From Laetmonice hystrix (Eukaryota): a stretch of DNA of 64,000 bases. The notes below the pieces were generated by a model that worked only from the letters and a program-made list of their open reading frames with translations, ran no database searches and had not been told where the DNA came from. Position 1 is the stretch's first letter. The number at the start of each line of letters is the position of its first letter. Both the position numbers and the translations under genes were made by a program. Location of the stretch: the NCBI GenBank assembly GCA_965235115.1, contig OZ249441.1:1860001-1924000 (forward strand), read 5' to 3'. Shown here one piece after another: positions 1 through 64,000 of this stretch.

Positions 1-63
1 CCATTTTTTTATCTTCACATCTGTCTATCGGCAGCGCTATAAGATTAATATGATCATGGATAG

Positions 64-592
64 GCACATTACTTACGAACAGAGCTGCACCTCTAAGCTC
101 TACACTTTCCTTACGAACAGAGCTGCACCTCCAAGGTCTACACTTTACTTACGAACAGAGGTGCACCTCCAAGGTCTACACTTTACTTACGAACAGAGCT
201 GCACCTCCAAGGTCTGCACTTTACTTACGAACAGAGCTGCACCTCCAAGGTCTACACTTTACTTACGAACAGAGCTGCACCTCCAAGGTCTACACTTTAC
301 TTACGAACAGAGCTGCACCTCCAAGGTCTACACTTTACTTACGAACAGAGCTGCACTTCCAAGGTCTGCACTTTACTTACGAACAGAGCTGCACCTCCAA
401 GGTCTACACTTTACTTACGAACAGAGTTGCACCTCCAAGGTCTACACTTTACGAACAGAGCTGCACCTCCAAGGTCTGCACTTTACTTACGAACAGAGCT
501 GCACCTCTAAGGTCTGCACTTTACGAACAGAGCTGCACCTCCAAGGTCTGCACTTTACGAACAGAGCTGCACCTCCCAAGGTCTGCACTTCA
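64..592. repeat. Minisatellite, ~38-bp unit (cactttacttacgaacagagctgcacctccaaggtcta), ~14 copies
   Basis: Direct tandem copies; some units are 34 bp. Confidence 0.9.
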
Positions 593-1935
593 TTTTCCAT
601 CCGAGCAACTCTACCCGTCATGCTGATTTCACTTTCCAATTCAACCCCCAATTGAGAGATCGGCATTGGTGAATAGATTCAACATATCGAAGGCCTCCAG
701 TCCTACTTCAACAAGACATCGCTCTTACCCAAACCACCACGCTTTCTGTCCGCCTTCAACCCATCAACAGAATGTGTTTACCATGCCAAGAGCGTTCTTC
801 GATACAGATACACGATTAGCCATCAACAGTCTCAGATTCCCTTGGGTTTTAGTACCGGTGAAAGCAGCACATATTTCTATCAATGGTCGGATAATATTGA
901 AGTCAAATAGGAAGGGATATGCGATACATTTTGGGAACCCTCCTGTCGCTTCCGCGAGATCTGGTGAATATTTGTGTCGTTATGTGTGAACTCCTCAACC
1001 TGGCAGTCCTAATGACAAACATGTCGGCTCTGAAGAGGTGTGAATGAAAAACAGAGAAGGGCCTCAAGGGTGAAAGCGTATATCTTTCCTTTCGCGAGAA
1101 ACATGTTATTGCTATTTCCAATATTGATTTCTTTATACACGAGATATGATGAAGCCCTTTCGTCTCTGGGTCATTACAGTAGGCCTACTAGGCTAATAAT
1201 TTCTGTACGTTTGGTAGCATTAACTTATATATCTTGTTCCTCGTGATGGCGGATTCGGCCCCTTGCCCACACATATACCATGCACCTAATGTTGCTACAC
1301 TAACATACATTTATAATTTAGGTCTAATGCAATGTCCGCAATCGCATATACATGTATCCGGGATCGTCTGAGAATTTTGTAATCATGCCCGTCTAACGGC
1401 ATGCTTGTTAAAACTCGACCCGATGCCGGACGATCCGCGACATGCTGACAACGATCAATGAGTGGAATTATAGGCCTGCTGCAAAACGGTATTCTTATCG
1501 AGGTCGGCCTATCTAAAGAACTCTCGACGCGCGCCGACACCGGCAGCGTTTGTCTCTGACGTACGCCTGCAACCGATAATCTCACAGCGACCCCATGCGG
1601 ACCCTGGCCACACCACGCCAGTTCCCGGACACAAGCAGACACGTCCCGGCCTTTAATGTTAAATGGGATGAAGGTGGAGCCTTGGGACGGTCTCCACACG
1701 TCAATGTGGACGAGTCGATGTATTACTTGCAGGAACGAGTGAAGTGCCGTGAAGGCTCTCTGCTGAGGACGACCCTCATTTCTTAATGTTACCCTCCTGA
1801 ATGAGGAACCTTCATCTAGAGCGACGTGCTGACAGTAGTCGGTGCACATCTATCATCATATATAGTGGCCGTTACGAAGATTACACATTACGGAGGGATT
1901 TCTTTCTGTTGTTTTTTCTGCTTTCAAAGGTTCAA

Positions 1936-2062
1936 ACCAAACATACACAACCAAACATACACAACCAAACATACACAACCAAACATACACAACCCTCCAC
2001 CAAACATACACAACCAAACATACACAAACCTCCACCAAACATACACAACCAAACATACACAA
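1936..2062. repeat. 14-bp tandem repeat (caaccaaacataca)
   Basis: Direct inspection. Confidence 0.85.
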
Positions 2063-2462
2063 CCCCCCTTGGCGCAAACCTGAAACGCCCCCGATATTAA
2101 CAGTTTCCCTTCAACGTTCACCCCCCCCCCCCCCCCCCATCTCTGCGGCCACATTCAGGGCGGATTGTGGGGGTTGTGATGTGCATGTCTGTGCCAGCCA
2201 ATACACACGTGTATCCACGGATACAGTCCTACCTACGTACAATACGTTCACAGGTGTAGACCTAAATACATGTACACGTACTTATATAAAAAAAAAAGGG
2301 GGGGGGGACGAACCCGACGAAAGTAAAGCTACGACCTAAAAGACGATAATATTCATTAATACTATTAAATTTCCCGTGTTCCTCGGCCTCCCGTCTGTAA
2401 CGCCGCACGCGCCAGACGTGGGCCTATCCTTACCATTTATAATTGTAGCGTACATGAATAAG

Positions 2463-2615
2463 CAGGGGCGTAGACAAGTGGTAAATTCTGGGGGGGGGGG
2501 GCTGAAGAGTGTGCTAGAAACAACCTGGGGCACAAAGGTTATAGGTTATTATAGGCCACCCTTAACAATCTGGGAGCCCCCAAGCCCCCCCCCCCCCCCC
2601 TTGTCTACGCCCCTG
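2463..2615. mobile_element. MITE with perfect 16-bp TIRs and 5-bp TSD
   Basis: CAGGGGCGTAGACAAG ... CTTGTCTACGCCCCTG, flanked on both sides by ATAAG. Confidence 0.75.
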
Positions 2616-3204
2616 ATAAGGCCTAATTAGTGGATACTGCCTGAATGTTCTGAAATTGTCTGGACTGTACACCTGTGGATTTATAGACCTACATGGAAAT
2701 TGGGCAGCGTCCCACATTACCTCGGCCCCCGGAACGCCAATCCTCAATGTCCCCGAGGTACCAAGTTCTATAATATATAGAGTGCTTCATTGCAGTCCAG
2801 GTCTAACATTACTGACGCTTGCGTTAATCCGCTATGTCTGGCTCTGCCGTGTATCAGCCATATGGCCCGACATATTCAGACACCATACTGCCGACTTCAC
2901 TACGCTATGGTTGGGTGTAATTACTAACGTCAGTGGCAGTGGCTACAGCCCCCCCCCCCCCCCCCTCTTAGCCTCTCTTTAAAATCTTCCTAGATCTGCT
3001 CCTGGGCATATAAACCAAGATGGCCACAAAGTTTAATAATACAAAATGTAAACAAAAAACTTTCTCTTCTGGGGAAAAATCCTCTTGCCTATTGAGTTTA
3101 TTTACAAGTGAAACATGCAAAATGTTGTCTCTTTATGAAAAAACCTTAAAACCTTAACGTGTAAGATATTTCTCAAAATATCTGAGCTGGTCTCTGTCCC
3201 TGTC

Positions 3205-3782
3205 AGTCAGTCCACTTCCCGATCCGTCTGTCCGTCACTGTCCATCAGTCTGTCGCTCCACTTCCCGATCCGTCTGTCCGTCACTGTCACCGATCCGTCT
3301 GTCCGTCACTCCGTCCCTGTCCATCAGTCTGTCGCTCCACTTCCCGATCCGTCTGTCCGTCACTCCGTCCCTGTCCATCAGTCTGTCGCTCCACTTCCCG
3401 ATCTGTCTGTCCGTCACTCCGTCCCTGTCACCGATCCGTCTGTCCGTCACTCCGTCCCTGTCCATCAGTCTGTCGCTCCACTTCCCGATCCGTCTGTCCG
3501 TCACTCCGTCCCTGTCCATCAGTCTGTCGCTCCACTTCCCGATCTGTCTGTCCGTCACTCCGTCCCTGTCCATCAGTCTGTCGCTCCACTTCCCGATCCA
3601 TCTGTCCGTCACAGCTCCATTCCTGTCCATCAGTCTGTCGCTCCACTACCCGATCCGTCTGTCTGTCACTCCGTCCCTGTCCATCAGTCTGTCGCTCCAC
3701 TTCCCGATCCATCTGTCCGTCACGGCTCCATCCCTGTCCATCAGTCTGTCGCTCCACTACCCGATCCGTCTGTCCGTCGCTC
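3205..3782. repeat. ~54-bp minisatellite overlapping the RPF2 C-terminus and 3' UTR, ~10 copies
   Basis: Unit (minus) gtgacggacagacggatcgggaagtggagcgacagactgatggacagggacgga. Confidence 0.9.
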
Positions 3783-6700
3783 CGACTCAGCCTCGTCGTC
3801 CCCGCTGGTGTCGTTTCGCGGCCTCTTGCCCCCAAGTGCCGCCTTCTCGCTCGCACTTCGTTTGAGACCTTTCATTTTGCGCGTTTGTAGTTTGCCGAGA
3901 TCCTGTTTCTCCATATGTATACGGCCATGTTTCGTACCAAACGAGTCCCGCGACACGTTCTTCTTCTTACCGACCTGCAGGATAATAAATCAATCTTGTC
4001 ATTAATATCTGTTATAATTTATACTCAATCATGACATCACAATCTCCCTGTTCACCCCCATCTACCTGAAACATGTCCCAGATACCGACCTGCAGGATAA
4101 TAAATCAATCTTGTCATTAATATCTAATGTTATAATTTATACTCAATCATGACATCACAATCTCCCTGTTCACCCCCATCTACCTGAAACATGTCCCAGA
4201 TACCGACCTGCAGGATAATAAATCAATCTTGTCATTAATATCTAATGTTATAATTTATACTCAATCATGACATCACAATCTCCCTGTTCACCCCCATCTA
4301 CCTGAAACATGTCCCAGATACCAACCTGCAGGATAATAAATCAATCTTGTCAGTAATATCTAATGTTATAATTTATACTCAATCATGACATCACAATCTC
4401 CCTGTTCAACCCCATCTACCTGAAACATGTCCCAGATACCGACCTGCAGGATAATAAATCAATCTTGTCAGTAATATCTAATGTTATAATTTATACTCAA
4501 TCATGACATCACAATCTCCCTGTTCAACCCCATCTACCTGAAACATGTCCCAGATACCGACCTGCAGGATAATAAATCAATCTTGTCATTAATAGCTAAT
4601 GTTATAATTTATACTCAATCATGACATCACAATCGCCCTGTTCACCCCCATCCACCTGAAACATGTCCCAGATCGTTTCCCACCCACCTTGGCTGCCTTG
4701 GGAACCTTGCGAGCCTTCTTGTACAGGTCATCTGAGGCTATCCTCGCCCGGCGGACAACCAGGTCTAACGATGGACCCATCTCCGTCAACTCTATCCGCG
4801 GAATCCTCGAGCCTGACTTCTTCATCTGGATACTGACATATGGCAACACTGGGTGTTACAAATATAATGTCTCTTGTGTACGCATCCCTATATCAAACAT
4901 ACACAGCGGCTTGGGCCGAGTCTACCAGATGCTTTGTTAAAGATACCGGGAATAATGTTATGTCAAAATAACAGTTGCCTTTTATAAAACACCCTGTAGA
5001 TCCCGTGGTGAAGGACTCACGTGTAGTTCCTGATGTAAACTTTGCCTTCAGCAGCAGTAAACAGCATGATGTGTTCCAGTCCTTGTAATCGGAGCTGAGA
5101 GATCACCGACCCACGGAAGAAATCTGTGCAATATCATCCATAAATACACTCAACTCTTCACACCAGGACATATATAAGTATGGCCATACTCAATGTCATA
5201 TACACGTAAACAAATTCTAAGGTGAACCTCTCTGTGAATCTCATGCAACAATACCCACAACTTCAACAAAACTTTTCCATTCACAGCAGTAGGTATGTGT
5301 ACACATACATACAATACAACACCGGTGTTCGGGAAATGCAAACGTTGCACACTATAATGTCTCTCACCTATAAATAGATTTTTAAGTCTCCTGTGCTCGT
5401 GGTCCTGGTCGAACGGTTCGCCTGCAAACACCAGGCATGGTTTGGTGGCCAGGGCACACTTGGGTGTCTGTAACATAAGATTTGTTGTAATCACCCAGAC
5501 GAGAACCCTGGCTCCGGCAGGCGGGCGGGCAGTCAGTAGGCTTTTTCTGGTGACCAACTCCGACTTTAATATACTCTATCAACCCCATCCTTCAGTAAGG
5601 AAGATCTTCCTTGGCTAAGTGTAAGCCGGGCTGAGGTGTAGACTTTAATATACTCTATCAACCACATCCTTCAGTAAGAAAGATCTTCCTTGGCTAAGTG
5701 TAAGTCGGGCTGAGGTGTAGACTTTAATATACTCTATCAACCACATCCTTCAGTAAGGAAGATCTTCCTTGGCTAAGTGTAAGCCGGGATGAGGTGTAGA
5801 CTTTAATATACTCTATCAACCCCATCCTTCAGTAAGAATGATCTTCCTTGGCTAAGTGTAAGCCGGGCTGAGGTGTAGACTTTAATATACTCTATCAACC
5901 CCATCCTTCAGTAAGAAAGATCTTCCTTGGCTAAGTGTAAGCCGGGCTGAGGTGTAGACTTTAATATACTCTATCAACCAGATCCTTCAGTAAGGAAGAT
6001 CTTCCTTGGCTAAGTGTAAGCCGGCCTGAGGTGTAGACTTTAATATACTCTATCAACCACATCCTTCAGTAAGGAAGATCTTCCTTGGCTAAGTGTAAGC
6101 CGGGCTGAGGTGTAGACTTTAATATACTCTATCAACCACATCCTTCAGTAAGGAAGATCTTCCTTGGCTAAGTGTAAGCCGGGCTGAGGTGTAGACTTTA
6201 ATATACTCTATCAACCCCATCCTTCAGTAAGGAAGATCTTCCTTGGCTTAGTGTAAGCCGGGCTGAGGTGTAGATACTCTATCAACCACATCCTTCAGTA
6301 AGGAAGATCTTCCTTGGCTAAGTGTAAGCCGGGCTGAGGTGTAGACTTTAATATACTCTATCAACCACATCCTTCAGTAAGGAAGATCTTCCTTGGCTAA
6401 GTGTAAGCCGGGCTGAGGTGTAGACTTTAATATACTCTATCAACCCCATCCTTCAGTAAGGAAGATCTTCCTTGGCTTAGTGGAAGCCGGGCTGAGGTGT
6501 AGATACTCTATCAACCACATCCTTCAGTAAGGAAGATCTTCCTTGGCTAAGTGGAAGCCGGGCTGAGGTGTAGACTTTAATATACTCTATCAACCACATC
6601 CTTCAGTAAGAAAGATCTTCCTTGGCTAAGTGTAAGCCGGGCTGAGGTGTAGACTTTAATATACTCTATCAACCACATCCTTCAGTAAGAAAGATCTTCC

Positions 6701-9700
6701 TTGGCTAAGTGTAAGCCGGGCTGAGGTGTAGACTTTAATATACTCTATCAACCACATCCTTCAGTAAGAAAGATCTTCCTTGGCTAAGTGTAAGCCGGCC
6801 TGAGGTGTAGACTTTAATATACTCTATCAACCCCATCCTTCAGTAAGGAAGATCTTCCTTGGCTAAGTGTAAGCCGGCCTGAGGTGTAGACTTTAATATA
6901 CTCTATCAACCACATCCTTCAGTAAGGAAGATCTTCCTTGGCTAAGTGTAAGCCGGGCTGAGGTGTAGACTTTAATATACTCTATCAACCCCATCCTTCA
7001 GTAAGGAAGCTCTTTCTTGGCTAAGTGTAAGCCGGGCTGAGGTGTAGACTTTAATATACTCTATCAACCCCATCCTTCAGTAAGAAAGATCTTCCTTGGC
7101 TAAGTGTAAGCCGGGCTGAGGTGTAGACTTTAATATACTCTATCAACAGAAGGGAGGTGGGGTTTTCTTATACCGTTGACACACCGTGCTCCAATGCGCT
7201 TCAAATCGCATTGATACGGTTCGGGACACACCCAACACGGTTCCCAATGCATTGAATCGCATTGTACCCAAACCACATCCATATTTAATGCGCCTTAAAG
7301 CGCATTGAAAAAAAAACGTTTGTGGTGTGTCAACAGCTTAATGGTGTTTCAACTTCACATATATGTGTAATATGTATATGACATGAAACACCTGCAGTAT
7401 TGAATGAAATCAAAAATACCGAACTAAGAAATGCTCCATGGAATCCCGGAAATTAATCAATGAGTCTATTAATGGCCTTTACTGAGAATGTCATCCGCAA
7501 TCGTTCTCAGTAGATATATTGAAATCTCACTGACCCTCACAGTGTGCAACTAGTGCCATCTGGCGTCAGATAATATCAGTATTCATTTACTTCCATCACT
7601 GCACAGTATGCAACAGCTACAAATACCTGGTTAATACTTACATAACATGTATGATATATACATAATGACATTATCTCTCATCTGTCGCTATTTACAATGC
7701 CACTCCATATCAGGAAGTGTACCTATTTACTGCCGCCCCCTAGGGTCCAGTAATCAATGTTGTCAGTCTGTCTGACCTTGTATAGGAACCTTCTGTCACT
7801 GAATCACTGCATTCATGATGGCAGCAATTTAACATGGCACAACACATGGAAAACAACGCCACATCATGTAACGGTGACCATGGTACACACGGCACAACAC
7901 ATGGAAAACAACGCCACATCATGTAACGGTGACCATAGTACACACGGCACAACAGATGGAAAACAACGCCTCATCATGTAACGGTGACCATGGCAAACAC
8001 GGCACAACACATGGAAAACAACGCCACATCATGTAACTGTGACCATGGTACACACGGCACAACACATGGAAAACAACGCCACATCATGTAACGGTGACCA
8101 TAGTACACACGGCACAACACATGGAAAACAACAGCCACATCATGTAACGGTGACCATAGTACACACGGCACAACAGATGGAAAACAACGCCACATCATGT
8201 AACGGTGACCATAGTACACACGGCACAACAGATGGAAAACAACGCCACATCATGTAACGGTGACCATAGTACACACGGCACAACAGATGGAAAACAATGC
8301 CACATCATGTAACGGTGACCATAGTACACACGGCACAACAGATGGAAAACAACGCCACATCATGTAACGGTGACCATAGTACACACGGCACAACAGATGG
8401 AAAACAATGCCACATCATGTAACGGTGACCATAGTACACACGGCACAACACATGGAAAACAACGCCACATCATGTAACGGTGACCATAGTACACACGGCA
8501 CAACACATGGAAAACAACGCCACATCATACACACACCCTCACACCCACCACACACCCTCACCCCTACCACACACCCTCCCCCACCACACACCCTCACTCC
8601 ACCACACACCCTCACCCCCACCACACACCCTCACCCCCACCACACACCCTCACCCCCACCACACACCCTCACCCCCACCACACACCCTCACCCCACCACA
8701 CACCCTCACCCCTACCACACACCCTCACCCCCACCACACACCCTCACCCCCACCACACACCCTCACCCCACCACACACCCTCCCCCACCACACACCCTCA
8801 CCCCTACCACACACCCTCCCCCACCACACACCCTCCCCCACCACACACCCTCACCCCACCACACACCCTCACCCCACCACACACCCTCACCCCCACCACA
8901 CACCCTCACCCCACCACACACCCTCACCCACCCTCACCCCACCACACACCCTCACCCCACCACACACCCTCCCCCACCACACACCCTCACCCCACCACAC
9001 ACCCTCACCCCACCACACACCCTCCCCCACCACACACCCTCCCCCACCACACACCCTCCCCCCTACCACACACCCTCCCCCACCACACACCCTCCCCCAC
9101 CACACACCCTCACCCCCACCACACACCCTCACCCCCACCACACACCCTCACCCCACCACACACCCTCCCCCACCACACACCCTCACCCCATCACACACCC
9201 TCACCCCACCACACACCCTCACCCCCACCACACACCCTCACCCCACCACACACCCTCACCCCACCACACAGCCTCCCCCACCACACACCCTCACCCCCAC
9301 CACACACCCTCACCCCACCACACACCCTCACCCCACCACACACCCTCCCCCACCACACACCCTCACCCCCACCACACACCCTCACCCCACCACACACCCT
9401 CACCCCCACCACACACCCTCACCCCACCACACACCCTCACCCCACCACACACCCTCCCCCACCACACACCCTCACCCCCACCACACACCCTCACCCCACC
9501 ACACACCCTCACCCCACCACACACCCTCCCCCACCACACACCCTCACCCCCACCACACACCCTCACCCCACCACACACCCTCACCCCACCACACACCCTC
9601 CCCCACCACACACCCTCCCCCCACCACACACCCTCCCCCACCACACACCCTCACCCCTACCACACACCCTCCCCCACCACACACCCTCCCCCACCACACA

Positions 9701-12700
9701 CCCTCACCCCCACCACACACCCTCACCCCCACCACACACCCTCACCCCACCACACACCCTCCCCCACCACACACCCTCACCCCATCACACACCCTCACCC
9801 CCACCACACACCCTCACCCCACCACACACCCTCACCCCATCACACACCCTCACCCCACCACACACCCTCACCCCACCACACACCCTCCCCCACCACACAC
9901 CCTCACCCCATCACACACCCTCACCCCACCACACACCCTCACCCCACCACACACCCTCCCCCACCACACACCCTCCCCCCACCACACACCCTCCCCCCAC
10001 CACACACCCTCACCCCTACCACACACCCTCCCCCACCACACACCCTCACCCCCACCACACACCCTCACCCCCACCACACACCCTCACCCCCACCACACAC
10101 CCTCACCCCACCACACACCCTCCCCCACCACACACCCTCACCCCACCACACACCCTCCCCCACCACACACCCTCACCCCTACCACACACCCTCCCCCACC
10201 ACACACCCTCCCCCACCACACACCCTCACCCCACCACACACCCTCACCCCACCACACACCCTCACCCCCACCACACACCCTCACCCCACCACACACCCTC
10301 ACCCACCCTCACCCCACCACACACCCTCACCCCACCACACACCCTCCCCCACCACACACCCTCACCCCACCACACACCCTCACCCCACCACACACCCTCC
10401 CCCACCACACACCCTCCCCCCACCACACACCCTCCCCCCTACCACACACCCTCCCCCACCACACACCCTCCCCCACCACACACCCTCACCCCCACCACAC
10501 ACCCTCACCCCCACCACACACCCTCACCCCACCACACACCCTCCCCCACCACACACCCTCACCCCATCACACACCCTCACCCCACCACACACCCTCACCC
10601 CACCACACACCCTCACCCCACCACACACCCTCACCCCACCACACACCCTCCCCCACCACACACCCTCACCCCCACCACACACCCTCACCCCACCACACAC
10701 CCTCACCCCACCACACACCCTCCCCCACCACACACCCTCACCCCCACCACACACCCTCACCCCACCACACACCCTCACCCCACCACACACCCTCACCCCA
10801 CCACACACCCTCCCCCACCACACACCCTCACCCCTACCACACACCCTCCCCCACCACACACCCTCCCCCACCACACACCCTCACCCCCACCACACACCCT
10901 CACCCCCACCACACACCCTCACCCCACCACACACCCTCCCCCACCACACACACTCACCCCATCACACACCCTCACCCCCATCACACACCCTCACCCCACC
11001 ACACACCCTCACCCCACCACACACCCTCCCCCACCACACACCCTCCCCCACCACACACCCTCACCCCCACCACACACCCTCACCCCCACCACACACCCTC
11101 ACCCCACCACACACCCTCCCCCACCACACACACTCACCCCATCACACACCCTCACCCCCATCACACACCCTCACCCCCACCACACACCCTCACCCCACCA
11201 CACACCCTCCCCCACCACACACACTCACCCCATCACACACCCTCACCCCCATCACACACCCTCACCCCCACCACACACCCTCACCCTACACCAACGCAAT
11301 CGTTAACCAAACATTTTAAGGACAACACAAACGATGAGGACAATAGGTTAACCTTGGGTGTCGACCCTGGGCCCTCGGCAATAATAGATCTACTGTAATC
11401 ACTGTCCACTGACAGTTGGAGCCCACATTTACTCCCTTCACCAGTATCAATGCAAGTTAAACATGGCCACGTACCTTCACAGCCAACAAAGATTAATCAA
11501 ATATACAAGTATATTTGATTAATCTTTGTTGGCTGTGAAGGTGTTGAGCACAGGAAAATGCTGAATGTTACTGGTTTCTCCAGTACTATGAAATCAAGAT
11601 TACCTACACTAAAACATCAGTTTAATCGTGAGTGAGATTCTATAGATCTACTGCAATGTTAACCTCCTAATGTCTACCGTTTATTATCCTCAAGATCTGA
11701 TCACTACTGGATGACTCGGTTGTTCCCAAGACATCCACTAGATGGCTCTGTCGTCGACTGCAATTTTCTGCTAACGCACGAGGCGTCACCTGGTGTTAAT
11801 GTCCTGAACTACACTTCCCATGTACACTGGAACACACTAAGAATGCAGGGACTGGGTCTGTAAACTTGAATAAATAGGATACTTTTACCATATGGAAACT
11901 ATTTTTAACACCTACCTTAAAATCTGCCATGCATTTGTGCGTTTCGATTCCCAGCTCAATCATGTCGAGTACATTACCACTGAAGAGTCTACCTGTTTGA
12001 CAGGATAAAAGGATATGAGTAAGCAAACTGTAAGCATTACAATGAACTTATAGTAAACACTATGTTAGATTTATTGAAATATGGCGAGTAACACTGCAAT
12101 AAATGATATTATTACCATTACATGTACAGTAAAACCAAGGGTACAAATTGATTACAATAAATACAGGTCACATATCATCAAGGGAAACTTCTATTATTAA
12201 GGGGTTACGAGAGCCCAAGGTCATATCATCAAGGGATACTTCTATTATCCCGGGGTTACGAGAGCCCAAGGTCATATATCATCAAGGGATACTTCTATTA
12301 TCAAGGGGTTACGAGAGCCCACGGTCATATTTTACCATCATTATGGTGGAAAGACGATTGACACCAATTTGTACGATCTGGAAGGTTTTTAAAAAGTAAA
12401 ACTTACCTATAACTAAGTTGTGAGGCCTCTTTTTGGAATGGGAGCCAAACATGAATAGGGAGGCATCATACTTTTTTGAAAAGTACTCCTGTAAACAAAA
12501 TAAGAATGTTTTATCACATTGAGAAAATCATCGATCATAATAACTTACTTTCTTCACTTAGTTCAAGGCTGCAGTTTCCCTGACCAGTTTCAAATTGAGG
12601 AAAACATGCTCCACCATTAGGTACACACAGAATTTGAGAGAACAACTATATCCTTGAAGAAAGTATGACCTACAATACAACATTATTTGGAGCCAGATTG

Positions 12701-14898
12701 AGTGAAATACTTACTATCTGGGTTTGATCATCAAATGGTCTCATTACATTTTTCCTGGAAGAAAAACAAATTGGTTTACCAGTCAGCTTTCTGAGCATTA
12801 CCATTGTTATTGGGAGTACAACATACAGGATCGAGGCTGCACAATACATACACATTCAGGCCTATACATGTACTTATCTATTCATATGTATATTCAGGGG
12901 TATTCTAATTATGTATGAATAAAATTTATGGTACTACAAATGAATAATATATTAATCTCAGGGGTGACTGATTTTTCAAATTAATCACATGCCACAGAAC
13001 AAGTGGACTACAAAATTCCACTTGCCCGGCTCTGACATCCACATGCCCTCCATACTGGTTATTAAGTCTATGTTGGTTCAGAGCACTAGCCATCGGGCTA
13101 TTGTCTTTGGTCTGATGGACTTGCCTGACCATGCAATCACCTTGCCTTGGGCGTTAGGAATCGGCCATCACTGTATCTATTAGTTCTTACCTTCTGAACA
13201 TTACTGAACTTGGTTTCTTCAACAGGTACTGCAAATATAAAGTAAAGTCGAAAGATGTGGTTCAAATTCATAAAAAACTTTTTCATCACCTTATGTAATT
13301 GCCATGACTGTAACTATCAGACTTCCTTTCAAAAGAAAAGAAAGACTATATCTACATCCTATACTGATAAACTAATTTTACTAATGATGCCAGCAGCTTC
13401 TGAATCTCTACTGACAAATTAGCTTAACAGTTGTGGGATGTCTATCAGTGCAAAATACATTTAGAGTGAGTGAGTCTATGTTTCCATGTATGCCACGTCC
13501 CAGTATGTCAGACTCCACGTCCCAAGTGTACATTTCATTCTCCAGTCAATATTTCTCCTTATAAATAAAAGTTTTTAGCATTAATTGCTGTTAGTTAAGT
13601 GCCCAGTAAGAGAGTGTTCGCTATGTTGTTAATTGACCAAATTGGCATGTCTGGCCCCATCTAAAGATCCCCACTATGGACTCCCGTATCGGGAACATGG
13701 GCGACTGCCGCCCGTTGACTTGCAGTCTGTGCCAAATACTTTTTTTAGTACTAGACTGACGGGCTAGTGAGTGAAAAGTTTTACTAGCCCCCCCATCTTT
13801 TCACTAGACTCAAAATGAGCTCCTAAGCAGTGAAACAAAACACATTCATGGGGAGAACCTGTTCATGGGGGAGAGGGGGTAATCCTCCCACTGGTAGGGT
13901 CCACGGGTCTCCCTTGAAAAAAAAAATTTCAGGGTCCCAACAGGCGAATTCTGTTGTTTGAAAAACAGTTGAGAACTTCCTCATACCTTTTTTTGGGGGC
14001 CACGCCTACCTCCTTTTTCTGATCAATTCGAAAGCTCTAGGCCTAAGATTCAAAGTTGGTGGTACCTACCGGGTGTTTATGTGCATTGTTGGTTGTTGAT
14101 TTCGGAGATTTGGAAACCTCTATATGGAAAAGGTAATAAAGGGGCGATTTTGACTTTCAGACTGGCGGGCTAGTGCAGCCAGTGCTTTCACTAGCCCCCC
14201 ACAATTTCTACTAGACATGGGCTTCGGGCTAGTGGCTAACGTCGCAGACTCAGACTGGACTTGACCACCTGACTTGGGGTGAGTGGGGCATGGACTCTGG
14301 GACATGGCGCACATGGGACATGGAGTCTGACAAAAAATAGATGTTAGAATCTATTATCTTACAAATATTTTTGTACTTAGCAATTCTTGAAAGAATACTA
14401 CTGACCAAATCTTTTAAAGCTTTTGTCACCGTCTCACTTGTGCGTCCTCCCCGTATATACATTGTTTGTTTGTCATTTTCAATAAGTTTTGGCGCTCGTT
14501 TTTCTAAAGCTCTTTTTGCTCGTTGTGTTTTCGGTTTCCTGTGAATACAAAAGTATCAAACCTGATTATCATGACAAATTTGAGCAACTGTTGCTACATC
14601 TACTATCTAGCCACGTATTATCATTGATTATCATGACATCATTCAGCATCCCACAGGGGTCGTAAAATCCGGTAGTCCGACGCCCGGACTAAGCAAATCC
14701 ATTAAACTAGTCCAACATGGCCTATTATCCCACGACGTGCCGATAAAATGGCGAAGACTGAATTAAAACTTTCCTAATATCGCCCAGGATATTTCAGGTT
14801 ACACGTGTCTACACCTTACTTACACACAGAAAGGAACTTTTCAATGTTTTCCCAGAGCGTACACATGTTTCTACTTACACTATACGCTGGAGGACCAT
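3741..14898 (-). CDS. RPF2: Ribosome production factor 2 homolog (Brix domain), 10 exons, 323 aa
   Basis: Exons (minus): 14898-14879, 14538-14406, 13228-13191, 12754-12715, 12488-12407, 11992-11916, 5467-5368, 5123-5021, 4832-4688, 3974-3741. All introns are GT-AG with compatible phases; total 972 nt. The translation MVLQRIVKPKTQRAKRALEKRAPKL...RPFDDQT...LFMFGSHSKKRPHNLVIGRLF...LDMIELG...KPCLVFAGEPF...DFFRG...PRIELTEMGPSLDL...DSFGTKHGRIHMEKQDLGKLQTRKMKGLK matches RPF2 family motifs. Confidence 0.96.
3969..4672. repeat. 118-bp tandem repeat x6 filling RPF2 intron 9, each copy containing the 3' splice site
   Basis: Minus-strand CAG copies at 3975, 4090, 4208, 4326, 4444 and 4562. Confidence 0.92.
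5566..7147. repeat. 79-bp minisatellite, ~20 copies, in RPF2 intron 6
   Basis: Unit ctttaatatactctatcaaccacatccttcagtaaggaagatcttccttggctaagtgtaagccgggctgaggtgtaga. Confidence 0.93.
7175..7334. mobile_element. Possible small MITE (11-bp inverted ends GTTGACACACC)
   Basis: GTTGACACACC at 7175-7185 and GGTGTGTCAAC at 7324-7334; no clear TSD. Confidence 0.35.
7830..8528. repeat. 55-bp minisatellite, ~12 copies
   Basis: Unit acacacggcacaacacatggaaaacaacgccacatcatgtaacggtgaccatagt. Confidence 0.9.
8529..11290. repeat. C/A-rich 17-19-bp minisatellite (ccaccacacaccctcaccc), ~2.8 kb
   Basis: Direct inspection; source of the spurious ~970-aa P/H/T ORFs. Confidence 0.95.
11473..11542. other. Perfect inverted repeat (34-bp arms, 2-nt loop)
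   Basis: accttcacagccaacaaagattaatcaaatatac-aa-gtatatttgattaatctttgttggctgtgaaggt. Confidence 0.95.
12168..12325. repeat. Short ~44-bp tandem repeat, 3-4 copies
   Basis: ggtcatatcatcaagggatacttctattat...ggggttacgagagccca repeated. Confidence 0.75.
13506..14332. mobile_element. Possible non-autonomous DNA transposon remnant with TGT...ACA 19-bp inverted ends
   Basis: tgtcagactccacgtccca (13506-13524) versus tgggacatggagtctgaca (14314-14332), 18/19 complementary; internal repeated actagccc motifs; no TSD found. Confidence 0.3.
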
Positions 14899-15671
14899 AA
14901 TGACACAGTCTGGTCAAGTATTTCAAGATTATGAAGCGGCGTTCACGGTCTTATTTACCGACCATGTGTTCTGTTCAGGTTTGTGACGTCACGCCACACG
15001 GTCCATAAATAGGTTGGGGAATCCCTCGTGCAGTCCACCACGAAGATCGCTCACAAATTCAGTTTATGAAGTATATACAGGCCTATCTACTCCCAGATGA
15101 TCATAACTTAAAATATCACAGTTGTTGTCCCTGACATGGGCCAGAATTCTGCCAATTAGAACTTTTTCCCTAGGCCTATCTATGCGCATTTGCGGTTCCT
15201 TTCCATTGGTCGGGTAAGTGAGTTACTGGATTCATATTTTGGCGTGACCGCATGGGAATTCCCTGATGACGTCACAAACATGATTTGTCCCGGAAGGAAA
15301 ACTATAGCCTCGTCCCTATTTCCTTGTAAACTAGGTCTAAAATAGATAACTGTCTGTTATTACTTCACAATTCTACATAGTGTCCGTCTCATTAATATAT
15401 ATTTATCATAATTATTAAATAATGACAAAATTGCTTACCAAGAGAATAATGTCATATTATTTCAGCGGTATAAGGCTATCTCTCCCACGATACACCTCAC
15501 AGCATGCCCGGAAGTTTCTCCCTAGCAACGGTGTGGGCGTCGTGTGGAGACGAAAGAGCTCAACCTAACTCACTTGTTTGTCACACTATATCTGTATTTA
15601 TGTAGGGGGAAATAGTATTTGTCACACCCAGGAAAGTTCCACGGACGTCGCTCGATCACAAGTTTGTGACG
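14899..15671. promoter_or_regulatory. Bidirectional promoter region RPF2/CCDC81
   Basis: Divergent ATGs 773 bp apart. TGACGTCA at 14984-14991 and 15267-15274, CCGGAAG ETS-like motifs, and an RFX X-box-like GTTTCTCCCTAGCAAC at 15514-15529. Confidence 0.6.
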
Positions 15672-18600
15672 ATGACGGATGTTATGCAAGCATTGGTCTC
15701 TGAGGCCAAGAAAAACAAGTTTTCCAGCCTTGCACACTCGTTGTCGGATGACGGTAAGTCGCCAAATTTTCTAACTTTAAATTAATACTAGCCATAATTT
15801 GTCTTTACATTACTGAGTTAGACCTTAGGCCAGCCCCCCCCCCCCAACTAACCAACGTAACTTAAAAGACTGCCCCCATTTACATTCCGATAATGGGGTT
15901 CCCAATGTTGGTCACGTCCCTTCCCCCATACATTTTCCTTAGAATCTTCCTTACCTTGGTAAAAACTTAAAGTTAAACTAGACCCTGTAACTAGTGTAAG
16001 TGTAAGGCTGTATTAGGCCCCTACATAAAGATAAATTACATGTGTATGACGGGGTAGACCTCCTCTATGACTATGTTCTTCCCAACAAACTGTTGTCACT
16101 GTTGATGTAGGGGCTAGGATTAAAACTAGTCTAACGTCACAGGACCCTAATTCGCCGGCTACCCTAATTCGCCATGACGTAGCTTTTTCTGCAAATACTT
16201 GTCCTGTATTGTAAAAAATATTTAGATATAACAATTAACATTCTACATAAAACAAACACATAGCTGAGATGTGCATGGATCCAGGATATCAATTTGGAAG
16301 GGGTAAGACTTGGAAAAGGGGGTACAACAGTCCATTCAGGAAACTATGTAGAAAGTAAAATTTCAAGGGGGCCTGAGACCTGCTAGGTGTGCCCCTGCTT
16401 TCAGTTTCAGCCACCCAGTCCACCCCTATGCCCTTGATCACCCCAATACCCCTGTCCCATCCCCTTATATGTAACCTGGTACCAGAGTACCAAAATGCAA
16501 AAAAATTAAAATTGAAAATTAACCATTTTTTTAAAACCTATGTCGAGGGGGGGGGTTAATTAGTGTAATTAAAATGGCGAATTAGGGTACTGATCTTGCC
16601 AATTGGAGTAACCCTGACTGGAATAATAACCCCTCCCTGGGATTCCCCCAGTAGGGCGTGGAATAACTTAGTTTTCCAATGAAACATCCCGGAAGATGGA
16701 CAGCTTGTTTGAAACGGTTGCTTGACATCATGACTTAAATAATAGTTCAATTATGAGTAAATATATCGTTTTTGGTGGCGAATTAGGGTCCTGTGACGTT
16801 AGGCCTAGGCCTATAGTTAAATTGGATTATAGTTGTTATATTCAAAGAACTTAGATCTACTTGGAGAAATTGGCTTTAATCTGAACATTTTATTTTTAAA
16901 AATTATAATACACATAACGTTATATTTCTAATGATGATAATGGATGGACATTTCTGTTAAGCTTATCACTGACACTGGACAACAGTGTTTAACATCTTAT
17001 GAATAATTTCATCAAGGACTCATAATTTACCGACCAGTAATACTAATTAATAGTATAACATTTTTGTAAATACTGTGTGCATATTCTTTTATATATAGAT
17101 GTGGTCAGCGTTTGGGACAATGTTTCATCATTTGTGGAAAAACAAATGTCCAGTCAGAAGGTGAGGACAATATGATTAGAGTATAGTACCTTCCAGGAGT
17201 CGTAATACTAAATACCTGTCTGTCTAAACAGCTCTTCTAGCTCCTAATTGTAAATCTACAAGATCAGTTTTTTTAACGAGTAAGAGTAGGTAAGATACAG
17301 AATATCAGTAAACACTCGGTTGTCTACATTCATAATACATGATGATGTACTGTAATATGAAAAAGATATCTAAAGCAGTTTTACTGTTCTCCTCAACTAA
17401 TGAAAACAACATTGTTTATTGTTTCAGGGTGTGCATATTCCAGGGCTCGGAACATTCACATTCAGTCAAAAGAAACTGGATGTTGGGAATAATAAATTCA
17501 TACTCGTCCAACGACCAGTGTTCATTCTTTCGGAAAGATTTGCACATACTCATGGACTGGACTACACAAAGCACCACACAACCGGTAAATACTGATCCAT
17601 TACTATCATTTGTAACATACCCCAGTACTGAACAGACCAATGTCCTTCTGGAACAAAGCACATTGATTTAAGAATATTCCCTCGAAAAATATAGCGTAGA
17701 GAATCAGATTGTTAGACGCTCTGTCTGGCCTGACTAAATGAACGACTGAATGGTTGACGATCTGGGTAAAGGATCTCACAAAGGAGACGCGAGCCGTCCT
17801 AATATGGCAACTCTTGTAGTTCTAACCTTATATAACATCAACAAAAACAATCATTACGACAGAATGATAGGTAAGATCTCAGTAAACTACACCAAATGTT
17901 TTATATCAATGATCAGTATAAGGCGTGCATGGATATATTCAGGTACCAGTTCATGCTACCATACCAGTGTGCATGGATATATTCAGGGGTACCAGTTCAT
18001 GCTACCATACCAGTGTGCATGGATATATTCAGGGGTACCAGTTCATGCTACCATACCAGTGTGCATGGATATATTCAGGTACCAGTTCATGCTACCATAC
18101 CAGTGTGCATGGATATATTCAGGTACCAGTTCATGCTACCATACCAGTGTGCATGGATATATTCAGGTACCAGTTCATGCTACCATACCAGTGTGCATGG
18201 ATATATTCAGGTACCAGTTCATGCTACCATACCAGTGGTTATGATAGCACAATCAGTATAATTTAGAAGGCCTCAGACGTTTTAATCTGTCATTCATGAT
18301 TTAATACACATAATACACGATGTGTATGGTTCAACTACATGATCATGCTGTGATTGTTACTGTCATGGTAATGTAACAAGCTTGGGCCTGTTTAGTTGTA
18401 GCATGAGCCCTAGAATTTAAAAGCTTGTTTGACCTTGGCTACTACTTGTAACTATAGTAAGTAGTGCCTCATTGTTTGACCTTGGCTACTACTTGTAACT
18501 ATAGTAAGTAGTGCCTCATTGTAAAATTTATCACTCAGTCAGACAGCTACTTGCGCTTGCTGTATCATAAATGAAACAAGCCACAATGTAGAGCAAGGCA

Positions 18601-21600
18601 AACAGATTACCAGAATGGTTTGGTTGTGAGGTAGGCCAGCTTATCAGGACATTAAACCCAAGTACTTGTATTAAAAAAATGCTGATAAAAGATTCAGGTA
18701 CTGCAGAGGCTCAAAGTTCAGACTCTCTCATTCTTAAGTTTAGGCTCAGGGTTCTTTGGATTTGTACAAGATAATTGGCTTTCAATATCCTGCTAGTATC
18801 TTTTTATTGTTTTATTTGATCATTGAATGGTAATGATGGAGACAGTTGCTCGCCATCCACTTGAGTTTCCTGAAGTTTGAGCCTCTTCGTGTTAGAAATC
18901 ATAAAATTACTCTACTGTAGCTTGCAGATCTTTATGTGTCTGCCTCGGCAGTTCACCTCTTGGGAATATAAGTACAACTCGTATTAATATAGGCCTACTA
19001 CATTATCATCAGTGAAACCATGAGCTTAGTGAACCGAAGCACTAGAGCAACTTTACTTTGTGCTAATCTCTAATCCTTGCTAAGCCAAGAAAAAGCCCAC
19101 CCTCATCATGCTTAATCTCATTACATTACCAGGGTACAGCATCTGTTGATAACCAATATTGTACAAGTTGCCAAGTGTGTGAAACCATGGCTATAAGGTC
19201 ATGTAGTATCCATGCTGCTACAGCATCTGATGATAACCAATATTGTACAAGTTGCCAAGTGTATGAAAACATGGCTATAAGGTTATGTAGTATCCATGCT
19301 ATATATTCATGGTGATAACCAATATTGTACAAGTTGCCAAGTGTGTGAAACCATGGCTATAAGGTTATGTAGTATCCATGCTATATATTCATGGTGATAA
19401 CCAATATTTTACAAGTTGCCAAGTGTGTGAACACATGGCTATAAGGTTATGTAGTATCCATGCTATATATTCATGGTGATAACCAATATTGTACAAGTTG
19501 CCAAGTGTATGAAAACATGGCTATAAGGTTATGTAGTATCCATGCTATATATTCATGGTGATAACCAATATTGTACAAGTTGCCAAGTGTGTGAAAACAT
19601 GGCTATAAGGTTATGTAGTATCCATGCTATATATTCATGGTGATAACCAATATTGTACAAGTTGCCAAGTGTGTGAAAACATGGCTATAAGGTTATGTAG
19701 TATCCATGCTATATATTCATGGTGATAACCAATATTGTACAAGTTGCCAAGTGTGTGAAAACATGGCTATAAGGTTATGTAGTATCCATGCTATATATTC
19801 ATGGTGATAACCAATATTGTACAAGTTGCCAAGTGTGTGAAAACATGGCTATAAGGTTATGTAGTATCCATGCTATATATTCATGGTGATAACCAATATT
19901 GTACAAGTTGCCAAGTGTGTGAAACCATGGCTATAAGGTTATGTAGTATCCATGCTATATATTCATGGTGATAACCAATATTGTACAAGTTGCCAAGTGT
20001 GTGAAAACATGGCTATAAGGTTATGTAGTATCCATGCTATATATTCATGGTGATAACCAATATTGTACAAGTTGCCAAGTGTATGAAAACATGGCTATAA
20101 GGTTAGGTAGTATCCATGATTCAATAAATCTGAGTTAACCCAATTTTCAACCAGAGATGGCTGCCTCAGGAGACATTAGAATTTCAATAGTAATATAGGC
20201 CTAAATGGATCTAACTTCATGTAGTTGATGCTTTACTTTGAATCAACCTATGACCATTTACTAAAAAGTTTACTAACCGATTTCAGATTTTATTCCATAT
20301 GTAAAACAACGATTTTGTTGTTGGTGTGTTTCAGGACAAATACCAGTGGTACAGCTGAACTTTACAGCCTTATCAATAGAAAGTCCATTCGATCGTGACA
20401 CAGTGGAAGCATGTGTAAAAGAAGTTATGCAAGCATTGGCCCGCTCGGTTGCTGCCAGAAAAAATGTGGAGTTCACTTTCTGTGGCATTGGACGACTTCA
20501 AATCCGCGACTCCAAAGTCAAAATGAAGTTTTACAAGGACTTCATCAACAGTATGGACGGTTCGGGACGTCTGGTGGATGCACTTAAAGATGTAAGTCTA
20601 CATCATAGCATATTCTCATTACCTGACCTTTTACTGAGGTCATGGTACGGCTGCCACCACCATTTTATCGTCCTTTATTTAATCTTCATCAACTTAGTAT
20701 ATCAGTATAAGATAATAAATGTAATAGTAGTACACTGTCAAATCTGCCAGGTATAGACACATGTATTACAAACTTGACTGTGCCATATAATCTTCCCCAT
20801 TCTTTTCATCAAATACGAATATTTCAGTGGTGTTGGAACATGTTAAATAGTAGTGACAGGTGGGTTAAATTCTGACCAACAAATTCTGCTTCGCATGACT
20901 ACGTATTGTGCATGGTGCTTGTGAACGTCAAATGTCATGATCATTTCTGTGCACTTCTCACAGTGCCTGTGAGCATCTAACAATGTATCACAGTTGTTTT
21001 GATTATGTTATTGTTCAGTTGAAGTCGTTTTATAGTCTCTGCCTCATGGTGAGTATGACACGTGATGCAGCAGATAATAGTCTACCGCACAGAATTTTCT
21101 ATCTTGGTTTCTCTTATGCAATGTCCACATGGTTCAAAGTTGAGGTCTATATTTTCATATATATTATATATTTTCATGTTTACATATATATTTAACAAAA
21201 ACTTTGTTACAGTTAATGAATTGTTAACGTGGAAGTTTGGGCTTGTATATGCCAGTTGAACTTGAGTCATGAGAAAATAAGAATATCATTTTCAGATCAA
21301 GTTGAAATATTCGTGAATGAATAAATTTCGAGCCAGCTCTTAAATTGTTAGAATCAATATCAGTCATCCCTTAGATGAATAAATTTATTTCAGGGGTTTG
21401 AAGGTTTCATGCACATAAAAAAGGTACTTTTCGCTGGTTAAGATAATGCCAGTAATTGCTCTGTAGCAGTGTTGATATTTGTTTAAAGTTGAATACCTTT
21501 TGTTGCATTACCAGAGGCCTGGTACAGTGGATTCCGTCATGTCCGAGCGCAGCCCAACTCGGGCAACAACATCCAATACACTAATCCTCCCAAGGTTAGT

Positions 21601-24600
21601 GTGCCTAGTGTTGGCATTCCTTCCTACACTTACCCTACAGTTATCTTAATCACGTCGCGGTTACAGTAAGACTAATTCTGACTGTAGATTATAATAAAGT
21701 TTATCACCTATTTGGTTGACAGTGCAGTCAGCGTAGACTCTATCAAAGATATTTGAAATTACCTTTTGATGTGCAAAGAAGTTCTATATTTTCATGATTT
21801 TGCACAGAATCAGCAGTGGAGGGTTGGGACTAGGTCCTGCTGAGGCGGGCATGCCCACCATCCGGGAGGAAGGGTGTGGGGAGGACCCCGGGCCTGCTGC
21901 CCCGCCTGGCCCGAACTACACCGACGGGCCCATGGATGCCGTCGACATCCCCGATCCTGACCCGACACAAGAGATTGATATTGGGATGGCTCCCGAGGAC
22001 CCCGACCTGGCTGATGCTATATTTGATGATGACCACTTCTCTTGTGGTAAGTTTGATGTCTTTTATCATTGTGTGATCCTGTTATATGCTTTCACCGCAT
22101 CTGAACGCACCAGCACCAGACCAATACTGACAACACATCCTCCAGTGAAACAAACAGAGAGGGATTAATTTTCATAATTATCATCATTATTATAACATAG
22201 ACGATGACCTCGCATCCAGTGTCTAAATTCCAACAGGCCTGTTTGGGCATTCATTCCCACTCCTCAGTTCCATGCCCAGATTAGATCAAGTGTTTGTAAT
22301 ACTGGTATTGCCATCACCAAGGGAACCAAACACGGTCGATTACTGTCAAAGAATGAATCAATCCAAGTTCAGTACACTTTCTGATTTTTTGTTGTGAGTG
22401 AGAGGGGGAGAATATAATACTTATTAGTTTTGCATTGATTATTTATGACTCCTGCTATTGGTAACGAGTTGGCCAATGAGCAGCCTCGATGGATCAAAGT
22501 CATGAATGTTGCATGATGGCATAGAATTCGATCCGATGGTGTCATGTGTTCAGTGACAAATCACAGTTAAAGTTTTGAGGTCTTGGTTCAGTGGTTCAGG
22601 ATATGCTGGTAGGCTGAGTCCTGCCATGGTTCAGTGGTTCAGGATATGCTGGTAGGCTGAGTCCCGCCATGGTTCAGTGGTTCAGGATATGCTGGTAGGC
22701 TGAGTCCTGCCATTACTGAGAGATAGGATCTAACACTGGAAGTATCTCCAGATCCTCTGGCTGAGGTCAACGAATAGGAAGAGATATTGGAATACCTTCA
22801 CTTCATATTCTCTGGCTGAGGTCAACGAATAGGAGGAGATATTGGAATACCTTCACTTCATATTCTCTGGCTGAGGTCATCGAATAGGAGGAGATATTGG
22901 AATATCTTCACTTCAGATCCTCTGGCTGAGGTCAACGAATAGGAGGAGATATTGGAATACCTTCACTTCATATTCTCTGGCTGAGGTCAACGAATAGGAG
23001 GAGATATTGGAATACCTTCACTTCATATTCTCTGGCTGAGGTCAACGAATAGGAGAAGTTAATAATATTGGAATACCTTCACTTCATATTCTCTGGCTGA
23101 GGTCAACGAATAGGAGGAGATATTGGAATACCTTCACTTTAGATTCTCTGGCTGAGGTCAACGAATAGGAGAAGTTAATAATATTGGAATACCTTCACTT
23201 CATATTCTCTGCTGAGGTCAACGAATAGGAGGAGATATTGGAATACCTTCACTTCATATTCTCTCGTCAGTAGGGAAAAGGTTACCTGGAAATGTCTCAA
23301 CTTTATTCCAAGTCAGTTCGAACAATGACTGATTTTATGAATAATACAATAAGTTGGGTGGATTTACCTGTGAGAAGGCAGAAAACAAAAAGATCAAAAA
23401 AGAAAGGTTGGTGAATTCCTCACTGATTATTTTCTTTTTTAAATTCTTGCTTTATTTAAAAAAAGTTACAGATGCAAGTTAATGTCGGCTCGACATTGAA
23501 TTTGTTGTCAAAAAAAGTGGTTAAAAATAACTTTAAACTTTTGATATCCCAGATTTTATTTTGAATACATTTGATTGTTGACGCCCCATAAGTTCTTAAC
23601 CAGATACCTTTTATATCAGTTCTATAATCTAATATCCTGGATGCATGGGTTTGAGTAGGGTTAGTGCTGCCCATATCAAATGAGAACATTGGAATCCACA
23701 TTCCCAATATGATGTGCAGGAAATCCCATTCAGTGTGTTTCCATAGTGACACGGTAACCAAGGAAACAAAGTAAATAACTCTAAACAGTCCCATGTGTCT
23801 CAGAGAGAGAAAAAATTACAGCGAGCTGGTTCCTCAGCAACAAATTGGCCATAATGATAGGGCGTGAATGGATACAGCTGGGATAATGAGAGTGGTGCTT
23901 AGGTGGCACGTTGACCTCAGTCCCGGCTGAGGCTGCCGTACCATGCCAAGAGTGCCAGCCGCAGCGTTCTATCAGCAGAAATCATCGCCGCAAGGTCAAT
24001 TTACACCCACTCAGCCCTGACTTCAGTTGTTTGACTGACGTTCATCACCGGCAAACTAGATTGTCTGGAAACCGAGAAATTTTGTTCTCGTATCTTATAA
24101 TGCTTTATCTCTCAAATTGTAATTTTGGTGAAAAGATGAAGGGTATTTTATGTCTGTATTAAAGGCATTGTTATATACGGTTCTTTACTTGTTCTATTTA
24201 GTTACATTTTACTTCATCTTGAAACTCTTACTAGTTATTGAGTACTGCTAAAGTTCTGATTATTTTCTTCAAATACATACATACTCAATTTGGTCTTTTT
24301 TAGTCCCTCTGCTTGGAGCAGCTATGTTAATGGATCATGTTTTTCAGATGAAAGACGACGGATTTTCACTTACATAGTTTTTTTCATCTGTGCGTGTTTG
24401 TTGTTGCCAGAACCCCGGGAAATGCCAGTGGCTGAGAGCCGGTTGGCTGGTTCACGGATGGCTGCACCCATGGCCAAGGCGAGCGGGGTGAACTTCTCGG
24501 ACGACCTCATACCCGAGAAGATGTCTCCTAAAGGGTTGCGCGGCAGCCCAGCCATGGCCAAATCCTCACCGAACCCTCTGAGGCGGTCTCTCTCCCCAAT

Positions 24601-27600
24601 CCACCTACCGTAAGTATCCAAGTCATTACTCAACGGTTGAATATGGTTATGGTTTTTATTGGAATACTGGTGAAACAGTGACCATCAAAGCTAGTGCTGC
24701 AGTAGTCAGTGACTATTGGAATATCGGTACTGTAAGTGTTATCTTTGTCATTGGGACTGCACTAACAGGTTACTTGAACTTCTTCCATAAAAATGTCAGT
24801 CGCAGCGCCAGTGGAAGGTGACTACCAAACTTTTCTTGACAATACAATTAGTGATCCCACCATTTACACACTACCACGCTAGGCCTCAACTCCATGTGTC
24901 AACAACCACTCTGTCCATTAGAAAACTGCCAACAACAAATCTTCCGATTATTTCCCTGATACCCGTTCAGTTTAAGTTGAACTACCCTCAAAGTCATACT
25001 AGCGTATAGACTATTTTGTGGAGACCTTAATTTTAGTTTACCCCAAATAATGTTTGACTGTATGTTGATTTCTTTCAGTGACATCAACGAAAGGTAGATT
25101 ATTACACCACAGTGTGCACACCTTATATAACGATGTGACTAGGAACTAACATGGATGTGACTAGGAACTAACACGTCATGTATTTGTCATTCATTTATTC
25201 TTTATTCTCCACGTGTGAATAGAAAGTTTTGTGCCCAAGATAAAACTGCTGAGTAGTCAATATTTTATTTACCCATTTTTTTTTTTAACCGACGTGCCAT
25301 TTAGATTTTTTGACTGTATTGATGAAGATATTGAATCTGCTGTCATGGTTAGATGTGTTGTTTGGTTCTGGCTCGCTTTGTGCACCACAATAACCAGCCA
25401 TGGCACAGTCATCGTTCTTCTATAATATATTAGGTTGCATCGATTTTATAACGTCATATTTTGGAATAACCATGGTATGTGTCCTAAAGGTGTTCAAGCC
25501 TAGTAAGATTTATGATCTGGGCGTGAACGAATAGATATAATAAGTAGTAATACTATTTTAACCAACCAAACCTTAGTAGATATATGGACCTGGTTCACAA
25601 CACAAAAATTAAAACCAAATCTGCTTAATTTAAAAAAAAACAAACATTGCTTATTTCATAGATCAGCAAATTGACTCTTCAAAAGAGTTTAAAAACCAAC
25701 TTTGATGCATTGACTTTATGTGTGAAGATGATGACTCCAAACTGGACCTTCCGATGAATTGTAACGGACTAATTCAAATAATATTTTCGAGTTTGTTGTT
25801 AGTAGCACTCCTACGTCCAGACTTGAATTTCCTGAATTAAGCAGATGAAGGGATGAATGCACCTTTTCATAACAACATCACAACTAAAGTGTCCTCAAAT
25901 TGTGACAAAGAATATTAGGCTTTATCTTAGAAAGCGTGTACATTTTCCAGACACAGCGCCGCCCCACATGTAGGCGATTCCCCCAAAGATGAGGCGCCAC
26001 CTTTCCGACGGTCCAACAGTGTGGACCGTGTGTTACTGGACAAGGACCGAAGGCGGCCACCGCCCGGGACCGCGGGTAGTGCGTGTGGTCACAAGGATGC
26101 AGGTCAAGAACTGTGTTACCTATGTCACCAGCGGGACCGCCGCAATATACCTGTATCATTCACAGACGAACGAACCCGGCGTGAACAAGAAGAGGACAGA
26201 CTCCTACAACAGTTCCAACACATGAAGGACACTGAGGCTATCCTCCACGACCAGGTAAACACGTTTCATATTATCAATGGTTTATGAATTCAGAAAAACC
26301 GAGTTCCTGCTGAACAAGCTCTATCCATATGGTGTTCTAGCTTTGGAGCCCGTGATGTTCTATAGTTTTTATTATTATTTCTTTTTTATTTAATTAGATT
26401 TTTAAAAATAAATATTCTCATAATTGTGGAGAGGAGACTGACGTCGATTTGTTTATGTCGTTGAACTTGCAGGAGCAGCAGTTTGCCAGGCGTCATGAAA
26501 ACCAGAAAATGGCCGCATTCAATGTCGGAGTGGCCGAAGCCGTCAATAGTCGCAAACATGAACGGCCTGTCGATTTCCATCCGTCCTACATATTCCAGAA
26601 ACGTCCACTCACACCGCCACGATTCATTAAACAGGAGATATACCACCGAGACCTAGCAGAACAGGTATACACTCAGCTTCATTTCATTGTCCATATTCTT
26701 TTCACATGTTTTAAAGATCAGCTTTTTTTTAAACAAAAATCAGTTGACAGTACAGTACAGTACTTAGTTCTATTACCCGCATTAAAATGTATTATTTCAA
26801 AAGTTAAATTCCTCATCTGTACAACATAATTCAATGGTTGGTTGTTTCCCAGGTGAACAGCAAGGAAGATAGCTCAAAGAAACGGAGGGCTGATGAAGAA
26901 TTCTTAGAGAGACTTGAGCAAGTTCAGCTGGCTGAGGAGTAAGTGCCTTTCTTACCTATTCACAACGGAATAAAATAATAAGTAAGTTCAGCTGGCTGAG
27001 GAGTAAGTGCCTTTCTTACCTATTCACAACGGAATGAAATAATAAGTAAGTTCAGCTGGCTGAAGAGTAAGTGCCTTTCTTACCTACTCACAACGGAATG
27101 AAATAATAAGTAAGTTCAGCTGGCTGAGGAGTAAGTACCTTTCTTACCTATTCACAACGGAATAAAATAATAAGTAAGTTGAGCTGGCTGAGGAGTAAGT
27201 ACCTTTCTTACCTACTCACAACGGAATGAAGTAATAAGTAGTACAAGTATGTAATTGTACATACCTGTATAATATTATATTTATGAGGGATTTTTCAAAG
27301 TGATTGAATTCCATTCCAATGAAACCTTCGAGATGCTAACAAAAATGTTATTATTTACTAGTTTGGCAGCCCAAAGGGAACAGTACCTGCAGGATAAGGC
27401 TGACCAACAGGACCAATACAAGCGAGCTCTCTCTGCACAGGTCAGTGATACAGTCCTTAGTAAATGTATGAAAGTTTTAACATATCTCAGTTTGTAGGAC
27501 TCTGAACGACCCGTCCCGTTCATCCTTACACTTTCTTTCATCACATTTCTATTATACTTGGCCTTTCCTCCCGCTCTATGCGGAGGACAGCCTTTTGTTC

Positions 27601-30251
27601 ACCGCAGTCATATTCCCTCTCAGTACTACGGAAGCCCCTTGATGCCACAATGTAAAAATATTTCATATAGTGACCACCACATAATTATGTGGCGGCCACC
27701 ACATAATTATGTGGCGGCCACCACATAATAACTTGCGGCCACCACATAATAACTCACGGCCGCAAGTTATTATGTGGCGGCCGCCAGATAATTATGTTGC
27801 AGCCACTAGATAATTATCTGGCGGCTGCCAGATCAAATATATCGACACTGACTAACGGGCTTCCGTACCATACGGTCCTAGGTCCGTTTTATTCTAATTT
27901 CACATACTTCTAACTCTTTGAGATTCCTTCATTTGTTTCTATCTTCCTCCGTACCCCGTCTCCGCTGTGCCCTGTGTGCCCTGTCTCCGCTGTGCCCTGT
28001 CTCCGCTGTACCCCCCACCGTGCATGACGACCCCCACAGATCTGTATCAGAGACAGCCTGTGTAGTCCCGACAGCTCCCGCCGTATTCGGCACCATCAGA
28101 GACTCGGCCCGCCCACTCTACCCCGACCTCAGGTCCTGCGACCTTTTGCTCAAACCTACGCTTTGACCTTGGAACGGGGAGCGGACAACGACAAGAAGAT
28201 GGTACGTGACCCTGGGGGGACAATGGGGGGGGGGGGGGGGGTCACTGCCAAAGGTTTAAACTAAAGGGTAATTCAAGGGGAAAGATGGGATATATTTCTA
28301 TAAATGATGGGGGGTCTACTAAAACTTGGGTCATTAGGGCGTGGGTTTGTTTTAGTATAATGTCAGAGTTGTACACACATGTTCTCGCAGACACGCTGGA
28401 TATTGTACTATAAGGAACTGGTGTGATGGTGGTGGATAGAGTAAACTTTTGTCGGTATTTTACGTACGGAAAGTGTTAATTTTATGGATATAACCAGAAG
28501 CCCGTTTTGACGTTAGCCTGACTGCCACCTCCCACCCCACAGGTGCGGTTCAAACCGCTGCCATTACCAGCCCGTGTACCCGACTCGTCCGAGGCGGTGT
28601 TCGGTAAATACGACATGACAAACGAAGCGATGGCCGAGCGGCGCCGGAGAGCACACGATCTCTACAGGGACCAGCTGGGTACAGTCGAACAACGGAAACG
28701 GGACGCCATACTGCGCCGCCTGGCGGAGCAACGTGACGAGGAGGCCATGCTCAGTCGTACCAAACACGAGTAAGTTGTTCACACCTTGCAGCAATCAGAA
28801 TATCTCTCCAAGTTCACACCTGACCGACTTCACTGTTAATTGTGTGTTCACACCTGACCGACTTCACTGTTAATTGTTTAGTTAACTACAGTGTTCACAC
28901 CTGGCCGACTTCACTGTTAACAAACTACAGTGTTCACACCTGACCGACTTCACTGTTATCAAACTACAGTGTTCACACCTGACCGACTTCACTGTTAATT
29001 GTTTAGTTAACTACAGCGTTCACACCTGACCGATTTCAGTGTTTAGTTAACTGCAGCGTCCACACGTACCTGGTTCTCGCGATTTTAGCTTATATTTAGA
29101 TTATACGCGTGCTATATTTGTTCTTGTTTCGATTCTTTAGTTCATTACCTCCAACCTTCTGGTAAAGGATTGGGTCACCATTAAAATGTCTTTAACCCCG
29201 TGTGAACTGAATGAGTTATTGCTGTTTGTGTGTGAACTAAATGAGTTATTGCTGTTTGTGTGTGAACTAAATGAGTTATTGCTGTTTGTGTGTCAACTAA
29301 ATGAGTTATTGCTGTTTGTGTGTCAACTAAATGAGTTATTGCTGTTTGTGTGTGAACTAAATGAGTTATTGCTGTTTGTGTGTCAACTAAATGAGTTATT
29401 GCTGTTTGTGTGTGAACTGAATGAGTTATTGCTGTTTGTGTGTGAACTGAATGAGTTATTGCTGTTTGTGTGTGAACTAAATGAGTTATTGCTGTTTGTG
29501 TGTGAACTAAATGAGTTATTGCTGTTTGTGTGTCAACTAAATGAGTTATTGCTGTTTGTGTGTGAACTGAATGAGTTATTGCTGTTTGTGTGTGAACTAA
29601 ATGAGTTATTGCTGTTTGTGTGTGAACTAAATGAGTTATTGCTGTTTGTGTGTCAACTAAATGAGTTATTGCTGTTTGTGTGTGAACTGAATGAGTTATT
29701 GCTGTTTGTGTGTGAACTAAATGAGTTATTGCTGTTTGTGTGTGAACTAAATGAGTTATTGCTGTTTGTGTGTCAACTAAATGAGTTATTGCTGTTTGTG
29801 TGTGAACTGAATGAGTTATTGCTGTTTGTGTGTGAACTGAATGAGTTATTGCTGTTTGTGTGTGAACTAAATGAGTTATTGCTGTTTGTGTGTCAACTAA
29901 ATGAGTTATTGCTGTTTGTGTGTCAACTAAATGAGTTATTGCTGTTTGTGTGTCAACTAAATGAGTTATTGCTGTTTGTGTGTCAGACTGCTGGAGGATC
30001 GAGCGTGCCGTTTTGAGCGTATGTTCTCCACACGGAGACGACTGGAGTCGGACTGGGCGGCCGCTCGTGATCTCAAGAAGAATCGTGAACACGAAGAGAA
30101 GGAAGTCGGCAAGTCTCCCGGAGCGTTACTCCATGAACAATGTGACAAGTACAGCCGCTGTGGACAGTGTAAGCGGCGAGTCGGTAACTGTGGCGAGTCG
30201 AACATCTGGCGCGAGTCGCGCTACATCCCTGGCTCTCGGCTCATGGTGTGA
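15672..30251 (+). CDS. CCDC81: Coiled-coil domain-containing protein 81 (N-terminal HU-like domains), 13 core exons, 742 aa
   Basis: Exons: 15672-15753, 17099-17160, 17428-17584, 20335-20591, 21515-21594, 21808-22046, 24411-24609, 25951-26254, 26473-26664, 26853-26938, 27362-27440, 28543-28769, 29987-30251. Introns are GT-AG and phase-consistent; total 2229 nt. Motifs GVHIPGLGTFTF, KLDVGNNKFILVQRPVF, NVEFTFCGIGRLQIRDSKVKMKFYKDF, RPGTVDSV, AGQELCYLCHQR, LEQVQLAE and CGQCKRRVGNCGESNIW...YIPGSRLMV* match vertebrate CCDC81 as recalled. Confidence 0.93.
16131..16802. mobile_element. MITE / non-autonomous DNA element with perfect 26-bp TIRs in CCDC81 intron 1
   Basis: CTAACGTCACAGGACCCTAATTCGCC at 16131-16156 and its exact reverse complement at 16777-16802; subterminal ACCCTAATTCGCC copies. 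Confidence 0.75.
17925..18236. repeat. 44-bp minisatellite, ~7 copies
   Basis: Unit gtgcatggatatattcaggtaccagttcatgctaccataccagt. Confidence 0.9.
19140..20118. repeat. ~82-bp minisatellite, ~12 copies
   Basis: Unit gataaccaatattgtacaagttgccaagtgtgtgaaaacatggctataaggttatgtagtatccatgctatatattcatggt. Confidence 0.92.
22583..23265. repeat. Two adjacent arrays: 43-bp x3 and ~55-bp x~9
   Basis: tggttcagtggttcaggatatgctggtaggctgagtcctgcca; ctctggctgaggtcaacgaataggaggagatattggaataccttcacttcatatt. Confidence 0.88.
25079..25093 (+). CDS. CCDC81: Candidate 15-nt microexon of CCDC81 (adds DINER)
   Basis: gatttctttcag|TGACATCAACGAAAG|gtagat; frame-preserving in phase-2 intron 7. Confidence 0.5.
26919..27240 (+). 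repeat. 64-bp tandem repeat x5 containing the CCDC81 exon 10 5' splice site
   Basis: Donor GA|GTAAGT copies at 26939, 27003, 27067, 27131 and 27195. Confidence 0.92.
27674..27830. repeat. Tandem palindromic repeat (ccacataattatgtgg core, ~22-bp unit)
   Basis: Self-complementary units with degenerate inverted copies. Confidence 0.8.
28040..28201 (+). CDS. CCDC81: Candidate 162-nt cassette exon of CCDC81
   Basis: cccccacag|ATC...ATG|gtacgt; 54 stop-free codons, phase 0/0 like intron 11. Confidence 0.45.
28822..29070. repeat. Degenerate 33-50-bp repeat (gttcacacctgaccgacttcactgtta)
   Basis: About 6 copies. Confidence 0.75.
29200..29985 (+). repeat. 30-bp minisatellite x~26 abutting the CCDC81 last-exon acceptor
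   Basis: Unit act(a/g)aatgagttattgctgtttgtgtgt(c/g)a. Confidence 0.95.
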
Positions 30252-31519
30252 ACAACCAACCTCAACCCCCACTCAAGTCTCCAACATCGGGCAACTAATC
30301 TCATAAACTCTGGCAACAGTGCGGGGGAAATATACCCTGGATAAATAATGGAATATCTTTTTATATCAACAGAGTATCTTCTAGAAACTTCCCCTTTATG
30401 TCCTACAGTTAGAATCAAGTCGATACAAAGGTAGAAGCTATTGTTATATACTGAATGAAACTGATATTTTATGTGCAGGTTATTTACCATTGACGGAAAC
30501 AGTTCTCAGCGGTTTCCTTCGACCCTTTTGTTTTAGATCTGGTGTATGGCCAGTAAATCATGCCATACATCCAGTTTGTACATTCCATAGAGTCCCGTAT
30601 GTGATATTTGTATGAGGTATGTAGAATTGTACAAAAATACAGAGTGTGTTTGTGTGTGTGTTATAATGGTCAGAGACCTTTAGGGGTTGCTAATCACAGC
30701 AAACAATATTTCAACCCAAAATGTGCGTTAATCTGTCCTTGTAGTAGTCCCCAATATTAACTTTACAATACGAACTAGCTAGTGTCTATGTGTGGTAAGA
30801 TGTTTGAGTTTGTAGAAAGGGTGCCTTAGACATAGTCTTTCGTTAACACATATCGCAGCACTCAAAGCAACGTCTGTGATATTTGATTTTAAGTTCCGTA
30901 TTTCTTTCAGTGCTGGTGTTTTATTATACCATATTTCTGGTCATCCATTTCGCATCCGTTTCGAATGTTATACATCAGTTCAAGGACTGTATCCGATTCC
31001 CTACAAACACCTATCGGTATTTTCGTTGTGCAATTAGACCATCTTGATGTGATACCAAGAGATCTATTGAAATCATGAAATCATTTCGTAGTACACCATC
31101 ATTACGTGCCGGTTTGGTTAAAGTCATTTCGTAGTACACCATCATTACGTGGCGGTTTCGTTCATGAGAAAGGCTGCGAGAACATGTGGTATAGACCGTT
31201 TGAATTGATGATCATGACAACCCTAGGCCGGAGTACCAGTGTGACGTCACACACCGAGTGATGACCTTCGTCGACTACATGACCTTGACAAGGTTCAGTT
31301 TATAAGTCTGTGATAAAGTGAATAAATACATTTCCTCACTCTCGACTTCTGAGTTTGTCAACTGATGTTCAAAATGGAAAGGTCCCATAACCATGCAACC
31401 TACCGACAGTGAACTCGAGGAATCATTGAAGATTTCATATCCAAGCTGGTAGACGTGTATATAATGAGGTCCTCATTAAAAATAATTAATGTCCAAAAGT
31501 CTCGCAATAAACTTACATC

Positions 31520-32576
31520 AGAGTGTATATAGGAAGGTCCCCATTAAAACAATACAAAGCAGTATGAAATAGCAATAAGTCATGTCTAAAAGTCACGCAA
31601 ATATAGTACGTGTATTTAAGAAGGTCCCCATTATAACAACACAACGTATATAAGAAGGTCCCCATTAAAACAACACAAAGCAGTATGAAATAGCAATAAG
31701 TAATGTCTAAAAGTCACGCAAATATACGTGTATTTAAGAAGGTCCCCATTATAACAATACAAAGCAGTATGAAATAGCAATAAGTAATGTCTAAAAGTCG
31801 CGCAAATATACGTGTATTTAAGAAGGTCCCCATTATAACAATACAAAGCAGTATGAAATAGCAATAAGTAATGTCTAAAAGTCGCGCAAATATACGTGTA
31901 TTTAAGAAGGTCCCCATTAAAACAACACAACGTGTATAAGAAGGTCCCCATTAAAACAATACAAAGCAGTATGAAATAGCAATAAGTAATGTCTAAAAGT
32001 CACGCAAATATACGTGTATTTAAGAAGGTCCCCATTAAAACAACACAAAGCAGTATGAAATAGCAATAAGTCATGTCTAAAAGTCACGCAAATATAGTAC
32101 GTGTATTTAAGAAGGTCCCCATTATAACAACACAACATGTATATAAGAAGGTCCCCATTAAAACAATACAAAGCAGTATGAAATAGCAATAAGTCATGTC
32201 TAAAAGTCGCGCAAATATACGTGTATTTAAGAAGGTCCCCATTATAACAACACAACGTGTATAAGAAGGTCCCCATTAAAACAACACAAAGCAGTATGAA
32301 ATAACAATAAGTAATGTCTAAAAGTCACGCAAATATAGTACGTGTATTTAAGAAGGTCCCCATTATAACAACACAACGTGTATAAGAAGGTCCCCATTAA
32401 AACAATACAAAGCAGTATGAAATAGCAATAAGTCATGTCTAAAAGTCACGCAAATATAGTACGTGTATTTAAGAAGGTCCCCATTATAACAACACAACGT
32501 GTATAAGAAGGTCCCCATTAAAACAATACAAAGCAGTATGAAATAACAATAAGTAATGTCTAAAAGTCGCGCAATA
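31520..32576. repeat. Compound minisatellite (~86-bp and ~33-bp subunits with aagaaggtccccatta core)
   Basis: Direct inspection. Confidence 0.85.
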
Positions 32577-33948
32577 ACCTTGCACCAGAGTGTGATAAAG
32601 TCGCTCCTGAACGACAGGCGGTGAGAGCTGACATGATCTAGTTCCGATCATAGCCACTAGGTGGCGATGTGTGAGAGCGACGCTAGAAATATGCAAGGCC
32701 TCCAAGGAGGCATCGGCGGGGGGGGGGGGGGGGTCGGAAAACACAGGCAGATGGCGCCATGAGAGCGTGCCGAACTGTTATAAGACGTAATGCTGGACAA
32801 TATTCACGTTCACGTAATTACAGAGATTGCAAAGACATAATTAGATTGATGGTTGGAATGAGAACTATATCATTAAGTTCCCGACGATAATGCAGTAATT
32901 AGATTACATTAAAACAAAGAGAGAAATGCCTACCCTTTTATAGACAGTGAATCGGGAGGATTTTTAGTTGGATAGTTATTTTTCATCGAGACATTCTGTC
33001 TGAAATATAGGACGACCTTGTTTTGAAGAGGCACAGAAAAATGAATTTAATTACACTAGTGATCTTTACTGTACGAATAGTATTGACAATTGTGTGTGGA
33101 TACGCGTGGGGGTGTGCGTGTATGGCTGTGCACATCACACACCCCTGTTGTTGACGCATGTGGTCCTATGTAGGCCCTATGAGTTTTTTTTCTTTAGATG
33201 CAGGGGTATCAGGCGTAACCCAGTTACTTCGAGAATGTCCCAAAAGAGAAAGGTTATGTATACTTAAATACATGCATGTAGCCTATACCTACATGCCGGC
33301 GTTTGTCAAAATTCCAGGAGGACCAGGCATGCGTATGCGTGTCTACGGGACAGGTTTTCGACGTAGAAACCGAAAACTTTTCTTTAGAAATACGGTGGTT
33401 TTACGTAAGGTCCTTTGTTTCTCAATTCCCGAATATAAGGCACTTCGTTATCGCTCGTAAAGTAATTATGGGGAAGCACACTGATCTATGTACACTGTCT
33501 CTGTTTCTGCTATCGTGTGACCTTTTAGCTTGCAGTTCTCATCTCCTACTTTGACAAAATCCTACTTCTCATTGTGTGTGTCTTATTGTCAAAGACGCTT
33601 TCTTTTATAATGGAGTGGTACGATATACTTAGATGGTCCTCTGATGTAGATCTAAGAGTCGTGAATGCTATTGAGGGGGAAGGACTTTGATGTACAACAT
33701 ACGTACACCATAATCACCATCCCGAGAGGATGAGGAAAGGCACATCCTTAACACTACTGCCACTCTGTACCCCCCGCCCTCCCAACCCCACCCCCCCCCC
33801 ACCCCCCAACAGTCTGGCGTAAAGCAGTGAACTGGTAAGCCAGTAATCTTTGCGTAAGCCGGAAGAAGTCTCATTGTTCGCTAACCGTGTCCCCGTATAC
33901 AACTAGTCTCCATGGCGGGCTGCTGGCGGTGAGGTGCGCATTCCCGCC

Positions 33949-34020
33949 ACTCTACTCTACTCTACTCTACTCTACTCTACTCTACTATACTCTACTCTAC
34001 TCTACTATACTATACTCTAC
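33949..34020. repeat. (CTACT)n pentanucleotide microsatellite
   Basis: Direct inspection. Confidence 0.9.
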
Positions 34021-35221
34021 GCATTTTTAGCACGCTGCTACTGCTCAATATCTGTTTGCTACTGCTCAATATCTGTTTTTGTTCAATCTAACCTGCTCTC
34101 ACATACAATGTACCTCTGGTGGTTTTCTCAACAAAAGAAAGTGATAGCGTCTCTTGTTTTCATTGACCTCTACTGCTTTCATTAGTTTTACTTCCCCTCT
34201 TCTTTACTTTATTAATTCTTTCTTTCTTCCTTCCTTCCATAATGTCTTTGAAAGCTGACAGTAAGGTCATGAAGCAAAACATATCGCGGAGGAACAAAGA
34301 AAAAATAAAAGGGGAACACTTTTTTTGCGATAATGTAAATTGTGGACAAATGGTAACCAAAGTGACTTCAATGTTCGAGGCTCTTTATCAAATACGATTT
34401 TCAAGCGCAGGGCCTACAAAGTAAGCTATATTATAATTAAAACGCCATCTGATCTGAAATGTACCTAGGAATATAAGCACATAATATTTTATATAATTCA
34501 TACATAAAGGATCAGATCAATACATCAAGTTGTCTGATCCGCAACAACCGTAATATCCTAAATGGAGTTCTAAGGTTTCTAAGGAAGTATGCTGCCATTT
34601 GTTCATTTAGATGTCTGAATGATGAGGAGGTTAATGGTTGTGGCAGTCACAAAAGGTGAGCCTATTTCTGGCATGATTGTAATGTCAGGTTTGTGATTTG
34701 CGATGTTCAAAGGAAGGACTCGATCCAAACTTTTTGATCGACTCGCGAGGCCTGCGTGTTACCCCGACTCTAGTAAACAGGCACGATCCTCACAAGTCGA
34801 CTCGGTGGCTCGGAGGATTGAGTAACCAAATAAAGGAGTGTTTTTTAAACGAGTGTCGTATATATCTAACAACTTCTGTCCGGAGTAAGGTGTTGCCCGT
34901 TTTTTTATTGGAAACTCCTGCCGACAGACTGATCTCCTAGCCGGTAACTGATCTCCCAGCCGGTAATTGGTGTGTAGGAGTAATGTATCGGTGTCCCAGC
35001 GGGTAGCAGTGGCCGCCGGGCCGAATGATCGACCGGGCACCGCTCGCACAAAGTCACTTACCTCTTTGATGGTCCTGTTGTCAACGCCCACTGCGCCAGC
35101 ATGAGCCACCCAACCTGCGGTCACTTGTAATTGTTCCCAAGGGAACGATCCTATTTCCTGCCCACTTGCCAGGCAACACGTAGGCCAACGACCGCCTTCT
35201 ATAATTGGGTTCCACAGGACA

Positions 35222-36316
35222 ACAGTGGTCGCAGGTATGCCGACTGGTGACAGTGGTCGCAGGTATGCCGACTGGTGACAGTGGTCGCAGGTATGCCGAC
35301 TGGTGACAGTGGTCGCAGGTATGCCGACTGGTGACAGTGGTCGCAGGTATGCCGACTGGTGACAGTGGTCGCAGGTATGCCGACTGGTGACAGTGGTCCC
35401 AAGTATGCCGACTGGTGACAGTGGTCCCAAGTATGCCGACTGGTGACAGTGGTCGCAGGTATGCCGACTGGTGACAGTGGTCGCAGGTATGCCGACTGGT
35501 GACAGTGGTCGCAAGTATGCCGACTGGTGACAGTGGTCGCAGGTATGCCGACTGGTGACAGTGGTCGCAGGTATGCCGACTGGTGACAGTGGTCGCAAGT
35601 ATGCCGACTGGTGACAGTGGTCGCAGGTATGCCGACTGGTGACAGTGGTCGCAGGTATGCCGACTGGTGACAGTGGTCGCAGGTATGCCGACTGGTGACA
35701 GTGGTCGCAGGTATGCCGACTGGTGACAGTGGTCGCAGGTATGCCGACTGGTGACAGTGGTCGCAAGTATGCCGACTGGTGACAGTGGTCGCAGGTATGC
35801 CGACTGGTGACAGTGGTCGCAGGTATGCCGACTGGTGACAGTGGTCGCAAGTATGCCGACTGGTGACAGTGGTCGCAGGTATGCCGACTGGTGACAGTGG
35901 TCGCAGGTATGCCGACTGGTGACAGTGGTCGCAGGTATGCCGACTGGTGACAGTGGTCGCAGGTATGCCGACTGGTGACAGTGGTCGCAGGTATGCCGAC
36001 TGGTGACAGTGGTCGCAGGTATGCCGACTGGTGACAGTGGTCGCAGGTATGCCGACTGGTGACAATGGTCGCAGGTATGCCGACTGGTGACAGTGGTCGC
36101 AGGTATGCCGACTGGTGACAGTGGTCGCAGGTATGCCGACTGGTGACAATGGTCGCAGGTATGCCGACTGGTGACAGTGGTCGCAGGTATGCCGACTGGT
36201 GACAGTGGTCGCAGGTATGCCGACTGGTGACAGTGGTCGCAGGTATGCCGACTGGTGACAGTGGTCGCAGGTATGCCGACTGGTGACAATGGTCGCAGGT
36301 ATGCCGACTGGTGACG
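35222..36316. repeat. 28-bp minisatellite, ~39 copies
   Basis: Unit cagtggtcgcaggtatgccgactggtga. Confidence 0.95.
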
Positions 36317-36545
36317 CGGACTTCTTTCCACCGATTTACGACCTGAGACGCAATGATCTTTGCCAAGATCATAATTACGTGAAACTTATAACACGGCAAG
36401 CGGAAGGTGCTGCAAGTATCATCAGCCGCAAGACAATAGGAGTGCTCATCGAATCGAATGGATGAATTTCGTCTCAAACCATCGCTCTAATTCATTCCTA
36501 ACGTATGTCAATGATATCCTTTTTGTTTAATTGGTGAGAGTGAGC

Positions 36546-37157
36546 TAACTGTTGCCCATATCAGGTCAGGGATTTACTAACTGTTGCCCATATCAGGTCA
36601 GGGATTTACTAACTGTTGCCCATATCAGGTCAGGGATTTACTAACTGTTGCCCATATCAGGTCAGGGATTTACTAACTGTTGCCCATATCAGGTCAGGGA
36701 TTTACTAACTGTTGCCCATATCAGGTCAGGGATTTACTAACTGTTGCCCATATCAGGTCAGGGATTTACTAACTGTTGACCATATCAGGTCAGGGATTTA
36801 CTAACTGTTGCCCATATCAGGTCAGGGATTTACTAACTGTTGCCCATATCAGGTCAGGGATTTACTAACTGTTGCCCATATCAGGTCAGGGATTTACTAA
36901 CTGTTGCCCATATCAGGTCAGGGATTTACTAACTGTTGCCCATATCAGGTCAGGGATTTACTAACTGTTGCCCATATCAGGTCATGGATTTACTAACTGT
37001 TGCCCATATCAGGTCAGGGATTTACTAACTGTTGCCCATATCAGGTCAGGGATTTACTAACTGTTGCCCATATCTAGGTCAAGGATTTACTAACTGTTGC
37101 CCATATCAGGTCAGGGATTTACTAACTGTTGCCCATATCAGGTCAGGGATTTACTAG
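36546..37157. repeat. 32-bp minisatellite, ~19 copies
   Basis: Unit aactgttgcccatatcaggtcagggatttact. Confidence 0.95.
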
Positions 37158-37300
37158 GCCTTACCTTACACCAACATATAACCAACACTTGGATTTATTA
37201 ATTGAAGTCGACACCTTGCAATGAGATAATCAAGCCACTGGACCGCGTTTAATTGATTAGTAAGTCATGCCAGGCTTCCATTAATACGGACATCCTATTT

Positions 37301-38092
37301 ATACCCTCCACATATCTGACCTCTAAAACTGGTATACCCTCCACATATCTGACCTCTAAAACTGGTATACCCTCCACATATCTGACCTCTAAAACTGGTA
37401 TACCCTCCACATATCTGACCTCTAAAACTGGTATACCCTCCACATATCTGACCTCTAAAACTGGTATACCCTCCACATATCTGACCTCTAAAACTGGTAT
37501 ACCCTTCACATATCTGACCTCTAAAACTGGCATACCCTCCACATATCTGACCTCTAAAACTGGTATACCCTCCACATATCTGACCTCTAAAACTGGTATA
37601 CCCTCCACATATCTGACCTCTAAAACTGGTATACCCTCCCCATATCTGACCTCTAAAACTGGTATACCCTCCACATATCTGACCTCTAAAACTGGTATAC
37701 CCTCCACATATCTGACCTCTAAAACTGGTATACCCTCCACATATCTGACCTCTAAAACTGGTATACCCTCCACATATCTGACCTCTAAAACTGGTATACC
37801 CTCCACATATCTGACCTCTAAAACTGGTATACCCTCCACATATCTGACCTCTAAAACTGGTATACCCTCCACATATCTGACCTCTAAAACTGGTATACCC
37901 TCCACATATCTGACCTCTAAAACTGGTATACCCTCCACATATCTGACCTCTAAAACTGGTATACCCTTCACATATCTGACCTCTAAAACTGGCATACCCT
38001 CCACATATCTGACCTCTAAAACTGGTATACCCTCCACATATTGGACCTCTAAAACTGGTGTATCCTCCACATATCTGACCTCTAAAACTGGA
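37301..38092. repeat. 33-bp minisatellite, ~24 copies
   Basis: Unit ataccctccacatatctgacctctaaaactggt. Confidence 0.95.
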
Positions 38093-39245
38093 ACGTATAG
38101 CCTTGCGCAATTGCTAAAAACCATAGTATTCACCGGCAAAACTGCAATATACTACTAGGCCTACATATCGAGTTCTAAATGTACATATATGGGGTCTGAT
38201 ATTCATTGATTGCGCATGCCCTTCAAAAAGTGCCCAATTCCAACTACCTGACTAAACCTACTTATCTTGTAATCGGCGGTAAGTAAGAGAGCCAGGTCAA
38301 GTATCCGATCAAAGTGAAGACAAGTAAGGAGAGACGTAGACGAGGACATCGGAAAGGTTGCAGTGAGGCGCCGGGCCTCAGGCCGTTAATCCCACTCCGT
38401 GGAGCACTTAGGTGGCTACATTTACAAAGGCTTATCCCCTGTCAGGATTTCCCGTTTTCCCGGATCTTCATCACTGATTCAAATGTGAACTTTCGCTGTC
38501 GTAAACAAAAGTAACCTTCCTAATCTAATCAAATCTCTGATCCCTTACTGAATTCTCTTTAAAATAATAATAAAATCATAAAATAATATATTATTAAACG
38601 TCGGAGAACACGTCGAATAGGCCTATCATTGAATCAAAAACCTTATCGAATGATGGCATTAGCAAATAATACTAGATTGTTCGATAATAGGTACCCGAGG
38701 CTGGCCCAGCGAGGCCTACCTTGGTGCAATGACTAGAATTGGTGTGGTGTGGCCAACATTTTTATTTCGTTGTTTCCAAAGTGGCTTGCCTGACCCCCGC
38801 GAATTAACACTATGGTGTTGGGCATGGGTCTGTGGAATCAAAACCAAAACATTTTTATATAAATGAAGTAACTCTATTTACAAAATCCGTTTGCTCAACC
38901 GTGTATTGTATTTTACAATGACAAAAGTTCTTGATAAAGTTCTGAGGCACGTAATCGTTTCGCCTTTTTTCATACTCTCTAGACTCCACAACATTCCGTC
39001 AGGTAGGAGCCAGACATACAACCGTAGGGCACATTAAGGGTACTTGTGTAGGTCGTATAAAACACTTAACTCGTCATTAGTCAGGATGGTCAAACTTTTC
39101 TTACTCTAGGTGTCTATGTGACGCAGGTTTCATTCTTAGAGCTTGTACTCATAACCGGTCATAACCGGTCATAACCGGTCAGATCCGGTCATTTCATACC
39201 AAGGGTTCAAATAACGGGTAATCATAGACCAAGCGAACATGAATC

Positions 39246-40995
39246 TTATGTTTTGGAATTCGTCATCAAATGTGGTGCACATTTCCTTAGGCATTTAAGA
39301 GACGGGGGCCGAAGGTGTCTACACAGTTCAGTGTAGCACTGGCTGAATAAGAGTAGTGCCGACCTCTTTCTATCATAACCATAGTTCATGGGGTCCACCC
39401 AGCGTTTGTCTCGGTTTTTGAGCTCTGATTTGCAGTTAGCGCAGTCCGTGTTTCCGAGGTTTCCACAGAAGACGTCGTCGCATCCGTTTCCAAGCGTTCG
39501 GACAACTTCCGGTTTGACGTGATCGGATTCGGTTTCGCCCACCAGATCCGACTTGGATTTAAAGTCTGATAGGTCTCCATCGAGCCAAGGTTTCGCGAGT
39601 GCCCGTTTCCCCTTCGCGAATTGGGACGCGTCTAGCCAACGTTTGTTTGCGTTCTCGTTGTTTCCCGTTGTTTCTTTAATGCGTTCCTGGCCGTTTTCGT
39701 TGTCGTTAACTTGTTCGTCGTCTGCGTTGTCTTCATTGGACTGATAATGGTCGATCAAGCGTTTCTCATTATGTCCGCGGTCGGTGGCGCTGACGTCTTT
39801 GCCATGACGTCCATAGTGTGACGGATCTAACCAGCGTTTGGAGGTCACCATGTCATTGTCCCCGTCAGAATCATCACCGAACGCTGCTTCTCGATCGTCT
39901 CGTTTGAAATGTAACGAATCCAGCCAACGTTTTTCATTCAGGAGTTGATGGTCGCCCACCCAGACTTTCTCGGGTTCACCATTGAGAGGGACTACCGATT
40001 TCTTATCGAACTGGGATGAGTCTATCCATTTCTTATCATTGAAATGAGAGGAATCTATCCATTTCTTATCCAGGTGGGATGCTCCGAATCTTTTCTTGTT
40101 TTTGAAATGGGAGGAGTCGAGCCATCGTTTGTCAAAATGTGAAGAATCAATCCATTTTTTATCGAACTGAGAAGAATCAATCCATTTCTTATTGAATTGA
40201 GAAGAATCGATCCACTTCTTATCGAACTGAGAAGAATCAATCCATTTTTTATCGAACTGGGAAGAATCAATCCATTTTTTATCGAACTGGGAAGAATCAA
40301 TCCATTTTTTATCGAACTGGGAAGAATCAATCCATTTTTTATCGAACTGGGAAGAATCAATCCATTTTTTATCGAACTGGGAAGAATCAATCCATTTTTT
40401 ATCAATCTGGCGGTTTGGATTTAACAGCTTACCGTTCTTCACGTCTTTAGCATCAAGCCACTTTTTTTCATTGTAATGTGAGGCATCTAGCCATCGTTTG
40501 TCAAAATGCGATGCGTCAAGCCATTTCTTATCATTGTAATGGGCAGAATCTCTCCATTTCTTTTGGAATTGAGTTGCGTCGACCCATCTTTTGTTAAAAT
40601 GGGACGAATCCAACTTCTTGTCAAATTGAGAGGAGTCAATCCACTTCTTTCCGAACTGGGACGAATCAATCCACCTTTTACGAAACTGGGATGAATCAAT
40701 CCACTTTTTACGAAACTGGGATGAATCAATCCACTTTTTGCCAAATTGAGAGGAGTCAATCCATTTTTTCCCAAACTGGGAGGAATCAATCCATCTTTTG
40801 CCGAACTGGGATGAGTCAATCCACTTCTTGAACAGGCCACCCTCTCGAGGAGAACTAGTCCATGCCTTAATTAACTTCAAGTTGCCGGATCGACATGACC
40901 TGAGCACGCAGAGAACACGTGCATAGCCTTCCTTCCCGACCGGGCATTGTTGGCGTGCACACTCATGGAACTGACCGGCTGGCCTGGCGTTGGAC
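39246..40995 (-). CDS. Multi-copy neuropeptide precursor, main (last) coding exon; WIDSSQF/WLD-type peptides
   Basis: Acceptor ttgtctctgtctattcag|G at 40996/40995, with an open frame to TAA at 39246. About 30 peptides are flanked by KK/KR/RKR, some with Gly amidation donors, separated by acidic spacers, with Cys modules. Many synonymous differences among identical peptide copies indicate coding constraint. Confidence 0.9.
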
Positions 40996-41783
40996 CTGAA
41001 TAGACAGAGACAACGTGTAAACTTATTAGACAGGATTCCGTTAACACCTTCTGTCGGTGTCTGCAGTGATTGTAACACAGCTTTGTCGTAATCCTTACGA
41101 TCGACAAATACAAACGACGTACAAAGGCTGCCACCACCTTGCCATTAGACTTTTCATGGAATATTTAACATGTTTCGAATCGATACATATTTTCAAAACG
41201 TTAAAACCAGTTGTTTTAATGAGGCTAGATCCCTCTATATTTCGCAAGTTTTAGTAACGGAGAACTGCGGTTTGTACATGGAAAACAGCTCGTCTCTTGT
41301 CATGGCGAGCATTATGATAAGGGCACCGCGGGCGCTAAACCTCATTCATGGCTATTTGCCTCCAAATGAGCTCATCTGAAGGAAGCTGGCCGCGTAATGG
41401 CTGCCTCCATTGCGAGACCTTTCAACTCATAACTTTTGATGGGGGTGAATGGGTACCTGTAATTTACTTCTAACAAGAGTTATATTGTTAGCGGTTTAAA
41501 GAGACAGTTTACCATTCGAGAGAGAAATGCTGCCGATTTCAAGGACGTAAGATTTGATGAGTGAGAGATAGATTCTAGTAGGCTATATCTCCGCGATAAT
41601 TCGGCACCAGTAAATAGTCGAGAGGCTGGGTATATCTTTCGTTCTTCTAATTCGTTTCATCTGATCCCCAATTCGCATGACATATGAGACGATCATTACT
41701 TATCAAAACTTTGTGGTTAAAGTTTACTTGTACCAGAGTAAGCCACTATTCCCTTTTAACATCCTGAAGGCGAAATCTGTGAC

Positions 41784-42424
41784 GTCGAGGGCCATAAAGT
41801 ACATCAGATCTGTAAACACCATCTCTATATACAATAACATTAGACAGATGTCTATGGGTTAAGTGATACGTCGAGGGCCATACAGTACATTTGTAAACAC
41901 CATCTCTATATACAATAACATTAGACAGATGTCTATGGGTTAAGTGATACGTCGAGGGCCATACAGTACATTTGTAAACACCATCTCTATATACAATAAC
42001 ATTAGACAGATGTCTATGGGTTAAGTGATACGTCGAGGGCCATACAGTACATTTGTAAACACCATCTCTATATACAATAACATTAGACAGATGTCTATGG
42101 GTTAAGTGATACGTCGAGGGCCATACAGTACATTTGTAAACACCATCTCTATATACAATAACATTAGACAGATGTCTATGGGTTAAGTGATACGTCGAGG
42201 GCCATAAAGTACATGTGTAAACACCATCTCTATATACAATAACATTAGGCAGATGTCTATGGGTTAAGTGATACGTCGAGGGCCATACAGTACATCTGTA
42301 AACACCATCTCTATATACAATAACATTAGGCAGATGTCTATGGGTTAAGTGATACGTCGAGGGCCATACAGTACATTTGTAAACACCATCTGTACACAAA
42401 ACATTAGGCAGATGTCTATGGGTT
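41784..42424. repeat. 81-bp minisatellite, ~8 copies
   Basis: Unit gtcgagggccatacagtacatttgtaaacaccatctctatatacaataacattagacagatgtctatgggttaagtgatac. Confidence 0.92.
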
Positions 42425-45400
42425 AAAGGAAGCTTATTAACGACCGCCCTAACAATGCTAACGCGGTCATGGCGGTCGTTCTCGGTTCTCAGTCCATTGA
42501 GATGAAAAATATGGGATGTATCGCCTCATTATGGCTCATAATCAACAACAGACCGAACACAACAATGTTATGGATACGACAGAATGTTTTATCAGTCCAG
42601 TGAGATAGATTCAAGATCAGGTAAGCTTGAAATACGCGGATTCGTAGGAGATGGGGACAAAACTCGGCGGCCGCGTATAGGTGATCGGTTACCTTTAAGT
42701 GATCATAAGACAAGAGGTTTCCTTCTCATTCTCTCGGCAGGTACCGGGAATGTACCGGGAATGTACCGGGAATGACGAAGACGCTGTTCGGAAATGGACA
42801 TCATTACGATACGGGAAGGAAGCCGGATGTAGACTGAAATCACCCGCGTGGAAACGGCCGGCCACGTACCGACATCGACCATCTCCTAACACATTTACCA
42901 CAGTATACGTGGACACTTAGCCTTTATAATACCGTGTACGAGGAGCTGGATTCATTCTTCAATTTGTACTGGCTACTCTTCCCACTGAGGAATCCTTATA
43001 CCACAACACCTTGATCAGTTTATTCGAGATGGGTGAGATTGTTCATATTACAATATTTAGAGGCCATGTATTTTGTTATACTAACATGTTACAATATTTA
43101 GAGGCCGTATATTTTGTTATACTAACAGGTCTGACTAGCATTATAATCCCTCTCCAAGCTTCCCTAGAACATGCATGCTGATCATAAACCGTTAAATATA
43201 TTTCATGCCGGCAGAAGTGCATGCATTCGGAATTTAAAGCGCCATATTACTTCGATAGTTCACAATCATGTGCCACTCTTGTCCCAGGCATTACAATACC
43301 ATTTTTGACAACATTAAGCCGTATGAATTCTCATAATGTCTTTAAATCTTAGCAGCAGAACACCACTCCGATCTAATCATTTCTCCACACACAGAAGATC
43401 AACCCCCCGGCGGTAATGTAAACTCCTATCCTTTACATCAGCACTGTATTAATTTAATCAGTGGATAATTAATCGTATAAAAGAATAGGAACAATTGAAG
43501 CTGGCACACATGTGTAAGTAGTAGCTGATGTTGCTGCCACATATGTTCAATAACTTCGGTTAAGTACGATATAGGAAAATCATGGCTGGCGTTTTGGCGC
43601 TCGGGAAAAAAAGTCAGAGTTTAACGAAACTTTCCTGCTAAGTAATATCAGAACAACAAAAACACCATCTGAGTGACTTTAGTTCAAACAATCTGTGATA
43701 ATTCCATGAGGTAACATTAACGGCTGTCGTCATTTGAGACGGATTAATATTTTCGTCTGATTCCTGACGTTTGAGTTCCACCTCTTTAATCAATGATCTG
43801 AGACGAAACATTTCGTGTGACGCTGGCACAACAGATCAGCGAGCAGCTGGTGGGCCTTTACAAACTATCGCACAGCCCAACATGAATACGTTCACATTTT
43901 GTGGACAGGATTTGTGACAAAGACTTCAGAGGCTTCCTGCTTAACAACCATGTATAGTAGTGGAGATAATTCAACTGCACAATAAAAAAAGGGATTGAAA
44001 GGCATATTGACATTCGCCGCATGCTTTGTACTCTAAGGTCGTTCGTAAAACGGAATCTTTCCAAATTATGGTAAATCATATCGAATATCCGACGTCGTAA
44101 GGAAGGCGCGCTCCGGTTTAAAAGATCTCTTTCTTCACAATGACGTTCCCCTTGTATAGCGAGACTTTATTAGGCAGTTAGTACACCTTGTGGTTATTTA
44201 CTGCTATTGACAACCACATTTCAGTGTATTAGATACTGATATGACCGATGATTAGGTTTCTAACAGGCATGTTATTCAATCACGCCGGCTTCCACTGAAC
44301 GTAATGAATGTTTTCTCTGTCAATTCTGGATTTGGTCAGCGAGTTGAAGGGTCAATGACAAGCTTGTGTCTTGACGCTCCAGTTTTGATGGCTGTGGAGC
44401 TGTCGCGCACTGATGACAAGAGCGTTTTTATGAGCACAACCTTTGACAGCCAGAAAATGAAATCATTCATAAGAATAATCGTAAAATTCTCAATGGGCAC
44501 TTTATACATTGTTACGGGTGAACATTACAGAGAATAACATCCTTCCTCGTGCAATATTGACCTTTGTTTAAAAGTGGGTAAACTTCCCTTTGTACATTTT
44601 ACACATCGCTGACAGCGCAGGAGTATTTGGGTGTTTCCTTCCTGTTCTAACTCTTACCATCTGCCATTTCGCAAGCTTTTGCCAATAAAGATACTCCATA
44701 CACCATTGGGTTTTGTAGCCTTATTGTGACGGAGGCTATTGTTCATGAGACATCCCTGTGACGAGAAACAGTGAATTTGGATGGCGATGAGTCATCGATT
44801 GGTTCCGGGCTTCCGCGACATATGTGCTTATATACAGATGAACTCCACGTGCATGGAATTCGTTTTGCTGTCATGATAATAACGTCTACATGTGGCTCGC
44901 TATAATTCAATTAATACAAACAACTTCTGTGAAACATATCGGTAAGTTTCTTAACAAAAATATGCCTGCGTGAATGGCTCGATTTTCTCCGTATAGGACA
45001 TAATCATCTTCATCGTCGTGTCTTGCTTTCCTTTTCGAAGTAACGTTATAAAACAAGTGCAACTTTTTGTCGCGACAAAAATGTTGATTACACTTGCGTG
45101 ATGAGGTATAAAATTATCATTTTCATGTTACAAATCGGATTGGCTTAACGTAAGTTATTTCGTGGGAGCGAGCCGAGACCCACATACACAAGGCGCCAAG
45201 TGACTTCGTTTGGTGACTATGACAGGGATTCATTGTGTTAGAAAAGTATCTTTTACTGTTGTTCTAACCGTCTGCACCTCTGAAGCCAGATGTGTAATGG
45301 CAAAGATAGTACTTCATTCAGGTAAGCAGGTCATGGTGTTTGAAATACCGGCTACTAACATCTCAAACAAACCTCAGCCCACGAACAGTGACCATCCATG

Positions 45401-46654
45401 TATACCAACCTGATGATAGGCAGCGTACGGAAACAGCTGGCGTTAAACAAACCGGACATTGTGGCCTGTAACACGCTCAACCACTACTCGTCCCCGTCTG
45501 TGGTCGTAAAGAGATATCATCAAGTTGTAGAAACCATTAGGATTTCCATAATTTCCTATCAAGAATTAGGAAACCTTACACACGCTCACACAATCAGCCG
45601 TTGGCGGCGATGGTCACCACTTCGTACCCAGCCTCGCTCTCACACTCACGCAACCCGCCACTCTCTGTATCCATGGCAATCAAATATTTGCTGTGGAATC
45701 GGATCCTTCCCCTGGGATTAGTGTCTGATCAATTGAGGGGGTTCTCACCAACGCTACAATTATTGCCGTGAAATCCTTGCCAAATGAAAACAACTATGCA
45801 TAGTTTGGCTGTACAGGTCCTTTGGTTTGTACAAATTTTCCTGACGATTCTATCTTTGTGACCTCACTGGACAGGTTGAAAAAACGAGTTTATCCTGTTG
45901 GTTGATAGAGCTGTTCGTGGTGTTCGGCAACGTTCTGCCCAGCGGATCGGTCATTTCAGCCGTTAAACGCGAACAAAATTACCGTCACAATGCCCTAATT
46001 ATGTGAGGTGTGACCATTCACCTGTACGACCCTTATCAACGGTGCAGTTTAATAAAGGTTGAAAGCATGCTAACGTGAACCCGTCGTTAGGCTGAACGGA
46101 TAACGTCATTACATGACAACTTCACCATGGCAACAACACAGACGCGCTGAGGAACGCTATTACTTCCGGTTGTGGAGAGGTATAGCTTTGTTAAAATGTG
46201 CCTGTGGACGGCCCTGAGAGACGACCGAAATATAATGACGAACGCTCAGTTTAGATTTACTCCTGATGTGATAATTAATATCAACTGAATTATATGCCGC
46301 CAGGGATGGAAATGAAGGTCGTCTGTAATTATCTAGCCGTGCACTTCTCGCGAGATAACGTCTTAACCAACACTGCAGATTGCAACGTAAAGTGCACGTT
46401 ATAATAACATACATGGTGGTTTGAATCTTGTGAACATTTCTGTGAGAGGGAATCAGTGTCTCCTCAGTTTCACACGACAGTCGAACAGCCTGGAACAGTT
46501 TGTAATCATCACCTCATCAATCTGGTCTGAGTGGGTGAAACCGACTTGTTCTCGCCCTGAATGTGACCAACCATTACCGACAGGTCGTGAACAACCCATC
46601 AACTTCACCACTACCACGCTCTTCTTGTCGCGAATGTTTCAAGAACCAGACCGT

Positions 46655-47200
46655 ATGATGCTAAGTACAGAAGAACTACATAGGCAATATGGTATACAAT
46701 ATCTTGATGTCAGACGAAATCAACACCTCCTGTATCACATGTATAGATGTTCAAACAACCCACTGTTGCTCAAGGACGGCACACAAGGCATCCAATCACG
46801 TGCCAGTAAAAAGATCAGATTTGAAATCGACAGACCAAAAAAAGCACTGTACTTCCGTTGCCCAATGTACAGAGGAACAAAAGCCTGGGACAACCTCTCT
46901 ATAGAAACGCAAACTGCAGTATCCCTACCGTATTTCAAGCGTAACATACGGACTAATACTTAATCCAACTCATATAGTCCGTGTCATCATGTACCTATAT
47001 ATATACGTGTAATAAGTGAAACTGTGTATATATACACCTAGGTATCTATGATACAGCATAAGGGTGACGATACTAAGCAAGGCAAATGTATTCATCATTA
47101 CACTAACATGTTTCTTACACGTTAATGATTCATATGTTGATGTATACCAGCAGTGAAAATCATATGTAAAGTGTGACTGCTGAAGACCTAATAAAAAAAA
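46655..47200 (+). mobile_element. 5'-truncated non-LTR retrotransposon (LINE ORF2 C-terminus, 3' UTR and A tail)
   Basis: STEELHRQYGIQYLDVRRNQHLLYHMY...RASKKIRF...PMYRGTKAWDNLSIETQTAVSLPYFKRNI resembles the post-RT C-terminal region of CR1/L2-like LINEs; it ends in aataaaaaaaa at ~47190-47200. Confidence 0.6.
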
Positions 47201-47296
47201 CAGAGAACGGAGGAGAGCGGATAAGAGAGTGATACTCTTAATTTGGTTTTGATTACAGCGATAATATTTTCTCTCATTATTTAATTATCATTGGAG

Positions 47297-47420
47297 GCCT
47301 TTCGTTTTCAAGCTGCACACGGATGCACCTTTCGTTTTCAAGCTGCACAAGGATGCACCTTTCGTTTTCAAGCTGCACAAGGATGCACCTTTCGTTTTCA
47401 AGCTGCACAAGGATGCACCT
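47297..47420. repeat. 30-bp tandem repeat x4
   Basis: gcacctttcgttttcaagctgcacaaggat. Confidence 0.85.
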
Positions 47421-48011
47421 CGCGTTTCCGTTTGGAGTACTTTCATTAAGTGCATAACATGGGTCCTTGAGGACAAAACTATTCTATTCCTAATATTCAT
47501 TTCTAAAGAGCTTGCAAATTATTTATTTCATTTTCCATTTTTGACATCCCGTCATATTTCACCTAGGCCTAAGATCAACTAGCATGATCTTATCAATGAA
47601 CCCCATCGTTGTCATAGTGATCCATGTATACGTCACCATTAAATATTATCTCTTTCTTGGCGGACAGACCTCTGGCGTTCTTTAGCAGAGAGATACTTTA
47701 TTCCCAACTGACCCTTTAATTTTAAATGCCGCCTGTTTACTCTACCTCCGTCAAGAACACAGTTCTGTGACTTCTTGACCGCACACTGCTGTGTATTAAA
47801 GTTTAGCCATTACTGTGCCTGGCGCCTCATGCCGCTCGCCATCCGGTACTGCTGTGAGAAAAGTACTTTGCGAGAAATCTCCATGCCTCGGAACTACCGG
47901 GGCCGGATCCCCAGACCATTACTCCATCCAACTTCTTTTCCTGGATCCGATGATAAGGGGAGAGCATTGAAGCCGGCCACGGTCACAATGGGCAAGGTGG
48001 CAATGGTAGAC

Positions 48012-48056
48012 CTCCTCCTCCTCCTCCTCCTCCTCCTCCTCCTCCTCCTCCTCCTC
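48012..48056. repeat. (CCT)n microsatellite
   Basis: Direct inspection. Confidence 0.9.
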
Positions 48057-51000
48057 TGCCACCGCCGCTCAGACCAATTTCCACCAACGGCAGACATTCG
48101 CGACCTCCCAATCCCTGTAGGCGTTGGTCGATGGCCATCCCGAATAGAACTGTTTTAAGGCGTGCCACTTGCTGCATTAACAAACATTCCGGGTACACAG
48201 GCATGACTCCCCTGGCGGGAGAATGTCGCATACTCCTGCCCCAGGTTACACCAATCTCTGTCTGTTATTGACAAGGTTTCAGGATGAGGCGTACATGTCT
48301 TCTACAGGTATGAGGAAGGAATGTTGTCGCTAGAACGTCATCAACCTGACCAATATTTACTATCTCTGTCTGAGTTCGAAGTCGAGAGGTCATTATACAA
48401 TTGCTCCCGAGTGCCCTCTAATTTACCGTAATGCAGACGCCGTTGTGCTTACAGAACGCATATTAACGTACCTTTTCATTGCCGAAATTGGAAATTTTCA
48501 TTGGCATTGGATTGTGTTGGCGTTTCTGTCTATAATTACTGCAGAATGGATTAACCAGGTCACCTGTGCCAGTGCCAGTCAATATATACAGGGCGTATGT
48601 AAATATCACGTTAACAAAAGCCGAGAAAATAATCACAACTCTGTGGTTTGTTATGATTATTACTTTCGTAAGTCTGTACTGATATAATACGATACGTGGT
48701 CGGATGTTTTGTTCACGTCGAGTCTGTGTAAATACAGTATTTCTGATACAAAACCGGGCACGCCCTGTTTTGCGTGCATGCATGGAAGGCCCAATGAAAA
48801 ACCTTGTCTCCCGATTACTTGCGGGCTGCGTCGACCTTGAGGATAAGGGGGGAGCGTCTCCGACTTTCTTCTTCTCGACTTCTAATGGCCCCCTTCCCCC
48901 TATCTTATGTCCTACTAAAAGTTTATTGCAAACTCTCCAATATGATGTGACACAGCCAAGTGACTCGAGTTAGGTCAGAGTAGTGATGGTGATTACAACA
49001 ATATGACATTTACATCTACCTGCCTTTCTAATACACGAGACTTGAACGAAGAACATTGTTATACGCCTGCATAAGAAACATTGCAATGTCAAAAATTCAG
49101 TTGGTGTAATTGTTACTTTGTATGTACTGTCACGTCGTGTCAAATATTATTCTCACTCTATAATACAGCCGCCACTCTAATTATCATCGGTTTAAATGTC
49201 GAATAAATAGAATTTACAGGACAGAATGTTGTACTTCTCATTCTATCTACTCGTCGTCGTACAGAGTCGGTTCAAATGTTCACAGCAAGTAAATACTTAA
49301 TATGATATGGCTGAGTGGCATGCGTGAAAACAACAAAAATGCGAGCGAGCGATTTAGAGAAGAAAACTTTGGACAGAACAAATAACTTACTGGTTTAAAA
49401 AGGTCGTACCACTCGATCAAAACGTTTTGATCTACGCGTGCATGTGCCTGCAAGTCCAAGAAAACCTCATTCCGACCAGTAAACTGATGGCTAGAAGTCA
49501 AACAGACCCACCTTACAGATGAACTCATAAAGCAGTGAGTGAGCACACCTGACGGTGCTATACGTCATGCTATGGACCTACGCGTTTTTGTCAACTCCCT
49601 AAAAAAGGGGTTTCAATGTAAGCAAACACACCACACGTTACACGCCACGCCACGCGTCAAAATCTGAAGCATCAGGTATGTTCCCAACCCTTAAGTATAT
49701 TTATCCTGAAGATGAAGTTGTTTTTCTTCATGGACTATTCCGTCGTTTGTGGCATTATTTTAGCTTTGACTACTAGAGTCTATGATAAAATAATGATCGA
49801 AAACTAACAGAATTTCTTTACAAATAGGATATTAAATGGTAAGATATTTAGCACATGCTCATTATGATAGTTATATACAGGATGTAAACAAAGGAAAAAC
49901 TGCCATAAAACATTGATGACGGTCCCCTCAGGGTTTCTTTAACCGCCCGAATATCTCCTGGCATGCAGATGACGTTGACGACGACTCGATTTGGCAGGAG
50001 GACCCTAACGTAATCAAAGGCACTACGACGCCGCACAAGTATCATGGACACCCGCACAACTCGGCCATTTATTGGCTGAGTTGTCAACCGACGACGTTTG
50101 TTCGAAATGACACGCCTACGCGTCTGCTCCGTCAGAGGAACTTCGCAGTGAATTATGTATTCCTCTCTGCTAATTGCGTCGGGATTTAGAATGAAATGAT
50201 TGCTGTTGGCAACTTATGTTTCATTGACGACAGCGTCATCATTTGGAGGACGTGAGTGATGGTTACGTTAAGGGAAGGCTTGCGAGAGACAGTCGTCGTA
50301 ATATGCTACCGGATTGCATGCCTGCGTAAGGTCGGAACTGGCAGCTGCAAAAACTTGAAATGTAAATTACTTTAAATGTCTAAATTATAATACTGTAAAG
50401 GGTAAAAGGTATAGCAAACGCATGAGCGTATAGAATACAGCCTCATACTGTAAGGGCCGCCCCACCATCAGTAGAAGATGGCATGTAAGATAGCGTTACC
50501 TTACTGCAGCTGGTTTTATAGTAATGCCAGCTTCATACTTGTAATAATGTTTTTCGGCCACGCGGCGTTTGCTTTGCGTATTTAATGTATACAACTTGAT
50601 GACGTCGCACGCCCGTTTGTTACGTCAGCAAACAGCGCTGCGGCGTTATGGCGCCATGCTCTGTACACTGCGACAAAGATGTAATGTCATGTATATGCAG
50701 TTATTCATCATCTTTTGGTTGTACATTGCAGTTGGCGACATGGTTAGGAATGGCCTGAGTTGGCACAAAGTCACCTCAAACGTCTACAATCAATTAGTAT
50801 GCCCTTGATCAGTTCCTATAATCCCCAATTATTTAATATTTTTGGCCTCCCGGGAAGGCCAGCCGAATGAGCGCAGACATCCTGACACGCACAATAGTCC
50901 GTCTATAGATCTACTCGTAGGTGGCGAGTCTATTTGCGGCAGTGCTGCATCGGGCCGGCGCCATTCTTCGCGGCAACACCGCAACTTTACCGCCATTACG

Positions 51001-53049
51001 GCCAACTTGTGGAGCTCATCCAGCTTATCGCGCCAATTTTCTAAAATGCACGCTCATATAAATCGTACGGGAACCCGGGTAATGCGCAGGGGTGCATTGA
51101 TAATGAGGACACCGCTTGCTAAACTGGGCCTGCTTCTTTTGATCCCAAGACAAACACACCCAGCATACGTTTAACGGTAAAGAAATATCACTACATGCTT
51201 GACGCACCTGTTCGATAACAGCAACCATTTTACAAACCGGTGTAGTAATCTAATGAGTGAGGTGGCGCGCATGCGCATATCTGGGCTGTGAGAGTTCTTT
51301 CTCCGGACGGTTCGAACAATGCCGATGATTGCCGAAAGGACCCGGGCGTAAGAATCGGCAAGAGTTCGATGGTGTCGCTCAGACAGGGTTGGATTTTGTA
51401 CGGACTGTTGATGACGTGACCATCACATGACCAAAGGTAGCGCTATGATTGGTTGCGCAGAAAGAGTGATTGCGACTTACACCGCCAGCATACGTCACAT
51501 TGTCGGTTCACGTGATCCACGGGAGCGGTACGTCGACCTGCCATTCAAACATGGTTGATTTTGCCGCAAGGCCCTTCGCAGTGGCAGTAGCGCTGAAATG
51601 GCGTGGCGGCAAAGTTTGCTTGTCACCGTATTGCCGCAAAACTTGATCCACAGCCGCGGTGGCACAAGCCGGGGAATGGCCGTGACGTCACCAAATGAGC
51701 GATCATGAGTCATTCGGGATTCCCTCGGCCATATCTTCGAAAGTAGCCTCGGGTGAAATAGGCGCCATTTTGAGCATTGCATCGCGGGTACATTTAGCCG
51801 GGACTCTCGACAGCATGGCAGTGCTTGCAGTATTTTGTCTGCATCAGGCCTACAGTGCTTTCCCCGAAGTCAGTGGGCAATATTACGATAGTATCATGTT
51901 CACGATACAACTTAAATTACAAGTAGTCCTACCATGTGTAGTCCAGTTGTCGTGGGCGCGGCCATATTGCTTCCCATAATTTCATAAATTACCGTATTGA
52001 CGCCCATTTAGGTAAATTAGGTGATTAATTTTTCTTCGTCAAACGTTTCCCTTCATACCAGAAATTTATATTTGCACATACAACGCCGACGGAGCAGGTG
52101 TCAATAATGTACTACTTCCTGGCTCGATGAGATATGACGGTTCACTCAGTGCCTCACTACACACCTCCATTTGGCCATGTATCCGGTTGCCAAACATGGC
52201 CGCTAATCCACCCGAGGGTATATTCGAATAGCAGGAAGTGACGTCATATGCCCGAGGGAGTCCCGAATGATAATGAGTGTTAGGTATAACGGTTAGGTTT
52301 AGCATCTTTTATCGCTCATTTTTATGACGTCACGACCATTTCCTGGCATGAGCCGCAGCAGTGACATAGTTGGGACGGAGCGGCGGTGAAACCGCAACTT
52401 TGCCGAAGTGCTACCGCAAGTGGTTCGCCCTATTAATTGTTTATGCTGAGCAAGATGGCAAGCGTTATTTTATACCCGACCGAGTGGAGGATATTAAAAA
52501 CTTAATTTCCGTGAATAAAAAGATAAAGAGGCAGACAGAAGACACAGAGTCAATCAAAGACCTTTGATTTGAAACTCTTGTATCTTTGTCAATCTCGTCT
52601 CGTCTCCTTCCTGGGTAGGATAATGACAAATACACAATTTCACAACGTGCATGCAATGGCTCTTTAAAACATCTCCCGCTGTGGCGTAGAGGATTGACTT
52701 CTAACTTCGACTTCGGCAATTGTTTTTTTTAACGCCAAGTAGGCCTACAGACACTGGCAGCCATTATCGTGATGATGATCCAACCTCATCTCATGAATAC
52801 CATATAGACGAGAGACAGGGCTAGACAGAAAATGTTCACTTTCATGTTATGACAAGCTGGCTACTCGGACGTCGTCAAACTACGAACGAATGTCGACGCA
52901 CGTAACGCGCTTCGCCTGCCACCTGACGAACTGAAAGTTTTCATCTCTGGGAACGTGTTTGGTGGGGGGGGGGGGGCAGAGACACTATGACTCGGCACCA
53001 TAAAGGAAGATGAACAACCATGCTGTACTCGATATTTTATAACTTGTAA

Positions 53050-53348
53050 TCAGTGGCAAGGCTGGGCTTGGGGCCCGCGGCTGTCTCGGCAACTAGTGGC
53101 AAGGCTGGGTTTGGGGTCCGCGGCTGTCTCGGCAACTAGTGGCAAGGCTGGGTTTGGGGTCCGCGGCTGTCTCGGCAACTAGTGGCAAGGCTGGGCTTGG
53201 GGTCCGCGGCTGTCTCGGCAACTAGTGGCAAGGCTGGGCTTGGGGCCCGCGGCTGTCTCGGCAACTAGTGGCAAGGCTGGGCATGGGGCCCGCGGCTGTC
53301 TCGGCAACTAGTGGCAAGGCTGGGCTTGGGGCCCGCGGCTGTCTCGGC
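53050..53348. repeat. 43-bp GC-rich minisatellite, ~7 copies
   Basis: Unit tagtggcaaggctgggcttggggcccgcggctgtctcggcaac. Confidence 0.92.
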
Positions 53349-54448
53349 TTCGCAACCTCACCCCTTCCCCGCACATTATAACGGGGCGTGGTAAATTCAG
53401 TAGTTTCAATGTTAGCAGGAACGTTATAATTAACATTAACACATGTTCATGCGCTCCCTGGATGTTATCCCCTGTAGCACCTGCCATACAACAAGAATTG
53501 AACTGATATCACTCGCTCGGAACAATTTCTGTTCCCTTTGCCGGGAATCGCTACTCCTGTTAACCTCGACTTTCACCTGGGTGGTGTCGTCCACTTCCGT
53601 CCATTCTCCTGATTGTCGCCGCCGCATCCCAAGCTACGACTGCCTTCCCATGAAGGCAATATCTTCACATTAAACGAAGAAAGAATTGATTTTCTCTTTG
53701 AGGTGCAAACCATGTAGTGGTTTATGGCCTTACAATGGCCGAGTGGTACAGCCAATGTGCGGGAGGCAGGGTGCCCTCGGGGTGAGACCGCCTACGATAA
53801 GGACCTTGGCTGCGCTATCTTCACACCCCTCTGGGTTTGAAAGCACCCCTCTCGGAGTCTGGCGCCGTACAAGGAGTGTACTCATGACATGGTCTCAGGC
53901 CTAGTTCAGCCGAGGCAAAGTCTGTGTGAATGCCATGTCTCCGAGCAAAGTCTTCGCCTCCCACTCGCACAACTCGGGGAGAGTCACTTCGATCACCGAG
54001 CCGAGTATAATTCGATGAAAGAGATCCATGGCTTCGCAAGGGAAGCCACCAAAAGAAACTCCTTTTTATACTTCAACGGAAGCATTGTTTTCTCAGATAA
54101 TATCGGACAAAGTTTTAGTATACAAGAGCGATATCGATAATTCTGCATAAAGTCCCGAAACTTCTGCCTATAGTGACTACATCAGGGCCTCTCAACCTCA
54201 AGGTTCCATTCGGAGTTATGTGAGAACGTTTGTTAATTATTTGCTGCAAGTTTGCAATGCATAAAAGACCAGTTCGATATGACTCTAACGGTTGCTAAGC
54301 GAAACAGTGCTAAACAATTATTTCCAATGATGGGCTCCCTTGACTGTTCTGTTCAATTTTTATTTATTTATTTATTTATTTTTGTCAGCTACTCCAATAC
54401 AGCCACATTTAACAGTTGTATAGAAACTGTATAGAATAAAGTACTCAC

Positions 54449-54491
54449 TCGGTTGGCGTTGGTTCTGTGGGTTGGGGGCTTGCCGTTGGGA
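54449..54491 (-). CDS. Neuropeptide precursor coding exon 2 (LPTASPQPTEPTPT-E)
   Basis: Acceptor tctttgttgcag and donor GTGAGT; 43 nt, phase 1 in and phase 2 out, matching the phase-2 acceptor at 40995. The joined CDS is 1845 nt (614 aa). Confidence 0.7.
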
Positions 54492-54642
54492 CTGCAACAA
54501 AGATCCACACCAATAAATAACATCTCCCTCCCTGGTGAAATCAAAGCTAGGCCTACAGTTGAAGCTTCACAGCTTTCAACGGGGATTTGGAAACGATCTA
54601 ACTACAACGTGATTCACTTGTAACGTAAAAGATGTTACTTAC

Positions 54643-54694
54643 GCGTTAAAGCATAGATGCAGACGAAAAGTTCCAGAAGTTTGTGGTGGTACAT
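54643..54694 (-). CDS. Neuropeptide precursor coding exon 1 (signal peptide MYHHKLLELFVCIYALT)
   Basis: gccATG context and a hydrophobic N-terminus; 52 nt ending in phase 1 at a perfect GTAAGT donor (54642). Confidence 0.72.
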
Positions 54695-55793
54695 GGCAGA
54701 GCCGGTTTCGGTTTGGACTTGGCGGCTGTCGTGGCGTGTAGTGAGGGCCGCGCCAGTCAGTTGATGAGGTGAGCAGTTTAGAACTGCTGTCCACCTTGCT
54801 CCACGCTCTGCACCACTAGTGTCCGACGGCGCAGGGAGACATGGACATGTTGCCGAGAGACATCTCCAGCTTCTCGAACTCTGACGTAAGGATCTTTTCG
54901 ACGTGCGCAGCTGGTTTAAACGCTAGAGGGACTGCACGGGGGACTTTTGAGTAAAACAGGGCCGTTACCAGGTCCTTATCATTCCCCGACGACACACTGT
55001 CGATTAAATCAGTCAGACAACAATTAATGACAAGCCATCTACCGCGTAGATATGTTCCCGTTGTGGGCGTCTTACTTCGGACGTCATGCCCACGTGACAC
55101 CCAACAAGCGTTCCCTTTACCTGCGCACGCATTGTTATGCGCCGACTATGGTCGAATCAGCGCAGGGGTGACGCTTTCAGCGCCAGTTGGCCCCACCCTG
55201 ATGAGGCCCTATGTCACGGGGGCGTCTAAAGCATCTTCAGATGCCACGTCGAATGTCATTGCCAATGTCAGTCGCGAAAGTCTTGCTCTGTAAGGATTAT
55301 TCTGCCTTTATTACTTTTGTACTATAATTACAGAGCGGGAAAAGGTCAGAAGGACCAGGCTCCGATGAAAGGAAGCACGATATGCCTTTAAAGGATTAGG
55401 ATGTTTGTCGGTATGTTCTTATTATCAGACTTTTTCTCCCTCCCACTTTGATCCGTGGTCTGTCTAGACTGATCTCTGAGATACTATTTCAAAAAGAAGT
55501 GCAAACATCCGTCATCGCCTAAAGACAGGATAATACAATAACACAGTAAGAGTATGCCATCCGTTTACAACTCAAATTATTAAAACAATGGACAACAATA
55601 TGACACAACTTCTGCTGTCATTGCCAGCTTGTTGTCAAAGAGACCTCAGATCAGTTACAACTTTACATCGTTTTTAATTTATTCAACTTAACTCAAGCAA
55701 AATTTAAAATTGGCTGTAGACCTATATAATAGTCATTGTTACGGTTGTGAGGCACCCGGGAGGAAATAACATAGGATTGGAAGAGAGAGGGAG

Positions 55794-55797
<4 letters not shown>

Positions 55798-55846
<49 letters not shown>
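55798..55846. repeat. (GA)n microsatellite
   Basis: Direct inspection. Confidence 0.9.
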
Positions 55847-55853
<7 letters not shown>

Positions 55854-55902
55854 CGCATTAACTACGGGGGTCACTCGTGCCGAATTAGGGTTTATGAACA
55901 AA

Positions 55903-56035
55903 NNNNNNNNNNNNNNNNNNNNNNNNNNNNNNNNNNNNNNNNNNNNNNNNNNNNNNNNNNNNNNNNNNNNNNNNNNNNNNNNNNNNNNNNNNNNNNNNNN
56001 NNNNNNNNNNNNNNNNNNNNNNNNNNNNNNNNNNN
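55903..56035. other. Assembly gap (N run)
   Basis: 133 Ns. Confidence 0.98.
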
Positions 56036-56510
56036 TGTGTCAGAGACAGCCAGCGCATCGCTTTAGTTGACTTCCTTGGAATGGTTTCAGTTTCCCTTAG
56101 AGAACTGTGTGAGATCGAAGAGTACATGCCAGTATACGACTCCTGCCCCAGGGGACATACTTGCTGCAGTGTCATGGCAGGAGAAGCCACAGAAACTACC
56201 GTCAACTTGTATGACGTACGGTCATCTAATACAGCCCGCTAGGAGCACAGGAAGCAGACGACAAGTGATAACGAATAATAAGCACACCTGTTCGCTAACA
56301 CAGAATATTTTTCATGATAAATTTGACGCCTCAGTTGAGAACCATTTTCGTTTCATCCAACCTCCGTGAGCCCTGATGGCATGACGCAAAGGTGGAATAA
56401 ATGAATATTGCACGACGACGTGAGCCTACGCCTTGATGATATGCCCGCGGCGTAGTCCTGATCAGACTGTATAACACCTTCCCGAGATTTGGACCCGATG
56501 ACAAAGAGTG

Positions 56511-56703
56511 CAGTGGCGGATCCATGGGGAGAATTATGGGGGTTGCACCCCCTAACGAAATAAATGTTCTATTTGTCTGATTGAAAGGTTTAAACCAAAC
56601 ATACCCCCTCCCCTTGGCATCCCTCCCCTCTTGGCGCCACCCCCCACCCCACCCCACCCCACCCCACCCCCACCCTCTTGGCACCAACCTGGATCCGCCC
56701 CTG
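56511..56703. mobile_element. MITE with 14-bp TIRs and 5-bp TSD
   Basis: CAGTGGCGGATCCA ... TGGATCCGCCCCTG (13/14), flanked on both sides by GAGTG. Confidence 0.72.
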
Positions 56704-57059
56704 GAGTGCATTATGCTTTAATAAGTAACCTCTGTCGGGGCATTATTAAATTGTTAGCAGCGCCAGGCTGTGCTTTCAGGCTATGAATATGGTATCGTTC
56801 ATAGGATCAGGTCAGGGTTCTTATGATGTCTGAATATGGTATCGTTCATAGGATCAGGTCAGGGTTCTATGATATCTGCATCCAGTGCACATAGCTTTCA
56901 TGGTCCATGGTCCATGACCTGCTGACTGGGATGTTAGGGGCCAGGCGATGGAAGGAGTAGGCGGAGATTTGACACGTAGAGAGTTCGCCTTTGTTTGGCC
57001 GTCGGTCCCCACATCTCACAGGTTTCCCTCCAGAGTACCTATTCTCCGACCCACCTCAC

Positions 57060-57480
57060 TTGGGCTGTACACTTCGCTTACACTAATATACGGACATGGC
57101 AGGTGTTCCAAGATGGGATCCTCCGATCCTGGGTTGTACACTTCGCTTACACTAATATACGGACATGGCAGGTGTTCAAGATGGGATCCTCCGATCCTGG
57201 GTTGTACACTTCACCTAAACCACTAATATACGGACATGGCAGGTGTTCCAGGATGGGATCCTCCGATGCTGGTCCGTACACTTCGCTTACACTAATATAC
57301 GGACATGGCAGGTGTTCCAAGATGGGATCCTCCGATCCTGGGTTGTACACTTCGCTTACACTAATATACGGACATGGCAGGTGTTCCAAGATGGGATCCT
57401 CCGATCCTTGGCTGTACACTTCACCTAAACCACTAATATACGGTCATGGCAGGTGTTCCAAGATGGGATCCTCCGATCAC
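57060..57480. repeat. ~69-bp minisatellite, ~6 copies
   Basis: gtacacttcgcttacactaatatacggacatggcaggtgttccaagatgggatcctccgatcctgggtt. Confidence 0.9.
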
Positions 57481-58376
57481 CCGTGTTTAACAGGTATTGG
57501 AGAGCAATGGTGATGTGTGCAGATCAAATAGGCGCTTCTTGTCATCAGGGAGAGGAGAGCAAAATAATTACGTTTGTAAAAATTGTCAAACTATAGGTAG
57601 TGTCTGAGTAAATCTGTGCACTGAAACGCTATAACGTGCTGCTATAGTTCTTTCTATCGTCGCCTATACAGTATGACTAACATCAACCCTATTCTCAAAC
57701 AAAATGAATTTTCATCTTATTCAGACAATGATAAAGACAAGATACAGTGAAATTTATAACCCGCTGAATGAGACCCTGGCACACATAATTATATACAGGG
57801 ACACGTACGCACACACAGGTAAACTTCCATTCACAAATGAGTTCTTATCTATATATTCACCCGCATCAATTCTTGACATTAATTGCGACTCATTGATTTT
57901 GTTTACGTGGTACACTCAGGCAACCAGCTGGGTTGTCCCAGTATAGTCTCCCAGAGCAGTTATGTTCCGCGATGATTGGAAACCTGTTGGATCGGTCAGC
58001 TGGTGGTTACCGAGAGGGACAGACAAATAATAAACCTGCCGTTTATCACCAACTGTCCAAACCTTTGCACATGGCAGGGTATATTTGCAACCTCCCCTTA
58101 AATTACTAATCATCGGGGTTTGTTTTTTGTTATTTTTTTACCTTTTTATTGAGATGACCAAATGATTTTTCCTACGTGAAGTATTCAGAAATTTTTGACT
58201 GTCTGTATTTAGTTTTCCAGTCCGACATTTCTTGCCGAATACACGGGGACACAGGAAGAAGCTGGCCTGGCCACACTTGGATCCACTGTATAATATTCTG
58301 TTTGAGGATCAACGGCTGTTTGTACAATCTCATACAAGACGGAGAGGGCGTGTCTCACATACAACCAACATCTACT

Positions 58377-58580
58377 GGTCACAGAGGTATCCACCATGAT
58401 ACCTCCTCGGTCACAGAGGTATCCACCATGATACCTCCTCGGTCACAGAGGTATCCACCATGATACCTCCTCGGTCACAGAGGTATCCACCATGATACCT
58501 CCTCGGTCACAGAGGTATCCACCATGATACCTCCTCGGTCACAGAGGTATCCACCATGATACCTCCTCGGTCACAGAGGG
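58377..58580. repeat. 32-bp minisatellite, ~6 copies, with internal hairpin (gaggtatc/gatacctc)
   Basis: Unit ggtcacagaggtatccaccatgatacctcctc. Confidence 0.9.
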
Positions 58581-58744
58581 TAATGTGGATTATCATGTTC
58601 GGGGTGGGCAAAATCAGAGAGACCCTATAGTCAGTCACTATCACCGTCAGCAATCATGACAGGGACTAACTCAGTGAGTTTGCTTTTATCTGATACAGGC
58701 CTGGTCGCCACTGTTGACGTTAACTAACCTGACAGCTGTCTACG

Positions 58745-59245
58745 CTTTGTAGTGTCACTATATGTAGGCCAGTGATCTGATCGTAGGTGCTGTCTGTGCT
58801 GTCTCCGCTACGCTTTGTAGTGTCAAAAGGACAGTGCTCTGAGCTTAGGTAACGAAATCTCCGCTGCATCTTCAACATTTATAGTGTCACTAGGACAGTG
58901 CTCTAAGCTTAGGTAACGAAATCTCTGCTGCGTCTTCAACATTTATAGTGTCACTAGGACAGTGCTCTGAGCTTAGGTGACTAAAACTCAGCTGCGTCTT
59001 CAACATTTATAGTGTCACTAGGACAGTGCTCTCTGGGTGACAACACCTCCGGTATCTCTTCTACATTTGTAGTGTCACCAGGGCAGTGCTCTGAATTTAA
59101 GTGACCATAACTCTGCTGCGTCGTCAACATTTGTAGTGTTGACGACGCAGTGCTCTGATCGTAAGTGACAATACCTCCGTTGTCCCTTCCACATTAATAT
59201 TTTGTAGTGTCACTAGGACAGTGCTCTGATCGTAGGTGACTACAA
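58745..59245. repeat. Diverged ~60-bp tandem repeat (tagtgtcactaggacagtgctctga core)
   Basis: About 8 degenerate copies. Confidence 0.75.
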
Positions 59246-59422
59246 CTCTTCTATATTAATTCTAGTCTATAATGGATCCTTTCAATACACTTTAGTTCTT
59301 TATTTTTTGTGATTTTTTGAATATTATGGTAGTATTATTGTTATTACTGCGCGATAAAATCCGAAATTAAAGTAGGTGTAAATCCAATACCCCCCCCCCC
59401 CTCTCTCTCTCTCTCACTCCGC

Positions 59423-59713
59423 NNNNNNNNNNNNNNNNNNNNNNNNNNNNNNNNNNNNNNNNNNNNNNNNNNNNNNNNNNNNNNNNNNNNNNNNNNNNNN
59501 NNNNNNNNNNNNNNNNNNNNNNNNNNNNNNNNNNNNNNNNNNNNNNNNNNNNNNNNNNNNNNNNNNNTCTCTCTCACTNNNNNNNNNNNNNNNNNNNNNN
59601 NNNNNNNNNNNNNNNNNNNNNNNNNNNNNNNNNNNNNNNNNNNNNNNNNNNNNNNNNNNNNNNNNNNNNNNNNNNNNNNNNNNNNNNNNNNNNNNNNNNN
59701 NNNNNNNNNNNNN
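59423..59713. other. Assembly gaps (two N runs, 59423-59567 and 59579-59713)
   Basis: Ns flanked by CT repeats. Confidence 0.97.
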
Positions 59714-60649
59714 GCGTTGCTAGGAGTAGTCTAAGTGCTTTCGCTAAGAGAAATTCTAAATACGAGAACGGACCACTTGATTCCTGCCGGTCGGATGCAA
59801 GTGTTTGCGTCTCCTATGAACATATAATTTATTGACCCCGGACTGAGGATGTGCCTCCCGGCAAGCTGTCTGCCAAGACATGATCTACAGTTCTGGTATA
59901 CATTACTCCCACATCCCGACCTGCCTTTGCCTTGCTGACAGAGTGTGTCCTACCAGGTATCGACACCCCTTTTTGTCTGTGCTTGCGCCGCCACAGTTGA
60001 TAGTATACGCCACCGCATTTATTAATTAAATATCATAACAGACAATGAATTTAACTTTGACTCATACCGGGTATTGTTTGATAGAGGCCAACCTCTTGCA
60101 TTGATAGATTTTTGCAAGAAAGGTCCTCACAACCGTTTCAAATTTGGGCAGGAAAGGAAATAAAGTCAAGCTTGTATTGTTTGGTAGCAGTGTTTGGGGA
60201 CTCAGGTGGAGCACCCTATGGGAATAAGTTATCCATCTCAAACTAATTGATGACTGTGAACTTTAATCACGCAATCAGAGAGGTCAATTAATGTAGATTT
60301 ATGGTCTCGAGTTGGGCAATCCCTGTACTCGCGGTCCAGAAGAACACATCCAGAAACTTATCTACCACAGTATAATTATTTAAAGTTAATTAACTCGTGA
60401 AACAGTTTAATATTGAGGTCTACGTCTTAAATAGACATAAGTAGGATTGTAATCATCTCCTACTCTGCTACCAAAACTTATGATATAGCTTCTGGAACAG
60501 TTGATCATTATACAGGGTGCCCCCCCCCCCCCCCCCCCCCCAAAGAAAAAAAATAAAATTAAAAAAAATTGCACAACCATATTTGTACACCTGTCACATT
60601 TGGGAGCTTCACATAAGTTATAAAGAATCTCTTTTTTTTGGGTCAAAAT

Positions 60650-60870
60650 TAATGGTCTTTATTTTATCCTGATTGGTCAATGCACTTATGAATTATGTTA
60701 CTTTTCATTCATCAAAGTCATGACTTTGAATAGCACTGTCAGGCAGCGTGATGTGTAATCCTCATGGACATTACGCTGCCTCACAGTAATTCAGAGGCAT
60801 GACTTTGATGACCGAAAAGTAACATAATTCATGAATGCCTTGGCCAATCAAGATAAAATAAAAACCATTA
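60650..60870. mobile_element. Fold-back MITE-like long inverted repeat (~105-bp arms)
   Basis: taatggtctttattttatcctgattggtcaa...atgaattatgttacttttc... is mirrored by ...gaaaagtaacataattcat...ttggccaatcaagataaaataaaaaccatta. Confidence 0.75.
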
Positions 60871-61092
60871 TTCTTGAAAAAAGATTTCTTCTACCATATG
60901 TGAAGTCCGCAAATGTGATAGGTGTGAAAATATGGTTGTTCATTTTTTGGGACACCCTATATTATGGAATGCTCAGTCAGACCTTGTTTCCCCAAAAGAA
61001 GATTATTTATGTCCCCAATATTATGCAGCGGCAATCAAAGCTGGGCAATTCTACGATAATACAGTACAATCTACAGCAGCCTTACAGGCCAG

Positions 61093-63232
61093 GAATAAAC
61101 AGTCAATTAGAGTATAGACCCGGGAATAAACAGTCAATTATTGTATAGACCCAGGAATAAACAGTCAATTATTGTATAGACCCAGGAATAAACAGTCAAT
61201 TATAGCATAGACCCAGGAATAAACAGTCAATTATAGCATAGACCCAGGAATAAACAGTCAATTAGAATATAGACCCAGGAATAAACAGTCAATTATGGTA
61301 TAGACCCAGAAATAAACATTCAATTATAGCATAAACCCCGGAATAAACAGTCAATCATAGCATAGACCCAGGAATAAACAGTCAATTAGAGTATAGACCC
61401 AGGAATAAACAGTCAATTAGAGTATAGACCCAGGAATAAACAGTCAATTATTGTATAGACCCAGGAATAAACAGTCAATTAGAGTATAGACCCAGGAATA
61501 AACAGTCAATTATAGTATAGACCCAGGAATAAACAGTCAATTATAGCATAGACCCAGGAATAAACAGTCAATTATAGCATAGACCCAGGAATAAACAGTC
61601 AATTAGAATATAGACCCAGGAATAAACAGTCAATTATGGTATAGACCCAGAAATAAACAGTCAATTATAGCATAAACCCCGGAATAAACAGTCAATTATA
61701 GCATAGACCCAGGAATAAACAGTCAATTAGAGTATAGACCCAGGAATAAACAGTCAATTACAGTATAGACCCAGGAATAAACAGTCAATTAGAGTATAGA
61801 CCCAGGAATAAACAGTCAATTATAGCATAGACCCAGAAATAAACAGTCAATTAGAGTATAGACCCGGGAATAAACAGTCAAATAGAGTAGGCCCTATAGA
61901 CCCAGGAATAAACAGTCAATTATAGTATAAACCCAGGAATAAACAGTCAATTATAGCATAGACCCAGGAATAAACAGTCAATTATAGCATAGACCCAGGA
62001 ATAAACAGTCAATTAGAATATAGACCCAGGAATAAACAGTCAGTTATTGTATAGACCCAGGAATAAACAGTCAATTATAGCATAGACCCCGGAATAAACA
62101 GTCAATTAGCATAGACCCAGGAATAAACAGTCAATTATAGCATAGACCCAGGAATAAACAGTCAATTAAAGTATAGACCCAGGAATAAACAGTCAATTAA
62201 AGCATAGACCCCGGAATAAACAGTCAATTATAGCATAGACCCTGGAATAAACAGTCAATTAGAGTATAGACCCAGGAATAAACAGTCAATTAGAGTATAG
62301 ACCCAGGAATAAACAGTCAATTATTGTATAGACCCAGGAATAAACAGTCAATTATTGTATAGACCCAGGAATAAACAGTCAATTATTGTATAGACCCAGG
62401 AATAAACAGTCAATTATTGTATAGACCCAGGAATAAACAGTCAATTATTGTATAGACCCAGGAATAAACAGTCAATTATTGTATAGGCCCAGGAATAAAC
62501 AGTCAATTGTTGTATAGACCCAGGAATAAACAGTCAATTATTGTATAGACCCAGGAATAAACAGTCAATTATAGCATAGACCCCGGAATAAACAGTCAAT
62601 TATAGCATAGACCCAGGAATAAACAGTCAATTAAAGTATAGACCCGGGAATAAACAGTCAATTAGAGTATAGACCCAGGAATAAACAGTCAATTAGAGTA
62701 TAGACCCAGGAATAAACAGTCAATTATAGCATAGACCCAGGAATAAACAGTCAATTAAAGTATAGACCCAGGAATAAACAGTCAATTAGAGTATAGACCC
62801 AGGAATAAACAGTCAATTATAGCATAGACCCAGGAATAAACAGTCAATTAAAGTATAGACCCAGGAATAAACAGTCAATTAAAGCATAGACCCCGGAATA
62901 AACAGTCAATTATAGCATAGACCCTGGAATAAACAGTCAATTAGAGTATAGACCCAGGAATAAACAGTCAATTAGAGTATAGACCCAGGAATAAACAGTC
63001 AATTATTGTATAGACCCAGGAATAAACAGTCAATTAGAGTATAGACCCAGGAATAAACAGTCAATTATTGTATAGACCCAGGAATAAACAGTCAATTAGA
63101 GTATAGACCCAGGAATAAACAGTCAATTATAGTATAGACCCAGGAATAAACAGTCAATTAGAGTATAGACCCAGGAATAAACAGTCAATTATAGTATAGA
63201 CCCAGGAATAAACAGTCAATTATTGTATAGAC
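61093..63232. repeat. 31-bp minisatellite, ~69 copies
   Basis: Unit aggaataaacagtcaattatagcatagaccc with variant middle. Confidence 0.95.
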
Positions 63233-64000
63233 CCATGAATCGATATCATCTAGGTAGGTCCACACTAAGGACATTGCGCCTAAGAATAGTCTCATATATC
63301 GAGGACACGTTCGCAAGGACGGAAAGAACACATCAGGAGGCCATCCCCTAAATACCAAGATCGCCCCTGTCAATGTATATGTTATAAAGATGAACGGTTC
63401 CTGGCTACCCCCCCCCCCCCCCCCCCCCGCCCCAAACTACCAATAGCCTCCCACGCTCCTGCTCATCTTTCTCCACTCAGAAACATTCTCATTCTGCCAT
63501 CTTTAGTCATGTATAGACAGCTATTAACAGGTGTCTGTATACGATTTCTTCATCAACCTATTAATTTTTAAGAGAGCTCAGGCCCTACTTGTAAATTTAA
63601 CCACTGAAAGCGTAAGAAAGCATCGAGTTTTTATGAAAGTCACCAAGCCCATTCAACTGATTAATTTATTTCTTTTTTTAAAATCTGTTACTCGATTATT
63701 TATTTGTTTTTTCAACATCAGTGCCAAGTATTTGACAGAACTTCGTTACCCGATGTCGTGGTGTGAGTCCTTGAAAGCGCCGAATTCTAAATGTCCCTCA
63801 TAATTCCATTTTACCGATTCCATCCGATGCACACACATATTTAAGGTTTACAGTGTTGTATACATATACTTTTTCCTCTTGTTTACAACCTGGTGTATCA
63901 TACAGAAAGACGAGCAGATTTTTGTTGGCTTTGATCTCTCTCATCATCATCTCTCTCATCTCTCTGATCATCTCGCTAAACTGATTTCGCGATCCATTCC

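What the first reader, a model, noticed from the sequence alone, without database searches (positions are those of the whole stretch)
39246..40995. Multi-copy neuropeptide precursor releasing ~30 W-x-D-S-S-Q-F-type peptides
Seen: the one long non-satellite ORF is built of peptides flanked by KK/KR/RKR sites. There are 16 copies of WIDSSQF (9 WIDSSQFD, 4 WIDSSQF-G, 2 followed by R, 1 WIDSSQFN) plus WVDATQFQ, WRDSAHYND, WLDASHFD, WLDASHYNE, WIDSSHFD, WLDSSHF, WIDSSHFND, WLDSLHF, WLDPSHYG, WLDASQFA and WVDPMNYGYD, with acidic spacers. Established: this is the architecture of prohormone-convertase-processed neuropeptide precursors. Inference: it is a lineage-restricted peptidergic signalling system with no receptor known to me. 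From memory and unverified here, a precursor nicknamed 'WLD' was listed in the Platynereis neuropeptide set; if orthologous, this is a barely characterised family, otherwise a new one.
Basis: partly seen in the sequence, partly recalled or inferred. Interest (0 to 1): 0.9.

Follow-up and report, generated by a model that had tools for sequence, protein, structure and literature searches.

The report
Annelid WLD neuropeptide precursor gene
This is an intact gene of an annelid worm for a precursor that is cut into about 28 small "W-I/L-D-x-S-Q-F" signalling peptides; it is the counterpart of the little-studied WLD neuropeptide of Platynereis, which slows larval cilia, so it is a new member of a known family.

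Summary
Window 39246-40995 is one 1,750-nt exon. It holds 16 WIDSSQF copies (9 +D, 4 +G, 2 +R, 1 +N) and 12 variant W-x-D units, each preceded by KK/KR/RKR.

It is not a satellite read by chance. Across the 28 units, nucleotide differences fall mostly on third codon positions (527/200/1385).

The gene is the orthologue of the Platynereis dumerilii WLD proneuropeptide (GenBank JF811332). They share the repeat core, an N-terminal four-cysteine module, and a non-repetitive C-terminus: WVDPxNYGxD-RKRS plus a four-cysteine tail (25/55 identical, E 9e-15).

I found six more family members in public assemblies and transcript contigs, one of them a polyadenylated mRNA. So WLD, listed as Platynereis-specific in 2013, is more widespread.

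Features specific to this gene:
- four Gly-extended copies, predicting WIDSSQF-amide;
- a third cysteine module;
- a probable signal peptide on two mini-exons 13.4 kb upstream. The scan noted these before (s1-347172). I confirmed their splice sites and phases, but no RNA data exist.

The genome holds only one copy. I found no report of a receptor in the papers I could search. Verdict: real gene, new member of a known but barely characterised family, moderate interest.

The parts
54643..54694 (-). Predicted exon 1 (coding part). ATG at 54694-54692 encodes MYHHKLLELFVCIYALT plus 1 base; this is the start of the signal peptide. Donor ACGC|GTAAGT.
   Evidence: Sequence read; spliced translation built. 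Lead from scan note s1-347172. Inferred only: no RNA evidence.
54449..54491 (-). Predicted exon 2 (43 nt) encoding (L)PTASPQPTEPTPT(E). Acceptor ttgttgcag|TC, donor CGA|GTGAGT. It ends with 2 bases that join the first G of exon 3.
   Evidence: exon lengths 52+43+1750 nt give one open frame of 614 codons plus stop. Inferred; no RNA evidence.
40996..54448 (-). Intron 2, about 13.45 kb. It contains an 81-bp satellite (41782-42426) and no convincing coding ORF.
39246..40995 (-). Exon 3: 582 codons plus stop. It carries all the peptide copies and the three Cys modules.
   Evidence: The acceptor phase (one G completing a split codon) is the same in the homologous gene on L001.
40893..40961 (-). N-terminal four-cysteine module CARQQCPVGKEGYARVLCVLRSC (C-x4-C-x11-C-x4-C).
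   Evidence: Equivalent modules occur in Platynereis WLD, P0001 and P0152.
40614..40829 (-). Repeat block A: 7 x WIDSSQF (4 with G + dibasic, predicted amidated; 2 with RKK/RKR, free acid; 1 with D).
   Evidence: 30-bp tandem array.
40401..40613 (-). Divergent copies: (W lost) LDSSHFN, WVDATQFQ, WRDSAHYND, WLDASHFD, WLDASHYNE and the decayed WLDAKDV... spacer.
39999..40400 (-). Repeat block B: 9 x WIDSSQF (8 +D, 1 +N) plus WIDSSHFD, WLDSSHFKN, the decayed FGASHLD and WIDSSHFND. Five units are identical at the DNA level.
39483..39998 (-). Acidic spacer region with scattered single copies (WLDSLHF, WLDPSHYG..., WLDASQFAKG, and a PWLDGD remnant).
39432..39482 (-). Middle four-cysteine module CDDVFCGNLGNTDCANC.
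   Evidence: Counterparts occur in P0001, P0008, P0151, P0089 and P0152; Platynereis lacks it.
39372..39401 (-). Single-copy terminal peptide WVDPMNYGYD, flanked by KR and RKR. It is the most conserved peptide of the family.
   Evidence: Alignment A1.
39249..39362 (-). C-terminal 38-residue tail SALLLFSQCYTELCRHLRPPSLKCLRKCAPHLMTNSKT with the third four-cysteine module (39279-39338).
   Evidence: The AlphaFold2 model shows helix-loop-helix around the four Cys at modest confidence (mean pLDDT 66).
38761..38766 (-). First AATAAA downstream of the stop (479 nt): a possible polyadenylation signal.
   Evidence: untested.

Best explanation
This is the single-copy WLD proneuropeptide gene of an annelid, on the minus strand in three exons.

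Proposed mechanism:
1. A signal peptide on two mini-exons sends the 614-residue precursor into the secretory pathway (inferred).
2. Three four-cysteine modules probably form small disulfide-stapled hairpins (inferred).
3. Prohormone convertases cut after the 36 KK/KR/RKR/RKK sites and a carboxypeptidase trims the basic residues. This follows established precursor biochemistry. It is also supported because the Platynereis peptides detected by mass spectrometry are exactly the dibasic-to-dibasic fragments.
4. The predicted products are about 28 peptides that begin with Trp:
   - 9 WIDSSQFD and 1 WIDSSQFN;
   - 2 WIDSSQF as free acid;
   - 4 WIDSSQF-amide, from Gly-extended copies;
   - about 11 variants;
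   - one conserved WVDPMNYGYD.
5. By analogy with Platynereis, the peptides are released from a few sensory-neurosecretory cells. There they act through a receptor that has not been identified, lowering ciliary beat frequency and increasing ciliary arrests in larvae (inferred by orthology, not tested here).
For: - Observation and open frame.
- Selection on the encoded peptides: third-position bias 527/200/1385; 9 nucleotide versions of one heptapeptide.
- Orthology to Platynereis WLD: same repeat core, N-terminal Cys module and C-terminus (for the published sequence; 25/55 identical, E 9e-15).
- Collinear homologue P0001, E 5e-63, running N module, repeats, middle module, WVDP peptide, C tail.
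- Further members P0005, P0008, P0089, P0151, P0152.
- P0005 lies on a polyadenylated mRNA contig with its own signal peptide.
- Published Platynereis data: peptides WLDNSQFKDED and WLDNSQFRED detected by mass spectrometry (supplement file 9); WLD decreases ciliary beat frequency and increases arrests (PMC7017327, PMC3939940); expression in SN-WLD apical sensory-neurosecretory cells (PMC5747525).
- The exon 1-2 model has consensus splice sites and a fitting phase. The phase of the last intron is conserved in L001.
- One copy in the genome.
- The nearest protein-language-model look-alikes are all multi-copy neuropeptide precursors, but scores of 0.77-0.82 are weak.
Against: - There is no transcript evidence for this gene in this species. 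No RNA run holds either the big exon or the 5' exons, and the only runs available are genomic contigs of one sample.
- The signal-peptide exons are therefore inferred. They show no similarity to homologous loci, and the hydrophobic core contains a Glu.
- Processing, amidation, cell type, ciliary effect and receptor are all extrapolated from Platynereis or from general precursor biochemistry.
Confidence: 0.9

Rival explanations
1. It is a recently inactivated or silent relic of a WLD gene: the open frame persists but the gene is no longer transcribed or lacks a working first exon.
For: No RNA run holds it. The exon sits among satellites with a 13.4-kb intron. Several decayed copies exist (LDSSHFN, FGASHLD, WLDAKDV...).
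Against: - The frame is open for 582 codons with no stop.
- There is a strong third-position bias among copies.
- All 12 cysteines of the three modules and the terminal peptide are conserved.
- It is the only copy in the genome, so its loss would remove the family.
- Platynereis WLD is expressed at very low level and, as far as mapped, in very few neurons: one SN-WLD cell type, a pair of neurons. Absence from bulk data is therefore expected.
- The tool states that many organisms have no RNA run available.
Confidence: 0.05
2. It is a tandem DNA repeat (satellite) that happens to be open in one frame, or a repetitive secreted structural protein that is not processed into peptides.
For: 30-bp tandem arrays were detected by TRF. 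Neighbouring satellites also give long ORFs. There is a borderline Pfam hit to a repetitive antifreeze protein.
Against: - Neighbouring satellites are open in several frames at once; this one is open in a single frame only.
- Substitutions are concentrated at synonymous positions.
- The non-repetitive N- and C-terminal parts are conserved across species.
- Every unit in every homologue keeps the dibasic site directly before Trp.
- Processed peptides were detected in Platynereis.
- The CfAFP hit is 1 bit above the cut-off, covers only the repeat, and is absent in the homologues.
Confidence: 0.02
3. The WLD family is not an orphan lineage-specific family. It is a strongly diverged branch of the Wamide / myoinhibitory-peptide (allatostatin-B, prothoracicostatic peptide) superfamily and uses a related receptor.
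For: - The peptides start with Trp and end with an aromatic residue 6 positions later, and some copies are amidated here and in P0152.
- From my own knowledge, arthropod MIPs read W-[QR]-D-L-N-x-x-W-amide.
- MIP and WLD both increase ciliary arrests in Platynereis, and both are made by central apical-organ sensory cells.
- 'Prothoracicostatic peptide' is the third-ranked look-alike cluster, score 0.80.
Against: - Platynereis has a separate bona fide MIP precursor and receptor alongside WLD.
- The spacing is W-x5-F/Y, not W-x6-W.
- The C-terminal residue is not Trp, and most copies are not amidated.
- The look-alike score is in the range that shuffled sequences reach a third of the time.
- As far as I know, no Cys modules are reported in MIP precursors.
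Confidence: 0.05

Closest known systems
Platynereis dumerilii WLD proneuropeptide (GenBank JF811332, UniProt F8UKU1; Conzelmann et al. 2011/2013, PMC3890597)
   Same: - Multi-copy W-[LI]-D-x-S-[QH]-F peptides, each directly preceded by KK/KR.
- N-terminal four-Cys module before the first copy.
- Last peptide WVDP[LM]NYG[LY]D followed by RKRS and a C-x4-C-x9-10-C-x3-4-C tail (25/55 identical, E 9e-15).
- No amidation on most copies.
   Different: - Core is WIDSSQF instead of WLDNSQF.
- C-terminal extension is a single D/N instead of KDED/RED/NED.
- Four Gly-extended copies predict WIDSSQF-amide and two predict free WIDSSQF; Platynereis has neither.
- An extra (middle) Cys module that Platynereis lacks.
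- Precursor of 614 against 421 residues.
Unannotated homologues in public assemblies: P0001 (NCBI GCA_013332975.1 and GCA_029980185.1), P0151/P0008, P0089, P0005 (mRNA contig of ERR6338308/9), P0152 (ENA ERZ22147071)
   Same: - Same precursor layout. P0001 is collinear over the whole exon (E 5e-63).
- P0001 has all three Cys modules. The fragments P0151, P0008 and P0089 show the middle and C-terminal ones over the part they cover.
- The phase of the intron before the big exon is the same in L001.
   Different: - Lineage-specific cores: WLDMSQFS/A, WLDNSHYID.
- P0005 lacks Cys modules and the WVDP peptide.
- P0152 carries mainly WVDPxxY peptides, many followed by G-KR (amidated), and is only 24% identical.
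Myoinhibitory peptide / allatostatin-B / Wamide precursors
   Same: Multi-copy, dibasic-flanked peptides with an N-terminal-side Trp and a C-terminal aromatic residue. Both cause ciliary arrest and are expressed in the apical organ of Platynereis.
   Different: The defining W-x6-W-amide is absent, and Platynereis has a separate MIP gene. I therefore treat this as a functional analogy only.
Generic multi-copy proneuropeptides (FMRFamide/FLP, tachykinin, NPLP1 precursors)
   Same: Signal peptide, tandem peptide copies between dibasic sites, acidic spacers, and mixed amidated and non-amidated products. These are the nearest language-model look-alikes.
   Different: No sequence relationship. There are no Pfam family hits apart from a spurious one.

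Membership tests
WLD proneuropeptide family (type: Platynereis JF811332) | Many copies of W-[LIV]-D-x-[SA]-[QH]-[FY], each immediately preceded by a dibasic cleavage site | tested here: met
   28 dibasic-anchored units, 16 of them WIDSSQF; Platynereis repeats.
WLD proneuropeptide family (type: Platynereis JF811332) | Conserved non-repetitive C-terminus: WVDPxxYGxD, then [RK]KRS, then a four-Cys tail | tested here: met
   BLASTP 25/55 identical, E 9e-15 against the Platynereis C-terminus; alignment A1 with invariant W, V, D, P, Y, G, K, R, S and C columns.
WLD proneuropeptide family (type: Platynereis JF811332) | Four-Cys module between the signal peptide and the first peptide copy | tested here: met
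   CARQQCPVGKEGYARVLCVLRSC at 40893-40961, against NCHKCKSLEGAAKLKCVARAC in Platynereis.
WLD proneuropeptide family (type: Platynereis JF811332) | N-terminal signal peptide | tested here: inconclusive
   A candidate lies on two mini-exons with consensus splice sites and the correct phase. There is no RNA support and no signal-peptide predictor was available.
WLD proneuropeptide family (type: Platynereis JF811332) | Peptides actually produced (mass spectrometry) and expressed in sensory-neurosecretory neurons | not testable with these tools
   Shown only for Platynereis.
WLD proneuropeptide family (type: Platynereis JF811332) | Peptide lowers ciliary beat frequency and increases arrests | not testable with these tools
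   Published for Platynereis only.
Wamide / MIP / allatostatin-B family | W-x6-W-amide peptides (C-terminal amidated Trp) | tested here: not met
   All units are W-x5-[FY]. None ends in Trp, and only 4 of 28 core copies are Gly-extended.
Prohormone-convertase-processed multi-copy neuropeptide precursors (architecture class) | Tandem short peptides separated by KK/KR/RxKR sites, acidic spacers, secretory targeting | tested here: met
   36 dibasic sites; acidic spacer at exon-3 residues about 360-450. Secretory targeting is inferred only.

The most novel reading that the evidence does not exclude
WLD may be an old, widespread family rather than a nereidid oddity. Its ancestral ligand may be the single, highly conserved WVDPxxYGxD-type peptide. 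In the divergent homologue P0152 this type is multi-copy and amidated.

On this reading, the species-specific W[IL]DxSQF arrays are fast-evolving, concertedly amplified derivatives. The three disulfide-stapled four-Cys hairpins would be either sorting domains or further hormones.

If the family proved to be a diverged branch of the Wamide/MIP system, or to use a new receptor type, the conserved core defined here would make the orphan ligand directly testable for deorphanisation.
Probability: 0.15. Interest if true: 0.6.

Novelty: new member of a known kind. Interest (0 to 1): 0.35.

Why it matters
WLD is one of the few Platynereis neuropeptides with a demonstrated behavioural effect: it slows or arrests cilia, so larvae sink. 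It is made by identified apical-organ sensory cells. Yet it was classed as species-specific, and I found no report of a receptor.

Finding clear orthologues in this annelid and in at least six other public sequence sources has three consequences:
- The system is conserved.
- The invariant pharmacophore can be defined: a free N-terminal Trp, Asp at position 3, Ser at position 5, Gln/His at position 6, an aromatic residue at position 7, and a variable C-terminal extension.
- The single-copy WVDPxxYGxD peptide and the four-Cys modules stand out as conserved parts that have been overlooked.

The mixture of amidated, free-acid and Asp-extended forms of one heptapeptide within one precursor is a natural structure-activity series for receptor screens.

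Tried and rejected
- **Own scan for a one-exon signal peptide upstream**. It gave only weak candidates (47098, 53436, 43222). These were rejected in favour of the two-mini-exon model at 54449-54694.
- **RNA evidence.** Two run searches found no RNA holder. Read laying showed only genomic unitigs of a single sample, which break at the identical repeats, so it gives no independent support and no contradiction.
- **Similarity search of the predicted N-terminus** against homologous loci L001-L003, L014, L015 and L020: nothing above noise.
- **Second copies in the same genome**. All other hits are satellites or unrelated repeats.
- **Pfam and PDB.** The only Pfam hit is borderline: CfAFP antifreeze, 26.9 bits against a cut-off of 25.9, on the repeat and absent in homologues. 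I judge it spurious. There were no PDB sequence matches.
- **Search with P0152 for more WVDP-type members:** it found only itself.
- **Literature.** Searches for the peptide strings and for accession numbers of the homologue-bearing assemblies found nothing, so the source organisms of the homologues remain unnamed. The 2011 PNAS and 2015 Cell Reports papers are not held.
- **Thiel et al. 2021** (nemertean, brachiopod and phoronid peptidomes) does not mention WLD.
- **Atlas look-alikes** are all below 0.9 and serve as leads only.

Full report
**Observation**

The finding's range is the last exon of a minus-strand gene. The ORF listing gives one open frame, 39246..41078 (-), of 610 codons. The other frames over the same DNA are short.

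The sequence shows a polypyrimidine tract and AG at 40997-40996, so the exon starts at 40995. One G completes a split codon, and the codon frame runs from 40994.

- 16 WIDSSQF: 9 +D, 4 +G, 2 +R, 1 +N.
- 12 further dibasic-anchored W-x-D units.
- A few decayed copies.

TRF sees two 30-bp arrays, 39998-40410 and 40607-40830.

**Is it more than a satellite that happens to be open?**

Yes.
- The 16 identical heptapeptides are written in 9 nucleotide versions, and all 6 variable sites are third codon positions. That subset was chosen by amino-acid identity, so I repeated the test on all 28 units.
- Over all 28 units, pairwise nucleotide differences by codon position are 527/200/1385. 48% of differing codons are synonymous in the reading frame, against 17% and 3% in the two shifted frames.
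- The flanking true satellites (28, 32, 33 and 81 bp) are open in several frames at once. This array is not.

**What it is**

The supplement of Conzelmann et al. 2013 (PMC3890597) prints the Platynereis dumerilii WLD precursor (GenBank JF811332). Its layout is:
- a signal peptide;
- a four-Cys stretch NCHKCKSLEGAAKLKCVARAC;
- about 20 WLDNSQF/WLDNSHF/WLDHSQF peptides with acidic tails between KK/KR sites;
- KKWVDPLNYGLDRKRS and a four-Cys C-terminal tail.

The window protein has the same layout. Its non-repetitive C-terminus aligns to the Platynereis one at 25/55 identities, E 9e-15.

**Relatives elsewhere**

- A word-indexed search found one full-length homologue, P0001 (575 aa, E 5e-64). It lies on contigs of two NCBI assemblies and in one metagenome.
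- P0001 is collinear with the window protein: N-terminal Cys module, WLDMSQF repeats, a middle Cys module, WVDPLAYGYD-KKRS, and the Cys tail (E 5e-63).
- The exhaustive HMMER search over 1.84 billion representatives gave many low-complexity hits. Filtering for the motif left P0005, P0008 and P0089.
- A profile search added P0151 and P0152.
- P0005 sits on a 1.1-kb contig with a 5' UTR, its own signal peptide, AATAAA and a poly(A) tail. It is therefore an mRNA, and the family is expressed in at least one further species.
- P0152 lies on a 196-kb contig and is 24% identical. It is a divergent member whose copies are mostly WVDPxxY, often followed by G-KR, with the same Cys modules.
- The source organisms of these records could not be named with the tools.
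- In the window's own 627-Mb genome there is a single copy. All other hits are unrelated satellites.

**Gene model**

The big exon lacks a start codon and a signal peptide. My own scan for a one-exon solution gave nothing convincing. An earlier scan note (s1-347172) pointed to 54449-54694. Reading that stretch gives:
- ATG at 54694 and 52 coding nt ending ACGC|GTAAGT;
- then ttgttgcag|TC, 43 nt, ending CGA|GTGAGT.

The lengths 52+43+1750 nt give one open frame of 614 codons: MYHHKLLELFVCIYALT-L-PTASPQPTEPTPT-E-SNARPAGQFHEC....

Splice consensus, phase and a hydrophobic core all fit. The phase of the last intron is the same in the P0001 gene.

No RNA run holds either part. The only runs served are genomic contigs of one sample. 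The 5' exons are therefore inferred. A possible poly(A) signal lies 479 nt after the stop.

**How it most likely works**

*Established for the family, in Platynereis:*
- Peptides that are exactly the dibasic-to-dibasic fragments (WLDNSQFKDED, WLDNSQFRED) were detected by mass spectrometry.
- The gene is expressed in identified apical sensory-neurosecretory neurons, SN-WLD.
- WLD lowers ciliary beat frequency and increases arrests.

*Inferred here:*
- Secretory targeting.
- Disulfide formation in the three modules. The AlphaFold2 model of the C-terminal 63 residues places the Cys pairs on two helices of a hairpin at mean pLDDT 66.
- Convertase cleavage at 36 dibasic sites, carboxypeptidase trimming, and amidation of the four Gly-extended copies.
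- Release of about 28 peptides that act on an unidentified receptor.

*Specific to this species:*
- The WIDSSQF core.
- Very short C-terminal extensions.
- Amidated, free-acid and Asp-extended forms of the same heptapeptide arranged in two sub-arrays.
- A third Cys module that Platynereis lacks.

*Across species:*
- The multi-copy core differs by lineage but is homogenised within each precursor.
- The single WVDPxxYGxD peptide and the Cys tail are the most conserved parts.

**Comparison with what is known, and novelty**

- In 2013 WLD was listed among precursors without orthologues outside Platynereis.
- No later paper in the searchable library reports orthologues or a receptor.
- Pfam has no family for it; the single hit is a spurious borderline match. 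The PDB has no relative.
- The language-model look-alikes are other multi-copy neuropeptide precursors at weak scores.
- A relationship to Wamide/MIP peptides is conceivable, but the defining W-x6-W-amide feature is not met.

The finding is a sound new member of a known but barely characterised family. It also shows that the family is more widespread than published. It is not a new kind of system.

Noticed in passing
window 36000-38091 and 41782-42426: Four clean satellites surround the gene or lie inside it: 28 bp x 11 (36000-36315), 32 bp x 19 (36545-37156), 33 bp x 24 (37300-38091) and 81 bp x 8 (41782-42426, inside intron 2). Each gives long spurious ORFs in several frames.
   Followed up: partly
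window 54882-54889 (minus strand): TTACGTCA, one mismatch from the cAMP-response element TGACGTCA, lies about 190 nt upstream of the predicted start codon. It may be a regulatory element of the neuropeptide gene or a chance match.
   Followed up: no
window 40593-40613 (minus strand): One copy reads KK-LDSSHFN-KR. A whole Trp codon appears to have been lost in frame from a WLDSSHFN unit, which would make it a decaying copy inside an otherwise constrained array.
   Followed up: partly
L020:6001-7104 (ENA ERZ22147071, 196-kb contig): P0152 is a divergent WLD-family precursor whose copies are WVDPxxY peptides, many followed by G-KR (predicted amides), with three to four Cys modules. The source organism is unknown. 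It suggests that the WVDP-type peptide is an old component of the family.
   Followed up: partly
L012:85-939 (Logan contig of ERR6338309; also L013): A polyadenylated mRNA for a 284-residue WLD-type precursor (WLDNSHYID copies) with its own signal peptide, but without Cys modules or the WVDP terminal peptide. It is a reduced form of the family in an AT-rich species.
   Followed up: partly
window 39279-40961: Three four-Cys modules (C-x4-C-x7-11-C-x2-4-C) bracket the repeats. This was already noted by the scan (s1-347185). The AlphaFold2 model of the C-terminal one gives a helix-loop-helix at modest confidence. Their role (sorting domain or separate disulfide-rich peptide) is open.
   Followed up: partly
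window 55903-56035, 59423-59567, 59579-59713: Runs of N (masked or gaps) lie upstream of the predicted first exon.
   Followed up: no

What the first reader, a model, noticed from the sequence alone, without database searches (positions are those of the whole stretch)
54449..54694. Missing signal peptide found in two small exons 13.4 kb upstream
Seen: the ORF-track N-terminus (MLQSLQTPTEG...) is not a signal peptide and runs through a clear acceptor at 40996. Two exons, 54694-54643 (GTAAGT donor) and 54491-54449 (GTGAGT donor), splice in phases 1 and 2 to that acceptor. They give MYHHKLLELFVCIYALTLPTASP-QPTEPTPTESNARPAGQFHEC..., 614 aa in total. Inference: cleavage near ASP|Q would give a pyroglutamyl N-terminus. 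Ab initio annotation would probably miss this gene structure.
Basis: partly seen in the sequence, partly recalled or inferred. Interest (0 to 1): 0.7.

Follow-up and report, generated by a model that had tools for sequence, protein, structure and literature searches.

The report
Likely signal-peptide exons of WLD gene
Two tiny exons 13.4 kb upstream are the only good candidate for the missing start and secretion signal of an annelid WLD neuropeptide gene, but no RNA data could be found to prove they are used, and this gene layout is ordinary.

Summary
Exon 1 (54694-54643, ATG, GTAAGT donor), exon 2 (54491-54449, ttgttgcag acceptor, GTGAGT donor) and the big exon (40995-39246) join in frame to 614 aa without a stop.

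The big exon has no in-frame ATG before its acceptor, so upstream coding exons are required. The gene is the annelid WLD neuropeptide precursor, already noted by this scan on the same window.

The candidate N-terminus is as hydrophobic as the signal peptides of Platynereis WLD and another WLD relative. It puts the first conserved Cys at residue 44, against 45 in Platynereis.

It is the only in-phase ATG-plus-hydrophobic solution on this strand in about 53 kb upstream. The region is single copy, and the ATG is the first one for 147 nt.

An equally good solution arises by chance in about 10% of simulated 23-kb sequences, and about 0.3 times per 23 kb of real DNA.

All three public runs that hold the locus are DNA, so splicing was not tested.

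The proposed ASP|Q cleavage and pyroglutamate break the (-3,-1) rule, because Pro sits at -1. ALT|LP after residue 17 fits better.

Verdict: a probable (about 0.65) but unproven gene-model refinement of low general interest.

The parts
54643..54694 (-). Proposed coding exon 1. The ATG is at 54694. It encodes MYHHKLLELFVCIYALT plus the first base of Leu18, i.e. the n- and h-regions of the putative signal peptide. The donor is GTAAGT at 54642-54637.
   Evidence: There is no other ATG in the 147 nt upstream. The nearest in-frame stop is at 54925. There is a purine (G) at -3.
54492..54642 (-). Proposed intron 1, 151 nt, GTAAGT...ttgttgcag, phase 1.
54449..54491 (-). Proposed coding exon 2, 43 nt. 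It encodes (L)PTASPQPTEPTPT plus two bases of Glu32. It is needed to restore the frame between exon 1 (phase 1) and exon 3 (phase 2). The donor is GTGAGT at 54448-54443.
40996..54448 (-). Proposed intron 2, 13,453 nt, phase 2. It holds tandem arrays (81 bp x 7.9 at 41782-42426; 43 bp x 6.9 at 53052-53348). It also holds interspersed repeats with many genomic copies (about 46632-47200 at 99% identity; about 51711-52270 at 87-94%). No ORF in it has a Pfam match.
39246..40995 (-). Large 3' coding exon of the WLD-type neuropeptide precursor. It runs from the acceptor tctctgtctattcag|G to the stop codon at 39246-39248. It carries the N-terminal four-Cys motif, about 28 W-[IL]-D-x-S-[QH]-[FY] copies between dibasic sites, and a C-terminal KRWVDPMNYGYDRKRS plus four-Cys module.
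54695..55100 (-). Putative 5'UTR and promoter region (inferred only). CRE half-sites lie at 54886 (TTACGTCA) and 55086 (ATGACGTC). E-boxes lie at 55096 (CACGTG) and 54913. There is a TAATTG at 55026. There is no TATA box.
   Evidence: These are motif matches only, not evidence of function.

Best explanation
The two small minus-strand exons at 54694-54643 and 54491-54449 are the true 5' coding exons of the single-copy WLD-type neuropeptide precursor gene, whose large exon lies at 40995-39246.

Exon 1 supplies the start codon and the hydrophobic core of a cleavable secretory signal peptide. Exon 2 supplies a short Pro/Thr-rich linker and restores the reading frame. A 13.5-kb phase-2 intron padded with repeats separates them from the peptide-coding exon.

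The 614-aa preproprotein would enter the ER. It would lose its signal peptide, most likely after Thr17 (ALT|LP) rather than at ASP|Q. It would then be cut at KK/KR sites into about 28 WIDSSQF-type peptides.

Shown: the frame arithmetic, the need for upstream exons, the uniqueness of the candidate and its signal-peptide-like composition. Inferred: that the exons are actually transcribed and spliced this way, and where the signal peptide is cleaved.
For: 1. In-frame join of canonical GTRAGT donors and Y-rich CAG acceptors, 614 aa with no stop.
2. Exon 3 has no in-frame ATG upstream of its acceptor. A neuropeptide precursor needs a signal peptide.
3. The homologue P0001 has an acceptor in the same phase just before the same Cys motif, and no signal-peptide exon within 4.1 kb. 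A distant 5' exon therefore looks like a family trait.
4. Under loose criteria, the only ATG + hydrophobic + in-phase solutions in 40996-64000 use exon 1 at 54694. No competitor of comparable quality appeared in the next 30 kb, where a divergent rhodopsin-type GPCR gene starts at about 83 kb.
5. Only 5 GTRAGT donors exist on this strand in 23 kb, and two of them are these, 194 nt apart.
6. The hydrophobic maximum is 2.38, against 2.27 for the SignalP-positive Platynereis WLD signal peptide. Met to the first conserved Cys is 44 aa, against 45 aa in Platynereis.
7. The region is single copy and not a repeat. The ATG is the first one for 147 nt, with G at -3.
Against: - There is no transcript evidence at all. 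The only public runs holding the locus are genomic. They lie on the stretch as single unbroken contigs with no joints.
- No closely related sequence was found to test conservation of the exons.
- The chance rate is not negligible: 10% per 23 kb in simulations and about 0.3 loci per 23 kb in real DNA, with thresholds chosen post hoc.
- The h-region contains a Glu (LLELFVCIYALTL) and the n-region has only one Lys.
- A second in-frame exon-2 option exists (53775-53577).
- None of the 15 SNPs and 2 indels among the three runs' contigs falls in the 95 coding bases. That absence is expected about half the time by chance.
Confidence: 0.65

Rival explanations
1. Chance match. The real 5' exon or exons lie elsewhere. 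They may have weaker splice sites, a less hydrophobic or non-ATG-proximal layout that my filters missed, or a position more than 53 kb upstream. The 54694/54491 pair is then untranscribed DNA that happens to fit.
For: - Equal-quality solutions arise in 10% of Markov simulations, and at 4 other places in 291 kb of real sequence.
- The thresholds were set after seeing the candidate.
- There is no RNA support.
- There is a Glu inside the hydrophobic core.
Against: - No alternative candidate of comparable quality was found between 40996 and about 94 kb on this strand.
- A divergent GPCR gene bounds the locus at about 83 kb.
- The candidate also matches the Platynereis N-terminal length, and its ATG is the first one.
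Confidence: 0.25
2. Exon 1 is right but the middle of the model is wrong. Exon 1 would splice to another phase-compatible exon, for example 53775-53577 (199 nt, adding 66 aa). Alternatively, extra or alternative micro-exons exist.
For: - The 53775-53577 option also keeps the frame under loose splice criteria.
Against: - The 43-nt exon has the stronger sites (GTGAGT donor, ttgttgcag acceptor). It is the only option that passes the strict filter.
- It reproduces the Platynereis spacing to the first Cys.
- By eye, the 66-aa alternative has no recognisable coding character; this was not measured.
Confidence: 0.07
3. The locus is a decaying or non-secreted gene copy with no functional signal peptide at all.
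For: Only the absence of any transcript evidence.
Against: - A 1750-nt open exon with about 28 intact dibasic-flanked repeats and conserved Cys modules.
- It is the only WLD copy in the 627-Mb assembly.
- Its acceptor is strong and conserved in phase.
Confidence: 0.03

Closest known systems
Platynereis dumerilii WLD proneuropeptide (GenBank JF811332 / UniProt F8UKU1; Conzelmann et al. 2011 and 2013; sequence read in the supplement of PMC3890597)
   Same: - An N-terminal signal peptide, 21 aa in Platynereis by SignalP (VLT-QE).
- A four-Cys module about 45 residues from the Met.
- Many WLDxSQF-type copies between KK/KR sites.
- A C-terminal KKWVDPLNYGLDRKRS plus four-Cys module.
- The joined model here puts the first Cys at residue 44. 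It has a (-3,-1)-compatible site ending in ...LT, like Platynereis.
   Different: - The peptides here are mostly WIDSSQF, followed by D or G and then KK. Some could be amidated through the Gly.
- The N-terminal sequences are not alignable beyond the Cys pattern.
- The Platynereis record is a cDNA, so its exon structure could not be compared.
P0001 (575 aa, loci L001-L003; unnamed, from NCBI/ENA/Logan assemblies)
   Same: - 37% identical over the repeats, with both Cys modules.
- A phase-2 acceptor immediately before the first Cys motif.
- The called protein starts with intron read-through, like the ORF-track start here.
- No signal-peptide exon in the 4.1 kb of available upstream sequence.
   Different: - Its 5' exons are off the contigs, so it neither confirms nor refutes the exons proposed here.
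- Its acceptor lies 6 residues before the Glu-Cys (EC) that opens the first Cys module, rather than 10 as here.
P0005 (284 aa, Logan contigs of about 1.1 kb, L016/L017)
   Same: A WLDNSHY/WLDNSQF multi-copy precursor with a clear N-terminal signal peptide (MIDLLQSIFYGFIFCVAGLVEA). This shows that the family is secreted.
   Different: - It has no N-terminal Cys module.
- The signal peptide and the repeats lie on one short contig, so nothing can be said about its gene structure.

Membership tests
WLD neuropeptide precursor family (type: Platynereis JF811332) | Multiple W-[LIV]-D-x-[SMA]-[QH]-[FY] copies flanked by dibasic cleavage sites | tested here: met
   Translation of 39246-40995. Alignment to P0001. 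Platynereis sequence in the PMC3890597 supplement.
WLD neuropeptide precursor family (type: Platynereis JF811332) | Conserved C-terminal module K[KR]WVDPxNYGx[DE]RKRS followed by four Cys | tested here: met
   Here: KRWVDPMNYGYDRKRSALLLFSQCYTELC...KCLRKC. Platynereis: KKWVDPLNYGLDRKRSAYAKLSMCFHQHC...NCVQARC. P0001, P0008 and P0089 carry the same module.
WLD neuropeptide precursor family (type: Platynereis JF811332) | N-terminal cleavable signal peptide followed by a four-Cys module | tested here: inconclusive
   The Cys module is present in exon 3. A signal peptide exists only if the proposed exons are used. Its composition fits, but there is no transcript and no SignalP run.
Eukaryotic Sec-type signal peptide | Short n-region with positive charge, hydrophobic h-region of about 7-15 residues, c-region with small residues at -3 and -1 and no Pro from -3 to +1 | tested here: inconclusive
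The n-region is MYHHK, with one Lys. The h-region is LLELFVCIYALTL, with a 9-residue Kyte-Doolittle maximum of 2.38 but one Glu. The rule-compatible sites are IYA|LT and ALT|LP. This is a hand heuristic, not a trained predictor.
Canonical U2-type GT-AG introns | GT donor and AG acceptor with consensus context and compatible phases | tested here: met
   Donors CGC|GTAAGT and CGA|GTGAGT. Acceptors tctttgttgcag|T and tctctgtctattcag|G. Phases 1 and 2 sum to an open frame.
Canonical U2-type GT-AG introns | Junctions observed in RNA | not testable with these tools
   The look-up of sequencing runs returned three runs, none on record as RNA. All three lay on the stretch as single unbroken genomic contigs with no joints.

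The most novel reading that the evidence does not exclude
WLD-type precursor genes of annelids may generally carry their signal peptide on micro-exons many kilobases upstream, behind a conserved phase-2 intron. Gene callers would then routinely truncate them. This could help explain why WLD was listed in 2013 as having no orthologues outside Platynereis. The present locus would be the first WLD gene with a worked-out exon structure.
Probability: 0.35. Interest if true: 0.3.

Novelty: new member of a known kind. Interest (0 to 1): 0.22.

Why it matters
If the model is right, this genome's WLD neuropeptide gene has a complete, secretable 614-aa product. An annotator could use the model as it stands.

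It would also show that the family's 5' end sits behind a long, phase-conserved intron. That is useful when hunting WLD orthologues in other annelid assemblies.

It does not change what is known about neuropeptide biology. A signal peptide on a small separate exon is a common arrangement.

Tried and rejected
**RNA evidence**
- The look-up of sequencing runs on the big exon gave three runs of one sample, all holding it as DNA.
- Read laying on 53400-55700 showed one unbroken genomic contig per run, with no joints or loose ends.

**Transcript-derived proteins**
- The word-indexed search found only P0001.
- The exhaustive representative search found four true relatives (P0001, P0005, P0008, P0089). 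It found no fragment of this species' N-terminus.

**Related loci**
- The metagenome scan found none.
- The homologue's contigs stop 4.1 kb upstream of its acceptor and hold only microsatellite artefacts there.

**Alternative gene models**
- Single-exon signal-peptide solutions upstream of 40995: none is hydrophobic.
- Exon 1 spliced directly to exon 3 is out of frame (1+1 bases).
- Another gene inside the 13.5-kb interval: ten ORFs had no Pfam hit.
- Paralogues that could show the same 5' structure: the other genomic hits are unrelated low-identity repeats.

**Other checks**
- Polymorphism: no variant falls in the exons, but this is not significant.
- The Pfam hit of the repeat region to CfAFP is a low-complexity repeat artefact.

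Full report
**What is in the sequence**

On the minus strand an ATG at 54694 opens 52 coding bases (MYHHKLLELFVCIYALT plus one base) that end at a GTAAGT donor. After 151 nt, the acceptor tctttgttgcag precedes 43 bases (54491-54449) that end at a GTGAGT donor. At 40996 the sequence tctctgtctattcag precedes the large open exon.

Joining the three pieces gives 1845 nt, divisible by three. The product is 614 aa plus a stop and begins MYHHKLLELFVCIYALTLPTASPQPTEPTPTESNARPAGQFHEC. Intron 2 is 13,453 nt.

**Why upstream exons are needed**

The ORF-track start MLQSLQ... is a GTG under the bacterial code. The frame is open upstream only to 41144 and holds no Met there. The big exon therefore cannot start translation.

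The exon encodes a WLD-type neuropeptide precursor:
- about 28 W-[IL]-D-x-S-[QH]-[FY] units between KK/KR sites;
- an N-terminal four-Cys module;
- a C-terminal KRWVDPMNYGYDRKRS plus four-Cys module.

These match the Platynereis WLD precursor. I read its sequence and SignalP call in the supplement of PMC3890597 (signal peptide of 21 aa, cleavage VLT-QE). They also match the unnamed 575-aa homologue P0001. An earlier follow-up of this scan (s1-347136) reached the same identification. A secreted precursor must have a signal peptide.

**Independent support from the homologue**

In L001 the homologous exon starts at 4183, behind ttgattttcttggtgattgcag. This is the same phase (one base completes a codon), six residues before the Glu-Cys that opens the first Cys module. 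The protein called there also begins with intron read-through. No credible signal-peptide exon lies in the 4.1 kb of upstream sequence on that contig. A conserved phase-2 intron with a distant 5' exon thus looks like a feature of the gene family. The homologue cannot say where the exon is in this genome.

**How special is the candidate?**

Loose filters were: ATG, open frame, donor matching at least 7 of 9 consensus positions, Y-rich acceptor, final phase 2, and a 9-residue Kyte-Doolittle maximum of at least 2.2. Under these, the only solutions on the minus strand between 40996 and 64000 use exon 1 at 54694. Exon 2 is then either 54491-54449 or 53775-53577.

Strict filters required both donors to be GTRAGT and a hydrophobic maximum of at least 2.3. 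Under these:
- four other loci appear in 291 kb of real strand-bases;
- 10% of 300 third-order Markov simulations of the 23-kb region give at least one hit.

Only five GTRAGT donors exist on this strand in the 23 kb, and two of them are these.

I fetched 30 kb further upstream and found no competitor of comparable quality. A divergent rhodopsin-family GPCR gene starts at about window-coordinate 83 kb and probably bounds the locus.

Other points:
- The exon 1-2 region is single copy in the 627-Mb assembly, and so is the WLD gene.
- The long intron holds tandem arrays and interspersed repeats with many near-identical genomic copies.
- The intron has no ORF with a Pfam match.

The thresholds were set at the candidate's own values, so these chance figures are somewhat optimistic.

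**Is it a signal peptide?**

No trained predictor is available here. By composition the N-terminus has a short n-region (MYHHK) and a 13-residue hydrophobic stretch with one Glu. Nine-residue hydrophobic maxima:

| N-terminus | Maximum |
|---|---|
| This model | 2.38 |
| Platynereis WLD signal peptide (SignalP-positive) | 2.27 |
| P0005 | 2.91 |
| ORF-track read-through start | 1.01 |
| P0001 called start | 0.67 |

Met to the first conserved Cys is 44 residues here and 45 in Platynereis.

The ATG has G at -3. It is the first ATG for 147 nt and follows an in-frame stop at 54925. CRE half-sites and E-boxes lie within 400 nt upstream, with no TATA box. These are motif matches only.

**The cleavage inference**

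Under von Heijne's (-3,-1) rule (small residue at -1, small or aliphatic at -3, no Pro from -3 to +1), only IYA|LT and ALT|LP pass. ALT|LP resembles the Platynereis ...VLT|QE site and falls at the exon 1 boundary. The pyroglutamyl N-terminus is therefore not supported. It also matters little, because the bioactive peptides are excised further downstream.

**What could not be tested**

The only public runs that hold the locus are three runs of one sample. All lay on 53400-55700 as single unbroken genomic contigs, with no joints or loose ends. There is thus no evidence for or against splicing.

Their 15 SNPs and 2 indels all miss the 95 coding bases, but that is expected about half the time.

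The exhaustive protein search found only four true WLD relatives and no fragment of this species' N-terminus. P0005 comes from short contigs of about 1.1 kb and P0089 from short metagenome scaffolds. A metagenome scan found nothing.

**Verdict**

I consider the interpretation probably right (about 0.65), for these reasons:
- upstream exons must exist;
- this is the only good candidate in about 53 kb;
- it has the strongest splice consensus;
- it has first-ATG status;
- it has signal-peptide-like composition;
- it reproduces the Platynereis spacing.

It remains a prediction with a real chance-match rival (about 0.25) and a smaller 'right first exon, wrong middle' rival. It is a useful annotation fix for one gene of a known family, not a new kind of thing.

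Noticed in passing
window 36000-38100: Three back-to-back, nearly perfect tandem arrays lie just downstream of the WLD gene's 3' end. They are 28 bp x 11, 32 bp x 19 and 33 bp x 24, at 97-98% identity. They create long spurious ORFs on both strands.
   Followed up: no
window 46632-47200 and 51711-52270: Two interspersed repeats of about 570 bp lie inside the long intron. The first has at least 10 genomic copies at 98-99% identity, so it looks recently active and is SINE- or MITE-sized. The second has dozens of copies at 87-94%.
   Followed up: partly
L015 9144-9998 (+), i.e. G000:C6:1943144-1943998, about 19 kb beyond the window's high end: An open frame of 285 aa matches Pfam 7tm_1 (rhodopsin-family GPCR, E = 6e-18). 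It is transcribed divergently from the WLD gene and lies about 28 kb upstream of the proposed WLD start. This is a GPCR next to an orphan neuropeptide gene; no link was tested.
   Followed up: partly
P0005 (L016/L017), P0008, P0089 (L018/L019), P0001 (L001-L003): WLD-type precursors exist in several other public assemblies. The 2013 Platynereis catalogue (PMC3890597) listed WLD as having no orthologue outside Platynereis. P0005 has a clear signal peptide but lacks the N-terminal Cys module.
   Followed up: partly
window 40607-40830 versus 39998-40410: The first block of repeats mostly ends in Gly before the dibasic site (WIDSSQFGKK/GKR), which could give amidated peptides. The second block ends in Asp (WIDSSQFDKK). 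One precursor may therefore give two chemically different peptide sets.
   Followed up: no
window 55903-56035, 59423-59567, 59579-59713: Three runs of N (133, 145 and 135 bases) lie upstream of the proposed first exon. They were left as they are. Any exon hidden there could not be seen.
   Followed up: no
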